In this document: positions 1-64,000 of the stretch, piece by piece | How positions within the stretch are numbered: the first letter of the stretch is position 1 | Layout: every line of letters starts with the position of its first letter | Source of the DNA: Promethearchaeota archaeon | GTDB lineage: Archaea > Asgardarchaeota > Heimdallarchaeia > Hodarchaeales > Hodarchaeaceae | Reading direction: 5' to 3' | Assembly: GCA_048938105.1 (NCBI GenBank) | Contig: JBHLMN010000003.1 | Coordinates: 329,994-393,993 of the forward strand | Length of the DNA: 64,000 nucleotides | Program-made: the position numbers and the translations under genes | Notes under the pieces: model-generated | Databases searched by the model: none | Told to the model about the DNA's origin: nothing | What the model saw: only the letters and a program-made list of their open reading frames with translations

Positions 1-465
1 ATTGAAATCTCTGACGATGATATTATACCATTAATTTCCGTTTTAGACAAAGAACAACCAGATATAATTCTTATTCTAGGAGGAATAACTGATCCCCATG
101 GACTTAAAGCAAGAATTGTAGAAATATTCGAATTAGCATTAAATAGATCTAAGATCCAAAAAGTAGATTTATGGTATTATAAGACGACTATGGAGGAGTT
201 TTCGGTTGCTAAGGGAGATTTAATTATTCCTTTTTCTGAAAAAGAAATGGATCTGAAAGCAATAGCAATTCAACGATTAAATAGTCAACAGGTGGTTGAT
301 TTCCTTATTATTCCTGGATTTGACCCACGACCGCTTTGGGAACGTATTAAAGAGCGGAATCAAAGAGTTGGACACATCCTTAGAACAATTGGTTTAGTTC
401 CTGATGAATATATTTACGCTTCAATTTGTCAGGTTTCTCAATATATCAAAGAGAGCTCTAAGTAA
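1..465 (+). CDS. 3' part (5'-truncated by window) of a long-form glucosamine-6-phosphate deaminase-like protein, C-terminal PIG-L-like domain
   Basis: Frame 1 is open from base 1 (IEISDDDIIPLISVLDKEQPDIILILGGITDPHGLK...LWYY...) into the listed ORF. Motifs DPHG, PFSEKEMDLKAIAIQRLNSQ and PGFDPRPLWERIKERN match the C-terminal domain of long NagB proteins (DPHGTH...KRxAIFKHQSQ...FPGxDxREFWQRAEDRN). Lies next to an exo-glucosaminidase. Confidence 0.6.
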   Translation: MEISDDDIIPLISVLDKEQPDIILILGGITDPHGLKARIVEIFELALNRSKIQKVDLWYYKTTMEEFSVAKGDLIIPFSEKEMDLKAIAIQRLNSQQVVDFLIIPGFDPRPLWERIKERNQRVGHILRTIGLVPDEYIYASICQVSQYIKESSK

Positions 466-497
466 TAATAAAATTGTTTTTACGGAGTAAGACAACA

Positions 498-3080
498 TTG
501 AGTAAAAAAATTATCTTGAATAAAGAATGGAAAATGCAATCTTCTGGAAATTTATCAAAGTTTGGTGAAGTGATTTCCACTACTGATTTCATACCAGAAG
601 ATTGGTATACTGTTGATGTTCCGACAACTGTCATAAATGGTCTTATTTTAAATGATGAATTCGATTTTAAAGATCCTTATTACGGATTAAATCTGAAATC
701 AATACCAGGACACAAAGCACATATTACTCAACAGAATTATGAAAGCCGATATATGCCTGAAGACAGCCCTTTTAGAAAATCATGGTGGTTTAGAAAAGAG
801 TTTTTACTAGAAAGGAAGAATGGTAATGAGGAAACTTGGATAGCTTTTGATGGTATTAATTATTCAGCAAATATTTGGATAAATGGAAAACGGATTGCTG
901 GTTCAGATCATATAATTGGAACATATCGACGTTATGATTTTCATGTTACTCCTTTTGTGGATCTCGGAAAAAAGAACATAATTGCACTAGAGGTTTTTTC
1001 GCCTAATCCTGATGATCTTGGAATAAGTTTTGTAGACTGGAACCCTTTACCTCCTGATGATGACATGGGTATTTGGCATCCAGTATATGTTTATATGACA
1101 GGCCCAGTTGCATTAAAGTATCCATTTGTGAAAAGCAAATTGAACATTGAAACTTTAAAAGAAGCTGAATTACTAATCAGTGTTGAACTGCATAATACAC
1201 AAAAAAACCAAGTAGAAGCTATCGTGGAAGGAAAAATTGGGGAAATAACTTTTCAAAAGGAATTATTCCTATCTTCGTATGAAAAAAAGGAATTCATTTT
1301 CTCTTGTGTGGATTTTCCCCAACTTCTAATAAAAGATCCACGTATTTGGTGGCCTTATCAACTTGGTTCGCCAGAGTTATATAAGCTGGATCTAATAGTC
1401 AAAGTGAACGATGAAATCTCTGATGAAAAAGTAATAAATTTTGGAATAAGAGATGTAAAGTCTTCTATCAATGAATATGGTTCATGTGTATTCACTATCA
1501 ATGGACAGAATATTCTCATCCGTGGTGGAGGTTGGACATGTGATATGATGCTTCACCAATCGAAAGAACGAGACGAAATTGATATTTCCTTTTTAAAGAA
1601 TCTCAATATGAACACTTTACGACTTGAAGGTAAATTAGGATCAGATTATTTTTGGGAAAAATGTGATAGAGAAGGAATACTCGTTTTAGCAGGATGGGTC
1701 TGTTGTAGTCATTGGGAAAAGTGGAATAACTGGAAAAAAGGAGATTTAAGGGTTGCAAAAAAGTCTTTAGACTCTCAGATTCGTCGTCTTCGTAATCATC
1801 CAAGCTTGATAGCATGGTTATATGGGAGTGACTTCCCACCACCCGAATTTGTTGAGAAAGTTTATCTTGACGTATTAAAAGAACACAATGAACTTCCAAT
1901 AATTTCAAGTGCGACAGCTGCACCTTCAGTAATTCTTGGAGAAACAGGAGTAAAGATGTCAGGGCCTTACACTTATGTACCACCTATCTATTGGTATACT
2001 AAAGGAAAACCAGGTTTTGCTGAGAGCTTTAATACTGAAACAGGGCCTGATGTGTGTATTCCTCCTTATGAGAGTTTGATGAAGATGTTACCTGAAAATC
2101 AGTTGTATATAGGCAGCGAAGGTTGGAATTATCATGCAGGACTTGGTTCTTTCAAAAATACAGAAATAATAGAAGAAACAATTTCTAAAAGGTATGGTAA
2201 ACCAAAGGATATTGAAGATTTTACACGAACCTCCCAAGTTCTTGGTTACGAATGTTGGCGAGCAATGTTTGAGGCATACGGGCAAAATTTTCCTAAAGCA
2301 ACAGGTGTTATAGGTTGGATGTATAATAGTGCGTGGCCAAGCTTAATTTGGCAATTATTTGACTATTATTTTAATCCTAATGGTGCATTCTATGGTTCAA
2401 AGAAAGCCTGTGAACTCATTCATATCCAATATTCATATAGTGATGCATCAGTCTGGGTTATTAACGGAACACTTAATAAAAAGGAAAATCTAACCGTAAC
2501 AGTGAATCTATTTAATATTGATCTAGAAAAAAAGTATTCCTTTTCAAAAAAGGTGAATATTAATGGGAATGATAGAAAAAAAACTCTAACTGTTCCTAAA
2601 ATAGAGGGATTATCTTCAGTATATTTTATTCAACTCCTCCTTGAGGATGGTTCAATTGTACTTAGTGAAAATTTCTACTGGCTTTCATTAAAAAACGATT
2701 TGTTTGAGGACAAAGATGAATGGTATTACAGTCCAGTTAAAGAACATGCAGATATGAGTAGTTTAAGAGATCTCCTCGATGCAGAAATAAAATGTGATTT
2801 TAGTATTATCGAAAAAAAGAATGTGTACGAAATTTCTTTACGTATCACAAATATTTCCGATGTAATTGCATTTTTCCTAAGATATTATTTAATTGAGGAA
2901 GAAACAAATCAATTTCTCACCCCTGTATATTGGGAGGATAACTGTATAAGTATTCTTCCTTCAGAGACAAGAGAAATTACAGGAGTTTTTCCAAAGAATA
3001 CCATAACCAGTAAAGTAAATGTTCAAATTGATGGTTGGAACTGCAGGCAAACATTGCGGTCGGAAAAAGGTATTAACTAA
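498..3080 (+). CDS. GH2 exo-1,4-beta-D-glucosaminidase (CsxA-like)
   Basis: FDGINYSANIWING, GWVCCSHWE, RLRNHPSL, GSDFPP (acid/base D), KMSGPYTYVPPIYWY, FNTETGP (nucleophile E). TTG at 498 follows a GGAG RBS (ORF track starts at 474). No signal peptide. Confidence 0.85.
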   Translation: MSKKIILNKEWKMQSSGNLSKFGEVISTTDFIPEDWYTVDVPTTVINGLILNDEFDFKDPYYGLNLKSIPGHKAHITQQNYESRYMPEDSPFRKSWWFRKEFLLERKNGNEETWIAFDGINYSANIWINGKRIAGSDHIIGTYRRYDFHVTPFVDLGKKNIIALEVFSPNPDDLGISFVDWNPLPPDDDMGIWHPVYVYMTGPVALKYPFVKSKLNIETLKEAELLISVELHNTQKNQVEAIVEGKIGEITFQKELFLSSYEKKEFIFSCVDFPQLLIKDPRIWWPYQLGSPELYKLDLIVKVNDEISDEKVINFGIRDVKSSINEYGSCVFTINGQNILIRGGGWTCDMMLHQSKERDEIDISFLKNLNMNTLRLEGKLGSDYFWEKCDREGILVLAGWVCCSHWEKWNNWKKGDLRVAKKSLDSQIRRLRNHPSLIAWLYGSDFPPPEFVEKVYLDVLKEHNELPIISSATAAPSVILGETGVKMSGPYTYVPPIYWYTKGKPGFAESFNTETGPDVCIPPYESLMKMLPENQLYIGSEGWNYHAGLGSFKNTEIIEETISKRYGKPKDIEDFTRTSQVLGYECWRAMFEAYGQNFPKATGVIGWMYNSAWPSLIWQLFDYYFNPNGAFYGSKKACELIHIQYSYSDASVWVINGTLNKKENLTVTVNLFNIDLEKKYSFSKKVNINGNDRKKTLTVPKIEGLSSVYFIQLLLEDGSIVLSENFYWLSLKNDLFEDKDEWYYSPVKEHADMSSLRDLLDAEIKCDFSIIEKKNVYEISLRITNISDVIAFFLRYYLIEEETNQFLTPVYWEDNCISILPSETREITGVFPKNTITSKVNVQIDGWNCRQTLRSEKGIN

Positions 3081-3168
3081 AATTACTAGTCAGAAGATTT
3101 TTCATTCTTAATGTGTCTCAATACTTGTGATATCATCTGCTATAGCATTAAAATAAGGACCCCTTCTC

Positions 3169-3873
3169 TCACCAATTCAATGGATTAGCATCAAAGTTAA
3201 CAAAGATTTGTTCATCAATTTTCCAATCCAATAAAATTGTCTTGGCTACATTATTTGCTGCTTCTAATGGGGTAATTGGGGCTTCAGATCCTCCCATATC
3301 TGAACTGAACCATCCAGGATGAATAGCTAATATCTTTACTCCATCTTTCTTATATCGATTATGGAGTAACTTTGACATCATATTCAACGCTGCTTTACTC
3401 ATACAATAACCATATTCACTTTCACGCCATGTTTGGTTACTAATCGATCCAGCTTCTGATGAAATATTAACTATCATTTTTTTTTGGCTGTTCTTCACTA
3501 ATGGAATAAAAAATTTGATCACTTTCAAGGGTGCAATAGAATTGACTTCAAAAGTTTGACTAATGGCCTCAAAATCCGTTTTTTCAAGAATAGGGCGATG
3601 GTTTTCTAAGTGAATGGCTGCATTGTTAATTAGAATATCAATGGAGGATGTAATATTTTTAATCTTTAAAAAAGCAGCTCGGATGTCATTTTCTTCAGTT
3701 ACATTAACTCTAAACAAGATTATATTGTCATTAAACTTAGTTTTTAGTTCCTTTAAACCATTACTCATAGAGCGATAAAGAGCAAACACAATGTTTCCAT
3801 TTTCAATGAGTATTTTAGTAAGAGCAAAACCTAAGCCCCTATTTGCTCCTGTAATCAGGATATTTCTTTTCAT
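3169..3873 (-). CDS. short-chain dehydrogenase/reductase (CsgA/C-factor-like subgroup)
   Basis: TGANRGLG Rossmann motif, NNAA, SSEAGS, catalytic YCMSK, IHPGW. Confidence 0.9.
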   Translation of the reverse strand: MKRNILITGANRGLGFALTKILIENGNIVFALYRSMSNGLKELKTKFNDNIILFRVNVTEENDIRAAFLKIKNITSSIDILINNAAIHLENHRPILEKTDFEAISQTFEVNSIAPLKVIKFFIPLVKNSQKKMIVNISSEAGSISNQTWRESEYGYCMSKAALNMMSKLLHNRYKKDGVKILAIHPGWFSSDMGGSEAPITPLEAANNVAKTILLDWKIDEQIFVNFDANPLNW

Positions 3874-3934
3874 GATTTAACTCCAATGAATTAGTTATTG
3901 ATCTTATTGAACTGGTTAATTTCATAGAAAGTTG

Positions 3935-6364
3935 TCAATTTGAGAATTCTAGAGCATGTTCAATAGCCCAAATGCTTAATGGCCGCATATACATACTTGC
4001 CCGATAATTACCTGTGACATCCCAGGCTTCAGGCGTACGGTACCAATATCCTCTGTTATAAGTGCTATTAGTGTTATAGACAACATTATATATTCCCCAC
4101 GCTGTATTCCATGCTTCATCTATCATTCCACGGTGAATCATAAATGCGGTAAGGGCATAAGTTGTACCTGTCCATACTTCTTGAGATTGTTCACTAGTTT
4201 TGTCAATGTCACCATCAGGTCGCATACCATTAACAGCTCCCATTTGCCCATCAGCAAATTTAAGAACATTATAGTTGTAGATTTTTTGTAAGGCCGATAA
4301 AATATGATTTTCGGAGACTATAGGCTCCAAATCTGTGGCGTCACAATACCATTGACCGCCTAATTGATCAGCCATTATACTGTCAGAATAAGATCCCTCA
4401 CTTGCATCATAGTTATAATACTCTCCATTCCAGAGTTTATCCTCATATGAAGCTTTTCCTCTTACTAACCAACTCGTATACAGATTTACGTTATCTGTAT
4501 CTCCAATTATTATTCCCATTTTAATCGCTGCCTCTAAAGCTGCTAACCACAAACCAGCACAATAAGCACTTTCATTTGACATCTTCCATTCATCATAGGT
4601 CTGGTCTGGAACCCCTTCATTTTCAGGTAAATGATCTCCATCGGTATCATAATTGTGTAAATAATCTAGTGCCATAACAACAGATGTCCAACCATCCTCC
4701 ACTAATGTAGTATCATTGGTAAAGAAATAATCACGATAAAGTTGTAAGACGAATTTTGAGTTCATATCTTTCCACATATTGGAATCACGCCACCGATAAG
4801 AATTGACAATGAACCAGGGATCTTCATAACCAATATCATGAGGGCAGCTTCCAGGAACTTTACGTGGACCAGTCTCATCAGTAGCCCATATTGTCGTAAT
4901 TGTTGGGTCATCTATAGGTACAGCTGCAATAAAATCTCTGATTGCTTGTTTTTGCAACTCAGGCCATAGCTGAATTAATGAAAAAGAGGCATAATAAAGA
5001 ACATCAAAGGTATTATACATACTATAGTCAAAACACTCAAGAAAACCAAATCGGCCAATCCCTTCTTCAAGAGGCCCTTCACTAACAAGACCATTTTCCC
5101 AAAACGTACCTCCATCAACTAAATAGTATAACTCGTTGAATAAAGCTGTCTTATACCAATTAGGCCGACTTTCGTCTTCTAGAATTGGTTGTTGCCAAGA
5201 ATCAATGGCTTCTTCCCAATTTGTATAATTAGCTAAAGCTTCAGAGGCAATGGCTAATGCATTTCTTCCAGTAGTTCCAAAAAAACGAGTGTACCGTTTA
5301 TACCATTGCCTATTCCAGTCAAATTCAGTTATGGGGAAGTCCCAAGCAAGAATAAAGGGGATTATTTGCTGCTCACTAGGATCTAATTCTAATGTAACCG
5401 ATAAAGCTGCACCAATATCTTCTAATATGTCCGCATGATCAGTATTGTTAATGTTGTCTAATTTACCATCTGTTGCGAAATCTTGCCAAACATCAGAACC
5501 TCCACTACTTACAGAAAAGCATGAACGATAGCTGATAGTCCAATTGGGGCTATTCTGTGTTACCAAAGCGAATGAGCCATCCCATTCTTCCTCTACCGTC
5601 TCTTTATCGCGAGTAAGGATAATTCCAGTCATATTTTTGTCATCAGAGGTGAAGGCGTAGTTATACTTATCCATAAGTGGATGATCAGTATTACAAATTG
5701 ACCCTACAAGGTTCTGCCATGTGAACATCAATCCTACGATTATTGACTCATTTGTTGGATTCTCAACGGCCCATTCAAATACTCCAACAGGATAGCTACT
5801 TTCTTTGTAATTTTTCGGGATAATAGGCGAGAACTGTTTTTGCAGCAAGTTCACAGGTAGCTCTTTCCAATTGTAATCATACCATGCTTTAGGAAATAAT
5901 CCATAATATGTCCCTGCGCCGACTGGCATATCCCAATTCCATTTTAGGTCTGTGTCTGATTCCTTTAACGATGAAAGAACATGTGCATCAGATTCATCTT
6001 TTTGGGACACAAAAACAGAGAACTGATTTGCATCTATTGTTTCAAATTTATGTTTCCCAATTTCTAGATGCCAACGAGCGAAATCTCCACGATAGGTTCG
6101 GCCAATGCTTCCTGCACCTAAACCTCCAAGTGGTACTCCGCCCCATTCTTTATCATCTATGATCCAATAACTAGTTTTCGGCTTCCCAGTTTGACTGTAA
6201 GGAACTCCAATTCCTCGTGACCATGCCACCTTAGGTATGGTACTAGGAATAGATACTGGCCCCTCTGGTGAGCTAGGCTGATATAAAGTTAACAAAACCA
6301 CGCCAATAGCGCTTATTAGTAATAATATTGTGATTATGCCAGCTATTATTATATTTCTTATCAT
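3935..6364 (-). CDS. GH116 beta-glucosidase / non-lysosomal glucosylceramidase family, N-terminal membrane anchor
   Basis: GVPLGGLGAGSIGR, SSYPV, LFNELYYLVDGG, LECFDY (nucleophile E), WKDMNSKF, PDQTYDEW (acid/base D), YMRPLSIWA. Hydrophobic residues ~4-27. Confidence 0.9.
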   Translation of the reverse strand: MIRNIIIAGIITILLLISAIGVVLLTLYQPSSPEGPVSIPSTIPKVAWSRGIGVPYSQTGKPKTSYWIIDDKEWGGVPLGGLGAGSIGRTYRGDFARWHLEIGKHKFETIDANQFSVFVSQKDESDAHVLSSLKESDTDLKWNWDMPVGAGTYYGLFPKAWYDYNWKELPVNLLQKQFSPIIPKNYKESSYPVGVFEWAVENPTNESIIVGLMFTWQNLVGSICNTDHPLMDKYNYAFTSDDKNMTGIILTRDKETVEEEWDGSFALVTQNSPNWTISYRSCFSVSSGGSDVWQDFATDGKLDNINNTDHADILEDIGAALSVTLELDPSEQQIIPFILAWDFPITEFDWNRQWYKRYTRFFGTTGRNALAIASEALANYTNWEEAIDSWQQPILEDESRPNWYKTALFNELYYLVDGGTFWENGLVSEGPLEEGIGRFGFLECFDYSMYNTFDVLYYASFSLIQLWPELQKQAIRDFIAAVPIDDPTITTIWATDETGPRKVPGSCPHDIGYEDPWFIVNSYRWRDSNMWKDMNSKFVLQLYRDYFFTNDTTLVEDGWTSVVMALDYLHNYDTDGDHLPENEGVPDQTYDEWKMSNESAYCAGLWLAALEAAIKMGIIIGDTDNVNLYTSWLVRGKASYEDKLWNGEYYNYDASEGSYSDSIMADQLGGQWYCDATDLEPIVSENHILSALQKIYNYNVLKFADGQMGAVNGMRPDGDIDKTSEQSQEVWTGTTYALTAFMIHRGMIDEAWNTAWGIYNVVYNTNSTYNRGYWYRTPEAWDVTGNYRASMYMRPLSIWAIEHALEFSN

Positions 6365-6389
6365 AGATTAGTTCTTCCTTTGAATATAT

Positions 6390-8834
6390 TTAGCTTATAA
6401 TTCCTTTAATTGTAACTTTTTTCTTTCTTATAAATGAAAACGGAATGATATTCCCTTCAATCGGTTGACCATCGACTTCAAGTATAATCGAATTCCCCTC
6501 ACCAGTACGTTCAAGAGAAATGCTGTAATCCACCCCACGGAAGGTACGTGTTGCTTTAAAGCTGGACCAGGATTTTGGAATGATGGGTACGATCTGTAAT
6601 CCAGTATAGGTAGGTCGAATCCCAAGAATCCAATTTGTAATGGCAATATAATTCCAAGCAGCGGTACCAGTTAGCCAAGAATTCTTAGCTTCCCCGAAAT
6701 TTGGGGCATCTCGCCCAGCGATCATCTGAGCATATACATATGGTTCACAACGATGTAGTTCACTAATGTCTTCCCTGACAGAAGGATTAATTCGCATGTA
6801 ATAATCATATGCCTTATCTCCGTGCCCGATTATTGATTCAGAAATCATTATCCACGGATTTGTATGACAAAAAATACTCGCGTTTTCTTTATACCCTGGA
6901 GGATATGACGAAATTTCTCCTAAATGTAAATAATACTGCGAATAGGGAGGTTGATGGAGCATGATACCATGTGGTGTAGCTAATAGTTTCTCCACAGCAG
7001 TTAGCGCCTTTTCCGCTCTGCCATCATTAAGCCCTATTCCAGCTAAGATGCAGAATCCCTGAGGTTCGACGAAAATCTGCCCCTCTTTGGACTCATGTGA
7101 CCCCACCTCATTCCCAAAGTCGTCGTAGGCGCGTAGGAACCAGTCTCCATCCCAACCATATTTGTTAACAGCCTTCTTCATCTTTTCAATCCAAGTGAGA
7201 TATTCTGTTACCTCCTCCTCCAAATCACATTCTTGGAGAATCTCAACTAATTCTTTTGCTGCAAGTACGAACAGCCCTGCAATAAATATTGATTCGGCTA
7301 CTTTTCCATCTTTGTTTGTTGTTGTCTGAAAAGACTGGTCTGGTTCTTCAGAAAAACAGTTCAGATTCAAACAATCATTCCAGTCTGCGCGGCCAATAAG
7401 TGGTAACTCATGAGGTCCCAACCGTTTCTGTGTATAAGAAAGACTTCTCTTTAAATGGTCTAAAAGCTTTTCTTCTGTTCCAGGTTGATTTTCATATACT
7501 ACAAGTTCATCGAGTATATTAAAATCACCTGTTTCCTTCAGATATGAGGCTACACTCAAAATTAGCCAGAGGGGGTCATCATTGAAATTACTACCAATGT
7601 CATCATTGCCTCGTTTTGTAAGAGGTTGATATTGGTGATATGCACCACCTGTTTTCAATTGCGTGGCAGCTAAATCCAAAATACGTTCCCGTGCTCGTTC
7701 AGGGACCATATGGATAAAACCTAACAAATCTTGATTAGAATCACGAAATCCTATACCACGTCCGATTCCAGACTCAAAGAATGAGGCTGATCGTGACAAA
7801 TTAAAAGTGACCATACACTGATAGGCGTTCCAAATATTAACCATCCTATTTGTATGAATGTCGGGCGTTTCAACTTGGAATTTTTCTAATAAGCTATTCC
7901 AATATGAATTAAGGTTGTTAAAGGCCCTTTCCACATTATACTTATCCAAATATTTAGCGATGATTTTTTTTACGGTTTTTTTATTGATCGTCTGTGATCC
8001 AGGTGGATCAAACTTTTTGTTATGAGGATTCTCGTGGTACCCGAGTATGAAGATGATTTGCTTTGTTTCATTGGGATCTAGAGAAATCTTAACATGATGT
8101 GATCCTATTGGTGCCCAACCATGAGCTTCAGAATTATAAGAATGACCTCTTTCTACTACCACAGGTTTTTCCCAACTCCGATAAGATCCTAGAAAGTCGT
8201 CACGCTTAGTATCGAATCCTTCTAGAGGTTCTGAACATGCGAAATACGCAAAATGATTTCTTCGTTCACGATATTCTGTTTTGTGATATATTATGTTATT
8301 TTCAATCTCTACCTCCCCAGTATTATAATTTCGTTGGAAGTTGGTAAAATCATCCAAAGCATCCCACAAACAAAATTCAATACAGGAAAAAATTGACAGA
8401 TTTACTTGCCTCTCCTGCTGGTTTTTTAATGAAAGTTGCCAAATTTCTAGATTCTCACTTAAAGGGACAAAATATCGTGTTGTTGCTTCAATCTTATTGT
8501 ACGTGGAACCGATGATAGAATATCCTAGCCCGTGACGACAAGTGAAATTCTCCAAATTGTTACGAGTGGGTTGCCATGAAGGAGACCAAAATTCTGTTGT
8601 TTTGTTATCTCGTAAATAAATGTATCGTCCACCAGAATCCAAAGGAACATTATTATAACGATATCGAGTTATACGTCTTGTTTTTGCATCTTGATAAAAT
8701 GAATATCCCCCTGCGGTATTAGAGATAATTCCAAAATATTTTTCGCAGCCTAAATAGTTAATCCAAGGCAATGGAGTATCAGGTTGAGCAATGACATACT
8801 CTCTAAGATCATCATCAAAATAACCGTACCGCAT
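6390..8834 (-). CDS. cbp: GH94 cellobiose phosphorylase
   Basis: MRYGYFDD..REYVI..P.TP.PWINYLG, HKTEYRERRNH, SRSASFFESGIGRGIGFRDSNQD, FNDDPLW, ADWNDCLNLNCFS, GYKENASIFCH, EAKNSWLTGTAAW; 814 aa. Confidence 0.9.
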   Translation of the reverse strand: MRYGYFDDDLREYVIAQPDTPLPWINYLGCEKYFGIISNTAGGYSFYQDAKTRRITRYRYNNVPLDSGGRYIYLRDNKTTEFWSPSWQPTRNNLENFTCRHGLGYSIIGSTYNKIEATTRYFVPLSENLEIWQLSLKNQQERQVNLSIFSCIEFCLWDALDDFTNFQRNYNTGEVEIENNIIYHKTEYRERRNHFAYFACSEPLEGFDTKRDDFLGSYRSWEKPVVVERGHSYNSEAHGWAPIGSHHVKISLDPNETKQIIFILGYHENPHNKKFDPPGSQTINKKTVKKIIAKYLDKYNVERAFNNLNSYWNSLLEKFQVETPDIHTNRMVNIWNAYQCMVTFNLSRSASFFESGIGRGIGFRDSNQDLLGFIHMVPERARERILDLAATQLKTGGAYHQYQPLTKRGNDDIGSNFNDDPLWLILSVASYLKETGDFNILDELVVYENQPGTEEKLLDHLKRSLSYTQKRLGPHELPLIGRADWNDCLNLNCFSEEPDQSFQTTTNKDGKVAESIFIAGLFVLAAKELVEILQECDLEEEVTEYLTWIEKMKKAVNKYGWDGDWFLRAYDDFGNEVGSHESKEGQIFVEPQGFCILAGIGLNDGRAEKALTAVEKLLATPHGIMLHQPPYSQYYLHLGEISSYPPGYKENASIFCHTNPWIMISESIIGHGDKAYDYYMRINPSVREDISELHRCEPYVYAQMIAGRDAPNFGEAKNSWLTGTAAWNYIAITNWILGIRPTYTGLQIVPIIPKSWSSFKATRTFRGVDYSISLERTGEGNSIILEVDGQPIEGNIIPFSFIRKKKVTIKGIIS

Positions 8835-9066
8835 GTGTTTATCTTCCTCAATTTCTCTTTTTTTCTCTTATTGAATTATCAAAGTTTATGTGTAATCTGA
8901 TATAATCACCTAGTGAAATTTGCATTAAATATCGTTTTTTTTCTCCTAATTTCAAACATATTATCGTTTAATCATGTAAAAGATATAAAGAAAGACTTGA
9001 AACTTGGTTAATTAAATTATTTTTCTTATAAATTGTAAAAACAATATAGAATAAAGGGTTATTTAC

Positions 9067-11244
9067 ATGATTGAAGTATATAAGGATCCAACATATGCAT
9101 TAAATACAAGAACAAAGGATTTATTATCGAGAATGACGATTGAAGAAAAAGTAGGTCAGATGTGTCAACTTGATCTCAGTCACGATCCTAAAATCTGGAT
9201 AAAAGAAAGAAATATTGGTTCATATCTTAATGTGAAATGGAAAGATACTCAAATCCTTCAAAAAATGGCTTTAGAAACACGGCTTGGTATCCCTCTTATT
9301 TTTGGAATCGACGCGGTACATGGACATTGCTTTCATGATGGAGCAACAGTATTTCCAACGCAATTAGCAATGTCCTGCAGTTGGAATCCTGATTTATTAG
9401 AAGAGGTAGCTCGGATAACAGCAAAAGAAGTGATATACACAGGTATTCACTGGACTTTTTCTCCTATTCTCTGTATTGGACGAGACCCTCGTTGGGGTCG
9501 TATTGATGAAACTTTTGGAGAAGATCCCTTTCTTATAGGAAAATTAGCTTCAGCAATGGTTAGGGGTTATCAGGGGAGGAACTTATCTGATCCCGAAAGC
9601 ATTCTCGCCTGTCCAAAACATTTTGTAGCTTATGGTGAAACAATTGGAGGGAGGGACTCTGCAGAAGCAGAAATCTCAAGGAGAAAATTGAAAGATATCT
9701 TTTTACCACCATTTAAGGAAGTAGTGGAGTCTGGTTGTGGTTCCATTATGGCAGGTTATCACTCAATAGATGGAACACCCTGCTCTGCAAATTCATGGTT
9801 ATTAAGAGATGTATTAAAAACAGAATGGGGATTTAAAGGTTTCATTTTGACTGATTGGGCTAATGTAACTTGGTTGCATGAATCACAATTTGTTTCTCCT
9901 ACATTAGCCAATGCGGCTGAAATTGCTCTTCTTGCTGGAAATGATATGATAATGTCAACCCCTGAATTTTATGATATCATAATCAAAGGAGTTAGAGAGG
10001 GTCACATTGATGAAAAACTCATTGATGATGCCTGTTCGCGAATCTTGAAAATTAAATTCCGCCTAGGTCTCTTTGAACAAAAAGGATACCCTATCACTGA
10101 TCTAAATCCCAAAATTATTGGGTGTACGTTACATAAAAAGAAAGCTTTAGAAGCAGCACTTCAGTCATTAGTCTTATTAAAAAATAACAATGATCTTCTT
10201 CCTCTAAATGAAAATTTAGGTAAGATTGCAGTATTAGGACCTAATGCAGATAATTCTATAGCTCAACTTGGCGACTGGTCCTTTGGAAAAGTTTTAAATT
10301 GGCCTCCAAAAGATAAAGATATTATAAATGGCCATAAAGCCAACACAGTTACTATTCTTGAAGGGATAAAAGCACGAGTTAAAGATAAGAGTTCTATATT
10401 GTATGCTAAGGGTTGTGATATATTAAACCCAGAAATAAAAGATATACAAAAAGCCACTTTTGTAGCTCAGGAAGCTGATGTAGCAGTAGTAGTTGTAGGG
10501 GATAGCCTTAGTTTAGTTGGAGAACATAAGGATCGAGCTTCTCTTGATCTTACAGGTGCACAAAATGAACTCTTAAAAGCTGTTAAAACGACAGGAACCC
10601 CTTTAGTTGTAGTTCTTATAAATGGAAAACCCTTAACAATTCCATGGGTAGCAAAAAATGCTGATGCAATTCTTGAAGCATGGAATCCTGGGAATGAAGG
10701 AGGAAATGCAGTTGCTGCTGTACTTTTCGGGGATTATAATCCTTGTGGTAAGCTGACGATAAGCTTTCCTCTACATATTGGGCAGTTGCCTGTTTTTTAT
10801 AATCAGCTGCCTGGGTGGCATGGAGGTAAATATGTAGACTTGGAGGCTGACCCTCTCTATCCATTTGGCTTTGGGTTATCTTATACTTCCTTTGAATATA
10901 AAAATCTTAGTTTATCAAAAACTAAATTGCAAAAAGATGAAATTTTGTATGTTTCCATGGATATTAAAAATACAGGGCATCGTAAAGGAGTCGAAATTGT
11001 ACAACTTTATGTAAATGATAAATATAGCTCTGTAACAACTCCAATTAAGGAATTAAAAGGCTTTAAACGTGTTGACATACAACCTGGAGAAGAAAAACAC
11101 GTTAAAATAGTATTACCCATATCTACATTGTCATTGATTAATTCTGAAGGCGTAGAATGTGTTGAATCTGGAGAATTTGAAATTATGGTTGGTTGGTCAT
11201 CAAGGGTTGAGGATCTTTTCAAGAAGACTATTGTTGTTTATTAA
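9067..11244 (+). CDS. GH3 beta-glucosidase (BglX-like), cytoplasmic
   Basis: DAVHG, RDPRWGRIDETFGEDP, KHFVAYG, ILTDW nucleophile, SLVLLKN, LYPFGFGLSYT, C-terminal Fn3-like domain. Confidence 0.9.
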   Translation: MIEVYKDPTYALNTRTKDLLSRMTIEEKVGQMCQLDLSHDPKIWIKERNIGSYLNVKWKDTQILQKMALETRLGIPLIFGIDAVHGHCFHDGATVFPTQLAMSCSWNPDLLEEVARITAKEVIYTGIHWTFSPILCIGRDPRWGRIDETFGEDPFLIGKLASAMVRGYQGRNLSDPESILACPKHFVAYGETIGGRDSAEAEISRRKLKDIFLPPFKEVVESGCGSIMAGYHSIDGTPCSANSWLLRDVLKTEWGFKGFILTDWANVTWLHESQFVSPTLANAAEIALLAGNDMIMSTPEFYDIIIKGVREGHIDEKLIDDACSRILKIKFRLGLFEQKGYPITDLNPKIIGCTLHKKKALEAALQSLVLLKNNNDLLPLNENLGKIAVLGPNADNSIAQLGDWSFGKVLNWPPKDKDIINGHKANTVTILEGIKARVKDKSSILYAKGCDILNPEIKDIQKATFVAQEADVAVVVVGDSLSLVGEHKDRASLDLTGAQNELLKAVKTTGTPLVVVLINGKPLTIPWVAKNADAILEAWNPGNEGGNAVAAVLFGDYNPCGKLTISFPLHIGQLPVFYNQLPGWHGGKYVDLEADPLYPFGFGLSYTSFEYKNLSLSKTKLQKDEILYVSMDIKNTGHRKGVEIVQLYVNDKYSSVTTPIKELKGFKRVDIQPGEEKHVKIVLPISTLSLINSEGVECVESGEFEIMVGWSSRVEDLFKKTIVVY

Positions 11245-11508
11245 GAATGTACGTAATTTCTTTTTTGTAACTTCTATTAATTTTCTATCAATCCACATTG
11301 ATCAGATTAAACTGCTTATTTATGTCCAAAAAAGCTTAGGCAATTTCTTATTTTAACATCATATTTAGTACTACAGTAAGAATACGATAAAAATGAATTA
11401 TAATTCAATATGATATATATTTAACATGGTAAAATACCCTCTAAGTTCACACCTCTTGAAATAAGATCACATGTATTCATGATATGTATCCAAACATTTT
11501 ACATGCCA

Positions 11509-11525
11509 GAAAAGATTTTAAATTG
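11509..11525 (+). promoter_or_regulatory. putative archaeal BRE/TATA promoter of the ABC importer operon
   Basis: GAAAAGATTTTAAAT (purine-rich BRE-like plus TTTAAA) ~70 nt upstream of the SBP start. A near-identical GAAAAGACTTTTAAAA occurs at ~13922 upstream of the permeases. Confidence 0.4.
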
Positions 11526-11592
11526 AAGAAGAAAATGATGTCGGTTTACTGAAATCCTATTTTTTTTCAGTAAAAAAAATGAAAGAAGGAAT

Positions 11593-13749
11593 ATGACTTT
11601 GAAACACAAAACTAGAATTAATATACTAGTATTTCTTATTTTCCTATCTATGTTAGCCTTTCCTTTCAATTCTACAGCGCAAGGCAAAACAGCGGTGCCC
11701 GCAGCTACTACTGTAGATTATACCACAGGATTCAACGTGAAACTAGGTGACTGGCCTATTCTGACTGTGTATGGTTGGAGTGATTCGATGATGCAGAGCA
11801 CATTACTATCAACTTACTTCACTGATCTGGGAATTTCGACGACTCCAGCATTCATTGAGTATGGAACTTATGTCAATGATTTCAATGCAATGGACTTCGA
11901 ACTCATGAATTTCTGTATGGGATTTGGTCCAGCTAATCGACCATTCGCCGCATATGGTGCATTCACAGGTCAGGCAGGTCAATGGGCCAACTATACAGGA
12001 TGGTACAGCCCAGAATTTGTGAACCTTCGGACTCAATGGGAAACTATTGACCCAACGAATACCACAGGAGAGCAAGCAATCGCCTCTAAACTACAGGAAA
12101 TTATAGCAAGTGAGATGCCATCTATTCCTATGTTTCCAAATGGATATTGGTATTCGTTTAATAAGAAGTATTGGGAGAATTGGCCCACTAAAACAAATAA
12201 CTGGATCCATGTAAGTGCACCCTGGAATACTGGTGGTGCTGGAGTGATGATGATGTATTTACTCAACCTTACATCAACTGGAACACCTGCACCAATTACA
12301 GGACAAGGTGCCTCAACTGACGCAGTAGTAATGCCAGCACGAGATGAGATTATTTGGTCTAGCGGTTATTGGCAAGGCCCCACGGGTTGGAATCCATTCT
12401 TTTGGGAAGAAGCATTTGGATCCTTTATCATGTACCAACCACTTTTTGACATGAATTACGAGAAAGGTGAACTGATGCCAATATTAGGCGAAAGCATGGT
12501 CTGGAAAGATGAGGGGTCGTGTCTCGAGATTACACTTCGAGATGAAGCAGAATGGTCTGATGGTACTCCTGTAAATAGTCAAGATGTTAACTACACATAC
12601 AACTACCTACTTGCTCCCTTTAGGTTTGGAGATTTCTCAACGCGAGTAAACAAGACGGTGATTGTAGACGATAAAACAATCCAATTCTATATGAACCCAA
12701 AATACAACTACAGCCAAATTATTTGGGATGGCTTTATTGGATACAATAAAATCGGCCCAGCACACGTATGGGAAGAGCTTGTCCCATGGTGGCGAGATGT
12801 AGGATTCGCTCAAGATTGGGGCGGTTGGGAACTGCAGGAATTCAAAAACAAATGGCTGGAAGATATTACGCTACCAAACGATACTAAAATTCCATTCCCA
12901 GCGGAATGGAAGGTTTGTTCTGGACCATACCATCCTTACTTCGTCTCCGATACCTTCGATAGGCACATTTACATAAGAGACGATGATTGGTGGGGTAACG
13001 ATGTCTGGCAAGCGCCAGAAGCCAAGTATATGGGGCAACTACATTATGCTACCAATTTCGCGGTGAATCAAGCGTATGCAGCTGATGAGATCGATTGGTT
13101 TGGTGGGTATTATCCCCGTATTTGGGAGCTCATAGCTGATAATCCAAATATTGATACTTGGACTGAAGGTGCTGAACCCTATTTCCTCCCGATTTCTGGA
13201 ATGGTTGAAGTAGTTCCAAACCACCTCAGATATCCGTTTAACGAGTATTGGTTAAGGGAAGCATTAGCATACGCCATCAATTATTACGACATGTCTGAAG
13301 TCTCTTGTAGTGGTTACCTAGAGAGAGCTCGCATGGGCTACCTTGACGATAGAAGCCCAACACAAGCATACCTTTACGATAGTGCAGTTGAAACGAAGTA
13401 TCATATCGATTATAACCTAACGAAAGCAATAGAAATCTTAGAAGAATATTGTTTCAAACATACTGATGGAGCATGGTACACAAAAGATGTTCCTGAAGAA
13501 TATCAATCCATGCTTGGACACGATGGTAACCCACTTAAAGACGAACTTGGAGTTGAAGAAACATCGGAGACTACTGCTACTAAGACCGCTACCAAAACCG
13601 CTACCAAAACCGCTACAAAAACCGCTACAAAGACCAAAACTAAAACCAAAACTTCAACAAGTCAAGCTGGTCCTGGTTTCGAGATTCTCGTTATTGCTAC
13701 AGCAGCATTTTGCATGACATTAGCCTATAAACGACGAAGACGAACATAG
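11593..13749 (+). CDS. ABC transporter solute-binding protein, family 5 (cello/laminari-oligosaccharide-binding type), circularly permuted, with Thr/Lys linker and PGF-type C-terminal anchor
   Basis: Signal peptide; LRDEAEWSDGTPVNSQDV, CSGPY, RDDDWWG, DEIDW..YPRIWEL, EPYFLP, LREALAYAINY, plus YGWSD and MPSIP..WY...KYWENWP placed N-terminally. Ends GPGFEILVIATAAFCMTLAYKRRRRT. Confidence 0.9.
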   Translation: MTLKHKTRINILVFLIFLSMLAFPFNSTAQGKTAVPAATTVDYTTGFNVKLGDWPILTVYGWSDSMMQSTLLSTYFTDLGISTTPAFIEYGTYVNDFNAMDFELMNFCMGFGPANRPFAAYGAFTGQAGQWANYTGWYSPEFVNLRTQWETIDPTNTTGEQAIASKLQEIIASEMPSIPMFPNGYWYSFNKKYWENWPTKTNNWIHVSAPWNTGGAGVMMMYLLNLTSTGTPAPITGQGASTDAVVMPARDEIIWSSGYWQGPTGWNPFFWEEAFGSFIMYQPLFDMNYEKGELMPILGESMVWKDEGSCLEITLRDEAEWSDGTPVNSQDVNYTYNYLLAPFRFGDFSTRVNKTVIVDDKTIQFYMNPKYNYSQIIWDGFIGYNKIGPAHVWEELVPWWRDVGFAQDWGGWELQEFKNKWLEDITLPNDTKIPFPAEWKVCSGPYHPYFVSDTFDRHIYIRDDDWWGNDVWQAPEAKYMGQLHYATNFAVNQAYAADEIDWFGGYYPRIWELIADNPNIDTWTEGAEPYFLPISGMVEVVPNHLRYPFNEYWLREALAYAINYYDMSEVSCSGYLERARMGYLDDRSPTQAYLYDSAVETKYHIDYNLTKAIEILEEYCFKHTDGAWYTKDVPEEYQSMLGHDGNPLKDELGVEETSETTATKTATKTATKTATKTATKTKTKTKTSTSQAGPGFEILVIATAAFCMTLAYKRRRRT
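13573..13653 (+). repeat. 12-bp coding tandem repeat (TATK x5) followed by TK repeats
   Basis: ACYGCTACHAAR x5 at 13573-13632, then ACC AAA ACT AAA ACC AAA ACT. Confidence 0.9.
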
Positions 13750-13757
13750 GAATAAAG

Positions 13758-13790
13758 CCTCTCCCCCCTTTCTTTTTTTCCCTTTTTTTA
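13758..13790 (+). terminator. pyrimidine/oligo-T terminator after the SBP gene
   Basis: cctctcccccctttctttttttcccttttttt just after the stop codon. Confidence 0.55.
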
Positions 13791-14167
13791 ATAAAATTAA
13801 ATCTCATGATAATTCACCTCAAATTTGTAAGTAAAATTTACTTTAACCCAATTAAAGGAGTTAATGTTATCATCATGCCACTTTTTTTGATGTGTAAAGA
13901 ATATAATTGTAATGGAACAATGAAAAGACTTTTAAAACCGCAAATAAGAAAGTGGAGGCGATAGATAGTTATCAGATCATCTTTTCGTTCTTTACTTATG
14001 TTCTAACAGGAATGTGACTGAATAAGTGTACTTACTCATCCCTTAATCATTATTCAAGATAAAACAAATTTCCTTGGATAGCGAAAACTCTTAAGAAAAA
14101 AAAGAAAAATTAACCCAAAAAGTGATTATAATTCCTTAGATGAGATATAAAATTATAGGTGAGAAAT

Positions 14168-15295
14168 TTGTCTTCTTCAGTAGAGCAAATAACAGAGATA
14201 AAAGAGAAAAAAAATGTATTACTAAGAATAAAAAGCACTTTTTCCCATTCTTATGCCAAATTCATAATGAAAAAAGCTGGTTTTTATCTACTTGTGATTT
14301 TTTGTGCCCTTACACTCACATTCCTCATTCCTAGGTTAATGCCTGGTGATCCTACTGACAGACTACTTCGGCCTCCTCCGAATGTCAGTGACCCTAAACA
14401 GCTGGAACAATACTATAAGATGAAAGACCTTATAATAGCCTATTATGGTCTTGATAAACCTATATTCCCTGATCAATTTGTGGAATTCTGGGATCATATG
14501 TTCCATTTGGATTTGGGAACCTCTTATAGTCTTTATCCAGTTTCTGTTGTGGACGCCATGATACCACGGATTTGGATGACACTCATCCTCGTGATTCCAG
14601 TATTATTCATTAGTTTCTTCCTGGGTAATTGGATTGGAGGTAAAGCAGCCTTTGGAAGTTTAGAAAAAGGATATTCAGCCCAATTAGCTGACTTAGTATA
14701 CTATGTGAATATGATCCTGCAATCTGCTCCCTTCTACTGGCTTGCTTTAATCGTTTATCTGTATTTCGTGATCGAGCTGAGAAAGCAAGGTGTTACTATT
14801 TTCCCAATTAATCACCCAGGAGGAGTGGGTCCAGAAATGATCCCAAGTGTCTCAATTGAATATTTCATTGAGCTTTTACGTCATTATGCGTTACCTTTTA
14901 TCACATTACTTGTTACTTTTACTGGTGGTTGGGCAACAGGTATGCGAGCTATGACTCTTTATGAAATGGAATCAGAATATTTGTTATATTCTGAGCAAAT
15001 GGGATTTAGGAAAAAGAAGTTACAATCATATGCCCAAAGGAACGCCATTTTACCTCAATTTACTGGATTAAATTTAAGATTTAATGATTTAGTAGGTGCG
15101 ACTATATTAACTGAAGCCATTTTCGGTTGGCCTGGTCTTGGTTCCATGCAATTAAACGCAATCATGATGCTGGATTTTCCATTAATAATTGGCACTTTTA
15201 TAATTACTTTGGTTATTGTGGTCTTTGGTAATTTTATCGTTGATATTACATATGGATTTATAGATCCTCGCATAAGAACTGGTCATGGAGGTTGA
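14168..15295 (+). CDS. Dpp/Opp-type ABC permease (DppB-like)
   Basis: FLIPRLMPGDP, YGLDKP, DLGTS, RNAILPQ, TEAIFGWPGLG, DITYGFIDPRIR; TTG at 14168 follows GGTGA. Confidence 0.9.
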   Translation: MSSSVEQITEIKEKKNVLLRIKSTFSHSYAKFIMKKAGFYLLVIFCALTLTFLIPRLMPGDPTDRLLRPPPNVSDPKQLEQYYKMKDLIIAYYGLDKPIFPDQFVEFWDHMFHLDLGTSYSLYPVSVVDAMIPRIWMTLILVIPVLFISFFLGNWIGGKAAFGSLEKGYSAQLADLVYYVNMILQSAPFYWLALIVYLYFVIELRKQGVTIFPINHPGGVGPEMIPSVSIEYFIELLRHYALPFITLLVTFTGGWATGMRAMTLYEMESEYLLYSEQMGFRKKKLQSYAQRNAILPQFTGLNLRFNDLVGATILTEAIFGWPGLGSMQLNAIMMLDFPLIIGTFIITLVIVVFGNFIVDITYGFIDPRIRTGHGG

Positions 15296-15299
15296 ATAT

Positions 15300-16151
15300 A
15301 TGTTGGATTTGATAAAACAAAATCGAGTATTCGCTTTTGCAATAGCTAGTTTTATCCTCATAATTGGCTTTGGATTTATAGTACCATACTTTACTAGAGA
15401 TCCACTGGATCCTATTTTGGATAGGTTTGGAACTAGAGTCATTTTTCGACCCCCATCACCAAATTATATCCTGGGAACTGATGATTGGGGAAGAGATGTC
15501 TTTGCTCAACTTGCTCATGCCACACGTAATTCTTTAGAAATCGGTTTTGTTACAGGAATCATGGTTGCAATAATTGGTGTTACTATTGGAACTGCTGCAG
15601 GCTATTTAGGAGGTTGGATTGATGAAATACTTATGTTTCTTACTAATGTCGTTCTTGTTTTTCCTGTCTTTCCAATGTTATTAGTTCTCTCAGCTCATCT
15701 AGAAGAAAGATCTATGTTCATGGTTGCAGCAATTCTTGCTATTACAGGTTGGCCTTGGGTAGCAAGAGCTTTAAGAGCCCAGGTTCTCAGCTTAAAGGAA
15801 AGAGAATTTGTGAATTTATCACGAGTCTCAGGGATGAGTAATATAAGAATAGCTTTAGCAGAAATTTTACCAAACATGCTTGCTTATATTGGATTGGTCA
15901 TAGCAATAGTTACTGGCGGAGCTATTGTCGCTGAAGCAGGAATTAGCATGTTAGGCCTGGGTCCAAATCCTCTAGTAAACCCTACATTGGGAGGAATGCT
16001 CTATTGGGTCATTCAGAACGAATCGATAAGATCTAATTACTATTGGTTGTATTTTCCCCCAGGGATCATTTTGACCTACTTTTTTGTTGACCTTTACATT
16101 TTACATAGGCATATGGACGAATTGTTCAATCCTAGATTGAGAAGGCGATAA
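15300..16151 (+). CDS. Dpp/Opp-type ABC permease (DppC-like)
   Basis: LGTDDWGRDVF, AGYLGGWIDE, WPWVARALRAQVLSLKEREFV, EILPN, FNPRLR; ATG 15300 after GGAGGT. Confidence 0.9.
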   Translation: MLDLIKQNRVFAFAIASFILIIGFGFIVPYFTRDPLDPILDRFGTRVIFRPPSPNYILGTDDWGRDVFAQLAHATRNSLEIGFVTGIMVAIIGVTIGTAAGYLGGWIDEILMFLTNVVLVFPVFPMLLVLSAHLEERSMFMVAAILAITGWPWVARALRAQVLSLKEREFVNLSRVSGMSNIRIALAEILPNMLAYIGLVIAIVTGGAIVAEAGISMLGLGPNPLVNPTLGGMLYWVIQNESIRSNYYWLYFPPGIILTYFFVDLYILHRHMDELFNPRLRRR

Positions 16152-16155
16152 CTAA

Positions 16156-17139
16156 ATGTCTGACTTACTCTTGGACGTAAAAAACCTAAAAGGTTATTAT
16201 AAGGGTGTTTTTGGTGTTGTTCATGGAGTAGATGATGTTACATTTACGCTTGAAAAAGGGGAAATTGTTGGTCTTGCTGGAGAATCAGGTTGTGGCAAAT
16301 CCACTTTAGCTGAACTCATTACAGGAACCCCCAGACCCCTCTTACATTATGAAGAGGGCACGGTTATTGTTGATGGATTTAATATTTATGAAATTAACAA
16401 GGAAGACTTGAGAACAGAGGTAAAGTGCAAGCGGATGTCATATGTCCCCCAAGCATCATTAGAATCTTTAAATCCCGTGAAAAAGATAAAGAATTTCATC
16501 ATGGATGTGGTACGAGAACGAACTGGTAAAAAAGGAGAAAAGAAGAAAATTCAAAAGCTTGCAGCAGACCATTTTGCCAGAGTTGGCCTAGATAAAGATG
16601 TTCTTAATCGCTATCCCCATGAACTTAGTGGTGGGATGAAGCAGCGGGTTGTAATTGCGATTTCTACTTTATGGAATCCAACACTTTTAATTATTGACGA
16701 ACCAACAAGTGCTCTTGATGTCACCTCACAAAAACGTATGGTAAAAATGCTATCGGAAGTAAAAAAGGAAGGGATTATTCAAAGCATCTTATTTGTCTCC
16801 CATGATATCGCTACTCTCAGACAAATATGTGATAGAATCATCATCATGTATTGTGGTGAAATTGTCGAAACAGGAAAGATGGGAGATATAATCAATAATC
16901 CACTTCATCCCTATACGAAGGGATTAATTTCATCCATTGTTTCATTTAATCCAGACGGTACTCGTCCAGCTGAATTGAAAAGCATTCCAGGAGAACAACC
17001 TGACTTAAGGAACCCTCCATCTGGTTGCCGATTCCACCCAAGGTGTTATAGTGCTGGCACCCACTGCAAAGAGTATGAACCCCCAATCTATACCCCATCT
17101 GGTAAAGATCATCAAGTGAAATGCTGGTTATTCAAATAA
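16156..17139 (+). CDS. ABC ATP-binding protein (DppD-like)
   Basis: Walker A GESGCGKST, YPHELSGGMKQR, DEPTSALD, C-terminal PSGCRFHPRC. Confidence 0.93.
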   Translation: MSDLLLDVKNLKGYYKGVFGVVHGVDDVTFTLEKGEIVGLAGESGCGKSTLAELITGTPRPLLHYEEGTVIVDGFNIYEINKEDLRTEVKCKRMSYVPQASLESLNPVKKIKNFIMDVVRERTGKKGEKKKIQKLAADHFARVGLDKDVLNRYPHELSGGMKQRVVIAISTLWNPTLLIIDEPTSALDVTSQKRMVKMLSEVKKEGIIQSILFVSHDIATLRQICDRIIIMYCGEIVETGKMGDIINNPLHPYTKGLISSIVSFNPDGTRPAELKSIPGEQPDLRNPPSGCRFHPRCYSAGTHCKEYEPPIYTPSGKDHQVKCWLFK

Positions 17140-17155
17140 TCGAATTGGTGTTCTC

Positions 17156-17959
17156 ATGACCGCAAATGAATTGCTTCTAAAAGTTGACAAATTAACAAAA
17201 ATATATTCATCTGGTCTATTAAGGACAATCCAAGTGATTGGAGCAAAAAATGTATCTTTTAATATTAAAAGAGGTGAAATTATTTCTCTTGTAGGTGAGA
17301 GCGGAAGTGGAAAATCGACAACAGCCAATATGATCTTGAAGCTAATCAAACCAACAAGTGGACATATTTTTCTTAATGATAAAGATATTTTTTTAATTAA
17401 AAATAGAAAAGAATACTATAAAAGAGTACAAGTGATATTTCAAGATCCATATTCCTCCTTTAACTTAGTATACAAAATTGATCGTATGTTAAACCAAGCT
17501 TTTAACCTTCTCGACACTCATTTCTCTAAAGCCACAAAACAGGAAATTATTGAAGATACTTTGGCGCAAATAGGTCTAAATGCAGATGAAGTTTTAGGCA
17601 GGTACCCTCATCAACTTAGTGGAGGGCAGCTACAACGATTTCTCTTAGCAAGAGTCTTAATTATCCGACCTGACTTGTTAATTGCTGATGAACCAACTAG
17701 TATGATTGATGCCTCGTCACGAGCAGGGATCCTGAATCTTCTTGAAGATTTAAAGGACGATACAGGTTTATCTGTGCTGTTCATTACACATGATATTGCT
17801 CAAGCACAATACATATCCAGCAAGGTTTGTGTGATGAAAAACGGGGAAATTATTGAAAAAGGTCTATGTGAGAAAGTTTTTGCTCATCCACAACATCAAT
17901 ATACAAGAGATTTACTGGCGAGTATACCTGATCTGCATAATAAATGGGGGGATATATAG
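17156..17959 (+). CDS. ABC ATP-binding protein (DppF-like)
   Basis: GESGSGKST, FQDPYSS, YPHQLSGGQLQR, ADEPTSMID. Confidence 0.93.
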   Translation: MTANELLLKVDKLTKIYSSGLLRTIQVIGAKNVSFNIKRGEIISLVGESGSGKSTTANMILKLIKPTSGHIFLNDKDIFLIKNRKEYYKRVQVIFQDPYSSFNLVYKIDRMLNQAFNLLDTHFSKATKQEIIEDTLAQIGLNADEVLGRYPHQLSGGQLQRFLLARVLIIRPDLLIADEPTSMIDASSRAGILNLLEDLKDDTGLSVLFITHDIAQAQYISSKVCVMKNGEIIEKGLCEKVFAHPQHQYTRDLLASIPDLHNKWGDI

Positions 17960-18005
17960 AGCAATATAGGATTTAAAAACGAAGAATTAAAATTGGGTAA
18001 AAAAG

Positions 18006-19106
18006 TTGAAAAACCGAAATTTAGCTTATATGATTATTTTTATTGGAATAATCATGAGTATTGGAATAATACAAATTAGATGTGTAAAGGCAGTAAGAGC
18101 AAACAGAAATGTCAAAAGGATTGGAAAATTTGATGACGGAGGCAAAGGTTTTGGTGTTTTTGTGAACAATTCTATCGCTTACTTAGCTGATGGTTATGAA
18201 GGATTAGATACTGTAAACATTAGCATCCCGGAGGAGGCGTACAAATTAGGAAAGTATAATGATTATGCTGGCCAATCCAGAAGTGTTTATGTAAGTGGCG
18301 CTTATGCGTATGTAGCTGAAGGTGAACGGTATGGTTTAGAGATTCTCGATGTATCCGATCCTACTAAACCCATCCAAGTAGGAGAATATAATGAATTTGA
18401 TGGTGAAGCTAGAGATGTTGTTGTTATTAATTCTTATGCCTTTCTCGCTGATTTTAAGAATGGAGTTAAAATTATTAATGTAACTGATCCGACCAATCCG
18501 ACAAAAGTTGGACAATACGACGATGGTGGTGAGGCTTGTGGAATATATATTAATAAAACACTTGCTTATATTGCAGATGGAAACGATGGCCTTGAGATCT
18601 TAAATATAAGTGATCCACTTAATCCAGTGGAAATAGGCCAGTGCTATGATGATAGTGGCAGAGCTACTGGGATTTTTGTCAGTGGTTCTTATGCGTTTGT
18701 GGCTGATTTTGACAATGGGCTTGAGATCATTAATATAAGTGACCCAACTAATCCAATTGAAGTCGGGGAATGCTATGATGATAGTGGATTAGCTAATTCC
18801 GTATTCGTTGAAGGTTCCCTTGCTTATATCGCTGATAATCAAGATGGACTAGAAGTGATTGATGTCAGTAATGTCACTAATCCTGTTGAAATAGGTCAAT
18901 TCTATGAAGAATATGGCCTTGTCGGCATGGCAATGGATGTTGTTGTTTACAACTCCTTTATTTATGTAGCTCATGGATCACAAGGATTAGAAATTCTGAA
19001 GTTTGAAACATATTCCCCTCCCCCAGATATTATCCCATTTGTCGTTGTTGGAGCTGTAGTGATTGGTGTAGGAGTTTGGTTTTTCAAAGGAAAAAAAGAG
19101 GAATAG
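18006..19106 (+). CDS. LVIVD-repeat beta-propeller surface protein with N-terminal signal and C-terminal TM
   Basis: ~7 repeats of V.V.G.YAY.AD...GLEI..ISDP.NP..IG.Y (~43 aa); hydrophobic ends, KGKK tail. Confidence 0.85.
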   Translation: MKNRNLAYMIIFIGIIMSIGIIQIRCVKAVRANRNVKRIGKFDDGGKGFGVFVNNSIAYLADGYEGLDTVNISIPEEAYKLGKYNDYAGQSRSVYVSGAYAYVAEGERYGLEILDVSDPTKPIQVGEYNEFDGEARDVVVINSYAFLADFKNGVKIINVTDPTNPTKVGQYDDGGEACGIYINKTLAYIADGNDGLEILNISDPLNPVEIGQCYDDSGRATGIFVSGSYAFVADFDNGLEIINISDPTNPIEVGECYDDSGLANSVFVEGSLAYIADNQDGLEVIDVSNVTNPVEIGQFYEEYGLVGMAMDVVVYNSFIYVAHGSQGLEILKFETYSPPPDIIPFVVVGAVVIGVGVWFFKGKKEE

Positions 19107-19120
19107 ATTCTGGAAAGAAT

Positions 19121-19894
19121 CTATTTTACTTGTTTCATGTTTCTACAGACGTTTTTGCGGAGAATAACAACCATCAGTGTGAATGCAATTAGTGAAATCG
19201 TACATTCCAATCCTGGAGTTCCATTAGCGGCATTTGAATTACTAGATTCGGGAGCTTCCCATAGAGAAGCTTCATCAGGATAATAATCCCAATAAGAGAC
19301 GCCGCTTGTTAAGGTTTCTTTATAGACTGAAGTTGTATCAACTGATGTCCAAGACCAAACCTCAATATCCCAATTGCCAGAATTTGAGAGTATATCCCAA
19401 GAAGAAATATCGCTTTTCCAAGAGAGACTTTTACTATCAGTGTCTATAGTGGGTTTATCAACACCATTTGATACACCACCAGTTTCATTTTTCCAAACAT
19501 ACCAAGAGGCTGATGATACTGTAGTAGAAGTTATTCCCCCCACTCTAAACCAAGCTGCGCCAGGAATCATATCACCCATAGTTCTTCCACCCTCAAAGTC
19601 AATCCAGATTTCATAAATATGTGAACCATCAATAATAGGTGTGTCTTGGCATTTCAGGGTTACTGCTATCTTATTTTCATTGTCAACAGCTTCAACAGAA
19701 AGAGATACAATATCAATCTCATTTTTAAAGTCACCTATTTTGTAATTATAGTCTGAACCATCCCAACTGATCATCTCAACATCATCTGTATCATCATTTG
19801 CTATATCCGCGTTTGGTAATGATTTTATGGGTATCAATAAGACGAGTACCAGTCCACAAGTAAGAAATGGAATTATTCTTAATTTTTTACGCAT
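19121..19894 (-). CDS. secreted/surface hypothetical protein with PG-type C-terminal sorting tail
   Basis: N-terminal signal, acidic Trp-rich beta-type body, TPGLECTISLIAFTLMVVILRK tail. Confidence 0.75.
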   Translation of the reverse strand: MRKKLRIIPFLTCGLVLVLLIPIKSLPNADIANDDTDDVEMISWDGSDYNYKIGDFKNEIDIVSLSVEAVDNENKIAVTLKCQDTPIIDGSHIYEIWIDFEGGRTMGDMIPGAAWFRVGGITSTTVSSASWYVWKNETGGVSNGVDKPTIDTDSKSLSWKSDISSWDILSNSGNWDIEVWSWTSVDTTSVYKETLTSGVSYWDYYPDEASLWEAPESSNSNAANGTPGLECTISLIAFTLMVVILRKNVCRNMKQVK

Positions 19895-20050
19895 TATTAG
19901 TCTGACTCCTGTTACTTAAACGTTTTTGACAAAGCGCCCTCACAATGAATTTAGTTTATTATATGAATTTTCCTCTATTATTTGATCTGTCACACATTTT
20001 CTATATTTTAATAGATGAATTCAGAACGATTCAAAGGAGGGAGTTTTGTC

Positions 20051-22417
20051 CTATCCCATCTCAATATTAATTGTATGTTTTTTCCCTACTTCTAATATTG
20101 ATAATTGATTGCTTTCTAGTGTTTTTTTCCCAATATTCACCTTTTTTACCCCTTTAGACACATGGTTTGGATTTTCAACCTTTATATCATACGTTGCATC
20201 CCTAAAACGTCGGATAACACGGAAATTAGTCCATTCATTAGGAATACATGGATCTACCTTCAAACCATGAAATGTTGGTTGTATTCCAAGAATTGATTCC
20301 ATGACAACCTTCATTGACCACGCTGCTGTTCCTGTAAGCCAGGAATTTTTCGCTAATCCGAATTTTGGATGGTTTTTTCCAGCAATCATCTGTGAATAGA
20401 CATAAGGTTCAGCTTTATGAATCTCTCCCATCCTGTTCTTCGTAGGTGGGGCAATTTTCTTGTAATATTCATAAGCTCGCCCCCCTCTTCCTAACTTACA
20501 CTCAGCAATGATCAACCACGGATTAGTATGGCAGAATATTGAAGCATTTTCTTTTAATCCAGGAGAAAAAGTAGTTATTCCACCCAATTCTGGATAATAC
20601 TCGGTAAAAGGAGGGGCAAGAAGCATGACCCCGTATTCCGTGTCAAGATGCTTTTTTACAGAGTCTAGACATTGATAAGCTCTGTCTTTGGTGGCAACAT
20701 CACTGATAATAGCCCAAGTTTGAGTATTGAGGAAGATTTTTCCTTCCTTACATTTTGAACTTCCTACAGGTTCACCAACATCAGTAAAAGCTCTAATATA
20801 CCATTCTCCATCCCATGCTACCTCGTTTACATGATTTCGTATTTCACTAGCCAGATTATTAAATGTTCTGGAATCCTGTTCATTCTCATATTCTTTTGTA
20901 AGTGCTGCTAAATCTAATAGAGCTTTATGAAATTGCATTGCTACCCAAACGCTTTCACCAGCATTATTTGGGCCAGGGAGGCTAAAAGGATCATTCCAAT
21001 CTGCGGTACCTATCAATGGCATACCATGTTTTCCCATGTTATTTTGGGTGAATTCAATTGCCCTTTTGAGATGGTCGTACAAAGAAGCATTAGATCCTTC
21101 AATAAATGATATTTCTTCATCTAAGATAGATATATCTCCAGTTTCTTTGATGTATTCAGAAACAGCTAAAATCAACCATAAATGGTCATCACTAAAGAAT
21201 TTCATGCTTTTCTTAGTGTATTCAGGAAAAGCACCTTTACCAGAGAGAGGGAAATATAAATGATAGACTTTACCACTTTCAAACTGGTTTTTAGCTAGAT
21301 CTAGGAGTCGTTGACGGACTTTTTTTGGGAGAACATAATTAATTGCCATTGCATCTTGGCTACAATCTCTAAATCCCATTCCTCTACCTATACCTGTTTC
21401 ATATAAAGACACATATCGCGACCAGTCAAATGTGACTTTACATTGATAGGGATTCCAGATATTAACCATTAAATTAAGTTCATTATCAGGAGTGTCTACT
21501 ACAAGGGCTTCTAGGTGATTAATCCAAGAATTTGCTAATTTTTTAAGCGCAGATTGTACCTTTAATTGGTCTATATATTTCTGAACATATTCTTTCGCTT
21601 CAGCTTCTTCATTACTAACGCCTAGAATGAATATAATATTTCTTTCCTCGTGAGGATCAATAGTTAAGGCATTACAAGTAGCAGCAATAGGATTTCCACC
21701 AAAGGCTTGAGAATTAAAACACGAACCTCTTTCTACACCTAGAGGATTAATTTCTGACCTGTATTGACCAATAAAAACTTCTCGGTCGCAGTCGTAACTG
21801 CTTATATCTCCATTTGATGAAAAAAAGGCATATCCAGTACTCCTATCAAAAAAAGAGTAATAAATAATGCCATCCTTGAATTTTGCTTCAGCCACGTTTT
21901 GGATATACTGAAGATCATTTTGATCTCCTAACGCTCTCCATAAACAGAACTCTGCATAAGAAAAAATACTCAAGTTCTTTCTTTCAGATCTTGTATTTTT
22001 CAATGACAACATCCATATTTCTAAGTTCTCTTTTAAGGGAACAAAATAAATGATTTCACTTTCAATTCCCATAAACGATGATTTGACTTTAGTATATCCC
22101 AAGCCATGTCGGCATTCATAACTATCCAGATCCCTAGGTACTGGTTGCCAAGTAGGAGACCAATATTGAGAAGTTTCATTATCTCTGATATAGATATACC
22201 TTCCAGGCCTATCCATTGGTAAATTATTATATCTATATCTTAATAATCTTCGATCTCTTGGATCTATATGGAAACTATACCCTCCACCAGTGTTCGAAAC
22301 CATAGCACAATATTGACTATTACTTAAATAATTAATCCAAGGAGTAGGGGTGTCTGGTCTCGTGATCACATATTCTTTTGTATCTTGTGAAAAATATCCA
22401 TACTTCAAACTATTCAC
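20051..22417 (-). CDS. GH94 glycoside phosphorylase (cellobiose/chitobiose phosphorylase-like, specificity uncertain)
   Basis: YGYFS...EYVITRPDTPTPWINYL, WSRYVSLYETGIGRGMGFRDCSQD, SDDHLW, ADWND, GLKENASIFCH, AKNSWLTGTAAW. Confidence 0.85.
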   Translation of the reverse strand: MNSLKYGYFSQDTKEYVITRPDTPTPWINYLSNSQYCAMVSNTGGGYSFHIDPRDRRLLRYRYNNLPMDRPGRYIYIRDNETSQYWSPTWQPVPRDLDSYECRHGLGYTKVKSSFMGIESEIIYFVPLKENLEIWMLSLKNTRSERKNLSIFSYAEFCLWRALGDQNDLQYIQNVAEAKFKDGIIYYSFFDRSTGYAFFSSNGDISSYDCDREVFIGQYRSEINPLGVERGSCFNSQAFGGNPIAATCNALTIDPHEERNIIFILGVSNEEAEAKEYVQKYIDQLKVQSALKKLANSWINHLEALVVDTPDNELNLMVNIWNPYQCKVTFDWSRYVSLYETGIGRGMGFRDCSQDAMAINYVLPKKVRQRLLDLAKNQFESGKVYHLYFPLSGKGAFPEYTKKSMKFFSDDHLWLILAVSEYIKETGDISILDEEISFIEGSNASLYDHLKRAIEFTQNNMGKHGMPLIGTADWNDPFSLPGPNNAGESVWVAMQFHKALLDLAALTKEYENEQDSRTFNNLASEIRNHVNEVAWDGEWYIRAFTDVGEPVGSSKCKEGKIFLNTQTWAIISDVATKDRAYQCLDSVKKHLDTEYGVMLLAPPFTEYYPELGGITTFSPGLKENASIFCHTNPWLIIAECKLGRGGRAYEYYKKIAPPTKNRMGEIHKAEPYVYSQMIAGKNHPKFGLAKNSWLTGTAAWSMKVVMESILGIQPTFHGLKVDPCIPNEWTNFRVIRRFRDATYDIKVENPNHVSKGVKKVNIGKKTLESNQLSILEVGKKHTINIEMG

Positions 22418-22610
22418 CTACAAAGATGAAAATCATTGCTTCATCTTAAAAATTATATCTCTGCTAATTATTACTAAGTTGTAGCTACTGAAGATTTTGA
22501 AGTTATTTCTTCTTGTAATTATCTATATATAGCTCAATACTGACATTCTCACTCGTTTAGCCAGTTTTAGGCTTAGAAGAAGAAAGAGGGATTCATCAGA
22601 ATGTTAAAGA

Positions 22611-23987
22611 CTAAGATCGCTTGATTCTTTTATTACTATTGAATATAATTAAGAAGGAAATTGTAATTATTAAGGCTTGGAAATCATAGCCTGGTGAAGA
22701 TTTTGAAGTAGTAGATGTAGATGAGATTGAAACTATAACGGAGTCGCTAGTAGTAGAAATTCCATCAGAGAAAACGATAGTATAATCATATGTTCCAATT
22801 GTAGAAGTGTCAATAATGATGATGATCGGGGTACCATTCTCCCAGATCTCGTCAGGTTGACTAATTAGGCTTCCATTCCTATAAATATTATATGTTCCTG
22901 TAGAATTATTATTGTCAGTAATAATCCATGAAATATTTGCTTCTTCATTTTGAATTACATTAATATCTTTAGGAGAGGTACTTATGGGAGGAAATGGATT
23001 AATTCCTCCTCCGAAATATTCTTCAAATACATAAGCTGCTTCTTTAGCGGTTCGATTTTCAGTGAAAATTCCCCAGTGAGGCCCAACGGCACCTTCCTGG
23101 TTAATCTTCCATGCCTCATCAAAAGCTTCAAATAAATAACTCTTTATGTCATTTTGAATGAGGAGAGGGAGTAGATCCTCAAAATATTGTTTCTGAGCTT
23201 CCTCAGAGCAATCAGCTCTTCCACTACTAGGCCACCCAGCTTCAGCGAGAATGACTTCTTTGTCTGGATAAGCATTCTGTACACTCTTAAAAACCTGTAT
23301 TGTATATGTTGCGGCAATTTCAAGCGGTATTGCCTCCCAAAATGGATAGACATGTGTGAACAATACATCACACGCATCAGCAAGATTTGGGTGGTCTAAC
23401 CATATATTCCACGGTTCAGCTGTAGTTACAGGAGTAGATGTTTCACTTTTTACTAATGAAATATAATCTAGCAATTTATTTTCAGTCATACCCCCCCCTC
23501 TCAAGAGCGCTTCGTTCCCCACAATTAATAATGAGGAGATATTGGCGACATCAAGAGCAGATTTGATCTCAAAAGAATTTTGAAAATGTTGTTGTATAGT
23601 ATTGTTGGGTTCCAGCCAAATTCCGGTAGCACAATTGATTCCTAGCTCATGAGCTACCTCACAGATCAAATCTTGATCATAATTCATGCCATAGGTTCGT
23701 ATATCTGTTACATTCAAACGTTTTAATATTTCCAGATCCTCTTGGATATTATCTAAAATTATATATTCATTTGGAGGCCCAAGGTATCGAAAGGCACCAT
23801 AACTCAATCCATGGAATTTCAACGATGAATCTTTTTGAGTTAATCTGATCTTATCCTGAATCTTTTCATTTAAAACTTGAATCTCAAATTTTTGACCATT
23901 ATCAGCAAGAATTATGTGTGTGAAGGAACTTATAACAATTAAAGCTAATATTACAAAAATAAATCTTTTAGATTTCATTGTTTCCAT
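22611..23987 (-). CDS. GH17 beta-1,3-glucanase/glucanosyltransferase, secreted, with small beta-sandwich domain and PG-type C-terminal anchor
   Basis: IRTYG, VGNEALLR (acid/base), PVTTAEPW, HVYPFWE, AEAGWPS (nucleophile), FEAFDEAWK, HWGIF; S/T linker then SPGYDFQALIITISFLIIF..KRIKRS. Confidence 0.85.
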   Translation of the reverse strand: METMKSKRFIFVILALIVISSFTHIILADNGQKFEIQVLNEKIQDKIRLTQKDSSLKFHGLSYGAFRYLGPPNEYIILDNIQEDLEILKRLNVTDIRTYGMNYDQDLICEVAHELGINCATGIWLEPNNTIQQHFQNSFEIKSALDVANISSLLIVGNEALLRGGGMTENKLLDYISLVKSETSTPVTTAEPWNIWLDHPNLADACDVLFTHVYPFWEAIPLEIAATYTIQVFKSVQNAYPDKEVILAEAGWPSSGRADCSEEAQKQYFEDLLPLLIQNDIKSYLFEAFDEAWKINQEGAVGPHWGIFTENRTAKEAAYVFEEYFGGGINPFPPISTSPKDINVIQNEEANISWIITDNNNSTGTYNIYRNGSLISQPDEIWENGTPIIIIIDTSTIGTYDYTIVFSDGISTTSDSVIVSISSTSTTSKSSPGYDFQALIITISFLIIFNSNKRIKRS

Positions 23988-24065
23988 CCTTTAAAACTGA
24001 TAAAATTCCTATTAATGATTTGAATTATTTTAGTTATTATTTTAATTTTTTAGCCATGATAAAAT

Positions 24066-24935
24066 TTACACTTGATAAGATGAATTCTGATAAACACGAA
24101 CATAATCTACAATCATTCTTTGGGGGAATATTGAATCATCAACTCCTTTTTGTCCCCCCCAAGTTCCTCCAACCGCAATATTCAATATGAAATAGAATTC
24201 TTGATCAAATGGCCATACACTGAAATGCATGAAAGTAGTATTATCTTCATTTTTATATGTAAAATAATTTTTCTTGTCTACATAAAAATCAATTCTATCT
24301 GGGAACCATTCAATCGCATAGACATGAAAACTCGTTTCACAATCAGTCACATTTATGTTGCCTCCCTTTTGGTTACCGTTAACCCAATTATATGCACTAC
24401 AGTGTATAGTCCCATAAGTAATTCCTGGGGTAAATCCAACATATTCCATGATATCCATTTCTCCACTATTAGGCCACGATCCATATTTCCCCTCCTTGGG
24501 CATCATCCAAAAAGCCGGCCAAATTCCTCTACCAGAAGGTAATTTTATGCGTGCTTCAAAACGACCATAAGTCCAGTTTCCTTTGTACCGTGTCGTAATT
24601 CTTGCTGAAGTATATCCAAATCCAGTGTAATCTTTACGAGCTTCTATTATAAGGACATCATTCTCTACTCGAGAGTTATTTATATTTTTAACATATGCTT
24701 GTTCTTCATCATTTACCCATCCAGGTCCATGTAATTCAAAGTTCCATTTATTTTCATCTGGGAGTCCAGAATAATCAAATTCATCAGACCAAACTAGTTT
24801 TTCCCAAGAATGAGGCGAATTTGGTTTAAAACGATCATTGTTAGTATCTATCATATTGATGAAATTAATTAGTATGAGACCGACCAATACAACCGCTATT
24901 GGAATCGCTATAACAATTAATCTATTAATTTCCAT
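24066..24935 (-). CDS. GH16 laminarinase / beta-1,3(4)-glucanase with N-terminal membrane anchor
   Basis: LVWSDEFD, YTSARI, YGRFEARIKLP, WPAFWM, WPNSGEMDIME catalytic motif, PFDQEFYFILNIAVGG, VDYVRVY. Confidence 0.92.
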   Translation of the reverse strand: MEINRLIVIAIPIAVVLVGLILINFINMIDTNNDRFKPNSPHSWEKLVWSDEFDYSGLPDENKWNFELHGPGWVNDEEQAYVKNINNSRVENDVLIIEARKDYTGFGYTSARITTRYKGNWTYGRFEARIKLPSGRGIWPAFWMMPKEGKYGSWPNSGEMDIMEYVGFTPGITYGTIHCSAYNWVNGNQKGGNINVTDCETSFHVYAIEWFPDRIDFYVDKKNYFTYKNEDNTTFMHFSVWPFDQEFYFILNIAVGGTWGGQKGVDDSIFPQRMIVDYVRVYQNSSYQV

Positions 24936-25016
24936 GGATTTTCCCTTTCATTAAATATCAAAGCTGAAAAATATTAAAACAATTCGTTGAAAAACAACTG
25001 ATGAAAAGAGGCATGA

Positions 25017-25733
25017 ATGATGGGAAAGGTGCTGGAAATAGCAAAAATGATTGATCACTCATTACTTCATCCTACTTTAACTGATGAAGAATTAGAATTA
25101 GGTTGCCAACTAGCAAGAAAATTGAATGTGGCTTCAGTTTGCATTAAACCTTATGCAGTTAAATTGGCAGTAGAGAAGTTAAAAGATTCTGATGTTGCTG
25201 TTGGTACCGTGATTGGGTTTCCACATGGAAATAGCAAAATAGATGTCAAAATTTTTGAAGCAGAACAAGCTTGTAAAGACGGTGCCATAGAACTAGATGT
25301 AGTAGTAAATATCGGTAAAGTACTGAGTGAAGATTGGGAATACATTGAAAAAGAAATCGGAGCCATTATCACTGTTTCCAAAAAGTACAATACTATTGTT
25401 AAAATCATTTTTGAGAATGACCTTTTATCTGATGATCACTATAAGATTAAACTTTGTGAGATCTGTAGTAAATTCAATGTGGATTATATTAAAACCTCAA
25501 CTGGATATGGTTTCGTTAAAGGAGAAAATGGAAAGTATTCATATAAAGGAGCTACAGATCATGATCTTAAGTTAATGAGAGATCACTCTTCTAAGGAAGT
25601 CAAAATAAAAGCTGCAGGAGGAGTACGAACACTTAATGATGTTTTAAGAGTTAAAGAAATTGGAGTAACAAGAATTGGTGCAACAGCAACTGAGATCATT
25701 ATTAAGGAAGCAAAAATCAAATTTAAAGATTAA
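25017..25733 (+). CDS. deoC: deoxyribose-phosphate aldolase
   Basis: IDHSLLHP, ASVCIKP, VIGFPHG, ELDVV, KTSTG (Schiff-base Lys), KAAGGVR, RIGAT. Confidence 0.92.
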   Translation: MMGKVLEIAKMIDHSLLHPTLTDEELELGCQLARKLNVASVCIKPYAVKLAVEKLKDSDVAVGTVIGFPHGNSKIDVKIFEAEQACKDGAIELDVVVNIGKVLSEDWEYIEKEIGAIITVSKKYNTIVKIIFENDLLSDDHYKIKLCEICSKFNVDYIKTSTGYGFVKGENGKYSYKGATDHDLKLMRDHSSKEVKIKAAGGVRTLNDVLRVKEIGVTRIGATATEIIIKEAKIKFKD

Positions 25734-25950
25734 AGAGTCTGTGAAAAACCTCAAAATGAGTTTAGTAAATATTATACTCATTTATCACTTTTTCATTTCT
25801 CAATTTAAAATCTATCAGATAAAAGATAATATATCAATCAATTTAAGTTTAAACTTATCAACGAAGTTTATTTAATTCTAGTTAATTAACTACCTCAATA
25901 ATCCTATTCAAAATATCTTAATTTAATGTTATTTAAGGATGATATACTAA

Positions 25951-27165
25951 ATGCTTCTTTTAAATATCAGAAATACTAGTATCTTAATACTCTTTATTCT
26001 AGGGATTAATTGCATATTTACGATTGGATATGCCCACAATGATTCTTCTGTAAATAATTTAGAGCCAAAAAATTACTTACAAGGAGTTAATTTAGGGAAT
26101 GCTCTTGAAGCACCAAGAGAAGGAGCCTGGGGGGTCACTTTAAAAGAATTTTATTTCCAATCGATTAAAGAAGCGGGATTCAGTCTTATCCGTATCCCAA
26201 TTAGATGGAATGCTCACGCAAAAGTAGCAGCTCCTTATACGATAGAAACAGAATTCTTCAATCGTATTGACTGGGCTGTTAACCACTCCCTATCTCGTGG
26301 TCTTGTCACAATAATAAATATCCATCACTATGAAGCTCTTATGACGAATCCTCAAGCCCATAAAGAGCGCTTCCTTGCTTTGTGGCATCAAATTTCTACT
26401 CATTATCAGAATTACTCTGAAAACCTATATTTTGAGTTACTTAATGAGCCTACTTATGATCTTAATGGCTCCCTTTGGAACCAATATCTCCAAGAAGCCA
26501 TTGAAATAGTCAGAGAATTAAATCCTCAAAGAACAATCATTATTGGCCCCACAAACTGGAACAATATCTATGATCTTAGTATGTTATCTCTTCCTGAAGA
26601 TGATCACAATATTCTTGTCACATTCCACTATTATTCACCATTTCATTTCACTCATCAGGATGCAAAATGGGTTTCTGGAAGTGATCAATGGAGTGGAACG
26701 ACTTGGAACGGAACAGATTCTGAAAAAGCAGCCATCAGACAAGATTTAGATTACGCTGCTCAATGGGCTAAGGATCACAATAGACCTCTTTTATTGGGTG
26801 AGTTTGGTGCATATCAAGAGGCAGATATGGACTCAAGAGTTCGTTGGACCGATTTTGTTGCAAGAGAGGCTGAAAAACGAAATATTTCTTGGGCTTACTG
26901 GGAGTTCTGTTCAGGTTTTGGAATATTCAAGCTTGGTAATAATAAATGGAGAATAGAACTATTACAAGCGTTATTACCAGAAAGCCCAATTCTACCCACT
27001 ACTAAGTCTAAAAGTACATCCAGTATTCTAACCACTTCTAAGAGTTCTTCCATTTCCATGACTAGTACTACTGATTCTACCATGAATACCACGAATAATA
27101 CTGGATTTTTATTCTCTTTAATCACTGTACTTTTTAGTACCATCATTTATCGAAAAAGAAAATAG
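25951..27165 (+). CDS. GH5 endoglucanase (Thermotoga Cel5A-like), secreted, S/T linker plus C-terminal TM anchor
   Basis: GVNLGNALEAPREGAWGV, RIPIRW, NIHHY, ELLNEP, FHYYSPFHFTHQ, LGEFGAY, WAYWEF; tail NTGFLFSLITVLFSTIIYRKRK. Confidence 0.92.
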   Translation: MLLLNIRNTSILILFILGINCIFTIGYAHNDSSVNNLEPKNYLQGVNLGNALEAPREGAWGVTLKEFYFQSIKEAGFSLIRIPIRWNAHAKVAAPYTIETEFFNRIDWAVNHSLSRGLVTIINIHHYEALMTNPQAHKERFLALWHQISTHYQNYSENLYFELLNEPTYDLNGSLWNQYLQEAIEIVRELNPQRTIIIGPTNWNNIYDLSMLSLPEDDHNILVTFHYYSPFHFTHQDAKWVSGSDQWSGTTWNGTDSEKAAIRQDLDYAAQWAKDHNRPLLLGEFGAYQEADMDSRVRWTDFVAREAEKRNISWAYWEFCSGFGIFKLGNNKWRIELLQALLPESPILPTTKSKSTSSILTTSKSSSISMTSTTDSTMNTTNNTGFLFSLITVLFSTIIYRKRK

Positions 27166-27181
27166 TAATTCTTTTCTTTCT

Positions 27182-27233
27182 TATTCATGAATTTTAGGAA
27201 GAATATTCATTATACTTAGGAATATTTATATAT
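27182..27233 (+). promoter_or_regulatory. tandem operator-like repeat plus TATA box upstream of wHTH regulator
   Basis: TATTCAT-N5-TTAGGAA at 27182-27200 and 27204-27222 (22-nt period), directly followed by TTTATATA. Confidence 0.45.
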
Positions 27234-27273
27234 CATAAAGGAAAAGAGAAATCCCATAACGTAGTGGTGAAAG

Positions 27274-28638
27274 TTGAGTGAAAAAACCATTGGATCAGAT
27301 CTTCTCGGATCGCTTACCGAAATAGCCGAGATTACGAAAGCAATTAGTCACGAAAAGAGATTAAAAATTCTAATCTTAGTGATGGACGAAGCTCAAGACT
27401 TCTCTTCATTACTAGCGAAGACAGAATTGCAAAAAACAGCTTTATCGAATCACTTATCCAAAATGCTACAATTCAACTTAATAAAACGGGTTGAACGAGG
27501 AAAGTATCTAATTACCACTGATGGTCTTAAACTACTCACTTTGATTACGTCTTTTTATCACGAAGCAAGCGTGAAACAGGAACTAGAGAGAAAAAAACTC
27601 ATTCATCGCTATACACACAGAAGGATGAAAAAAATGGAAAAAAAAATAAACATCGAACCAACATACCAACCCTGTTGGATTTCATATTTAGGTTCCGTAT
27701 CTGGGGTGATGAAAGCTTTAGGGAAAGAAGAACATGACCTAGTAAACACTGGAGGTTATACTGGATATGCTTTTGCTTTACCAAATGTTTCCAAGGATTC
27801 AACCTGCCCGTCTGGTCCTACTGCATTAGGAAAAATGTGGCAAGAAATCATGAAAGGAACAGGTGTTCTGGGATATAATATTAAACAATATGATGATCCC
27901 AGTTGTTATCCTAAACAAGAAGGACATATCACTCCAGAAGATCGAGATAGAGCTAATAAGCTCTTTCAAAGGATTAAAACAGCTATTGATCAAAACAATC
28001 CAGTTGTTCTCTGGGGGTTACCAATCCCCGAATATGGAATAGTAACTGGTTATCAAGAAAGTTCATATTTGGTAAGTACTTTTCGTAGTTTAATTAACCA
28101 ACCTGATGATCCTGTTGCATTTGACGCCCTTCAAGCACCTGGAGGCCTTCATGCAGTCATTTTTGAGAATCAATTAAGTAAAGTTACAATGTCCGATGAT
28201 CGGGATGCCCTCCAAAGAGCAATCACTCTAGCTGAAGGGCAATTAGCAGAAGATAATTATGTAGCTGGAGTCCTTGCTTACGAAACATGGGCTAATGTAT
28301 TGGAAACTGCTCCACAAGAGAAAGTCTTATATCACGGAAATTCTTATAATAATGAGTGCACATTAGAAGCAAAAGATCTATCTGCTGCCTTCCTCGGACG
28401 ATTAGCGGAGAAATATAATACTGAACCATTTTCTAGCTATTTAAAAGAAGCTGCAGAGAAATTCGGCAAAATAGTAGAGCTGCTGAAATCTTTCCAGAAA
28501 ATCTTTCCTTTCGCTTTTGAAGGTGATCTATCGGAAGAAAAACGACTTGAGGGAGCAAAGATTCTCCGTGAAGTCATTCCCCACGAAAGACAAACCCTCA
28601 CTTTAATGAAAAAAGCGCTGGAATCTTGGACTGAATAG
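27274..28638 (+). CDS. ArsR-like winged-helix regulator fused to a large uncharacterised C-terminal domain
   Basis: KAISHEKRLKIL...LQKTALSNHLSKML...LIKRVERGKYLIT.DG; C-terminal region paralogous to 43639-45105. Confidence 0.8.
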   Translation: MSEKTIGSDLLGSLTEIAEITKAISHEKRLKILILVMDEAQDFSSLLAKTELQKTALSNHLSKMLQFNLIKRVERGKYLITTDGLKLLTLITSFYHEASVKQELERKKLIHRYTHRRMKKMEKKINIEPTYQPCWISYLGSVSGVMKALGKEEHDLVNTGGYTGYAFALPNVSKDSTCPSGPTALGKMWQEIMKGTGVLGYNIKQYDDPSCYPKQEGHITPEDRDRANKLFQRIKTAIDQNNPVVLWGLPIPEYGIVTGYQESSYLVSTFRSLINQPDDPVAFDALQAPGGLHAVIFENQLSKVTMSDDRDALQRAITLAEGQLAEDNYVAGVLAYETWANVLETAPQEKVLYHGNSYNNECTLEAKDLSAAFLGRLAEKYNTEPFSSYLKEAAEKFGKIVELLKSFQKIFPFAFEGDLSEEKRLEGAKILREVIPHERQTLTLMKKALESWTE

Positions 28639-28704
28639 CTTATTATCCACTTTTTCTTTTTTATTATCAATATCATTTTGGAAAATTTTTTTCGAAGATT
28701 GTCC

Positions 28705-29796
28705 CTATAAATTTCGAATAATTGATTTGAGGAATGATGGATCTGTTAATATATCCGTACTATCAATGAATTCATTAACGGTGCCAATAGGGTACTTTAT
28801 TGCATTTAGAGGAGCAGATATTGTCTTTTCAAGTTCGTTTACAATAAAGTGAGTATCGATCACGGTTTGTGGTCGTTTGTGGTAAGACTGGGGTTTTAAA
28901 TTGAGAGGGGGAGTAATTTTCAATCTATTCTGTTTCTCAAGGAGAATGAGGTATGTTTCGCAAAGATATTCTTCCCTTTTCTTCCATTCTTTCTCCTCTA
29001 AGATTTTATGCAGTAAGGGCTCTAACTCTTTGCTGAGGGGGAGTTTTTTGAATACTAATCCAATCCATTTAGCATAGGGAATGTATTGCTTGGATATTAC
29101 AAAAGCTATCATTATAATATATCGTATAAGCCGTGATGCTTCAATTTGTGACCCTAAATCATCACCAACAATACCAGTTCTTCCCACAAAAGCAATTTCC
29201 TGATCAATATGCTTCCACAAGCTCATCAACTTGAATTTCCAAACATTTTCAGGATAATATTGGAGTTTTTTTCGTGCTTCTGTTAAATCCCCTACATCAT
29301 CATAAAAGACCCTTCCCGAGGTAAATTCCAGTAATTTCTGCTCTGGTAACATTAACCAAACTTTTTGAGTGAGATTTAAATTGGAAATGCCTAGATTCTT
29401 CTTAAGATATGATTTAACGTTGTGAATCTCAACTCTATGATTAATCGAACCTTTAGAGGTGGGAATTAACATTTGAGTCATATTATCTTGAGGATCAGGT
29501 TCACTCCAATTAGTTGAAAACCCTAGAAACTCAGGTGGAAGATTGTCTCGAAATATACTATCGAGTTTCCTAGTGTAACTTTGGTAATCCTCTTCATGTA
29601 AAAAAAGGAGTAATCTTGGACCCCAATGATGATCCCTTGATATATTATCATCATATCCAAGTACTTCAGAACCTGGGCCTATTAATGCTGCCGCATATCT
29701 TAGTTCGGGGAAATATTGGTTAATAAGATCCTTTATTATTTCTTTGTAAAATAATTCTGATAGTTGTAGCCCAGAAATATCCTTTTGGGACACCAT
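28705..29796 (-). CDS. DUF4037-family protein (nucleotidyltransferase-like fold)
   Basis: AALIGPGSEVLGYDDNISRDHHWGPR, WL.LPEQKLLEFTSGRVFYD, YYP, PYAKW. Confidence 0.8.
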   Translation of the reverse strand: MVSQKDISGLQLSELFYKEIIKDLINQYFPELRYAAALIGPGSEVLGYDDNISRDHHWGPRLLLFLHEEDYQSYTRKLDSIFRDNLPPEFLGFSTNWSEPDPQDNMTQMLIPTSKGSINHRVEIHNVKSYLKKNLGISNLNLTQKVWLMLPEQKLLEFTSGRVFYDDVGDLTEARKKLQYYPENVWKFKLMSLWKHIDQEIAFVGRTGIVGDDLGSQIEASRLIRYIIMIAFVISKQYIPYAKWIGLVFKKLPLSKELEPLLHKILEEKEWKKREEYLCETYLILLEKQNRLKITPPLNLKPQSYHKRPQTVIDTHFIVNELEKTISAPLNAIKYPIGTVNEFIDSTDILTDPSFLKSIIRNL

Positions 29797-29936
29797 GGTT
29801 ACACTTAATTCTATTTAATTAAAAAATGCTTTGTTATTTTACACATATTTGTTGGAAAGTCTTTTATTCACTTAAGATTATCGCTCCATTCATAAAAGGA
29901 CTTCTTAGCACAATCCAGTCCAGTTAATTCTTGTAA

Positions 29937-32222
29937 TTACCAACTCATTGGGCGTGCATTGGTGTCGACATATATCGGATCTTCAATAACCCAATCTAAA
30001 AAGAGAATAGCTGCAACACGTGAAGCAGCTTGTTCAGGGGTGAGAGGAGCATCAGAACCTCCCATCTCAGATGAAAACCACCCAGGAGCGATAGCTAAGA
30101 CTTTGATTTTCTCTTTTTTTAAGCGATTTTGTAATATTTGTGAAAACATATTCATAGCTGCTTTCGCCATGGTATACCCATATTCACTCTCTCTATATTG
30201 ATTACTTATGGAACCTGCCTCTGATGAAATATTGATAATTAGCTTTCTTTTCTGGCTTTTACGTATGAAAGGCAGAAAGTGTTTAATTACTTTCATTGTT
30301 CCAAGGACATTAGTTTCTATTGTTTTACTGATCACAGTGAAATCAAGTTCATCAATATCAGGTTTATTTCTCTCTAGATAGATGGCTGCCGAATTAATCA
30401 GGATATCAATGGTAGAGGTGAGGCGGGCTACTTCCTTCGTAGCCTGCATAAGCTCTTCTTCGTTGGTGACATCCACTGAAAAAAGATGGAGAGTGTTCTG
30501 GAACTTTGTCTTTAGATGTTCTAGTTCAGGAGTAAGATTAATATCAAAAGCATAAATTGTATGATCCTCATCCCTCTCGAGTAAGCTTTTTGTTAAGGCA
30601 AAACCAAGTCCCTTCCCTGCTCCTGTAATTAGGATTGTCATCTGTTTTTGAATAAGTGATCTTTTTCTCTCAGTTTCGTGTTTTATCTTAGCATAAAAAA
30701 GATATTCATCCTTACCTGGAATTAGTTCAACAGTTTGTCCATTGATTATTGCTTCCCCTTGTAGAATATTATTGGGAATAGAAATACTGCTATTTTCTAT
30801 CTTAGTATCATAATGAATCTGATCACCTGGTTTTACGGGAGGAGCAGGAATTCCTCTCAATCGACTTCTAATTTGCTGTTGTGCTATAACTGTTCCTCGA
30901 ATTGCCTTTGCCAGCTCTCTTTCAAATTCTTCAGCATTTTCAAACCCAATGGTGGTCAAGAATTTCTCTTTATCCACTGAAACGAGTACTTCTTGTAATT
31001 TTTTCCATTCATCCATTCCCATTCGATGAAATTTCATCCCAGAGAGGCTTATTTCACGCCTATTCGTATCCTTTGCTTTCATGGTTCCTGTTCTTTGCTG
31101 TGAACGTTGTCGGCCCTTAGAGTTTTGATCCCATTTTTGCCATTTCTTAGATTTTGTTTGTTTAATAAGCATCTCATGCTTGTTTAAATGAAAAAGAAAG
31201 ATTCCTGTTTTACTTTCTAAATCTAGACTGAATGGAAGCCGAAAAATTAAATCACCTTTAGAAAAAATTATCTGTTCATTCGCTTTCCGTATCGTGATTC
31301 TTTGGTTGATCTCATAATACTCATTGAAAGTAGAAATAGTCTCCATTGAAGCCATTCCTTGAACCTCCTCGAGTACTTGAGGAACAAGGGTTTTACCTTC
31401 TTGGACACGGCTTTCAATAACTCCACTTGACAAAAGTAATTTCGTTGTACTTGTACTAAAGGACATAATTGCCATAAAAATGGCAAAACCAATTAAACCT
31501 AGTACAACTAGATTATGAAGATCCATTTGATCAAGTAAGATAAAGATAATAGTTAATAAAATCCATTTTATGGCTTCTAAAGGACCTGAGAACAGGGATC
31601 CGAGCAATTTGATCGGGTTTAGGATAATATCAAGATAATCTAACTTTACAAGACGATAATAATAGAATACTACTAAATTAAAATAACCAATGAATAGAAA
31701 AAGCCCAACAGTAACCTCTGATAAGAATTGAAGTTCACGTAAGCCAGTTAAAAAGAGGAGTATTACTGTTAATTTCCATACATTTAGTAAGAGATTACTA
31801 TAGAAAGGAGGGAGGTTAAAGATTATTTCTTGGGAATGTTTTTTAGGTGAAATGAGAAACCAGACGAGAAAAATAATTGCTAAATAGAGAACCATTATTT
31901 CATTAACTTGAAGATCAAGACCAAGGTCATCAAGAATAGCATTTTTTTGTCCATAAATTCCAAAACAAATAATCCATGCTACAAGAAATCCCATAATTCC
32001 CCCCTCTAATTCTAAGGCATTTTTCTTTCGAGCGATTATACGGGATGTAATCGTGGTTAAAAGATTCAATCCTCCCATAACAAGGAAGATTAGGGGATTT
32101 TGTTGTGAAATAGTTATAATTATCCATCCTAAGGCAAATAAAATCCCTAGTGTGGTTAACCATTTGGGTTTAATTTTCAGGGGTTGATCAAGACTAGGAT
32201 TAGAAGTGATTCTTTCTACCAA
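29937..32222 (-). CDS. multi-pass membrane protein in frame with a C-terminal SDR oxidoreductase (SDR part 29937-30641)
   Basis: Several N-terminal hydrophobic helices, soluble middle domain, then MTILITGAGKGLG...SSEAGS...YTMAK...PGWFSS. Confidence 0.7.
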   Translation of the reverse strand: MVERITSNPSLDQPLKIKPKWLTTLGILFALGWIIITISQQNPLIFLVMGGLNLLTTITSRIIARKKNALELEGGIMGFLVAWIICFGIYGQKNAILDDLGLDLQVNEIMVLYLAIIFLVWFLISPKKHSQEIIFNLPPFYSNLLLNVWKLTVILLFLTGLRELQFLSEVTVGLFLFIGYFNLVVFYYYRLVKLDYLDIILNPIKLLGSLFSGPLEAIKWILLTIIFILLDQMDLHNLVVLGLIGFAIFMAIMSFSTSTTKLLLSSGVIESRVQEGKTLVPQVLEEVQGMASMETISTFNEYYEINQRITIRKANEQIIFSKGDLIFRLPFSLDLESKTGIFLFHLNKHEMLIKQTKSKKWQKWDQNSKGRQRSQQRTGTMKAKDTNRREISLSGMKFHRMGMDEWKKLQEVLVSVDKEKFLTTIGFENAEEFERELAKAIRGTVIAQQQIRSRLRGIPAPPVKPGDQIHYDTKIENSSISIPNNILQGEAIINGQTVELIPGKDEYLFYAKIKHETERKRSLIQKQMTILITGAGKGLGFALTKSLLERDEDHTIYAFDINLTPELEHLKTKFQNTLHLFSVDVTNEEELMQATKEVARLTSTIDILINSAAIYLERNKPDIDELDFTVISKTIETNVLGTMKVIKHFLPFIRKSQKRKLIINISSEAGSISNQYRESEYGYTMAKAAMNMFSQILQNRLKKEKIKVLAIAPGWFSSEMGGSDAPLTPEQAASRVAAILFLDWVIEDPIYVDTNARPMSW

Positions 32223-32369
32223 GGCCAGTTCCTCTTACATAAGAGAGGAAAAACATGTGTGTTTTAATAACTCCGATAGTGGAATACTAAAAAATAGAGA
32301 AAATTCACTTATTGAGATAAAATCTTTTTCTCCTATAGGTTATGAAAAGATTGTGATTCCCTATTACGC

Positions 32370-33110
32370 TTATTCCATTGCTTTCCTTTTCATTTCTGCT
32401 GGCATTTTCTCAATAGAATAACGTAATGACACTCGGGGCATTGTACTTTTATTTGCCAATACATAATGGAAAACTTCCTCCCTGAATTTATTACTGGCTT
32501 CTTTTAACATCCACCCATATCCTTTGAGAACATAGATATTGGGATCATTGAGTAAAGTACTCGCTACCTCAAAACAATGATCAAGATATTTTTCTCTCCT
32601 TAAGGCATAAATGAATGATACTGCAGCTGCACGTCTGACCCAGGGATTCGATGATTGAGTCCATTGTTTTACTTTAGGTATGAATTCAGGGTAGTGCAGA
32701 AGAAAATCCCCCATAGTTCTTGTACAAAATGAGTCACAGCTTCCCCAACTAGTGATATATGTTTTAATCCAAGATTCTAGAACGTTAAAATGACTGGGTT
32801 CATATTGCTTTTTAACCTTAAAACTCCAATCTGTTGCAATGAGCCTCAACTCAGTAACTTTTTCAGAATATAGATGTTCACAGACTTTAAACACGGCATT
32901 TACGTCTTTTATTCCTTTTCCTCTCAATTCTTTCCAGTATGGGGATGCAACCTTACGAACAGCGGGAATACGAATTCCCAATCGTTTGTATCCATATTCA
33001 TCTATTGTTTCATGAATAGCTCCGTAAAAAAATTCTTTATTGACTTTTTTTAAATCAGTAAGCACTCTTGTTGTCAAATCATTAAGATAAGAAGCACTTA
33101 CTCCTTTCAA
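32370..33110 (-). CDS. DNA alkylation repair protein (AlkD-like HEAT repeat family)
   Basis: GIRIPAVRK, W..CD, W..S.NPWVRRAA, YVLKGYGWMLKE, MPRVSLRYSIEKMP. Confidence 0.85.
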   Translation of the reverse strand: MKGVSASYLNDLTTRVLTDLKKVNKEFFYGAIHETIDEYGYKRLGIRIPAVRKVASPYWKELRGKGIKDVNAVFKVCEHLYSEKVTELRLIATDWSFKVKKQYEPSHFNVLESWIKTYITSWGSCDSFCTRTMGDFLLHYPEFIPKVKQWTQSSNPWVRRAAAVSFIYALRREKYLDHCFEVASTLLNDPNIYVLKGYGWMLKEASNKFREEVFHYVLANKSTMPRVSLRYSIEKMPAEMKRKAME

Positions 33111-33203
33111 GGGATATAACCTTCATTGTCATTTTTATGTAATTTCGTTTAAAATATTAATGTTGAGACCACCTCATCAGCACAACTAAACCAATTGTGA
33201 CTT

Positions 33204-34178
33204 ATGATGATCTTTAATGATAGAAAAATCAAGAATATTGTAGAACATTTTGATGTTGGACACCTTCACAAGGTAATAACAAGGCTCGATAGTGGATTTC
33301 AAAGTGATAATTACCATATTCGAACAGATAAAGGAGACTATATTCTTCGGCTTATCTATGATTCAGTCAAAAATATAGAATATATCATGGAAATTTATGA
33401 TTATTTCGCTGATCATGGTATTAAAACATCAAAACCAGTAAAAACTAAGGAAGGGACATTCAGTCTTTTATATGAAAATAATGTCGTAGTTGTCCAATCT
33501 TTTATAGCTGGCTCTTATTATGAATCGTTAGATAAAATAGATTCAGTACTTCCATTCTATGGTAGAGAATTAGGTAAGTTCCATCAAGTATCCCTTAAAA
33601 TGGTAGAAGAAAAAGGTGAAAAGAGGCTTTCAGCTAAACAATGGGACTCAATTTTATACGTTAAAGCCAGTAGAGACTACTTACCAAACAATGACTATAT
33701 AAAACAACAATATGAATTATGGGAAAGAGACATTGGTTTTTTTCCTGAAGATCAGCTTACCAAGGCGGTCATTCACGGCGATGTAGGGCCTAAAGATTTC
33801 TTCTTTAAGGATGGGAATTTTATGGGAATAATTGACTTTAATGCTGCTCATTTAGATTTCCTCCTCTTTGATATAGCTCCTATGATGATGTATTCTGATT
33901 TATACAAACCTGAACGAAAAAAACACTATAATACTTTTATTACTGCTTATCTAGAGGAGGCACCCATAACAATAGAGGAATTAAAATGGTTACACCTCGT
34001 ACTCAGAACTAGATGGTTATTACAAATACTTTATCATCAATCTAGATACGAGGAGGGAATAACGCAAGGATTGGAAACTGGAAAAGTAGAAGAAAATTTA
34101 ATTGGGGTGCGAGATGGGGAAAATTTTCTGAAAATAACAAATAAAACTTCCAAAGATTCCTATGCTATTATTGAGTAG
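33204..34178 (+). CDS. aminoglycoside phosphotransferase / type II homoserine kinase-like kinase
   Basis: GFQSDNY, YILR, LGKFH, IHGDV Brenner motif, IIDF. Confidence 0.8.
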   Translation: MMIFNDRKIKNIVEHFDVGHLHKVITRLDSGFQSDNYHIRTDKGDYILRLIYDSVKNIEYIMEIYDYFADHGIKTSKPVKTKEGTFSLLYENNVVVVQSFIAGSYYESLDKIDSVLPFYGRELGKFHQVSLKMVEEKGEKRLSAKQWDSILYVKASRDYLPNNDYIKQQYELWERDIGFFPEDQLTKAVIHGDVGPKDFFFKDGNFMGIIDFNAAHLDFLLFDIAPMMMYSDLYKPERKKHYNTFITAYLEEAPITIEELKWLHLVLRTRWLLQILYHQSRYEEGITQGLETGKVEENLIGVRDGENFLKITNKTSKDSYAIIE

Positions 34179-35505
34179 AAAGCTGATTCATGATTTCTGC
34201 ATGAGCTGATATAATGTCTAAGGTTGAATTATCCTTGTTATAAACCGAATACCAACCAGGGGTCTCATGAGGTGGATCGCCAATCCATTTATCACCTGGT
34301 CTAGATTGTCCCGCCCATGCCCAAAAATTACTACCGACAAGACGACCTCCAGAGGCTGCAGAATTATACACTTCATCATAGACTGCTAAATAAAATGTAT
34401 CACGATATATTGTACTTGAATCTGGGTTATAAATGTCCTGATAAGAACTCCAATCGCGAGCAAGTCCAAATTCCTCCACTACTAGAGGTTTGTTCAATGA
34501 ATTAGCAATCGCTAGATTATTTTGTAAATAACTAAGGGATTTGGATTCAGCACTTTCATAAGTCCAAGGAGAATCTGGAGAATACCATCCCCAGTTTTGT
34601 GGCCAAACATGGACAGTTAAATAATTAATGAACGAAATATCGTGGACTCCACTATAATTTAAACCATCCCATTCATGATCCCCCTCACATCCAGTAGTGA
34701 CCATGTGGTTTGGATCCAATGATTTTATGTATTCTGCAGTATCAGAGCTCCATTTTATAGGAAAATTACGTGGTTCATTGGCAAGTTCCCAGGAGAAGAT
34801 TGTAGGATCCTCATAATACTTTAATCCAGTATAAGGATTTGTATGGTTGATAATTGTTTGAATATGATTCTTATACCATGTTTGACATTCCTCATAATTG
34901 TAAAATCGCGATGAATACGTAATGAAAGTATTCCAATCATTTTCAGGAGGGTATGGAATGGAAGAATTTTCATACCAAGAAACATATTGGGCCATTCCTC
35001 CTGACCATTGCCAATAATTGTTGAGAACCATTACAGCTTTCATTCTCCTTAATTTGATCTGTTTTAAAAGATAATCCAAACCATCAAGAACAGATGCATC
35101 ATATTCACCAGGGGAAATAAGTAAGGCTGGAGTAATTCGATAAGGTTCTGAATTTGGCCCTTCTGAAGTAGCCATAATTCGCAGATTTGTCACTCCCAGC
35201 TGCTTTAACGAATCTAACTCGAGATTGAGACGAGTTCGGTTTCCATTAGGCCCATCTATCGCTAAAATCATTCCTTGCCAAAAATTAGCACCAGCAAAAT
35301 AATATTTACTTCTATTAACTACAAATTGATTATTATAGACCGATACAAAAAGTGAGTTTGGGATATCATTCTCATTAGAATCTTGTTGAGGGTTTATTAA
35401 TTCAAAAAGGAGTCCAAGACTTATTATCGTAATACAAATAGCTACAATAATTATAAATGATATAAAATAGATCATACGATGATTTATTTTTGCAGAATTC
35501 ATCAA
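34168..35505 (-). CDS. GH5 (subfamily 7-like) beta-1,4-mannanase/mannosidase with N-terminal membrane anchor
   Basis: FAGANFW, LGVTNLRI, LNNYWQWSGGMAQYVSW, SWELANEPR, LDPNHMVTTG, HVWPQNWGW, VEEFGLARD, NFWAWAG, GDPPHE.PGWYSVY. Confidence 0.88.
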   Translation of the reverse strand: MMNSAKINHRMIYFISFIIIVAICITIISLGLLFELINPQQDSNENDIPNSLFVSVYNNQFVVNRSKYYFAGANFWQGMILAIDGPNGNRTRLNLELDSLKQLGVTNLRIMATSEGPNSEPYRITPALLISPGEYDASVLDGLDYLLKQIKLRRMKAVMVLNNYWQWSGGMAQYVSWYENSSIPYPPENDWNTFITYSSRFYNYEECQTWYKNHIQTIINHTNPYTGLKYYEDPTIFSWELANEPRNFPIKWSSDTAEYIKSLDPNHMVTTGCEGDHEWDGLNYSGVHDISFINYLTVHVWPQNWGWYSPDSPWTYESAESKSLSYLQNNLAIANSLNKPLVVEEFGLARDWSSYQDIYNPDSSTIYRDTFYLAVYDEVYNSAASGGRLVGSNFWAWAGQSRPGDKWIGDPPHETPGWYSVYNKDNSTLDIISAHAEIMNQLSTQ

Positions 35506-35616
35506 TAATATCCAAACAATGAATGTATTAAACTAATCGTATGTTAAATTAATAAAAACCTAGATTGATACTAATTCTTACTAATACATGATCTAGAGAT
35601 TTTCCTTCCTTTCCTA

Positions 35617-35937
35617 CTATCCATAGATGGTAGGTTCGTCAAGACGTTCAATTTTAAAAATAACTGGTCTAAAACCATCGCTGCAACATGCAATTGAGGT
35701 TTTCTCATCTTTCATCCAACCAGAATACATTGTACCTTCAACAGTCTGAGCAATTACTGTTTTATAAATATCATTCCAAGCCCAAGGACAAAAACCTTCA
35801 GGAGGCTTAAAAGGGTCGATAATGAATTCTTGTCCTTCAGTAAAAACTTCACATGGTTTAATGTCGCCAGTTGCGTATTCATTAATTAAATCTTTTAACA
35901 ATGTCTTTTTTAACACAGTAATTTTCACTTTTTTCAT
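35617..35937 (-). CDS. TIGR04076-family protein
   Basis: KVKITVLK, PCEVFTEGQEF, PEGFCPWAW, IACCSDGFRPVIFKIER; ATG 35937 after GGTGA. Confidence 0.85.
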   Translation of the reverse strand: MKKVKITVLKKTLLKDLINEYATGDIKPCEVFTEGQEFIIDPFKPPEGFCPWAWNDIYKTVIAQTVEGTMYSGWMKDEKTSIACCSDGFRPVIFKIERLDEPTIYG

Positions 35938-36097
35938 GAGATTCACCTTTGAAATAACAATAAAATTTATTTTGAATGTCTTCCAGATTTTCAACCCATA
36001 AATAGTTTTGACTTATAATTAATCACTTGAAAACCAAATAGATTCAAAAAATTAATTTCATTCGTGATTTAGAGTTATAAAATACTTTCTTTTTTTT

Positions 36098-37090
36098 TCA
36101 CCAACAATGATGGACTAAAGGACGAATATATTCATTATAGATCTGTTCTACTCCGTTCATTTGTCTCTCGGTTAATGGGGCAAGATTAGCCGCTTTAACA
36201 TTCATTTCAACGTGAGAGACTTTGCTAGCTCCTGGGATAACACAACTTACTTCATCAAACATTAATATCCAACGAAGAGCATAGAGAGCTAGATTTTCTG
36301 GGTCAGGAAAAAGATCCTTTAGGTTTTCAACGGCTGTCAGTCCCATATTATAGTCAACTCCTGAGAATGTTTCTCCCTTATCAAATGCTTGACCGTCTCT
36401 ATTGAAAAATCTATGATCATTTTTATTAAATACAGTATGTTTGGTGAACTTTCCTGTAAGTAAACCGCTAGCTAGGGGGACCCTAGCAATTATACCAACA
36501 TTTCTCTTCTTTGCTTCTTTAAAAACCTTTTCTGCAGGCTTCAAACGAAATATATTGAAGATGATCTGAACTGTGGCAACATTTGAGAACTCCATTGCCT
36601 TTAATGCTTCTTCTACCTTTTCAACACTGACTCCATAGTGATGGATTTTTCCTTCTTCTTTCAAAGTATCTAATAACTCAAAGACCTCTAAATTATTGTA
36701 AACCTCTGGAGGAGGGCAATGGAGTTGAAGAAGATCAATTCTATCGGCCTGAAGTCTTTTTTTACTATTTTCAATAAAATTCCTTATATTTTCTTCATTG
36801 TAACCTTCTGCTATGTGAGGGTTTAACAATCTGCCGCTTTTTGTTGCAACATAGACTTTCTCATTCGTACTGTTTAACACTTGACCAATTGATTTCTCAC
36901 TTTGGCCAGCTTTTTCGCCATATACATCTGCTGTGTCAATAAAGTTGATTCCTAAAGCAATCGCTTTGTTTAATATTATTTCCGCGTTTTTATAATCAAA
37001 AGGCTCTCCCCATCTTCCCCCTACTTGCCACGTTCCTAAACTAACTTCAGAGACTTTATATCCAGTTTTACCAAGTCTTCTATATTTCAT
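36098..37090 (-). CDS. aldo/keto reductase
   Basis: YRRLGKTG.KVSEVSLGTWQ, GINFIDTADVYG, VATK, DLLQLH, ARVPLASGLLTGKF, VIPGA. Confidence 0.92.
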   Translation of the reverse strand: MKYRRLGKTGYKVSEVSLGTWQVGGRWGEPFDYKNAEIILNKAIALGINFIDTADVYGEKAGQSEKSIGQVLNSTNEKVYVATKSGRLLNPHIAEGYNEENIRNFIENSKKRLQADRIDLLQLHCPPPEVYNNLEVFELLDTLKEEGKIHHYGVSVEKVEEALKAMEFSNVATVQIIFNIFRLKPAEKVFKEAKKRNVGIIARVPLASGLLTGKFTKHTVFNKNDHRFFNRDGQAFDKGETFSGVDYNMGLTAVENLKDLFPDPENLALYALRWILMFDEVSCVIPGASKVSHVEMNVKAANLAPLTERQMNGVEQIYNEYIRPLVHHCW

Positions 37091-37320
37091 AATAATAATC
37101 ACTTTACTTCTATTCAAAGGAACTCAAGAGTCACATTAAATTAATTATTCCAATGTTTTATTGAATAAAATGATCCTAAAACAGGATATCTAGTAAACTT
37201 AAAAATTTGTTTCATAAAGCCAAGACCATTTTAAATCCGAGTTTAACTAGAAAAAAACAATGCTTCTAATCACTTTATTTCAATAATCTTTTTTAGATTT
37301 AACTAAATCTATGTTATGGG

Positions 37321-38115
37321 ATGCTAATGTATGGTTCAAAGACTGAAGATCCTATAGTGAAATATTATGATGAAACAGTGGGTACAAGTGGAAGATATGA
37401 AATGGAATGGTATCTTACAAAAGCTCATTCTTTCGGAGACCCAATTCTTGATATTGCCTGTGGAACTGGGAGAATGTCCATACTACTTGCAAAAGAAGGA
37501 CACGATGTTGTTGCGTTTGACCGATCGGAAGGAATGCTTACTCGCTTCCATGAAAAACTTTCAAGAGAACCTATCGAAATTAAGAATAGAGTGCAGATTT
37601 TTCAACAAAATATGGATAATTTTTCTTTTAAAGAAAAGTTTAACACAATTATTTGTGTTGATAGTTTTTTTCATAATTTATCTGAGCAAGAAGCATTAAA
37701 GTGCTTAAAATGTGTCTCCCAACATCTAACTTCGCAAGGAAGATTTCTTTTCAATGTACCAAATCCAAATCAAGAATTCTTACAGAAATGTCTGGAATCT
37801 CAAGGGAAAATTTGGAATATTAGAAACAAATATCCATTAGGAAATTCAGGAAAAACAATTAAAGTTGAAGATGCATCAGCTGCGGATATACAAGCACAAT
37901 TGATATTCACAAAGCTTCGATTTACGTGTTTTGATTCTGAAGGTAACATTATTGAAAGAACTGAATCAAGTTGGACAACTCGATATATGTACGAAGACCA
38001 ATACCTCACCTTAATTGAAGCAAGCGGACTAGAGGTAGAATTAATTGTTGGAACTTATCAAAACGAACCAGTTTCACCCACATCCCAATTAATTTTCCAA
38101 TTAAAATTAAAATGA
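37321..38115 (+). CDS. class I SAM-dependent methyltransferase
   Basis: ILDIACGTGR, FDRSEGML, QNM..F, SFFH, HL...GRFLF. Confidence 0.88.
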   Translation: MLMYGSKTEDPIVKYYDETVGTSGRYEMEWYLTKAHSFGDPILDIACGTGRMSILLAKEGHDVVAFDRSEGMLTRFHEKLSREPIEIKNRVQIFQQNMDNFSFKEKFNTIICVDSFFHNLSEQEALKCLKCVSQHLTSQGRFLFNVPNPNQEFLQKCLESQGKIWNIRNKYPLGNSGKTIKVEDASAADIQAQLIFTKLRFTCFDSEGNIIERTESSWTTRYMYEDQYLTLIEASGLEVELIVGTYQNEPVSPTSQLIFQLKLK

Positions 38116-38164
38116 CGATAATTCCGTAGATTTTTATCTAAGACTGGTTGGGGTTTAAAGAATG

Positions 38165-38184
38165 AACCAATGCTTGGTTTTTTT
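38165..38184 (+). terminator. hairpin plus T-run terminator after the methyltransferase
   Basis: AACCAA-tgc-TTGGTT followed by TTTTT. Confidence 0.45.
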
Positions 38185-38396
38185 GTAATAGTAGATAGAA
38201 TTTTGAGTACTATAGCCCTAAATCCGAAAGATTTTTTAGGTGTCAGTTATAGAGGGCGAATGTGTTAACAAATGCACACTAATGGGAGGTACTCTCAATT
38301 GCTAGTAAATATTAGCATAAAGATAGAGTTGATAAGATGATAAACGACATTAGTTGTGCCAGATAGAGCTTAAAAGGATTAAATCTGCTGATATAA

Positions 38397-39602
38397 ATGA
38401 AGAAAAGTATTCAATTAGATAACAAGACGTTAGAAATTCTCAATGCGTTCAAGAAACACCCTCAACAATCACTTGATGAAGTAATTTCCGATTTAATTTC
38501 TGATTTAAACGATACTCTTACGAATAATATCCTTTTTGACTCTCTTATGGATCATCTTCCAGCTTCAGTGTACTTTAAAGATCGTGAAGGACGTCATCTA
38601 AAGGTATGCAAAACCACACAGAAAGATTATAATGAAATATATTGCAAAAGATTCGGACTAGAACCTCAAGACATGATAGGAAAGACAGATGAAGAATTAT
38701 ATAAGCCAGAGCTTGCAAAAAGAACCTTTAAAGATGATCTTTACGTTATAGAATCGGAAAATGCTATTATTAATCGTGAGGAGCATACACCACCTGATGG
38801 GAGATATTTCTCGACAACAAAAGCGCCTATATTTAATAAGAAAGGTTATGTGACTGGACTAGTTGGGATTACCTACGAAATTACAGCTCTAAAAGTTACA
38901 GAACAACAGCTAAAAAAAACAACTAAAGCGTTACGAAACTTAAGTGAATCTTTAATGGTAATTAATACTATTTTAAGACATGATATTCTGAATTATTTAA
39001 CACAGGTTATTGGATTTTTAGATTTATATAAAAAAGAGAGAGATGAATTCTATTTAGAGCGTGTTTATAATCCCGTTCAAAGAGCTGTTAGTCTTATAAA
39101 TAAATTGGGAGAACTTGAGAAACTGATTATTCAAAAGGAGCCATTAAAACCACATGATCTTCGTGAAATATCAGAAATTATTGTGAAGAATCTCTCATCT
39201 CCAACAGTTAAATTTAATATTGTTGGGCAGGGGGTTGTTCTTGCAGATCAAGCCTTATATTCAGTCATTGAAAATTTAGTCGGAAATGCTCTTATTCACG
39301 CCCAGACAGAATCCATTGAATTAATAATTAATGAAACAGAGGATAATTACTACGAGCTAAAAGTTATTGATTACGGTGTAGGGATAAAAGATCAAATAAA
39401 AGAAAAATTATTCCAACCAGGTCAGAAATTTGGCAGGAAAGGAGGGACTGGGTATGGTCTCTATGTTGTTAAGAAAATTATAGAACGTTATGAGGGAGAA
39501 ATCAAAGTAGAAGATAACCTACCAAGGGGTACAATTTTTTCTGTAAAACTAAAGAAAGCAAATTCTAAGGATAAAAAAGTTAGGGATATAATTGAAGAAT
39601 AA
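38397..39602 (+). CDS. cytoplasmic PAS-domain histidine kinase with N-terminal RHH-like segment
   Basis: PAS/PAC (VYFKDREGR..IGKTD...TTKAPI....VTGLVGI), H-box LRHDILN, N-box NLVGNA, DYGVGI, GTGYGL. Confidence 0.88.
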   Translation: MKKSIQLDNKTLEILNAFKKHPQQSLDEVISDLISDLNDTLTNNILFDSLMDHLPASVYFKDREGRHLKVCKTTQKDYNEIYCKRFGLEPQDMIGKTDEELYKPELAKRTFKDDLYVIESENAIINREEHTPPDGRYFSTTKAPIFNKKGYVTGLVGITYEITALKVTEQQLKKTTKALRNLSESLMVINTILRHDILNYLTQVIGFLDLYKKERDEFYLERVYNPVQRAVSLINKLGELEKLIIQKEPLKPHDLREISEIIVKNLSSPTVKFNIVGQGVVLADQALYSVIENLVGNALIHAQTESIELIINETEDNYYELKVIDYGVGIKDQIKEKLFQPGQKFGRKGGTGYGLYVVKKIIERYEGEIKVEDNLPRGTIFSVKLKKANSKDKKVRDIIEE

Positions 39603-40137
39603 TCATTCAATTTTTATTAAACAAATTGTTGAATACTCAGCGTGGATATGTGAAAAGCTTTGTAAAAAGCTTGAAAATACTTCTGACGAGAAATTCAACC
39701 AAGATATAGGGCCAAAATTCGTTAACGATACTAGATGTCCAACATCATCGTTAAGATCCATAATTGAACACTGTATGATTGGTTTGGAATATGGTAGGCA
39801 TATTATCAGATCTTTAGCTTGGAATGAAGAGGATATAATCCAGAATTTCCGCTTATTTACAAAAGAACAGCTACTAGAACAATGGTTAAGGCAATTTATC
39901 GAATTTAAACAACTATTGGCAGATCATATTGGAAAAACTGTAATATTTAATGATGAGGAAATATATCTTGGCAGTGATTTCTTTTTTGCTTTTTTCAACC
40001 ACTTAACGTACCATTCTGGCCAGTTTATGATCGCTCTGAAGATCGTTGGTGAGGAGACTATTGATCTTGATTATATGACCTTTTTAAAGGAAATTGGTAG
40101 CAAGGATTTTATCAGAAATCTCTCCACAGAATCTTGA
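39592..40137 (+). CDS. DinB-family protein
   Basis: SLRSIIEH and FNHLTYHSGQ His motifs. Confidence 0.75.
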   Translation: MKNNHSIFIKQIVEYSAWICEKLCKKLENTSDEKFNQDIGPKFVNDTRCPTSSLRSIIEHCMIGLEYGRHIIRSLAWNEEDIIQNFRLFTKEQLLEQWLRQFIEFKQLLADHIGKTVIFNDEEIYLGSDFFFAFFNHLTYHSGQFMIALKIVGEETIDLDYMTFLKEIGSKDFIRNLSTES

Positions 40138-40266
40138 AAGAACAAGTGTTGAATCTACTTAGTAGTAATAATTTATCCAGGCATTATTGTGCTAATTTAC
40201 CAAACTAAAATTGCCATTAATTAAAATTTTATAATAGAAACCTAAGATCTATTTTTTTCAAAATAC

Positions 40267-41400
40267 ATGGAGCTATGTTTAATGGGAACCATATATAATA
40301 TTGTAGAAAAGAGAATGCCACATCTTATTCTTGAAGGAACCTCTTATGAGATAGGTAAAAGGATTGGGAACCTTTTAAAAAATAAGTATAAAGGGTTCGC
40401 ATCATTTCTCACCTCAGGAAATCTCAATCCTCAAAAACTTGGTTTTAATAATTTTCAAGAGATGCAGGAATTGTATGAAGAAAGCTGTCCAGGAATTACT
40501 GATGAAATACATGGCTTTGCTGACAGTTTAAATGTGCAGACAAATAAAATCATTTATTATGGCTTTCCGTTCTCACTTCAACAAAATTGCAGTCATATGG
40601 TTGCACTACCATCTATTACAACCAAAAATCATGTTCTTGTTGGGAGGAGCTATGAGTGGAATCATAATGAGGAAGATTTAATCCTTTTTACTACAAAAAT
40701 CAGGAATAAAAGGGTTCATATTGGATTTTCAAATCTACTTTTAGGTCGTTATGAAGGTTTTAACTCTGATGGTCTTTGTATAACGTCTTCAGGGGGAGGA
40801 GCATATAATGCACCTATTAAGAATAAAAAGGGTGTATTTTTTTCTCTTGCTGTCAGATCTCTTTTAGAAAATTGTGGAACAGTAGAAGCAGGGGTCGATT
40901 TATTACAAGAATTACCAGTTTTCTCCTCATCAAATTTCATCCTAGCCGATAAACAAGGAAAAGCAGCGCTAATAGAGTGTTTAGATAGTGAATATAGCAT
41001 AAAACAAATAAATGGTGAAACACAATCATATTTAATTTCAACTAATCATTATACTTTACCTGAAAAGATAAAATATAACAAATATGTTAATAATTGGCTT
41101 TTACCAAATTCAAAAACACGTTATGAAAGAATCAAATCAGAATTTAGCGCTGATATGCCTTCAATAAGTCAAGATACGATGAAGAACATTTTATCGAAGG
41201 AAATACCAAATGGAGTTTGTGCTTATTACCATAAGGATTGTTTTGGGACTTTATGGTCAATGATCTTTGATTTAACAGAAGGAACAGTAGAAATAAGTTT
41301 TGGTCCACCCTCACATAATAAATGGAATGTATTCAATTTTGAGACATTGGAAAACATAGAAGGTTATTTAGCGCAATTTCCAGAGAGTCTCATTGAATGA
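40267..41400 (+). CDS. C45-family autoproteolytic acyltransferase/hydrolase (Ntn fold)
   Basis: EGTSYEIG, EIHGFAD, NCS nucleophile Cys, GRSYEW, GFNSDGL, NFILAD, STNHY, SKTRY. Confidence 0.85.
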   Translation: MELCLMGTIYNIVEKRMPHLILEGTSYEIGKRIGNLLKNKYKGFASFLTSGNLNPQKLGFNNFQEMQELYEESCPGITDEIHGFADSLNVQTNKIIYYGFPFSLQQNCSHMVALPSITTKNHVLVGRSYEWNHNEEDLILFTTKIRNKRVHIGFSNLLLGRYEGFNSDGLCITSSGGGAYNAPIKNKKGVFFSLAVRSLLENCGTVEAGVDLLQELPVFSSSNFILADKQGKAALIECLDSEYSIKQINGETQSYLISTNHYTLPEKIKYNKYVNNWLLPNSKTRYERIKSEFSADMPSISQDTMKNILSKEIPNGVCAYYHKDCFGTLWSMIFDLTEGTVEISFGPPSHNKWNVFNFETLENIEGYLAQFPESLIE

Positions 41401-41462
41401 GTAACAGATTTGAGTTGTAACAACAAAATAGGAATTCATAAGTATAAGGACAGTATGATAGC

Positions 41463-42317
41463 GTGAAGTATGGAATCAATATAATCTGTTTTATTGGTCA
41501 AACCCAAAAGAAGGGAATTGAATTTCATATTGAATGTGCAGAGGCAGCTGAAGATGCAGGATGGGATGGTTTTTTCATCTGGGATCATATTTGGGGCTTT
41601 TGGGATAATCACACATTGAAAGTTTTAGATCCTTGGATTATCTTGTCTGCTGTTGCAGCAAGAACTGAAAAAATAAAAATTGGCCCTATGGTAACACCTT
41701 TGGCACGTAGGAGACCATGGAAAGTGGCGAGAGAAGCTGTCACTTTGGATCACTTATCAGGTGGTCGATTGATACTTGGAGTTGGATTAGGGGGTACATT
41801 TGAGGAGTTTGGCCTCTTCAATGAACCAGTAGAGCCAAGAATCAGAGCTGAAAAACTTGATGAGGGGTTAGAGATACTTACAGGGTTATGGGGAGGGAAA
41901 TCCTTCTCCTATGATGGTAAATATTATAATATCAAAGAGGTAACATTTATTCCCAAACCAATCCAGAACCCAAGAATCCCCATTTGGGTTGCAGGATATT
42001 GGCCAAACAAATTACCTTTTTATCGTGCAGCAAGGTATGATGGGGTTGTTCCTGCAGCAGAGTTTGGTGTTGATTTTGGTCCTGACAAACTAGAAGATGT
42101 ATTAAATATCATTAGGAAGAAGAGAGGCAATCTTGAAGGTTTTGAAGTCGTGGGTGGAGGTTCAACAACTGGTATTGATACATCAAAAGATACTGATATC
42201 GTTCAACCATGGATTGAAGCTGGGGCAACCTGGTTTATGGAACACATCAATGATTGGATTGGTACAGAAGAAGAGCTTCTCACACGTATTCAAAGAGGCC
42301 CTCCCGATGTTGTTTAA
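41463..42317 (+). CDS. LLM-class flavin-dependent oxidoreductase
   Basis: GWDGFFIWDH, DPWIILSAVAART, VTPLARRRPWKVAREAVTLDHLSGGRLILGVGLG, PIWVAG. Confidence 0.9.
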   Translation: MKYGINIICFIGQTQKKGIEFHIECAEAAEDAGWDGFFIWDHIWGFWDNHTLKVLDPWIILSAVAARTEKIKIGPMVTPLARRRPWKVAREAVTLDHLSGGRLILGVGLGGTFEEFGLFNEPVEPRIRAEKLDEGLEILTGLWGGKSFSYDGKYYNIKEVTFIPKPIQNPRIPIWVAGYWPNKLPFYRAARYDGVVPAAEFGVDFGPDKLEDVLNIIRKKRGNLEGFEVVGGGSTTGIDTSKDTDIVQPWIEAGATWFMEHINDWIGTEEELLTRIQRGPPDVV

Positions 42318-42346
42318 ACAATAACGTTTATTGGTAGCTGATTCTG

Positions 42347-43177
42347 GTGTTGGATTCTGTAGCTTTGGTGAAATATGAGAATAATATAAGAAAGACTCTA
42401 GAGACTGGTATTGGGCTTATTGATGGTTTTCAGAATTTGAAATCGCCCGTCCTAATCAAACCGAATATTTGTACGCAGATAGATAAGACTGGTTTTGCAG
42501 TAAATGATGTTCAGGTAGTTGAAGTGTTAATAAAACTGATTCTTAAAGAAAACCAAGATTTATCTATTAAAATTGTGGAATCAGACAGTATAAGCAAGTT
42601 TGCTGATGAAGCTTACATCAAATTCGGTTATAGTAATTTAGAAAAAAAAATGCAAATGTCTGGTTTTGATGTATCATTAATTAATCTCACTCATTCCCCA
42701 ACGGTTGAAATCAATTTTGAAGGAAGTTATTTTACGAATCCCAAGTTACCTGAGATTCTTCTTGGTTCAAAGTTTTTAATTTCTTTAGCTGTTGCAAAAA
42801 CTCATTTTTTGACTTTCTTAACTGGAACCTTGAAGAATCTTTTTGGTCTACTCCCTAGAAAGGATCAATCATTCTATCATCCCCATATTAATGATGTTAT
42901 TGTTGACATAAATAGGATAATTCAACCTAGTCTCTGTATTGTTGATGCTAGAGTAGGTCTTGAGGGTTGGGCGGGGCCAAAATCAAGACGTTTAGATAGA
43001 TTCATAATAGGAAGGAAGCCTGTGTCAACAGATGCCACCATGGCTAGGATTATGGGTTTTAAACCAGGGGAAGTTCTTCACTTGGTCGAAGCAGAGAAGT
43101 ATGATCTAGGTTCCCTGACTCCTACTGTTATTGGAGAGAAGATTGAAACCTCAATAGTGAAATTCAATCCACCATAA
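42347..43177 (+). CDS. DUF362-domain protein
   Basis: VLIKPN, VESD, AKTH, LKNLFG, IVDA, DATMARIMG. Confidence 0.82.
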   Translation: MLDSVALVKYENNIRKTLETGIGLIDGFQNLKSPVLIKPNICTQIDKTGFAVNDVQVVEVLIKLILKENQDLSIKIVESDSISKFADEAYIKFGYSNLEKKMQMSGFDVSLINLTHSPTVEINFEGSYFTNPKLPEILLGSKFLISLAVAKTHFLTFLTGTLKNLFGLLPRKDQSFYHPHINDVIVDINRIIQPSLCIVDARVGLEGWAGPKSRRLDRFIIGRKPVSTDATMARIMGFKPGEVLHLVEAEKYDLGSLTPTVIGEKIETSIVKFNPP

Positions 43178-43260
43178 ATTTGTTATTGGATATAGAAATG
43201 ATATGAATTATTAAAGTTACATCGAAATACACATTGTAAAACAAACAGATTATGAAAAAA

Positions 43261-43443
43261 TTAGGTAGATTGTTTCATCTGGACTTGAGTAGGAATACTT
43301 GACAACTTACATTTTTTCATGGGTTTAAAATTGTGTTTTTCTAAAACTGTAGCTTTATGTTTTCTTTCCATAATCTTATCGAAAGATCTTCTCTTCATTC
43401 TATATTCACGTACTAATTCTAAATGAATTAAGGTTGTTACCAT
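43261..43443 (-). CDS. putative small basic protein (60 aa)
   Basis: ATG start with AGGGA upstream; fills an otherwise empty gap, divergent from a wHTH regulator; no recognisable family. Confidence 0.35.
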   Translation of the reverse strand: MVTTLIHLELVREYRMKRRSFDKIMERKHKATVLEKHNFKPMKKCKLSSIPTQVQMKQST

Positions 43444-43467
43444 TTTTTATCCCTATTTTTAATATTA

Positions 43468-43581
43468 TTCAATTTTTGTTCAATTATTTTTATTATATTA
43501 TTCAGGAATTATTGAATATAATTTGTTTATAAACTTTATGATTGTTGAAAATTAGTCAAAATTTATTCAATTATTTTTGAA
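43468..43581. promoter_or_regulatory. TTCA-N8-TGAA inverted-repeat sites in a divergent promoter region
   Basis: Perfect copies at 43501-43516 and 43566-43581, one-mismatch copy at 43468-43483. Confidence 0.35.
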
Positions 43582-43638
43582 AAAATATTCACAAATCTTA
43601 TATAATAATTAGTGATTTTGCATTAATTGAATTTCATC

Positions 43639-45105
43639 ATGAAATCTACTAATAATGATGATTTAGCTCAAGATTTCCCTCTTGGTTCACTAGAAAGTAT
43701 CATCGATCTTTTAAAAGCTACTGCACATGATACACGTTTACAAATTTTAGTCTATTTATCCAATTCTGAAAAATCCCTTCCTTATTTACACGAGCATATT
43801 AAAGCTAAGTTTGCTAGCAAAGGAAAAGTAAGTAAAACTGCACTTGCTCATCATCTAAATCAACTTATAGACACAGGATTAGTTGAAAAAACGGCCCGAG
43901 GAATGTATAGCCTTACTGAATACGGTTTAGTTTACATTAAACAGATGAGAACAGTTTTAGAAACATATAGCGAGAGAAATCAAATTATTTCCGAACCTGA
44001 AAAGCAGAAGGAATTCACATATGTATCAGATTATCTTAAAACAAGTTCTGAAACTTCAAAAAATATGGTTAGTGGGAATCCTCTGTATCAGAGTGGATGG
44101 AATTCTTATATCTCTTCTGTTTCCGGAGTACTAGAATCTCTTGGTGTTAATGATGACTATATTCAATTGAGTGGACGTTCAGCATATTGTTTTATATTTA
44201 AAGTATCCATAGGGGCCATATCTTTCTTGGGAGAAGGAATATTATCTGATAAGGCATGGGAGGAGATTTACAAGGGAACTGAAAGTTTTGGGTGGAAAAT
44301 TAATGAGTGGAAGTCTGAACGAGTATATCCCCACCTGTGGAACATAACTGGAGAAGATTTTGAGACAGCAAAAGAGATGTTTTATCGTATTCGCTTTATA
44401 ATTGATGAGTATGATACTCCAGTAGTTTTATGGGGTCTTCGTGTTCCCAGTTTTGGTATTGTCAAGGGTTACGACGATGATAGTTATATTGTAAGCACTT
44501 ATTATCGTAAAGAAGCTCTTAATGACACACCAGTAAGATATGACTCTATTTATGCTCATGGATCTTTTAAATTTCTTTATTTTACTAAAAGTGAGGGTAT
44601 CAAATCTGTGGAGGAAGAGGATAAAACATCCATCACACGAGCTATCAATATGGCTAAAGGAGTAAATGTTACACCTGAAAATACTGTACTTGGGTATAAA
44701 TACATTTCAGGACCAGAGGCTTACAGTGAGTTTGCAGACATTCTTTTGAATTTTGACACATCATTACCTGAAATTGCTACTGGATTTCATGGTAGATTTT
44801 ATCAAGACGCAAAAGCAGTTGCTATGGAATACCTTGAACGACTGGCGCGTAAATATACTAGTTTGCCTCAAGGAGAGTTATTACTCAATGCTAGTAAACA
44901 ATACCGTGTGATAAAAAGCATTTTTGAAGAATTTATGGTTCTTTTCCCTTATTTTGACATTAAATCTAATAAATCTAAAAAAAGAATAACTGAAGAGAAG
45001 AGGAAGAAGGGAGCTGATCTTTTATTAAAAGCAAAGGATTATGAAGAATCTGGCATTAAATATTTAGAACAAGCTGCTAAACAATGGAGATCTTCTTCAA
45101 GATAA
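43639..45105 (+). CDS. ArsR-like winged-helix regulator fused to a large uncharacterised C-terminal domain (paralog of 27274-28638)
   Basis: KATAHDTRLQIL...SKTALAHHLNQL...GLVEK..RG.Y.LT..G; shared P.YQ..W.SY..SVSGV...LG and PVVLWGL..P..GIV.GY...SY.VST. Confidence 0.8.
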   Translation: MKSTNNDDLAQDFPLGSLESIIDLLKATAHDTRLQILVYLSNSEKSLPYLHEHIKAKFASKGKVSKTALAHHLNQLIDTGLVEKTARGMYSLTEYGLVYIKQMRTVLETYSERNQIISEPEKQKEFTYVSDYLKTSSETSKNMVSGNPLYQSGWNSYISSVSGVLESLGVNDDYIQLSGRSAYCFIFKVSIGAISFLGEGILSDKAWEEIYKGTESFGWKINEWKSERVYPHLWNITGEDFETAKEMFYRIRFIIDEYDTPVVLWGLRVPSFGIVKGYDDDSYIVSTYYRKEALNDTPVRYDSIYAHGSFKFLYFTKSEGIKSVEEEDKTSITRAINMAKGVNVTPENTVLGYKYISGPEAYSEFADILLNFDTSLPEIATGFHGRFYQDAKAVAMEYLERLARKYTSLPQGELLLNASKQYRVIKSIFEEFMVLFPYFDIKSNKSKKRITEEKRKKGADLLLKAKDYEESGIKYLEQAAKQWRSSSR

Positions 45106-45186
45106 TCAATTATTCAACTCTTATTTGGCTTACAAGATTTTATATTGGTTATCTTTAAAAAATTTAACAGTTTACCATTAATTCAC

Positions 45187-46380
45187 ATGAAATCTGAATT
45201 AATTGAATTGAAAATTGCCCTAGAGAACGAATTGGATAATATCTTAGAATATTGGATGAAATATTCTTTAGATAATGAATATGGGGGATTCTACGGCAGG
45301 ATTGATCATCATAACCAAGTTATTCCCAAATCTTCAAAGAGTTGTATACTCAATACTCGTATTCTTTGGACATTTTCTGCTGCTTATAATTTTTTGAAAA
45401 AAAAAGAATTACTCGAAGTCGCCATTAGAGCCTATAATTATATTCTAAATCATTTTTTTGATCACGAATATGGAGGCCTTTATTGGGAAGTTGACTATCT
45501 GGGTAATCCACTAGATATGCGTAAACAGATTTATGCACAAGCTTTCGGAATTTATGGGTTTTCAGAATATTATAAGGCCTGTGGAGATATAGATAGTCTT
45601 CGTCATGCACAAGAGCTTTTTTGGTTGATAGAAAAATATAGTCTTGACCCAAAAAATAACGGTTACATTGAAGCGTTAGATAAAAAATGGCAACCGTTGC
45701 TAGATATGCGACTAAGCAAAAAAGATATTAACGAACCAAAATCAATGAATACCCATTTACATATTCTAGAAGCTTACACAAATTTATATTATGTCTGGAA
45801 GGAAAAATCACTTAATAAGCAGATTGAAAACTTATTATGGATTTTTCTCAATAAAATAATCGACCAGAAATCTCATCATTTTCAGTTATTTTTTGATTTA
45901 AGTTGGACAGTAAAATCCTCAATAATTTCATTTGGTCATGATATTGAAGGATCATGGTTACTAACTGAAGCTACTGAAGCATTAGGAAATGAGAAATTAT
46001 TGAAAGAGATAAATGACGTCGTCATAAAGCTGGTTGATAGAACTGTAAAGGAAGGAACAGATAAAAGTAGTTCTCTCTTCTATGAAAATGATAATAAAAC
46101 TGGAGAAATGGACTTTGATAAGCACTGGTGGTGTCAAGCTGAAGCAATGATCGGATTAGTGAACGCCTGGCAGATAACAGGAAATCAACAATATTTGAAG
46201 AATGCTACTGATATCTGGGATTATATTACACAATTCATTATTAATACTGAACATGGAGAATGGAACGCCGTGATTGATAAATTCGACCATATTATCACTA
46301 CAGGGGATAGAGTTGGATTCTGGAAAGGCCCCTATCATAATACAAGGGCTTGTATAGAGGTTATTAATCGTGTAGGTTAG
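45187..46380 (+). CDS. cellobiose 2-epimerase (AGE family)
   Basis: GGFYGRID, LNTRILWTFS, KQIYAQAF, KSMNTHLHILEAYT, FGHDIEGSWL, WWCQAE, WKGPYHNTRAC (three conserved His). Confidence 0.88.
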   Translation: MKSELIELKIALENELDNILEYWMKYSLDNEYGGFYGRIDHHNQVIPKSSKSCILNTRILWTFSAAYNFLKKKELLEVAIRAYNYILNHFFDHEYGGLYWEVDYLGNPLDMRKQIYAQAFGIYGFSEYYKACGDIDSLRHAQELFWLIEKYSLDPKNNGYIEALDKKWQPLLDMRLSKKDINEPKSMNTHLHILEAYTNLYYVWKEKSLNKQIENLLWIFLNKIIDQKSHHFQLFFDLSWTVKSSIISFGHDIEGSWLLTEATEALGNEKLLKEINDVVIKLVDRTVKEGTDKSSSLFYENDNKTGEMDFDKHWWCQAEAMIGLVNAWQITGNQQYLKNATDIWDYITQFIINTEHGEWNAVIDKFDHIITTGDRVGFWKGPYHNTRACIEVINRVG

Positions 46381-46765
46381 CGGAAATTACCGCGATCACT
46401 TCAATCTCAATCGTTATTCCCTCGATTGGGGAAAGAGCTTGAATCGTAACGCGAGTAGGTTCATATCCAACCTTGAAAAATTCTCGATACACTTGATCCA
46501 TCTTATTAAATTCATTAGCATCTTTCATAAAGATGGTAACTCTCACGACATTATCCATTGAAGTCCCCGAAGATTCTAATAAAAATTTTACATTTTGTAA
46601 TGCTTTCCGTGTTTGCTGCTCAATCGTTCCAGGGATAATATCACCTGTTTTCAGATCACAAGATAATTGGCTAGAAAGAAATAATAAATCCCCAGCCTTA
46701 ACAATATGATTAAATGGACTTTTTGGCCTCTTAATGCCATCAATAGTGATGATTTCTTTTTGCAT
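46364..46765 (-). CDS. RidA/YjgF-family protein
   Basis: PFNHIVKAGDLLFLSSQ, IEQQT..AL.N, VV.VTIF, Y.EFF...PTRVTIQ, IEIEVIA. Confidence 0.88.
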   Translation of the reverse strand: MQKEIITIDGIKRPKSPFNHIVKAGDLLFLSSQLSCDLKTGDIIPGTIEQQTRKALQNVKFLLESSGTSMDNVVRVTIFMKDANEFNKMDQVYREFFKVGYEPTRVTIQALSPIEGITIEIEVIAVISANLHD

Positions 46766-46863
46766 TCATTAATCCACCAGTTATATCTAATAATTTATGC
46801 AAGTTAAGACATCTATAATAACTTATTAAAATCAGATCATTTAATTGAAAAAAAAGGTGATGA

Positions 46864-47361
46864 ATGATGCAGAAATTAGAAAATGCAAAGGGTCAATTGC
46901 ATTATGCATTGAACATGGCAATGAAGACATTAGATAAAGCAATTTTATTAATTCCCGATAAAAAACTCAATTGGAAACCTATTGATGATGCAATGACTGC
47001 AGCTGAACTCGGTATTCATGTTTACCAAGGCTCATTAACCTTAACAGCTGGGACTTTGAAAGGCGAGTTCAACAATGAGGATTACAATATTATTCCCTTT
47101 GACCCCCAAAAAATAAACTCTTCAAAAGAAATTGTAGAGTATGGAGCGAATGTTAAGCAATTTATTCAAGAAACGGTTGAAAAATTAACGGAGGAAGACA
47201 TGGATAAGCAAATTACCTACAACTGCTGGGGTGGTGTTAAAATGGGAGGATTTGAGTCATTATCAACGATCCTTGAGGAAACTATTCATCACCGAGGACA
47301 ATTATGCCTATATTTACGCATGATGGGAATTAAGCCTCCCTTCATTTACGATTTTAGTTGA
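46864..47361 (+). CDS. DinB-family protein
   Basis: WKP...MTAAELGIH and ETIHHRGQLCLYLRMMGIKPP. Confidence 0.85.
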   Translation: MMQKLENAKGQLHYALNMAMKTLDKAILLIPDKKLNWKPIDDAMTAAELGIHVYQGSLTLTAGTLKGEFNNEDYNIIPFDPQKINSSKEIVEYGANVKQFIQETVEKLTEEDMDKQITYNCWGGVKMGGFESLSTILEETIHHRGQLCLYLRMMGIKPPFIYDFS

Positions 47362-47436
47362 TCTAGCAAAAATTATATTGTTTCAACAAATCAATTCAAT
47401 AATCAGATTTAGTATATCCTCTGTTAGGGATTTAAA

Positions 47437-48360
47437 ATGAATTCAAAAATAATTACTGTGACTGGTGAAATCCCATCAAAGGAAATGGGTTTTACTCTAC
47501 CACATGAACATATATTAGTAGATTTTATTGGTGCTGAAGAAACAGGAAAGCATAGATACAATCCTGATGAAGTCATTAACATCATGTTTCCATATCTACT
47601 AGACATCCAAAAACTCGGTGTAACAACTTTTATTGATTGTACACCAATGTTTCTAGCAAGAGATGTTAAGATCCTAAAAGAATTGGCAAATAAAACTAAT
47701 TTGAACATTCTTACAAATACAGGCTTATATGGTAGAGATCCATATATTCCAAAATATACTTATATACAATCCATTGAAGAATTAGCAAATCAATGGATTC
47801 GAGAAGCAAAAGAGGGAATAGAGGACACAGTAATAAAACCAGGTTTCATAAAAACAGCTGTAGATGGGGGAGAATTCACTGAAATCGAGAAGAAACTCAT
47901 TGAAGTAGCTGCAGTAGTATCCAATGAAACAAATCTTACAATAGCGACTCATACATGTTTTGGAGAGAAAGCACTACAAATCCTGAACGTTCTTAAGGAT
48001 TATGATGTTAAGCCACAGAAATGGATTTTTGTCCATGCAAACATCGAAGAGAAAATAGAACTCATTTTACAGGTTGCCGAACAGGGAGCATGGATAGAAC
48101 TTGATGGAGTTGGACAAGAAGGTCAGGATGAAAAGATACTTCGTATATTAAATATATTAATTGATCAAGAGTATCAAGATCAAATCCTATTGTCCCAAGA
48201 TGCAGGTTGTTATTTTGTAGGAGAACCTAATGGGGGCGAAATAAGACCTTTTAGTCATTTCATCACCAAGTTCATACCTATGTTGCGTAACAGTGGAATT
48301 CAAGACGATTTGATTCAGAAATTTACTATCAATAACCCTGCAGCTGCTTTTTCGATATAG
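47437..48360 (+). CDS. phosphotriesterase-family amidohydrolase
   Basis: TLPHEH, DCTP, TNTG, GFIK, ATHT, FVHA, LLSQD, NPA metal-site motifs. Confidence 0.9.
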   Translation: MNSKIITVTGEIPSKEMGFTLPHEHILVDFIGAEETGKHRYNPDEVINIMFPYLLDIQKLGVTTFIDCTPMFLARDVKILKELANKTNLNILTNTGLYGRDPYIPKYTYIQSIEELANQWIREAKEGIEDTVIKPGFIKTAVDGGEFTEIEKKLIEVAAVVSNETNLTIATHTCFGEKALQILNVLKDYDVKPQKWIFVHANIEEKIELILQVAEQGAWIELDGVGQEGQDEKILRILNILIDQEYQDQILLSQDAGCYFVGEPNGGEIRPFSHFITKFIPMLRNSGIQDDLIQKFTINNPAAAFSI

Positions 48361-48416
48361 TAATCAGCTATTAGTTGGTCTAAAAAGAATAAAACAACAT
48401 CACTTTTTGGAATCCT

Positions 48417-49190
48417 ATGCACTTTAATCATCATAAGCAAATTATATACAAGCTTAAACAACATTTCATGGACGATCCGAATGTTCATGCACTTATCATC
48501 AACGGCTCTGTTGCTCGGGGGTCAGCTGGCCCTGAATCAGATGTTGATTTCGTTTTAGTGGTATCAGAAGAAGAGTATGAAAATAGAGAACATAATAACA
48601 AAATCCATTTTAGTTGCAATTCGTTTTGTATTCCTCCTTGTATAGCTGTAAATGGATCAGCAAAGACTGTAGAAATGCTGAAATGGCTTGCTAATAACGG
48701 TTCTGATGTCGCCAGGTATGCTTTTGTTCAAGCAAACATCATTTTCTCAAAGCTATCAGACCTCAATAGAATATTAGAGCAAATTACTGTATTCCCCACT
48801 CATGATATCACTGAAAAATTAGAGAGCTTTTACAGCCAGGTCAAAATGCATTATTCCTATCTTGAATATGGACATTATAGTCAAAATACTTATGTTTTGT
48901 ACCAAACAGCAGTACTACTAGCATTATTTGGAGGGAGAATGATCTTAACTCATAATAATATGTTTTATCCTGGTCGAAAGTGGTTTATGACACAATTAGA
49001 GGAAGCAAAACAAAAACCTAAAGATTTTATTTATTTTACGAAGGAATTATTGCAGTATCCCAATTTAACAAACGCGAAAGAATTTTGTGATATATTACTC
49101 AATTTCAGGGACTGGCCAAAGCCACCTGAAGGATGGTTTAACCGTTTTGAAAAGGATATGAAAAAGCATCGTTGGAATGCAATTGATTAG
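48417..49190 (+). CDS. nucleotidyltransferase-domain protein
   Basis: GSVARG....SDVDF (Pol-beta GS..DxD) plus helical C-terminal domain with N.MFYP.RKW. Confidence 0.8.
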   Translation: MHFNHHKQIIYKLKQHFMDDPNVHALIINGSVARGSAGPESDVDFVLVVSEEEYENREHNNKIHFSCNSFCIPPCIAVNGSAKTVEMLKWLANNGSDVARYAFVQANIIFSKLSDLNRILEQITVFPTHDITEKLESFYSQVKMHYSYLEYGHYSQNTYVLYQTAVLLALFGGRMILTHNNMFYPGRKWFMTQLEEAKQKPKDFIYFTKELLQYPNLTNAKEFCDILLNFRDWPKPPEGWFNRFEKDMKKHRWNAID

Positions 49191-49194
49191 ACTA

Positions 49195-49503
49195 CTACCC
49201 AGCTGTTGATGCTAATATTTCCAAGAGTAGCCTAACAGAAAAACCAATTACCAACATCACAAAACCATACCCAAAGCAGATGAGGAACACAGGTAAGAAC
49301 GCATCAGATTGTGTTACATCCAAGATGAGATTTGTAGGAAAGTAAGATAAAACTGCAGCTCCAATAACAGCAATTAAAATTGAACCACCAATAAAAATTA
49401 TTATTTCTACAATTGTTAATGGTTCATCTTTGGGATCTATTTCGGTTTCTTGGGTACCATCCGTTATTTTTGGTGTTTTATCATTATCGTTCATAAGAAT
49501 CAT
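49195..49503 (-). CDS. small two-TM hypothetical membrane protein
   Basis: Acidic N-terminus and two hydrophobic helices. Likely start is ATG 49503 or 49494; the ORF-track start at 49518 lies inside the IS-end hairpin. Confidence 0.6.
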   Translation of the reverse strand: MILMNDNDKTPKITDGTQETEIDPKDEPLTIVEIIIFIGGSILIAVIGAAVLSYFPTNLILDVTQSDAFLPVFLICFGYGFVMLVIGFSVRLLLEILASTAG

Positions 49504-49920
49504 CGCAAGGAAACCCACTACTTTAGTGGTGGGAGGAATTACGAGTAATAGGGAGAGAGGTGGTTCTCACACCGTTAGACGAGTAACCATACTCTCGGAA
49601 TTAATTAAATTGATATTGATTTTAAATTTTCCTAGTTATTGTTTGAAAGCGGTCTAAAACCTTTTTAAATGTGTTTTATGGACAAAACAATTGGCATCCC
49701 TGAGATCCATCTTATTGTATAAGGCAATAAGGTAAGGCACTCACCTATTTGTAGGTGAGAGAGACGGTTGAAGCGATCTTGTCAAGCGATGCACTTTACA
49801 CCTATCGCATAATGGTATATCCGTTTTGCGGAGGCTGTCCGTCAATCAGCCTAATGTAGCGGTACTCTACCCCTGTAGTTGCTAGCTACAAGCCAGCGAA
49901 TTGATTCGGTGGTAATTGAC
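49504..49920 (+). mobile_element. non-autonomous IS200/IS605-family remnant (end hairpins plus omegaRNA-like scaffold, no tnpA/tnpB)
   Basis: Left-end-type hairpin CGCAAGGAAA-CCCACTACTTTAGTGGTGGG-AGGAATTACG (49504-49543); second end-like hairpin CTCACCTA-TTTG-TAGGTGAG (49740-49759); right-end hairpin CCAGCGAATTGATTCGGTGG (49893-49912) followed by terminal TTGAC (49920). Left boundary approximate. Confidence 0.7.
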
Positions 49921-49940
49921 ATCTACTATTCATCCTGCCT
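49825..49940 (+). ncRNA. putative TnpB omegaRNA (reRNA) scaffold plus guide
   Basis: AGGCTG-tccGTCAAT-CAGCCT hairpin whose loop GTCAAT (49841-46) complements ATTGAC (49915-20), a pseudoknot; TGTAGC/GCTACA stem; right-end hairpin. Guide would start ATCTACTATTCATCCTGCC. Confidence 0.6.
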
Positions 49941-50101
49941 TTTTTCTTTTTCTCATTATTTTAATTCTAGGTAAATGATTTGGAAATATAGTATTAAGTG
50001 ATTATCATTTCTATTAAGTTCTTTAATAACCATTCTGTGCTACAAAGTTTGTTCGATATTTTTTAGGATGTATGAAATTGTGGAAATAAGAGAGATAAAT
50101 C

Positions 50102-50824
50102 ATGATCTACAAAGAAAATCTTGAACTGGCGCTAGAAAATGTTGGACGTTATGAACAATACAAATTTATAAGAGCGTGGGGGATTGTCAGTATAATCGTA
50201 GGGTTGACAAGGTTTTTCTTGGCCTTTATCATCGAAATTTTCTTAACCTGGTTTGTTATTCGTGATCTGTTTAATTTTTCAAGATCTGGTGCAATTTTTT
50301 TGGGATTCTTGAAATCGTTCATTCAAGTTTTTACTCTCATTTTATTAGCTATCATATTCTTCTATAGCTATATTTCTGTAAGAAAGACCATTTTTACAGA
50401 AAATCAACTAATTTCTCAACGAATAATTAATCTTGGTTTAGCTTTGATAATTTTATATTTATTTGTATTTGTTTTCAGAATTCCTGGGAGTACATATCGA
50501 ATAGACTTCATAGGTGTCCTTCTTTGTTATTTTTTGCTTAATAGAAGAACAGAAAATGATTTTAAGGAATTATTATATCAAGGAATTACCCTTTTCCTTG
50601 TTCTAGCTTTTAATTTTGTCTGGCAATTTATTTACATCCTCACTTTTTTGAATTTCAATATTGATATGCCACGTAGTTCAAACGATTTAGCCATTCCAGT
50701 CTTTATGCTCTCTTATTTTATTATAAATTTCGCTATAGCTGCGATTTATGTTGGAACTGGATATTTGTTAATAAAAAAGGCATCGAGAGTTTTGGAAGGA
50801 GAAAATGATTCTTCAAGGGTTTGA
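50102..50824 (+). CDS. multi-pass membrane hypothetical protein
   Basis: ~6 hydrophobic segments; overlaps the downstream wHTH gene. Confidence 0.75.
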   Translation: MIYKENLELALENVGRYEQYKFIRAWGIVSIIVGLTRFFLAFIIEIFLTWFVIRDLFNFSRSGAIFLGFLKSFIQVFTLILLAIIFFYSYISVRKTIFTENQLISQRIINLGLALIILYLFVFVFRIPGSTYRIDFIGVLLCYFLLNRRTENDFKELLYQGITLFLVLAFNFVWQFIYILTFLNFNIDMPRSSNDLAIPVFMLSYFIINFAIAAIYVGTGYLLIKKASRVLEGENDSSRV

Positions 50825-51140
50825 AATGACAGAATTGAACAAAATACCTGAGGAATTCGAGATTTTCATTCCAACAGTCCGTTTAACTATAATGATTCTA
50901 CTTTATAATCACCAGAAAGTTACTTTTACTGAACTTCAAAGACTTCTAAATCTAACACCAGGAAATCTTGATCATCACCTAAAAAAATTAGAAAACAGCA
51001 ACTCTATCAGGATGTACAAAAAAATTTTTCCGCAGCGCCCGTTAACTGTTATCGAAATCACAGAAACAGGAAAAAAATCATTTCATGAGTATATTACAAT
51101 CCTTAAAGGAATATTGAACCAGATTGATACGAATCAATAA
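50805..51140 (+). CDS. small winged-helix transcriptional regulator (ArsR/MarR-like)
   Basis: VRLTIMILL..TFTELQRLLNLTPGNLDHHLKKLE...P.T..ITETGK. Confidence 0.88.
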   Translation: MILQGFEMTELNKIPEEFEIFIPTVRLTIMILLYNHQKVTFTELQRLLNLTPGNLDHHLKKLENSNSIRMYKKIFPQRPLTVIEITETGKKSFHEYITILKGILNQIDTNQ

Positions 51141-51224
51141 TCTTATTTTAGCTATCTGATGGGTTAAAAGAAAAACACAAATTAAAATACCATATTTCTC
51201 TATCACTAAATTGTAAACGTGATT

Positions 51225-51899
51225 TCACAGTATTTTCTTTATCTTTTCAGCTCTATCATGTAATCCACGTCTTAAGGTCTGTTCTAATAAGACTTCTAAT
51301 GGTGGGGCTTTTATACTATAATTTTTCCAGTTGATTAATTGTAATTGTTTCTCTGCCAAAAAACCAAAATCTTTCTGTATCTGTAAACTTTCATCCTCGA
51401 AGACTCCTCCAATCCATTCTATTCTACTGTGTAAGAAAGCTCTCCCAAACCATTTACAGAACCAATCCTTCGTGTCGGCCACAGGTTCATAAACGTAATC
51501 ATCTAGAAGTATCCCCAATTTTAACGCACTTTCATGATCAGTGACCAAATCAATATCACGCGGAATAATTTTCGCACCATATAAGGCTAAAGCGCAACTC
51601 CCGGTTACCCACCAGTGGAGCGATTCCGATTCTATCAATTCTAAAAAGGCCAATAATGCTTTTTCCCAAGGAATTAGAATCTCATTAGCTGCTTGTTTAA
51701 GCATTTCTTCTGCAATTTCTTTGAATCGCTCAAAATACTTTTCTAGATGTGGAATATCTTTAGGAAAACTTCTTCCAAACCCCTCCTCCAATTCAGGATA
51801 TTGCAATTTTCTTAGAACTGTTCTGTAATTCTCATTAGATGTATTAATTAGAAATACTACTTCTACGCCTTTCTCTTTCCAATCAATTTCCAAAGACAT
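51225..51899 (-). CDS. nucleotidyltransferase-like hypothetical protein
   Basis: WWVTGSCALALYG....PRDIDLV (GS...DxD). Confidence 0.7.
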   Translation of the reverse strand: MSLEIDWKEKGVEVVFLINTSNENYRTVLRKLQYPELEEGFGRSFPKDIPHLEKYFERFKEIAEEMLKQAANEILIPWEKALLAFLELIESESLHWWVTGSCALALYGAKIIPRDIDLVTDHESALKLGILLDDYVYEPVADTKDWFCKWFGRAFLHSRIEWIGGVFEDESLQIQKDFGFLAEKQLQLINWKNYSIKAPPLEVLLEQTLRRGLHDRAEKIKKIL

Positions 51900-51974
51900 A
51901 ATAACTCACAATGTTAATAGTATTAAAGATTATTTCCATTATGGGGGAGCTCTATAATTAGATTTTAAGATAAA

Positions 51975-52814
51975 TTATGGTGGTGGCCCATTCCTCACTA
52001 TCTGTTGAATATTCTTTGAGGAACCTCGACCAGGATAAATGCACTCAACTATCCATGTCACCCCCGCATCTATATAATCGTATATCCACTGATTTTCCTC
52101 TTTTTTAGCTGATGTAACGACAGGGTGTATCACATCAAAAGGTTCTGAGGTTTTTCGATGTAGTTTAATGTATTTAATGATTTCTTTGATGTCATCTGTC
52201 CACAATGGTTCCTCAAATCCTTCTCTAATAGGAAAAATCCCATTAAATTTTGCTGCTCGTCGAAATGGCTTTTTATTTGGCCAAGTACCCCCAACCCAGA
52301 TAGGAATTGGTTTTTGTACTGGTTTGGGAATGAATTTAACCTCGTTTATCTGAAAGAACTGGCCTTGATAAGAGAATGGCTCACCAGTCCATAGTCCTGT
52401 CAAGATATCAAGCCCTTCATCTAATTTCTTCCCACGAACTTGAGGGTCATCATCTTCACCAAAATCACGGAATTCAGTATCCACTCCTAACCCAATTCCT
52501 AAGATTAACCTTCCATTGGACAATCGATCTAATGAAACTGTTTCTCTAGCGACTTTCCATGGTCTTCTTCGCGCTAATGCAGTTACGGTTGTCCCAATTC
52601 TAAGCTCTTTTGTTTTTGTGGCTATCCCTGCCAAGGTTATCCATGGATCAAGTATTGGATTAGCACTGTCTTTATTTAGATGCATATGATCCCAGATGAA
52701 AAAACCATCCCAATTACTCTCCTCTGCTAGTATTGATAGTTCCAAATAATCTTGAGGGTCTGTAAAGACTCCATGATTAGCAATATAAACACCAAACTTT
52801 ACATCAGAACCCAT
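51975..52814 (-). CDS. LLM-class flavin-dependent oxidoreductase (paralog of 41463-42317)
   Basis: WDGFFIWDH, DPWITLA, ARRRPWKVARETVSLDRLSNGRLILGIGLG, PIWVGG.WPNK. Confidence 0.9.
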   Translation of the reverse strand: MGSDVKFGVYIANHGVFTDPQDYLELSILAEESNWDGFFIWDHMHLNKDSANPILDPWITLAGIATKTKELRIGTTVTALARRRPWKVARETVSLDRLSNGRLILGIGLGVDTEFRDFGEDDDPQVRGKKLDEGLDILTGLWTGEPFSYQGQFFQINEVKFIPKPVQKPIPIWVGGTWPNKKPFRRAAKFNGIFPIREGFEEPLWTDDIKEIIKYIKLHRKTSEPFDVIHPVVTSAKKEENQWIYDYIDAGVTWIVECIYPGRGSSKNIQQIVRNGPPP

Positions 52815-53068
52815 TCAAGCCACCTACAAATTATATAATGAAAAAAAAACAATGTATATTTATACATGGTTATATCAACTGATGATTGATTTAAATTCAT
52901 AGATAAAATCTCTTTTATTTGGGATCATGCGTTCAGATATTCTGGATCATAAGGGGAGGAGTGATAAGAACTGATATTCTTTAAGTATAGCTTGGGAAGA
53001 ATTTTTATAATCTTGGAATGCAAGAAAAGGAGATATAACCTCTAAAAAATAATTCTGAAGAAACAACA

Positions 53069-55735
53069 ATGAAACAACTATCCTTGGTACTAGTATTACT
53101 GGTACTTGTATTAGGATTGAATAACTGGATTATAAAGCCAAAGATTCAAATAAATGATAAAGGGTTTGTCCCCAATACCTTAAGAAATCAATCTAAATTC
53201 ATAAGCGCTTCAATTCAAGACCCCCCTGCAGCATTTTTGACAGGAACCTACAGTGATCGCGGAGTGGATATAGATGGAGATGGGAAGTTCAACCAACTGG
53301 TTATCGATGTAGAGATCAATGTCACCTCTACAGGATCCTATTCCTTATATCTCGAAATAAATTCAACGAAAAACGATATTACCTTTAGCGGAGGAAGTTG
53401 GGAGTACTGTAACGTTGGGATCCAAATATTGTCTGTATCTATTCATGTTGATGTAGGATTGATTTATTGCTACCGAGTAAACACCTCTTACGTTGTAGAT
53501 TATATCAGACTTGAAAATTCGGATCATAACATTCTGGATTGGGTATATACTCCTCATACCACTCGTATCTACAACTATACAGAGTTTGATCCCCCTACAG
53601 CATTCTTAACAGGAACCTACAGTGATCGCGGAGTGGATACAGATGGAGATGGGAAGTTCAACCAACTGGTTATCGATATAGAGATCAATGTCACCTCAGC
53701 AGGATCCTATTACCTAGATCTCGAACTAAGCTCCACGAACGGTAATATTACCTTATATGGAGAAAGTTGGGAGTACTGTAACGTTGGGATCCACACAATG
53801 TCTGTATCTATTCATGTTAAGGTAGGGTTGATTTATTACTACCGACTAAACACCTCTTACGTGGTAGATTATATTACATTCGAAGATTGGACACGTTTTA
53901 ACATCTTAGGTCGGATTTATACACCTCATACCACTCGTATCTACAACTACACCGAGTTTAATCCCCCTGTAGCTTTCTTAACAGGAACCTACAGTGATCG
54001 CGGAGTGGATACAGATGGAGATGGGAAGTTCAACAAACTGGTTATCGATGTAGAGATCAATGTCATTTCAGCAGATTTCTATAACTTAGATCTCGAACTA
54101 AGCTCCACGAACGGTGATATTACCTTATTGGGGGGGAATGAGGAATACTATAACGTCGGAACCCATATAGTGTCTGTATTCATCAATGTTACATTTTCCA
54201 CAGTTTATTCCCACCAACTGAACACTTCATACGTGATTGCTTGGGCTAGACTTTATTGGGATAGAAACCCCATCTTTGAAGTTTCTACCCCTTATACCAC
54301 CCGTGTCTACAACTACACAGAATTTGACTTAAATTTAGCACTCCTGACTGGAAATTACTACGATTATGGTGTAGATTTAGATGCTGATGGGAGATTTGAC
54401 GAACTAGTTATTGATGTAGAAATTGATTTTATAGAAGCAGGAAGATATACAGTAGAAATCAATTTAGGCAATATTAATTTGGGAACCCAGTTTCATGAAG
54501 TTACTAGCAGTTACTGGACAGAGGGCATAAAAAATGTCTCCCTTTCTATAGATGCTTATATTTTATATCCTAGTATCCCTAGCAGCTCTCAGTATATTTT
54601 GGAAATTATAAATATTTATGATGAAAACAATAATCTCAGGGATCAATCTTATCACTATTCCACATTAAGCCATTATTATACCGAATTTGACATTCATCAG
54701 ATCACAATTAACGGAAATAACAACTTTAGTACTTTAATAAGGGATGAAAACTGGCCTGGAGATGGAACCTCATCAAATCCCTATGTTATTGAGGGCCTTA
54801 CACTTAACGGCCCTAACTCAATTGCTTTGATCAGTATTTGGAATACAGATGCATATTTTATTATAAATAATTGTACTTTAAATGGAGGGGCAATCGGAAT
54901 ATTATTAACCAATGTTACAAATGCATATATTTCTAATAGTCTAATCCAAAATAATAATAGAGGTATTTATCTTAATCTTTCTAATAATAATCTTATAGCT
55001 GACAATACAATTACCATAAACAAATATGGGATCCTTCTAGGATCTGATCTTTTACATTTACCTCCCTCCACTGTCAATAACAATACTATAATCAACAATA
55101 CAATATACAATAATGTAGAGAGTGGTGTTTGGATGTCATTTGAGTCAAGTAGTAATTTAGTAAAATGGAATGATTTCAAAGACAATGGTCAAACAATAGA
55201 ATATCAAGCCAATGATAGTGGGGTGGATAATATTTTTTCCTTTAATTATTGGTATGATTGGACGAAGAATGAACCATATCCGATTCTCGGGCAATCAGGA
55301 AATTATGACCTAAATCCACTTACTGATCCTCATCATTTATCAAAACCAAGGATTCTTTTCCCCAATTGGGGAGAAACACTGACGAATACCATCATAATTG
55401 ATTGGATCCCCGCTACAGATGATTTAGGGCATGAACTTACCTATTCAGTTTATTACTCCTCGGATAATGGAAGTTCGTGGAAATTACTTGGCACTGAGTT
55501 GTCGACAACGAGCTTTCGATGGGATGTTCGCAATGTCTCTGCAGGATCTACTTTTTTAGTGAAGGTTATTGCTTGGGATGCTTTTGGATTCTTTACTATG
55601 GATATTTCCGATCAACCTTTTACTATCCAGACCCCTCGACAAGAACAACCTCCTTCCACCTTACCCTTTAGATTAGTCCTCTTATTGCTGTTAGGTTCTT
55701 TTCTCTTTATTATCATTCAAAAGAAGGCTAAATAG
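53069..55735 (+). CDS. cell-surface protein: four ~123-aa DxDGDG-containing repeats, parallel beta-helix (NosD-like), Fn3-like domain, C-terminal TM
   Basis: Signal peptide; AFLTGTYSDRGVD.DGDGKFN.LVIDVEINV repeats; WPGDGTSSNPYVIEG then NN..GI.L..S.NN.I..N repeats; W..ATD..GH.LTYSVYYS.DNG.SW; TM + KKAK. Confidence 0.85.
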   Translation: MKQLSLVLVLLVLVLGLNNWIIKPKIQINDKGFVPNTLRNQSKFISASIQDPPAAFLTGTYSDRGVDIDGDGKFNQLVIDVEINVTSTGSYSLYLEINSTKNDITFSGGSWEYCNVGIQILSVSIHVDVGLIYCYRVNTSYVVDYIRLENSDHNILDWVYTPHTTRIYNYTEFDPPTAFLTGTYSDRGVDTDGDGKFNQLVIDIEINVTSAGSYYLDLELSSTNGNITLYGESWEYCNVGIHTMSVSIHVKVGLIYYYRLNTSYVVDYITFEDWTRFNILGRIYTPHTTRIYNYTEFNPPVAFLTGTYSDRGVDTDGDGKFNKLVIDVEINVISADFYNLDLELSSTNGDITLLGGNEEYYNVGTHIVSVFINVTFSTVYSHQLNTSYVIAWARLYWDRNPIFEVSTPYTTRVYNYTEFDLNLALLTGNYYDYGVDLDADGRFDELVIDVEIDFIEAGRYTVEINLGNINLGTQFHEVTSSYWTEGIKNVSLSIDAYILYPSIPSSSQYILEIINIYDENNNLRDQSYHYSTLSHYYTEFDIHQITINGNNNFSTLIRDENWPGDGTSSNPYVIEGLTLNGPNSIALISIWNTDAYFIINNCTLNGGAIGILLTNVTNAYISNSLIQNNNRGIYLNLSNNNLIADNTITINKYGILLGSDLLHLPPSTVNNNTIINNTIYNNVESGVWMSFESSSNLVKWNDFKDNGQTIEYQANDSGVDNIFSFNYWYDWTKNEPYPILGQSGNYDLNPLTDPHHLSKPRILFPNWGETLTNTIIIDWIPATDDLGHELTYSVYYSSDNGSSWKLLGTELSTTSFRWDVRNVSAGSTFLVKVIAWDAFGFFTMDISDQPFTIQTPRQEQPPSTLPFRLVLLLLLGSFLFIIIQKKAK
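53219..54700 (+). repeat. four tandem ~370-bp coding direct repeats
   Basis: ACAGGAACCTACAGTGATCGCGGAGTGGAT at 53240, 53609 and 53981 (spacings 369, 372); diverged fourth unit at ~54347. Confidence 0.85.
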
Positions 55736-55765
55736 AATACAGTTTCAATATCCAAATACTTACAT

Positions 55766-58700
55766 TCAAAAAACTGGTTTTAAAGTATTGATAGTAAAGG
55801 ATTTGTTTCTTTGAAAAGATTCTGTATTTGTACAAATTTGATAGATAATCAACAGGAGGAAGAACCCCACTTCAAAACTTCCCAGAATTAAAAATACCAC
55901 AGGATGGACTTGAAATAGTTCTGGTTGGATAAAAGGAAGGAAAAGATAATTATAACTTAAGCGATTCTCTAAAATATTAACACTCACTGAAGAGAGGGTA
56001 AAAAGGATTATTTGTATAATAGAATGCATTAAAATTAATCCAAAAAACACTCCTTGCCCTTTCAAACCATTTTCCCTTCGCCAAAAAATGTCCTGCTTCA
56101 AAGAATGGTGAGTATTCAAACCACGCAGTATGAGGAAACCCCAAACTTGCTGAAATAATATAATTTCTACTGAAATAATGAGTATATAAAGACAAACATT
56201 AAAAGTAGAATCAATGTTAAATTGCTCAAGTAATGGAATTAGAAATATCCACGTGAAGAGTATTTGAATTATGAACAGGATAAAACATATTGTATTTCCA
56301 ACAATACCCCAAAAACCACTTAGTAATACTTTTTTGATTAAATTTCTGGGAAGGGATTTATGTATAAGATAATAGCTGATGGGGCCAATCATAGTTAGGC
56401 TGACAATATAGAAGAAAGGATTAATGAGTACAAGAGGATTCGCATAATCACCATTAAAATTTCCTTTTTCCAGTAAAGCAACCAAAAAATATAATATTAA
56501 ATCGAAAGGAATTAAACCCCACATAAGTAAAAATTCATCAACAACATAATTGAAGGTTAAAATCACCATTAAGCTCAGAAATACAACTTTTAGTTGATGA
56601 GAGCGATCCCTAACGAATTCCCACAGTGTCACAGAAATACTGTCTAATTCTTTTTTCATAGGTCTTCTAGAAATGATGTTTACTACATTTTTTCCACTTG
56701 AACGATAAGCAGGTAATAATGGACTTCCTAAGGTGATGAGAAAAGAGAGAAAGAGCCACAAAACAACTTGATGTAATTGAAATTCAACTCCAATAGGGAT
56801 AGAGGATGATATGTATCGTGCTAAAAGGAAAGTACAGAGTAAACCATCCAATACACCGATGAAAATGGACGTCAAGCCCAGAGTTATTGATTCAATCATA
56901 AAAACTCCAAACACTCCTCGTTTATGCAATCCTAGACTCCTCATGATCCCAATTTCTCGTTCCATTCGATATGTGGACACAAGAATGCAAATAAATTGAG
57001 CAAATCCAGCTAATATAAACGATTCTATAAATAACACCTGAAAAATAGCAGATTGAAATATTAAGCTCCTCTCAATGGCTTGAGTATAGAATGTGACTTC
57101 TATAAGCTCTTTGAAATGAGGAAAAATCTCAACAATAGCATTCCGCACCTTATGAACATCTCCCTCAATCTCAAAAACGAACCATTTTGCGAGAGTAGAA
57201 TTGAAGAACTCCTGAAATCTATTAGTTGATATATAGAGATATTCTCCGTCTCCTAAAAATATATTGGATTTGATTACAGCAGAAATCGTTACATTTACTG
57301 TATTATTATTAGCAATTTTCATTCTAACATTTGATCCAAGTGGTACAAGGAGCTTCTGTAAGAGGAGATCTGATACTAAAGCATAAGTGTCATTATTTAT
57401 GTGAGAGCTAACCGATTGGTTAAGCCAATGATATGAAGGATATTCAATTATAGAATCAAGAACTTCTTCAGCAAAATAGGCGTATTTTTCGGGATCGACT
57501 CCAAAGACATAACTATCAGTTTTTTCTATCTTGGTTCTTGCTTCCTGTATAAATGATGAATGTGTAATATTTTGATCCTGATCAAATTGGTTTATAAGTG
57601 TAATAGAAGGGAGTTGGTTGTCCCAACTTTCAGCTACTAAATCGATGCTTTCCCATTGTTCTTGAAAATATATAGGAACCCCTTTTATCAAACCTGCACT
57701 TACTAGACCAACAACAATAATGAAAGCGAGAGCTAAAGCTAATGTCATTATTGTAAATAATGATTTCTGAAATTCTCTTGCTATATTTCTCATGGATATT
57801 GTACGAGTAATAGTTCCAATCAAAAATAATAGTTTAAATGCCACTTTTGGCAGAAAAACTAGAATTCCAACTTCTATTAGTAATGTCCCAATAAAAATTA
57901 ACATTATTACAATAAAATGCATTGATAAGATTTCAAATTCCAAGAAACGAGAAGGGCCTACATGCATTTGTAATAAGAACCCTGTTATTGCCAAAAGAAC
58001 TCCCACACTAATAGTATATTTCCAATAAGAAAAGATATTCACTGAAGATCGTCCACTACGCATATGTGAGTGTATATTTTGTACAACTGGCATGGACAGT
58101 GCTAAAAAGAGGGGGTAAAATCCAGAGATTAGAGCAACAATTATTCCAGAGGCAAATGTAGCAATCAGGGATGATGACTGTAAAGATAGGGCTTGAAAAT
58201 TCAATGTGGGGTAGAAATTTTGCATCAACCCTACGAGTAAGTATGCGAACCAAGTACCTATAAACATACCGAAAATTGTTCCAATGGTTGAATAAATCAA
58301 AATTTCTATAGCAATTGAACAAAGTAGTTGTGTTGAATCCTGACCAACAGCACGTAAAATCCCAAACTCTCTAGAGCGATCACGAATAGAGATGGCAAGG
58401 ATATTTGTAATAAAAAGAAATTCTACGATAAAAGAAACAATTATTACTAGATTCATTGCATTTTGATAAGTATGAATGCCTATCGCCTTAATCTCAGAAA
58501 TATCCTTTTTAAAAACTAAAAAATCCATTCCCAATTCGTCTTTGATGTTTTCTCCAGTTTTTTTAATATTTAAAAGATCTTTACATGAAATATCAATCTT
58601 TGCATTCAGGAGAGAGGCTTGTTGCGAATCTGGTATAACCTCAAGTAAATTTTCTATATCCACAAGTATGAAATAACATCCAGCGTTATTTCCAAAGAAT

Positions 58701-59284
58701 GATAAATCACTCATTACCCCTCCAATAGTAAATTGTTTTGGTATTAATCCTAGCTCTGGAGGTGTAATGAATGTGTCACCAACATTAAATCCAGAATATT
58801 CTAATAGCCTTTGAGACACAATCACGGTATCTCTAGAGACTTCTCTTTTCCCCTTAGTTATATTTAAGAAATTAAAATCAGGATGAGTTTTTGAGTCAAT
58901 ACCATACACTAAGGTATTAGATCCAGGTAATTCTTCACTTAATATTTGAGTACTATATAGGGCATATACAGGACTGGCCCTTGATACTCCTGATATAGAT
59001 TGAATATCCTTCGCTAGAGACCTAAGAGTGGATAAGTTGGCCCATTTTGTGGGAATGACAGATATATCAGTAAGATTCTGATTTCTGTTGTCAAGGATGA
59101 AATCATCGTAAAGAGTATCAACAGAAATAACAATTCCTGTTTCCAATGCTATCGTCAGTAGAATTCCAAGTATTATCAATGTACTTCTATATTTTGAACA
59201 AATTACGTTCTTTTTTGCTAGATTAAAAGGTATCCAGACTTGTTGGATACCATTACGAAAGAATTTCCCAACTACACTCTTCAT
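55766..59284 (-). CDS. FtsX/MacB-like ABC permease (duplicated) with extra C-terminal TM domain
   Basis: Two modules with RSREFGILRAVG and EREIGIMRSLG motifs, large extracytoplasmic loops, ~6 additional C-terminal TMs. Confidence 0.85.
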   Translation of the reverse strand: MKSVVGKFFRNGIQQVWIPFNLAKKNVICSKYRSTLIILGILLTIALETGIVISVDTLYDDFILDNRNQNLTDISVIPTKWANLSTLRSLAKDIQSISGVSRASPVYALYSTQILSEELPGSNTLVYGIDSKTHPDFNFLNITKGKREVSRDTVIVSQRLLEYSGFNVGDTFITPPELGLIPKQFTIGGVMSDLSFFGNNAGCYFILVDIENLLEVIPDSQQASLLNAKIDISCKDLLNIKKTGENIKDELGMDFLVFKKDISEIKAIGIHTYQNAMNLVIIVSFIVEFLFITNILAISIRDRSREFGILRAVGQDSTQLLCSIAIEILIYSTIGTIFGMFIGTWFAYLLVGLMQNFYPTLNFQALSLQSSSLIATFASGIIVALISGFYPLFLALSMPVVQNIHSHMRSGRSSVNIFSYWKYTISVGVLLAITGFLLQMHVGPSRFLEFEILSMHFIVIMLIFIGTLLIEVGILVFLPKVAFKLLFLIGTITRTISMRNIAREFQKSLFTIMTLALALAFIIVVGLVSAGLIKGVPIYFQEQWESIDLVAESWDNQLPSITLINQFDQDQNITHSSFIQEARTKIEKTDSYVFGVDPEKYAYFAEEVLDSIIEYPSYHWLNQSVSSHINNDTYALVSDLLLQKLLVPLGSNVRMKIANNNTVNVTISAVIKSNIFLGDGEYLYISTNRFQEFFNSTLAKWFVFEIEGDVHKVRNAIVEIFPHFKELIEVTFYTQAIERSLIFQSAIFQVLFIESFILAGFAQFICILVSTYRMEREIGIMRSLGLHKRGVFGVFMIESITLGLTSIFIGVLDGLLCTFLLARYISSSIPIGVEFQLHQVVLWLFLSFLITLGSPLLPAYRSSGKNVVNIISRRPMKKELDSISVTLWEFVRDRSHQLKVVFLSLMVILTFNYVVDEFLLMWGLIPFDLILYFLVALLEKGNFNGDYANPLVLINPFFYIVSLTMIGPISYYLIHKSLPRNLIKKVLLSGFWGIVGNTICFILFIIQILFTWIFLIPLLEQFNIDSTFNVCLYILIISVEIILFQQVWGFLILRGLNTHHSLKQDIFWRRENGLKGQGVFFGLILMHSIIQIILFTLSSVSVNILENRLSYNYLFLPFIQPELFQVHPVVFLILGSFEVGFFLLLIIYQICTNTESFQRNKSFTINTLKPVF

Positions 59285-59516
59285 TGAAGAGAACTCACCC
59301 TCAGTATTATCGTAATTTAACGAATAAATGTATTTCTATACCCTATAAGCCGAAAATTAACATTAAAATTGTAAAGCAAAGTTAGTAAACAAAAAAATGA
59401 GAGAACTGATATATTTTTTTTCATAAACATAAGTAATACTTGGTAGTTCGAATACAGCAGTTTTCATTTGATTTTTGTCTTTTAAACTCAACATAATAAT
59501 CATGAATGAAAGCACA

Positions 59517-62246
59517 TTAATCCACTTCTACAACAATATGGTGAATAGAATCATCTTCTAGCTCTTCCAAATGTTTTCTTAGAATGAGAACATGGTTCTT
59601 AGTTCTTAAGAAATCAACTTTCTTTTGATTTAGAATCACATTCTTGATTGAGTAATCGCCAAAATCTTTTCGATTTACATTCCTAATCGTGATTTGGATT
59701 TTCTTCGCTGCAAACTGTGTATTGATATAGGTGGTTCCATTGTCTCTAAATTGAGAAGACAACAACATAGGGTCTAGTAGGAGGTCACCTAATTCTCCTC
59801 GTATTCCGAACACTCTAGTCACTAGAGTGAGAATTAACCAACTAGCTGAGCCAGTGAGATAGTGATACATCCCTCTTCCTTTTGGATTGATATATTCAGG
59901 GATCCCTGGATAGATTTTTGACTTGGGAAAATTAATACAATGATGAAATATTGTATCTAAGACTTGAAATCCTTCATGAGCCATTCTTCTTTTGTAGAAT
60001 GCATTAGCATACATAACAGCCATATGGGAGAACATGGCTCCATTTTCTTTATGTCCATATGCAAAACCAAAGCATCGACCCATTTTTGGTAATATTTCAT
60101 GGAAATTGGTATTCAACCTTACCCCTCCAACATTTTCATCCCAAAGATAATTTTTCACTGAAGAGATTACTTCTTTCACTTGCTCATCAGTTGCTATTCC
60201 ACCCATCAAAGGAAAAACTTGACCTGTAAGGGTCATTCTTACCCCCCTAGGGTGATCTCCCTCTAGTCTCTTTCCATCATCATCATAATATCCGTTAAAC
60301 CAACTATAACCCTCTCTATTTTTGATCCATTCATCTGTGCGAATATGGTTAGCAATCCAGTTTCCTTTCCTTTCTAAATCTGAAATCACGTCATCAATAT
60401 TGATTTTCTCCTTGTTCCCTGACACTGAATGAGAGCAGCTTTTGTAGAATCGATCAAGGATTTCTCGCTTTTGTTGAGGAGAAGAATAATCTATTGATGT
60501 ATTTAATGTATCTAAAAGGGTCTTTAGTTCGATAGCAAGCTCAACAACTTCTATTCCTCTTTTAACCTTAAGAGCTTTCAAAAGATGAGTTAATTCTATG
60601 AAATTACTTCCATAAAAAGCAGTAAAAGCAACTGTTTCGCCTTTTTCTCTTGCCATGTCAAGGCCATCATTCCAATCGGCACCTTCTAGTAGAACATTAT
60701 TGTGCTTACCGACATTGAAAAAAGATGAAAGATGTTGTATTAATATATGTTCAAGTATTGATCCCTTATATGTTGACTCGTTTTCAGTGAAAAGTTTTGT
60801 TCCTTGTTTTGGATTCCATTTCTGATCATGAGCCCTACAACGGTTTATATGTCTGTCTTTAAAATAGACTTGACCTTCTAAAAGGAATTCTAAATCTCCG
60901 CTTTGATCAATGTATAATTTTGTTGTCATAAATGGCCAAGTTCCATGATCACTCCAAGTTCGGGGAATATCATTCCTATCAGCTTTAAATTCACCAAGTT
61001 CAGTTCCGACAATTGTTGCATTACTCCCATCAAATCTAATTCCTGCAAAATTGTTCAAGAGAATATTTCGTACAGTTTTGGGTTCCATTAACAATAAGGC
61101 AAGGCAATCTTGCCAGAGGTCTCTCCAACCACGGCCTCCACGTCCATAATCATGATGGGGGAGAAACGAACACCCAAAAATTCTTCTAAGAATTGGTTGT
61201 AATGTTACCCACTTCAACCATCTGTCAAATATAATGTCAGTTGTCTTAAAACGAAGGCTAAGCTTTTCTTTCCAGTGGTTTTTAGTTTCATTCAAGGTTT
61301 TCCTAAATTTATTTTTAGAAAGGAAGACTAAATCCCTTGTAAAATCTTCATCTGTAGTGATACTAAGAACAATTTTGTATGATACTGTGGTTCCCTTTGA
61401 AAGAGAAATTGTATTGAACCTAAGCGCTCCAATCGCTTCATATCCCTCAAGATATTGATCAGAAGTTAAATAATTTTGTGAATTACATACAATTGCCTTT
61501 GGCCAATCTAATGTTCCGCCTTCTCCGATAAAATCCTCAAGAAGAGGAAAAAATCCTAATGGAGAGCAATCTTCATTATCAACTCCAAAAATCCCATAAG
61601 AAACTTCATTTTTCTTATGACCACGTTCATCAAAAGTAAATGTTGGTTTGACAGTAATTCCAAATTCACTCGTATAGATTCTATGTAATAAACTTGTTAC
61701 ATGTCTATGATCGCGTAAATTATCAGCAGATCGGCAAAATAATGGAATTCCAGAGGTTGGAGTAATTATGAGTTCTTCTGTTCCAATATTTGTTATTTTT
61801 ATTTCCATTAACTCTACTGTTCTGCTTTCTGACGGAATAAAATTCAAAATTTCAGCTTGAATTCCATATTTATGGTTTTTCCTGATAATTTTGTGCCACA
61901 GAAAACCAGCTTCTAGCGTTACTGTTTCATCATCATTAATGAATTTTAGATTTCGTTGGTAAGATGAATTTCCTGAAACTGACCAAACTCCCTTATTTTC
62001 AATAAAAAGCCAGAAATTACGATTATTTTTAACATTATGTAAATCCTCAATCGAAACTGGAGCAAGAAGATAGTTATTGTGCCCAATTTTGATGTCACCG
62101 TGTAATTCAGGTGTAATTGAAGACATCATTCCCGATTCATTTACTAATGGAAAATAGAGGTGATTTATTCTGTCAGGGAAATCTAACTGGAAATCTCCAT
62201 CTTCATTGATAAAATTCCACTCCGTAATGCCATATCTCTTCTTCAT
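59517..62246 (-). CDS. GH94 laminaribiose phosphorylase
   Basis: LYFPLVNESGMMSSITPELHG, SADNLRDHRHVTSLLHRI, DFIGEGGTLDWP, FGCSFLPHHDYGRGGRGWRDLWQD, EGADWND, FGFAYGHKENGAMFSHM; 909 aa, closely resembling Paenibacillus laminaribiose phosphorylase as recalled. Confidence 0.85.
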   Translation of the reverse strand: MKKRYGITEWNFINEDGDFQLDFPDRINHLYFPLVNESGMMSSITPELHGDIKIGHNNYLLAPVSIEDLHNVKNNRNFWLFIENKGVWSVSGNSSYQRNLKFINDDETVTLEAGFLWHKIIRKNHKYGIQAEILNFIPSESRTVELMEIKITNIGTEELIITPTSGIPLFCRSADNLRDHRHVTSLLHRIYTSEFGITVKPTFTFDERGHKKNEVSYGIFGVDNEDCSPLGFFPLLEDFIGEGGTLDWPKAIVCNSQNYLTSDQYLEGYEAIGALRFNTISLSKGTTVSYKIVLSITTDEDFTRDLVFLSKNKFRKTLNETKNHWKEKLSLRFKTTDIIFDRWLKWVTLQPILRRIFGCSFLPHHDYGRGGRGWRDLWQDCLALLLMEPKTVRNILLNNFAGIRFDGSNATIVGTELGEFKADRNDIPRTWSDHGTWPFMTTKLYIDQSGDLEFLLEGQVYFKDRHINRCRAHDQKWNPKQGTKLFTENESTYKGSILEHILIQHLSSFFNVGKHNNVLLEGADWNDGLDMAREKGETVAFTAFYGSNFIELTHLLKALKVKRGIEVVELAIELKTLLDTLNTSIDYSSPQQKREILDRFYKSCSHSVSGNKEKINIDDVISDLERKGNWIANHIRTDEWIKNREGYSWFNGYYDDDGKRLEGDHPRGVRMTLTGQVFPLMGGIATDEQVKEVISSVKNYLWDENVGGVRLNTNFHEILPKMGRCFGFAYGHKENGAMFSHMAVMYANAFYKRRMAHEGFQVLDTIFHHCINFPKSKIYPGIPEYINPKGRGMYHYLTGSASWLILTLVTRVFGIRGELGDLLLDPMLLSSQFRDNGTTYINTQFAAKKIQITIRNVNRKDFGDYSIKNVILNQKKVDFLRTKNHVLILRKHLEELEDDSIHHIVVEVD

Positions 62247-62278
62247 ATTCCATCACAGATCATTTTCAGTCTGTTTTA

Positions 62279-62432
62279 TCATTTCATCTTTCTTTTAACC
62301 GTTCCTTGATACCTATGCTTTTATTGCTTACAATAAAAGCAGATCATTCCTGATTCATAAAGTCGGGCCCAGAAGCACTAGGTCTTACCGATTCTCCACA
62401 AGCGTTTAAAGTCTCCGAGGAACTCACGGCGA
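62279..62432 (-). ncRNA. putative IS607-TnpB omegaRNA overlapping the tnpB 3' end, plus guide
   Basis: Minus strand GCCGTGAGTTCCTCGGAGACTTTAAACGCTTGTGGAG...; perfect 11-bp hairpin TGCTTTTATTG-taag-CAATAAAAGCA; terminal GGAACGG. Loop GTTCC can pair with terminal GGAAC. Confidence 0.6.
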
Positions 62433-63594
62433 CTAAATGATCAGAGGGATTGAATAACGTCTGAATAATGGGACCATACCAATGATAGTAATTGACCAAA
62501 TTACGAGCAGCATTCAAATCACGATCAATTCTAAGGCCACATAATGGGCACACGTATGTTCTATCTTTAAGCTTCAAACCAGTGTGATAGCATAAACAAT
62601 TGGAACAAAGCTTAGACGAGGGAAAGAAACGATTAACAATGACAAGTTGTGAACCATACCAGGAGGTTTTATACTGAAGTAGGCGCTGAAACTCGCCATG
62701 AGCCAAATCCTGCCAATATTTGGATTGCTTTTTATTCATCGATAGACCTTTTACATGCAAATCCTCTACTATTAACACGCTGTGGTTTTTAGCTAGTGTT
62801 AATGAAATTTTATGTAAAAAATCGTGTCGAGAATCGGTAATCCGTTTGTAAAACCGAGCTAATTTAAGGGCTGATTTTTGACGGTTCTTCGAGCCATATT
62901 TTTTTCGTGAATGAGCTTTTGATAGCCGCCGAAGCTTTTTTAACCGACGCAAAAGGAATTTGGGGGTAGGAAGTGGCATCCCATTGGAGAGGACCCCAAA
63001 CCGCGATAGACCCGCATCTAGGCCTAAGATTTCTCCTTGAATTGGGTGCGGATCAGGCCGAGTCTCTTCTACCGTAGCTGAGACATACCACCTATCAGCG
63101 GTACGAGAAACAGTCACATTCAAAATCCGCCCATTAACAGGAATGGCTGGCCTTTCCTCTAGTCGCAATTTGCCTAATCGAGGTAAACGGATTAGTTTCA
63201 GCTTTGGATAGAACCGAATTACCCCAGTCAACCGAAAGCTGTCTTTACTTTTGTTTTTTTTCTTGAATTGAGGAAAACCAACTTTTCTTCCTTTTTTCCG
63301 CCCATTGACAAAATTTTTAAACGCCTGGTCCAGATCACGTAATGCCTCTTGGGGAATGCATTTACTATAGTTGTACATCCAGCTAAAAGTCGTCTTTTTC
63401 AAACGGTTGATCTCTTTATGTTGTTTCATGGCATCAGTAAACCGTTCACTACCAGTGTTGTGTTTATATTGTGCCAACCGTTGAGCTAAACCCCAATTCC
63501 AGCTAAAACGAGACGTACCAGCACATTGATTGAGTAAAGTGCGTTCTTTATTGTTAACTCGTAGCGCGTATTTGTACCCTCGTTTTATTAGCAT
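62344..63594 (-). CDS. tnpB: TnpB RNA-guided endonuclease
   Basis: N-terminal helix region (GTSRFSWNWGL), AFKNF..FPQFKKK, RuvC-I GLDAG, RuvC-II VEDL, zinc finger CSNC/CPLC, RuvC-III DRDLNAARN; true start ATG 63594. Confidence 0.93.
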   Translation of the reverse strand: MLIKRGYKYALRVNNKERTLLNQCAGTSRFSWNWGLAQRLAQYKHNTGSERFTDAMKQHKEINRLKKTTFSWMYNYSKCIPQEALRDLDQAFKNFVNGRKKGRKVGFPQFKKKNKSKDSFRLTGVIRFYPKLKLIRLPRLGKLRLEERPAIPVNGRILNVTVSRTADRWYVSATVEETRPDPHPIQGEILGLDAGLSRFGVLSNGMPLPTPKFLLRRLKKLRRLSKAHSRKKYGSKNRQKSALKLARFYKRITDSRHDFLHKISLTLAKNHSVLIVEDLHVKGLSMNKKQSKYWQDLAHGEFQRLLQYKTSWYGSQLVIVNRFFPSSKLCSNCLCYHTGLKLKDRTYVCPLCGLRIDRDLNAARNLVNYYHWYGPIIQTLFNPSDHLVAVSSSETLNACGESVRPSASGPDFMNQE

Positions 63595-64000
63595 TTCTCT
63601 ACCGCCTTCATTGCTCGTCTCGCACGGAGGCGTGCAGATCGTCGGCCATACAACTGGCCACAAAAAGAAGTCAAAACATCCCACATGTCTTGTACCAGGT
63701 CATCTGTACATTCCTCTTCAATCAATATGAGAATTTTTCACCCAGTAGCCCGTAACGCGGTTTCAAGATAATCATAACCGAAGCATGTCAACCTATCTGT
63801 GTGTTCTGAAATGATGAGTGCCAGTTGCGGATTTTGTAATACTTTCAGTAGGTATTTTTCGCTTACCATTCAATGCTGACCCTATTTCTTTGATTTCTTT
63901 AAGTACAGGATAGTTATTAGCTACTGCAAAGTCTCTCAGCCTGTTCAGCTGTCTGTCCAAATCTTCTTTTTGATCCCTTGACGATACTCGTGCATATAAC
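63588..64000 (-). pseudogene. tnpA: IS607 TnpA serine recombinase, inactivated
   Basis: LYARVSSRDQKEDLDRQ...EIGSALNGKRK, then a frameshift in the A5 run (63855-59); continues YLLKVL...EHTDRLTCFG with an in-frame TGA at 63738-40, then DDLVQDM..VLTSFCGQLYGRRSAR. Confidence 0.85.

Follow-up and report, generated by a model that had tools for sequence, protein, structure and literature searches.

A naturally circularly permuted family-5 oligosaccharide-binding protein from a Heimdall-group Asgard archaeon

To our knowledge, TpMglB-2 is the only natural circular permutant published so far among binding proteins. This glucose-binding lipoprotein (Tp0684) of Treponema pallidum, described as a circularly permuted 'Type Ic / Cluster Bc' protein, still binds its sugar, and its authors asked whether tethering drove the permutation (PMC4990184). 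In tmCBP, the cellobiose/laminarin-binding protein of Thermotoga maritima, which has the canonical order, six tryptophans (Trp15, 380, 383, 426, 510 and 535) stack on the disaccharide (PMC3850815), and in the structure of the E. coli DppABCDF system the binding protein sits on the two membrane subunits with its cleft facing down (PMC12136057). Here we analyse a window of 64,000 nucleotides (contig JBHLMN010000003.1, positions 329,994 to 393,993) from the metagenome-assembled genome of a Heimdall-group Asgard archaeon (G000), in which the ORF at 11593-13749 (+) encodes a protein, P0001, that is a true circular permutant of a Thermotoga-CBP-like family-5 oligosaccharide-binding protein. We propose that P0001 is the receptor that captures substrate for the Dpp/Opp-type ABC importer encoded next to it, in a beta-glucan utilisation locus. 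Our explanation as a whole, that of a permuted family-5 substrate-binding protein (SBP) which arose in place, kept its function and more likely tolerates its moved tether than was selected for it, is one that we hold with high confidence.

The ORF is uninterrupted and encodes 718 aa with one signal peptide and one anchor, as the first-pass annotation of this DNA had claimed, in the order signal peptide, C-block, 20-aa linker, N-block, Thr/Lys stalk and C-terminal anchor. The Sec-type signal peptide (11593-11679, +, aa 1-29) has a basic n-region followed by a hydrophobic helix (6-19 in the model), and its sequence indicates that it is likely cleaved after S-T-A. The new mature N-terminus (11680-11730, +, aa 30-46; low pLDDT) is the second half of a canonical surface loop; by tblastn, residues 453-470 of the canonical relative P0006 align at 11680-11730, immediately before the NVKLG strand. 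The C-block (11731-12270, +, aa 47-226), which is C-terminal in canonical relatives and equivalent to 2o7i 370-558, is modelled with a pLDDT >94 and is 62% identical to P0003 470-649. A T/P/G/A-rich linker (12271-12330, +, aa 227-246), for which there is no counterpart within the canonical relatives, joins the old C-terminus to the old N-terminus. The N-block (12331-13548, +, aa 247-652), N-terminal in canonical relatives and equivalent to 2o7i 4-358, continues past the helix-hairpin '...EEYCFKHTDGAWY' for ~22 more residues, whose homologues form the first half of the loop in canonical relatives. The evidence supports a cut point in the loop between this helix-hairpin and the 'NVKLG' strand, with the old termini joined by the linker; the annotation had placed the cut in the loop preceding KLG, and so it is, with those ~22 loop residues remaining after the helix-hairpin. 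The blocks, linker, repeat and tail that it had listed all lie at the positions it gave for them.

The permutation is evident from non-collinear matches, of which the annotation had predicted two. In a phmmer search against the PDB, P0001 residues 246-396 and 438-623 match 2o7i 4-155 and 170-358, while residues 49-233 match 2o7i 370-558, so that the C-terminal part of the subject is placed first; the pattern is repeated with 4jsd, 4pft and 1vr5. The collinear segment order of family-5 proteins is broken in P0001, in which the equivalent of 2o7i 370-558 precedes that of 4-358, and its close relatives, all of them canonical, show 52-62% identity when aligned with its two blocks. The Pfam model PF00496 (SBP_bac_5) scores 88.4 bits against a gathering cut-off of 32.4 and covers residues 294-637 with profile positions 2-290 of 368 only.

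Despite the permutation, P0001 is predicted to keep the ordinary three-domain bilobed fold of family 5 (cluster C). The AF2 model (pLDDT 85.6, pTM 0.82) is confident over residues 45-655, with the linker as the sole pLDDT dip within the fold (58 at 231-240), and its secondary-structure elements are all present and correspond one to one with those in the model of canonical P0003. VIA-align, whose alignment is sequence-ordered, superposes only residues 247-632 of the P0001 model onto 2o7i 2-366 (Z 22.1), against residues 40-657 onto 2o7i 2-555 (Z 31.4) for the canonical control model. The packing between the blocks in the P0001 model rests mainly on AlphaFold's learned prior, since most alignment rows spanned one block only. 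The predicted chain would leave the signal peptide, enter the strand that normally follows the second-lobe surface helix-hairpin, run through the normal C-terminal third, cross the 20-residue linker to the normal N-terminus and end in the loop in which it started. From that loop the Thr/Lys stalk and a Heimdall-type C-terminal anchor would tie the protein to the cell surface.

The Thr/Lys-rich stalk (13549-13668, +) is disordered in the model and contains direct repeats at 13561-13656, including a tandem repeat with a 12-nt period whose 5 copies at 13576-13635 encode (TATK)n, in agreement with the (TATK)5 first read there. It is followed by the C-terminal sorting/anchor signal (13669-13749, +), which consists of GPGFE, a hydrophobic helix (696-717 in the model), RRRR and the stop. 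The tail had been described as 'PGF-TM-RRRR'; its GPGFE, hydrophobic helix and RRRR are real, and its assignment to PGF-CTERM is not borne out by curated models, as TIGR04126 gives no match to the tail at E up to 10. The tail gave only weak matches to models of the ends of PGF-anchored proteins, such as TIGR04281 (21.5 bits vs a cut-off of 325). The Heimdall-CTERM model NF045529 scores 16.7 bits (E 0.007) on the P0001 tail, under its curated cut-off of 24, and 35.6 bits, a pass, on the tail of the canonical orthologue P0003, which has the GPGFE motif in common with P0001. At this sub-threshold score, the anchor of P0001 appears to be Heimdall-CTERM-like rather than PGF-CTERM. A search of the genome for an exosortase/archaeosortase with PF09721 gave a best match of 23.3 bits vs 25.7, with an internal TGA.

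P0001 has most likely kept the ability to bind beta-linked gluco-oligosaccharides (cello- or laminari-). Four of the six stacking tryptophans of tmCBP are kept (Trp15 as W260, Trp380 as W62, Trp510 as W186 and Trp535 as W211); W260 belongs to the N-block and the other three to the C-block, so that both blocks contribute putative ligand tryptophans. Where tmCBP has its other two tryptophans, P0001 has S65 and M109, and the canonical Asgard orthologues agree with it there. The glycoside hydrolases of the locus belong to GH2, GH116, GH94 (two), GH3, GH17, GH16 and GH5. P0001 would be expected to deliver its oligosaccharides cleft-down to both permeases in the usual way.

The operon around P0001 has the composition of DppBCDF/OppBCDF-type systems. 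Upstream lies a GH3 beta-glucosidase gene (9067-11244, +; Pfam Glyco_hydro_3, Glyco_hydro_3_C and Fn3-like), with 80-82% identity to the same-position gene in the sister species G009 and G011. Directly downstream are two DppB/DppC-type permease genes (14159-15295 and 15285-16151, +; BPD_transp_1 each) and two DppD/DppF-type ATPase genes (16156-17959, +; ABC_tran and oligo_HPY in both), all syntenic in G009 and G011, and the operon ends with an LVIVD-repeat protein gene (18006-19106, +; Pfam LVIVD in 5 stretches) at the same position in both species. In G009 and G011 the genes for GH3, SBP, permease 1, permease 2, ATPase 1, ATPase 2 and LVIVD stand in identical order and orientation, and the SBP is canonical, as are all the close relatives surveyed. 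Because these positional orthologues are canonical, rearrangement in place of an ancestor with canonical order is the most likely origin, and the permutation is evolutionarily recent. The permuted form of this clade is known from one species-level lineage only (this genome and near-identical strains, from 2-3 samples). A tblastn search with canonical relatives found no remnants of an older canonical copy in the flanking intergenic DNA, and a promoter and terminator scan with a sigma-70 model, which is not applicable to an archaeon, stayed at chance level.

Other explanations of the gene arrangement have to be weighed against this origin. The permuted order is not an assembly error, and a chimera assembled from two paralogous binding-protein genes is extremely improbable. 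The estimated contamination of 7.25% of the metagenome-assembled genome, and an X4 contig that stops at 11728, beside a block boundary, would be in keeping with a chimera; however, the permuted form's signal-to-loop junction is already present in that contig, the genome lacks any close paralogue of P0001, and the joins are in frame at exactly the structurally sensible points. Three independently assembled contig sets moreover match the window over the junctions, and they contradict the misassembly that the annotation had named as the finding that would overturn its claim: a Logan contig of run X1 spans 11400-13900 with zero differences, an X2 contig from another sample spans 11476-13193 and crosses both the signal/C-block and C/N junctions, and X4 contigs from another study span 11461-11728 and 13040-13584, both outer junctions included (X4 and X5 hold the gene only in parts and are uninformative for the uncovered 11729-13039). 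The same contigs bear on a second alternative, which we consider very unlikely, namely that the gene was rearranged recently, no longer works and is heading for decay. This would agree with the single species-level lineage and with three clustered non-synonymous differences near the X2 contig end. Against it, the reading frame runs unbroken over its 718 codons and retains signal, stalk and anchor, both blocks keep the residues that do not vary among the canonical relatives, and the AF2 model is confident; the X4 strain differs from the window mostly synonymously (9 synonymous and 4 non-synonymous codons), the branch length shows no excess, and P0001 is the sole binding-protein gene of its transporter operon.

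It is also unlikely, though less so, that an already permuted gene, perhaps together with its permeases, came laterally or by recombination from a lineage not yet sampled and took the place of the canonical orthologue. The uneven three-taxon branch lengths across the operon speak for such a replacement: GH3 has a G000/G009 ratio of ~1.5 and ATPase 1 one of ~1.2 (with the G011 branch as reference, ~1.2 and 1.5), and the ratio is 2.2 to ~12 for the SBP blocks, the permeases, ATPase 2 and LVIVD, which are disproportionately diverged from G009/G011 relative to the former two, although the 'G000 branch' includes the internal branch, which leaves these ratios ambiguous for SBP-permease co-evolution, and we do not count them as support for it. 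The undiverged ATPase 1 gene, however, sits among diverged ones, a poor fit to the replacement of one contiguous segment, and gene order and orientation are those of G009 and G011. The tree places P0001 as sister to the clade that contains the proteins of its genus-mates (SH-aLRT 98) and gives it a branch (0.31) no longer than the paths of its sisters. No further permuted member of the clade was found among 5.8 billion clustered proteins, nor among the candidates scored (two per genome) in a survey of 399 genomes of the phylum. An origin in place remains our preferred reading.

The first-pass annotation further inferred that the permutation had moved the tether to another face of the protein. 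By topology this holds as to the exit point: in the model the C-terminal stalk and anchor leave the fold from the hairpin loop of the second lobe instead of the canonical C-terminus, a real topological consequence of the permutation. The canonical orthologues have the same kind of flexible stalk (~35-40 residues) and C-terminal anchor, so that the type and reach of the anchor are unchanged. The annotation went on to infer a change in how sugar is presented to the permease, which none of our analyses shows. It is possible, though we doubt it, that the permutation was selected for moving the tether from the first lobe to the second, which would alter orientation or dynamics at the permease. In its favour, three proteins with C-terminal anchors acquired their cut in this loop independently, the cut of P0130, a bacterial lipoprotein, lies nearby so that its N-terminal lipid anchor has moved to that lobe too, the authors of the TpMglB-2 study raised the same idea (PMC4990184), and the SBP and both permeases are the operon genes most diverged from G009/G011. 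On the other hand, docking geometry should be independent of the attachment point when both forms have a flexible stalk of such length, the cut loop is very variable in length among canonical relatives and may be just the most permissive site, other permutants of this genome are cut at quite different places, and the rate asymmetry, besides including the internal branch, also affects ATPase 2 and LVIVD. In our view the relocated tether is more likely tolerated than selected.

P0001 is not the singular case that the annotation implied, but one of many permutations of family 5, even within this genome, where at least 14 of ~17 family-5 genes are permuted, at points other than that of P0001. Two other proteins, P0018 and P0027, share the cut loop of P0001, and each is nested in a different canonical clade; the three occupy separate starred clades in the tree, and the AU test rejects a single clade or origin for them. 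The phylogeny indicates that at least two further lineages underwent the same-loop swap on their own (at least three in all). The cut is elsewhere in the permuted family-5 proteins of Thermococcus (WP_083500652.1/WP_240924298.1), and in P0130 it lies a few residues earlier in the same region. As for the route, the sequence would most likely have been duplicated internally or in tandem before the outer copies were lost; a 1794-aa protein of the same genome, a tandem fusion of two permuted SBP units, makes this plausible. No tandem-fused N-C-N-C intermediate was found among relatives of 1258-3590 aa in the clade of P0001 (weak evidence), and a search for direct repeats at the junctions as marks of rearrangement returned only the stalk repeat and chance-level pairs. 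More speculatively, and with considerable doubt on our part, permutation may be a recurrent, ongoing process in C-terminally anchored archaeal family-5 SBPs, with a preferred cut in the second-lobe helix-hairpin loop, driven by selection on the tether site (or on co-translocational folding order). If this is true, P0001 and its canonical positional orthologues would form a natural matched pair for measuring the selective effect and permease co-adaptation.

Most natural circular permutations are old and shared by whole families, which puts the permutation step itself out of reach of study. Permuted and canonical proteins in one operon slot, in species of one genus, offer matched natural pairs for folding and evolution work, with which one could test how far a three-domain, hinge-bending receptor of 600 residues withstands re-threading and whether tether position matters to ABC importers. 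Where sugar biosensors are to be engineered from this scaffold, the hairpin loop may also offer a permissive place to cut the chain. In annotation work, profile models cover only about two thirds of such permuted proteins. The majority of the family-5 genes in this Asgard genome show some form of permutation, and our literature search found no published description of natural family-5 permutants.

The best matches of P0001 (phmmer E 3e-44, VIA-align Z 22-24) are tmCBP (TM0031; 2O7I, 3I5O, 4JSD, 4JSO) and the mannoside-binding TM1223/TM1226 (1VR5, 4PFT, 4PFU, 4PFY), which, like P0001, belong to the oligosaccharide binders within the peptide-type family 5 and have genes for a Dpp/Opp-type transporter and for beta-glucan hydrolases next to their own. 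The Thermotoga proteins are of canonical order and soluble in the periplasm, whereas P0001 starts at about tmCBP residue 367, ends at about residue 360, bridges the old termini with its linker and carries a C-terminal stalk and anchor. Its canonical orthologues (P0003 of G009, the G011 gene and P0006-P0009, annotated from Heimdall/Hodarchaeales MAGs) share its operon position, its identity of 52-62% per block, the type of signal peptide, the stalk and the Heimdall-CTERM-type anchor; they differ in having the N part before the C part and in the loop, which is intact there and variable in length, up to ~40 residues. The family-5 permutants (P0018, P0027, the Thermococcus proteins, P0130 and the others of this genome) belong to the family of P0001 and most have a C-terminal anchor, with linkers of about 4-8 residues versus 20 in P0001; P0018 and P0027 have GH94 genes and the same kind of transporter as neighbours, like the beta-glucan locus of P0001. 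TpMglB-2 resembles P0001 as a membrane-tethered natural circular permutant among ABC-transporter binding proteins. It has, however, a cluster B/type I fold, whereas P0001 is cluster C/family 5 in all sequence and fold matches, and its first three N-lobe strands have moved to the C-terminus, a different cut point that adds a fourth hinge crossing, while the two hinge crossings of P0001 are untouched. The TpMglB-2 permutation is old and family-wide, whereas that of P0001 is recent and coexists with canonical orthologues.

The uninterrupted ORF at 11593-13749 on the forward strand encodes P0001, a 718-residue family-5 (SBP_bac_5) substrate-binding protein (SBP) of a Dpp/Opp-type ABC importer. It comprises a Sec-type signal peptide (residues 1-29), a short leader (30-46), a segment that is C-terminal in canonical relatives (C-block, 47-226), a T/P/G/A-rich linker (227-246), the normally N-terminal segment (N-block, 247-652), a Thr/Lys stalk containing a 5-copy 12-nt repeat (653-692) and a tail of GPGFE, a hydrophobic helix and RRRR (693-718). 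Its top matches among all PDB sequences are the Thermotoga maritima cellobiose/laminarin-binding protein (tmCBP; 2o7i, 4jsd) and the mannoside-binding TM1223/TM1226. Residues 246-396 and 438-623 of P0001 align to residues 4-155 and 170-358 of 2o7i, and residues 49-233 to residues 370-558, an overall non-collinear order; the Pfam SBP_bac_5 match is partial, covering only residues 294-637 (profile positions 2-290 of 368). This is exactly the two-part match that the first-pass annotation had predicted in proposing a permuted SBP, and P0001 is thereby confirmed as a genuine circular permutant.

The structural side of that proposal is likewise supported by modelling. With the canonical relatives entered in the input alignment as separate N- and C-block rows, AlphaFold2 gave a P0001 model with a mean pLDDT of 85.6 and a pTM of 0.82, in which nearly all of residues 45-655 exceed 90 and the sole internal dip (58, at 231-240) falls in the linker. 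A control model of P0003, the canonical positional orthologue from a sister species (pLDDT 87.3, pTM 0.82), matches it element for element in helices and strands, with the order swapped. In sequence-ordered structural alignment to 2o7i, P0001 aligns only through 247-632 (352 residues) to 2-366, with a Z of 22.1 and an rmsd of 3.1, whereas P0003 aligns through 40-657 to 2-555 (529 residues, Z 31.4), the behaviour expected from a permutation; Foldseek returns the same pattern. In the model the N-block is predicted to pack against the C-block. The element order and general knowledge of the family-5 fold place the cut in the second lobe, past a helix-hairpin and ahead of the next strand, leaving both hinge crossings intact.

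The permuted order could in principle have come from misassembly, which is ruled out by agreeing, separately assembled Logan contigs and by the lack of any close paralogue for mis-joining in this genome (5.85 Mb, 65 contigs). A contig from run X1, possibly the source sample, spans 11400-13900 with 0 differences from the window; a 1718-nt contig from another sample (X2) spans 11476-13193 and crosses the junctions of the C-block with both the signal and the N-block. From another study, two X4 contigs (about 97% identical) span 11461-11728 and 13040-13584 and contain the signal-to-loop and N-block-to-stalk joins, their codon differences from the window being 9 synonymous and 4 non-synonymous. The intergenic DNA flanking the gene shows no trace of a canonical SBP gene.

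Of 5.8 billion proteins searched, the ten nearest to P0001 (47-58% identity over the longest local alignment), from Heimdall/Hod/Hermod-type Asgard MAGs and one Dehalococcoidia-labelled fragment, are all canonical: signal, N-block, C-block, stalk, anchor. Two genus-mates, G009 and G011, keep the operon order GH3, SBP, permease 1, permease 2, ATPase 1, ATPase 2, LVIVD with a canonical SBP in the same slot, which makes P0001 the positional orthologue of these canonical genes; rearrangement in place is the simplest reading of its origin. The sequence round the cut agrees with this, since the P0001 leader aligns to the second half of the canonical length-variable loop preceding the 'NVKLG' strand and the post-hairpin residues at the new C-terminus align to the first half of the same loop. 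The operon has diverged unevenly. Identity to G009/G011 is 80-82% for GH3, 75-78% and 70-71% for the ATPases, and 56% and 62-63% for the permeases (pairwise values), and three-taxon branch lengths show the SBP blocks, both permeases, ATPase 2 and LVIVD as disproportionately diverged relative to GH3 and ATPase 1. This could reflect either a rate change after the permutation or a foreign origin or mosaic ancestry; in the gene tree P0001 is sister (98 SH-aLRT) to the clade in which the proteins of its genus-mates fall, without a long branch. Over 9067-19106 of the window, compared with loci L016 and L017, identity is 75-82% for GH3 and ATPase 1 and 42-71% for the SBP, both permeases, ATPase 2 and LVIVD; between G009 and G011 the latter set shows 61-89%. 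The LVIVD-repeat protein (18006-19106) ends the transporter operon and holds the same position in both relatives (L016, L017), at only 42-44% identity.

Permutation has occurred repeatedly in this family. The best 150 of 1464 matches, from 1.84 billion representatives searched, include 128 canonical and four permuted proteins. P0018 (659 aa, PGF-type tail) and P0027 (686 aa, T-stalk and anchor) are cut in the same loop as P0001; the former is encoded on a 254-kb contig, in a locus that also has a pair of GH94 genes and the same transporter, and the latter adjoins GH94 and the transporter. A Thermococcus celericrescens/sp. 21S7 protein (611/639 aa, CGP-CTERM anchor) is cut within the C-block, and the bacterial lipoprotein P0130 (600 aa) immediately ahead of a helix. 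When the blocks of 46 proteins are brought into a common order and a maximum-likelihood tree is built from them, P0001, P0018 and P0027 fall in three separate strongly supported canonical clades, indicating at least three changes of block order; a single origin is rejected, as a tree constrained to group the three together is worse by 415 log-likelihood units (AU p 3.6e-15). All the closest relatives of P0018 have the canonical order, among them two proteins of Lokiarchaeum ossiferum (57-59% identity), and the linker over the old termini is about 20 residues in P0001 versus about 4-8 in P0018 and P0027. A few genes from P0018, the 254-kb contig encodes a small GTPase of the Arf/Rag type with a fused HTH domain (L013:1-345), which is typical of Asgard archaea and supports an Asgard (Loki-type) host. 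The Thermococcus permutants (L015:8001-9836, WP_083500652.1, T. celericrescens; P0162, WP_240924298.1, sp. 21S7) come from cultured species, lie in an operon of GH1, ABC transporter, SIS and GlmA (chitobiose-like) and are labelled in RefSeq just as ABC transporter substrate-binding protein.

A Pfam scan finds non-collinear order in at least 14 of about 17 family-5 SBP genes of the genome carrying the window (G000), so canonical order is the exception there. They are cut near positions 145, 214 and 282 of the profile, at sites other than that of P0001. These family-5 genes include C39:21158-25150, C6:25210-26895, C37:1331-2947, C37:29996-31651, C41:151614-153278, C2:29347-30864, C27:71089-74631, C28:130374-134114, C14:48878-50359 and C27:236487-237623. 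Three permuted examples were individually checked: L020:712-2637, whose cut falls at the hinge when compared with AppA (1xoc); L022:680-2608; and L023:115-2229, with a cut of the same kind as P0001 yet in a distant subfamily. In a 1794-aa protein (L025:1095-6479, minus strand; G000:C27:283094-288478), two complete permuted units (residues 64-635 and 645-1227) are fused in tandem, the kind of intermediate that a duplication-and-truncation route to permutation needs. It also carries a signal peptide, two copies of a ~240-residue domain, a T-rich stalk and a GPGFEF-type anchor, and its middle reads to Pfam as one unit in canonical order. P0001 is distinctive in belonging to the tmCBP-like sugar-binding subgroup, where canonical order is the rule, in being a recent event with canonical orthologues in the same operon slot, and in the convergent cutting of the same loop.

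The gene sits within a large beta-glucan utilisation locus (474-27165) that encodes GH2 (474-3080), SDR (3169-3873), GH116 (3935-6364), two GH94 enzymes (6390-8834 and 20051-22417) with GH3, the transporter genes and LVIVD between them, a GH17-like protein (22611-23987), GH16 (24066-24935), a DeoC-type aldolase (25017-25733) and GH5 (25951-27165). Each of the two long intergenic regions has a copy of an 18-nt A-rich motif with TTATAA, one at 11389-11406 (~190 nt upstream of the SBP start) and one at 14117-14134 (~25 nt upstream of the start of permease 1); the copies may act as archaeal BRE/TATA promoter elements, in which case the SBP would have its own transcript. In tmCBP, six stacking tryptophans bind cello- as well as laminari-oligosaccharides (PMC3850815). 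Four of the six are retained in the P0001 alignment, W260 from the N-block and W62, W186 and W211 from the C-block; the other two positions are S65 and M109, as in canonical Asgard orthologues. Because both blocks contribute, the predicted site requires their correct assembly, and from the sequence it looks unaltered by the permutation. We infer that P0001, a real and probably functional permutant, serves as the working receptor of an importer for beta-gluco-oligosaccharides. DppA docks cleft-down on DppBC (PMC12136057), and by analogy P0001 would dock in the same way on both permeases.

The first-pass annotation had also assigned a PGF-type tail and suggested that the moved tether alters sugar presentation. 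By the curated model the tail is not PGF-CTERM; it resembles the Heimdall-CTERM domain at 16.7 bits, under the cut-off of 24, which the P0003 tail passes. A genome search confirmed no archaeosortase-like gene in G000. Canonical orthologues have a stalk and anchor of the same kind, so the permutation shifts only the stalk exit point, from the C-terminus of the canonical protein to the second lobe, and not the kind or length of tether. The putative change in sugar presentation is rated less likely than simple tolerance.

Our literature search found no paper that describes permutation in a family-5/cluster C protein. Among transporter binding proteins, the one natural permutant for which it found a publication is TpMglB-2 of Treponema pallidum (PMC4990184), whose authors likewise raised tethering. 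TpMglB-2 belongs to cluster B, whereas P0001 is a family-5/cluster C protein.

Follow-up and report, generated by a model that had tools for sequence, protein, structure and literature searches.

A protein-less IS200/IS605-type element with a TnpB omegaRNA-like scaffold in an archaeon of the Hodarchaeales

Introduction

Palindrome-associated protein-less derivatives of IS200/IS605 elements, PATEs, were first named in Haloquadratum (PMC3119063). They 'often encode omegaRNAs', with TnpB acting in trans (Meers et al., 2023, PMC10055086). A second group are the standalone omegaRNAs of Altae-Tran et al. (2021). In the summary given in PMC10691335 these are loci without effector and transposase which work in trans. 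The principle, i.e., protein-less elements which carry omegaRNAs for a TnpB supplied in trans, is already published.

The element described here shares much with PATEs. It has no gene, and the hairpins at its left (LE) and right ends (RE) are common to relatives which bear TnpB or TnpA. It is inserted beside a fixed motif without duplication, it has an omegaRNA-like scaffold at its right end, and transposase and TnpB would have to act in trans. What appears to distinguish it is a new host lineage, an Asgard archaeon, a conserved promoter-like (TATA-like) box of its own and an extra 5' module of ~100 nt, covarying and apparently derived from tnpB. A description of such a box or module in PATEs was not found in the literature. 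As in the standalone omegaRNAs, to the extent that the summary covers them, a mobilised omegaRNA locus resides in a genome which also holds effector loci. Here, however, the scaffold lacks one stem-loop of the resident elements and its helices are re-paired.

The third comparison concerns the IS1341-type elements and ISDra2, the latter compared by description. The parents of the element are likewise TnpB-only, with the TAM at the left junction and an intact RuvC D-E-D triad. The omegaRNA overlaps the tnpB 3' end, stops at the transposon boundary and has a loop complementary to the 3' tail. In contrast to these systems the element has no tnpB, and its TAM is TTCAT. Subterminal hairpins, insertion at a fixed motif, Y1-bearing relatives and the lack of an internal gene place it with IS200/IS605; homology to tnpB 3' ends up to the boundary and a covarying secondary structure are those of a TnpB omegaRNA. 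We consider it probable, at about 0.75, that this is a non-autonomous, protein-less member of the IS200/IS605 type (IS605/IS1341-like) in Hodarchaeales which provides a guide RNA for TnpB in trans.

The locus and its boundaries

The window, i.e., the whole stretch of 64,000 nucleotides analysed, corresponds to positions 329994-393993 of contig C14 in a 99%-complete genome of 5.85 Mb and ~33% G+C. The gap between a minus-strand ORF ending at 49494 and a plus-strand ORF starting at 50102 contains a G+C-richer island (43-50% compared to 25-35% in the surroundings). An earlier note, made from the window sequence, had proposed at this site a protein-less IS200/IS605-type element with an omegaRNA-like scaffold. 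All the features which it listed for the site are present in the sequence, and the ends, the scaffold homology and an empty site agree with the proposal. The features, with their present coordinates, are as follows.

49195..49494, minus strand: neighbour gene, an ORF for a predicted small membrane protein of 99 aa, 96% identical in the sister genome G003
49490..49494, plus strand: TTCAT, TAM and insertion target, present at left junctions and kept in the G003 empty site
49495..49920, plus strand: the whole protein-less element, from the G003 empty site and colinear copies at other sites
49495..49545, plus strand: left end with subterminal hairpin 49514-49533, from nhmmer profile and by-eye alignment
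49553..49596, plus strand: second, longer LE-proximal hairpin upstream of the promoter-like box, from 8 copies
49642..49669, plus strand: conserved promoter-like block, BRE-like at 49654-49661 and TATA-like TTTTTAAA at 49662-49669
49694..49792, plus strand: 5' RNA module, closed by helix P1/P2 and containing two hairpins plus a single-stranded junction that is conserved
49794..49920, plus strand: omegaRNA-like 3' scaffold, identical with the right end, from homology to tnpB 3' ends and covariation
49806-49815/49821-49830, 49832-49837/49847-49852 and 49855-49860/49885-49890, plus strand: scaffold helices
49841-49846 (GTCAAT) with 49915-49920 (ATTGAC), plus strand: candidate pseudoknot, from complementarity
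49893..49912, plus strand: RE hairpin, recovered in the covarying alignment
49921..49940, plus strand: guide-sized right flank, of which the same 19 nt directly follow TTCAT in the G003 empty site
49938..49955, plus strand: T-rich tract in the host flank, a candidate archaeal terminator read from the sequence

A permissive Rfam scan at the site and a scan of the whole window at gathering thresholds yielded no known RNA family, and ARAGORN yielded no tRNA. The element contains no ORF of 44 aa or more; the longest has 43 aa and none is common to all copies. A terminal inverted repeat was not found in the element. The ATG at 49678 (MDKTIGIP) was considered as a remnant of a TnpB N-terminus and rejected; it is unconserved in other copies and deleted in the copy from G014.

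The boundaries are set by an empty-site allele. Window positions 49195-50824 were used as query against 40 relatives. On contig C167 of G003 query positions 1-301 (96% identity) meet positions 727-1628 (93%) at one base. In a three-way alignment G003 has TTCAT and then directly the sequence which follows ATTGAC in the window. One A at this junction can be assigned to either end; because the following base varies among family members in the family alignments, the right end was set after ATTGAC. The element thus comprises 426 bp on the plus strand without target duplication. Its left boundary moves from the previously assumed 49504 to 49495, and the implied right end at 49920 is borne out by the junction. 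The expectation that an empty site would fix the boundaries was justified, yet the TAM is TTCAT and not the left flank ending in AATCAT which had been given earlier. This motif stands at 11 of 14 left junctions, i.e., 6 of 7 in short copies, with TTTAT in the remaining one, and 5 of 7 in full-length copies.

A guide which matches the original flanking DNA had also been predicted, and the empty site of G003 does carry the guide-sized flank beside the TAM. The right flanks of other copies bear no relation to one another. The T-rich tract is pre-existing intergenic DNA in G003 and is missing from most other copies; its position beside the element is a chance of the insertion site.

Left end and promoter-like block

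The LE hairpin, recognised as a left-end type in the earlier note, is 91% paired in 8 copies, with two compensated pairs. The second, longer hairpin is conserved in part. Over 8 copies 74% of its cells are paired and both sides have changed in 5 of 14 pairs, whereas the inner CTC/GAG portion of the original description is not kept. A profile search found no counterpart of this hairpin in full-length elements. There is a 13-nt direct repeat, 85% identical, between 49553-49565 and 49757-49769. One repeat copy lies in the LE-proximal hairpin, the other one is the junction motif of the 5' RNA module.

Outside the RNA regions no stretch is as well conserved in the nine copies as the block at 49642-49669. 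It is nearly invariant, including the BRE/TATA-like sequence pointed out before, whereas the surrounding AT-rich DNA varies. The TATA-like box is positioned ~25 nt upstream of a structured RNA region of ~230 nt. Consensus resemblance and conservation suggest that the block is a promoter. In the G014 copy (L029:1134-1547) 14 nt, corresponding to window 49671-49684, are deleted downstream of the TATA-like box and ahead of the RNA module, which would shift the predicted transcription start into helix P1.

Resident TnpB elements and the transposase

Window positions 49800-49924 match three other sites in the genome, each of which overlaps the 3' end of an ORF of 386-405 aa. These are the resident TnpB genes.

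C4, 157812-159029
C39, 66837-68054
C14, 229306-230472

The proteins have OrfB_IS605 and Cas12f1-like_TNB domains, and their closest solved relatives by sequence are Cas12f-like or TnpB-like chains. The RuvC residues are kept (GVDRG, VLEN and ADLNAARN for RuvC I-III, D-E-D), as are two CxxC pairs of a zinc finger. A parental tnpB, for which the earlier note had suggested a search of the genome, is thereby at hand: these three genes share homology with window 49794-49920 in their 3' end plus right end. The last 13 bases are identical in all four sequences, i.e., the element and the three tnpB loci, which diverge afterwards. Over ~1.4 kb, starting ~210 nt upstream of the probable ATG, the copies on C4 and C39 share 91% identity. 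LE and RE of full-length copies are ~1.4 kb apart, a space which accommodates no more than tnpB, and as read from their sequences the C4 and C39 copies are TnpB-only elements. The aCas1-associated TnpB elements of Asgard archaea, by comparison, have a large Cas1-like gene beside tnpB.

When an nhmmer profile of the short copies is run on full-length elements only two areas match, the right ~140 nt (E 1e-17 to 1e-20) and the left ~60 nt (E 7e-9 to 0.03). An alignment by eye of short and full-length left ends shows the same blocks around the hairpin. Homology of the element to the termini of the three intact TnpB-only elements accordingly covers ~60 nt on the left and ~130 nt on the right.

Remnants of a Y1 transposase (Y1_Tnp, PF01797) adjoin tnpB genes of the family in G012 and G017 in divergent orientation. 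One is a 99-aa fragment, the other one has an internal TGA.

L042:1420-1716 (G012, contig C99), Y1 remnant
L041:1241-1540 (G017, contig C178), Y1 remnant

A Y1 transposase was not found in the 99%-complete genome of the window, and an intact TnpA of the family was not seen in 21 genomes of the genus. As the genome has no Y1 transposase the element probably is stranded, i.e., immobile, in its present host. The distances from cleavage site to hairpin foot, ~20 nt on the left and ~8 nt on the right, resemble the geometry of IS608.

The window has another TnpB-like coding region at 62488-63138 on the minus strand. Over 226 aa it shares 26% identity with the TnpB of the family, in line with the earlier view that the cognate TnpB must lie outside of the window. 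Presumably this is the IS607-type element mentioned in the earlier note. An assignment of the present element to IS607 found no backing: the covariance model of the scaffold, R2, has no match at 62488-63138, and the partner of the family is a Y1 TnpA.

The 3' scaffold

Ten short and ten full-length right ends were aligned, with five helices and a candidate pseudoknot. In these 20 sequences 92% of cells are paired compared to 23-41% for slid partners. Changes on both sides are present in 15 of 37 pairs, and the observed covariation was reached by none of 500 shuffles. Three structures proposed initially, the stems 49832-37/49847-52 and 49855-60/49885-90 and the hairpin 49893-49912, all were recovered and covary. 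With covariance model R2 the window copy scores 134 bits, the same as full-length copies. The predicted fold of RNA 49690-49940 has a z of -3.2 against shuffles.

In helices 1 and 2 nearly every pair differs between the short and full-length families while pairing is kept, and in the full-length genes this stretch is coding. A stem-loop of ~28 nt is present in all full-length scaffolds and missing from the short family; hence, it seems dispensable. Together the missing loop and the differing helices 1 and 2 speak against taking compatibility with the resident TnpBs for granted.

The complementarity of the loop GTCAAT to the last six bases ATTGAC, noticed at the outset, shows no variation in 19-20 of 20 sequences. 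A candidate pseudoknot agrees with it, and for the very reason of this invariance covariation neither supports nor contradicts the pairing. ATTGAC is also the cleavage-site end of the transposon, and for full-length copies an alternative upstream partner is predicted. The pseudoknot and the RE hairpin either do not vary or are also required by TnpA in DNA form, and their conservation may therefore partly serve transposition. For full-length copies RNAalifold predicted no structured 5' domain in the stretch immediately upstream of the scaffold.

The 5' RNA module

The short copies possess a second structured region. In nine of them the 29 pairs of the 5' module are 91% paired, compared to 33-47% in slid controls, and eight pairs are double-changed. 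The module contains AAGGCAC (49734-40), the hairpin 49740-59 and GAGAGAGACGGTT (49757-69). The hairpin, a perfect 8-bp stem previously called end-like, is not a transposon end but helix 4 of this covarying module. Rfam has no match for the module, and its covariance model, R1, identified no other copy in the genome or in the full-length loci.

A different picture emerges at the level of motifs. AAGGCAC and GAGAGAGACGGTT, the most conserved motifs of the module, flank the hairpin and occur colinearly within the tnpB coding sequence, at CDS nt 686-743 in C4 and ~340 nt upstream of the classical scaffold. The spacing is a constant 58 nt in all 13 full-length relatives examined, one of which has a TnpB of only 34% identity. 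Convincing matches to the composite motif in the whole genome are confined to this element and the three tnpB genes. Synonymous codon identity along tnpB peaks at the motif site (0.80 compared to a mean of 0.58; 0.67-0.74 in the omegaRNA overlap), in a rough computation with ten usable, mutually related sequences. The hairpin between the motifs pairs in most full-length genes; because it is broken in two copies it is not established there.

Judged by motif order, spacing and codon identity the 5' module is derived from an internal tnpB segment that shows constraint at the nucleotide level. It is a tentative, rather doubtful extension that in this TnpB lineage a second, distal module belongs to the guide RNA, which the gene-less elements kept and fused to the 3' scaffold behind their own promoter. 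If true, the gene-less elements would be compact guide-only units with a transcription of their own, under selection for competition over TnpB, and a functional RNA element would be hidden in the bridge-helix-coding part of tnpB.

Gene-less sibling copies

Sibling copies, which the note had suggested to look for, exist in related genomes and in metagenomes. At least nine further protein-less copies are located at different sites, seven near-complete and two fragments, with 68-85% identity to the window copy. Copies which are colinear and 404-430 bp long are present in G014, in G005 (two) and on marine-sediment metagenome contigs; G007 has a diverged gene-less copy, and two further copies are partial. 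The flanks of the gene-less copies all differ from each other. In the genome of the window nhmmer profiles and R1 found no second copy of the family, apart from a left-half fragment on contig C52. Empty sites for the insertions of other genomes were not found in the window's genome, where the flanks are ~70-75% identical and non-colinear.

A local deletion of a resident tnpB was considered as the origin of the element and rejected, since the middle ~240 nt have no counterpart in full-length elements except for two short motifs. For the same reason we regard the short copies as an old, separately evolving mobile lineage of non-autonomous elements.

A further protein-less element of 358 bp occurs in another genus of the same class (L064:1265-1622; G075, contig C54). 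At least five copies with 99% identity are present, including L070, L077 and two more contigs. Like the present element it follows TTCAT; the internal motif pair is the same and the scaffold is related. By its sequence this looks like a recently active mini-element family.

The neighbouring gene

The 99-aa protein has no Pfam match. The true ATG of its gene is at 49494-49492, which is the reverse complement of the last three TAM bases, and in G003 this ATG adjoins uninterrupted intergenic DNA. The earlier statement that the element abuts the start codon therefore stands, whereas the codon position, derived from a gene at 49195-49503, does not; the ATG at 49503 is inside the element and is not the start of the neighbour. 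The insertion places 426 bp between the gene and its former upstream region. RNA-guided regulation of the neighbour, which had been suggested, found no support: in the occupied allele 426 bp separate the TAM from the target, and a second guide target with an adjoining TTCAT was not found in the whole genome.

In three of seven short copies the insertion point coincides with the ATG of a divergent gene, here for the 99-aa protein (window 49490-49494), in the other two cases for proteins of 211 and 146 aa (left flanks of L029, i.e., G014 contig C436, and of L040). Insertion at an ATG follows from TTCAT being the reverse complement of ATGAA. Among full-length copies start-codon insertion was seen in none of five. 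In view of 3 of 7 short but 0 of 5 full-length copies we do not take start-codon targeting as a property of the family.

Discussion

How might such an element persist? Driven by the TATA-like box a transcript of ~250 nt would extend beyond the right end, and the ~16-20 nt of flank which it includes would constitute the guide. TnpB from the sibling elements on C4, C39 and C14 may load this RNA in trans. The complex would then cut empty-site alleles flanked by TTCAT, of which the first 19 nt match the flank exactly, and homologous repair would restore the element, i.e., a homing or retention process. The same role has been proposed for PATEs (PMC10055086) and standalone omegaRNAs (PMC10691335). 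Movement, on the other hand, would require a Y1 TnpA in trans. Several observations speak against this reading. The scaffold differs from the resident ones, and the conservation of pseudoknot and RE hairpin may partly serve transposition. Moreover, the element is a single copy in its genome, a Y1 transposase is missing, and the G014 copy has a deletion beside the TATA box.

The last three observations are compatible with an inert relic, a decaying transposon of which the RNA is not made or not used and of which the conservation reflects recent descent and the requirements of a transposase for single-stranded DNA. Pseudoknot and RE hairpin fit as well, since neither has independent RNA-specific covariation. 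Yet, in copies only 68-85% identical, helices far from the ends stay paired via double changes, the TATA-like block remains almost invariant while neighbouring AT-rich DNA drifts, and the architecture is kept in the distant 358-bp family of another genus. We consider a relic rather unlikely. Even less probable is that the RNA acts without the TnpB nuclease, as a regulator, an antisense RNA or a TnpB decoy, or that the element is a mobile promoter or insulator. The three short copies at an ATG, which displace the promoter of the divergent gene, would agree with this, as would the C52 left half with its promoter block directly upstream of a 426-aa gene and a 5' module which has no described function. 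However, nuclease-competent TnpBs have a homologous scaffold, the fold of which is kept here, and the guide is positioned exactly as in omegaRNAs. Further, the number of start-codon insertions is about what is expected from non-disruptive TTCAT sites, with none in five full-length copies, and the genome has no second TAM-flanked target.

Finally, the extra middle hairpins (49553-96 and 49740-59) and the 13-nt direct repeat 49553-65/49757-69 could be taken to indicate two nested or abutting minimal elements, the former of which had been contemplated in the earlier note, or an internal deletion which a resident tnpB underwent once. But in the empty site the 426 bp are missing as a single unit, colinearity extends over the full length of all copies, and the middle ~240 nt, short motifs excepted, are not those of the resident elements. 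Such a composite or deletion origin is highly improbable.

When taken as a non-autonomous guide-RNA element the locus is an Asgard example of TnpB homing logic, in which TAM, ends, scaffold, guide and empty site can all be read from the DNA. TTCAT plus the 19-nt flank is a ready-made target for three intact, compact archaeal TnpBs (386-405 aa). The gene-less copies amount to a natural deletion experiment on an omegaRNA, in which the ~28-nt stem-loop and 340 nt of coding sequence appear dispensable, while two short motifs from the middle of tnpB are kept; this may be of use in minimising guide scaffolds. It also raises the question whether the tnpB mRNA carries a second functional RNA element.

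Fragments and tandem ends

The metagenome contig Ga0114925_10082598 has tandem right ends (L037:1230-1514). A short-type scaffold fragment (1230-1322) is followed 45 nt on by a full-type scaffold plus a C-terminal tnpB remnant (1350-1514).

The left half of a short-type element is located in the genome of the window (G000) on contig C52, 256609-256775, minus strand (L008:1501-1667). It comprises the LE, the second hairpin, the spacer and the same promoter block, and it ends at the TATA box. Directly downstream is the gene for the 426-aa protein, which has weak LAGLIDADG_3 and HTH matches. Homologues of this gene in seven other genomes are without the left half. As read from this arrangement the truncated element may have donated a promoter.
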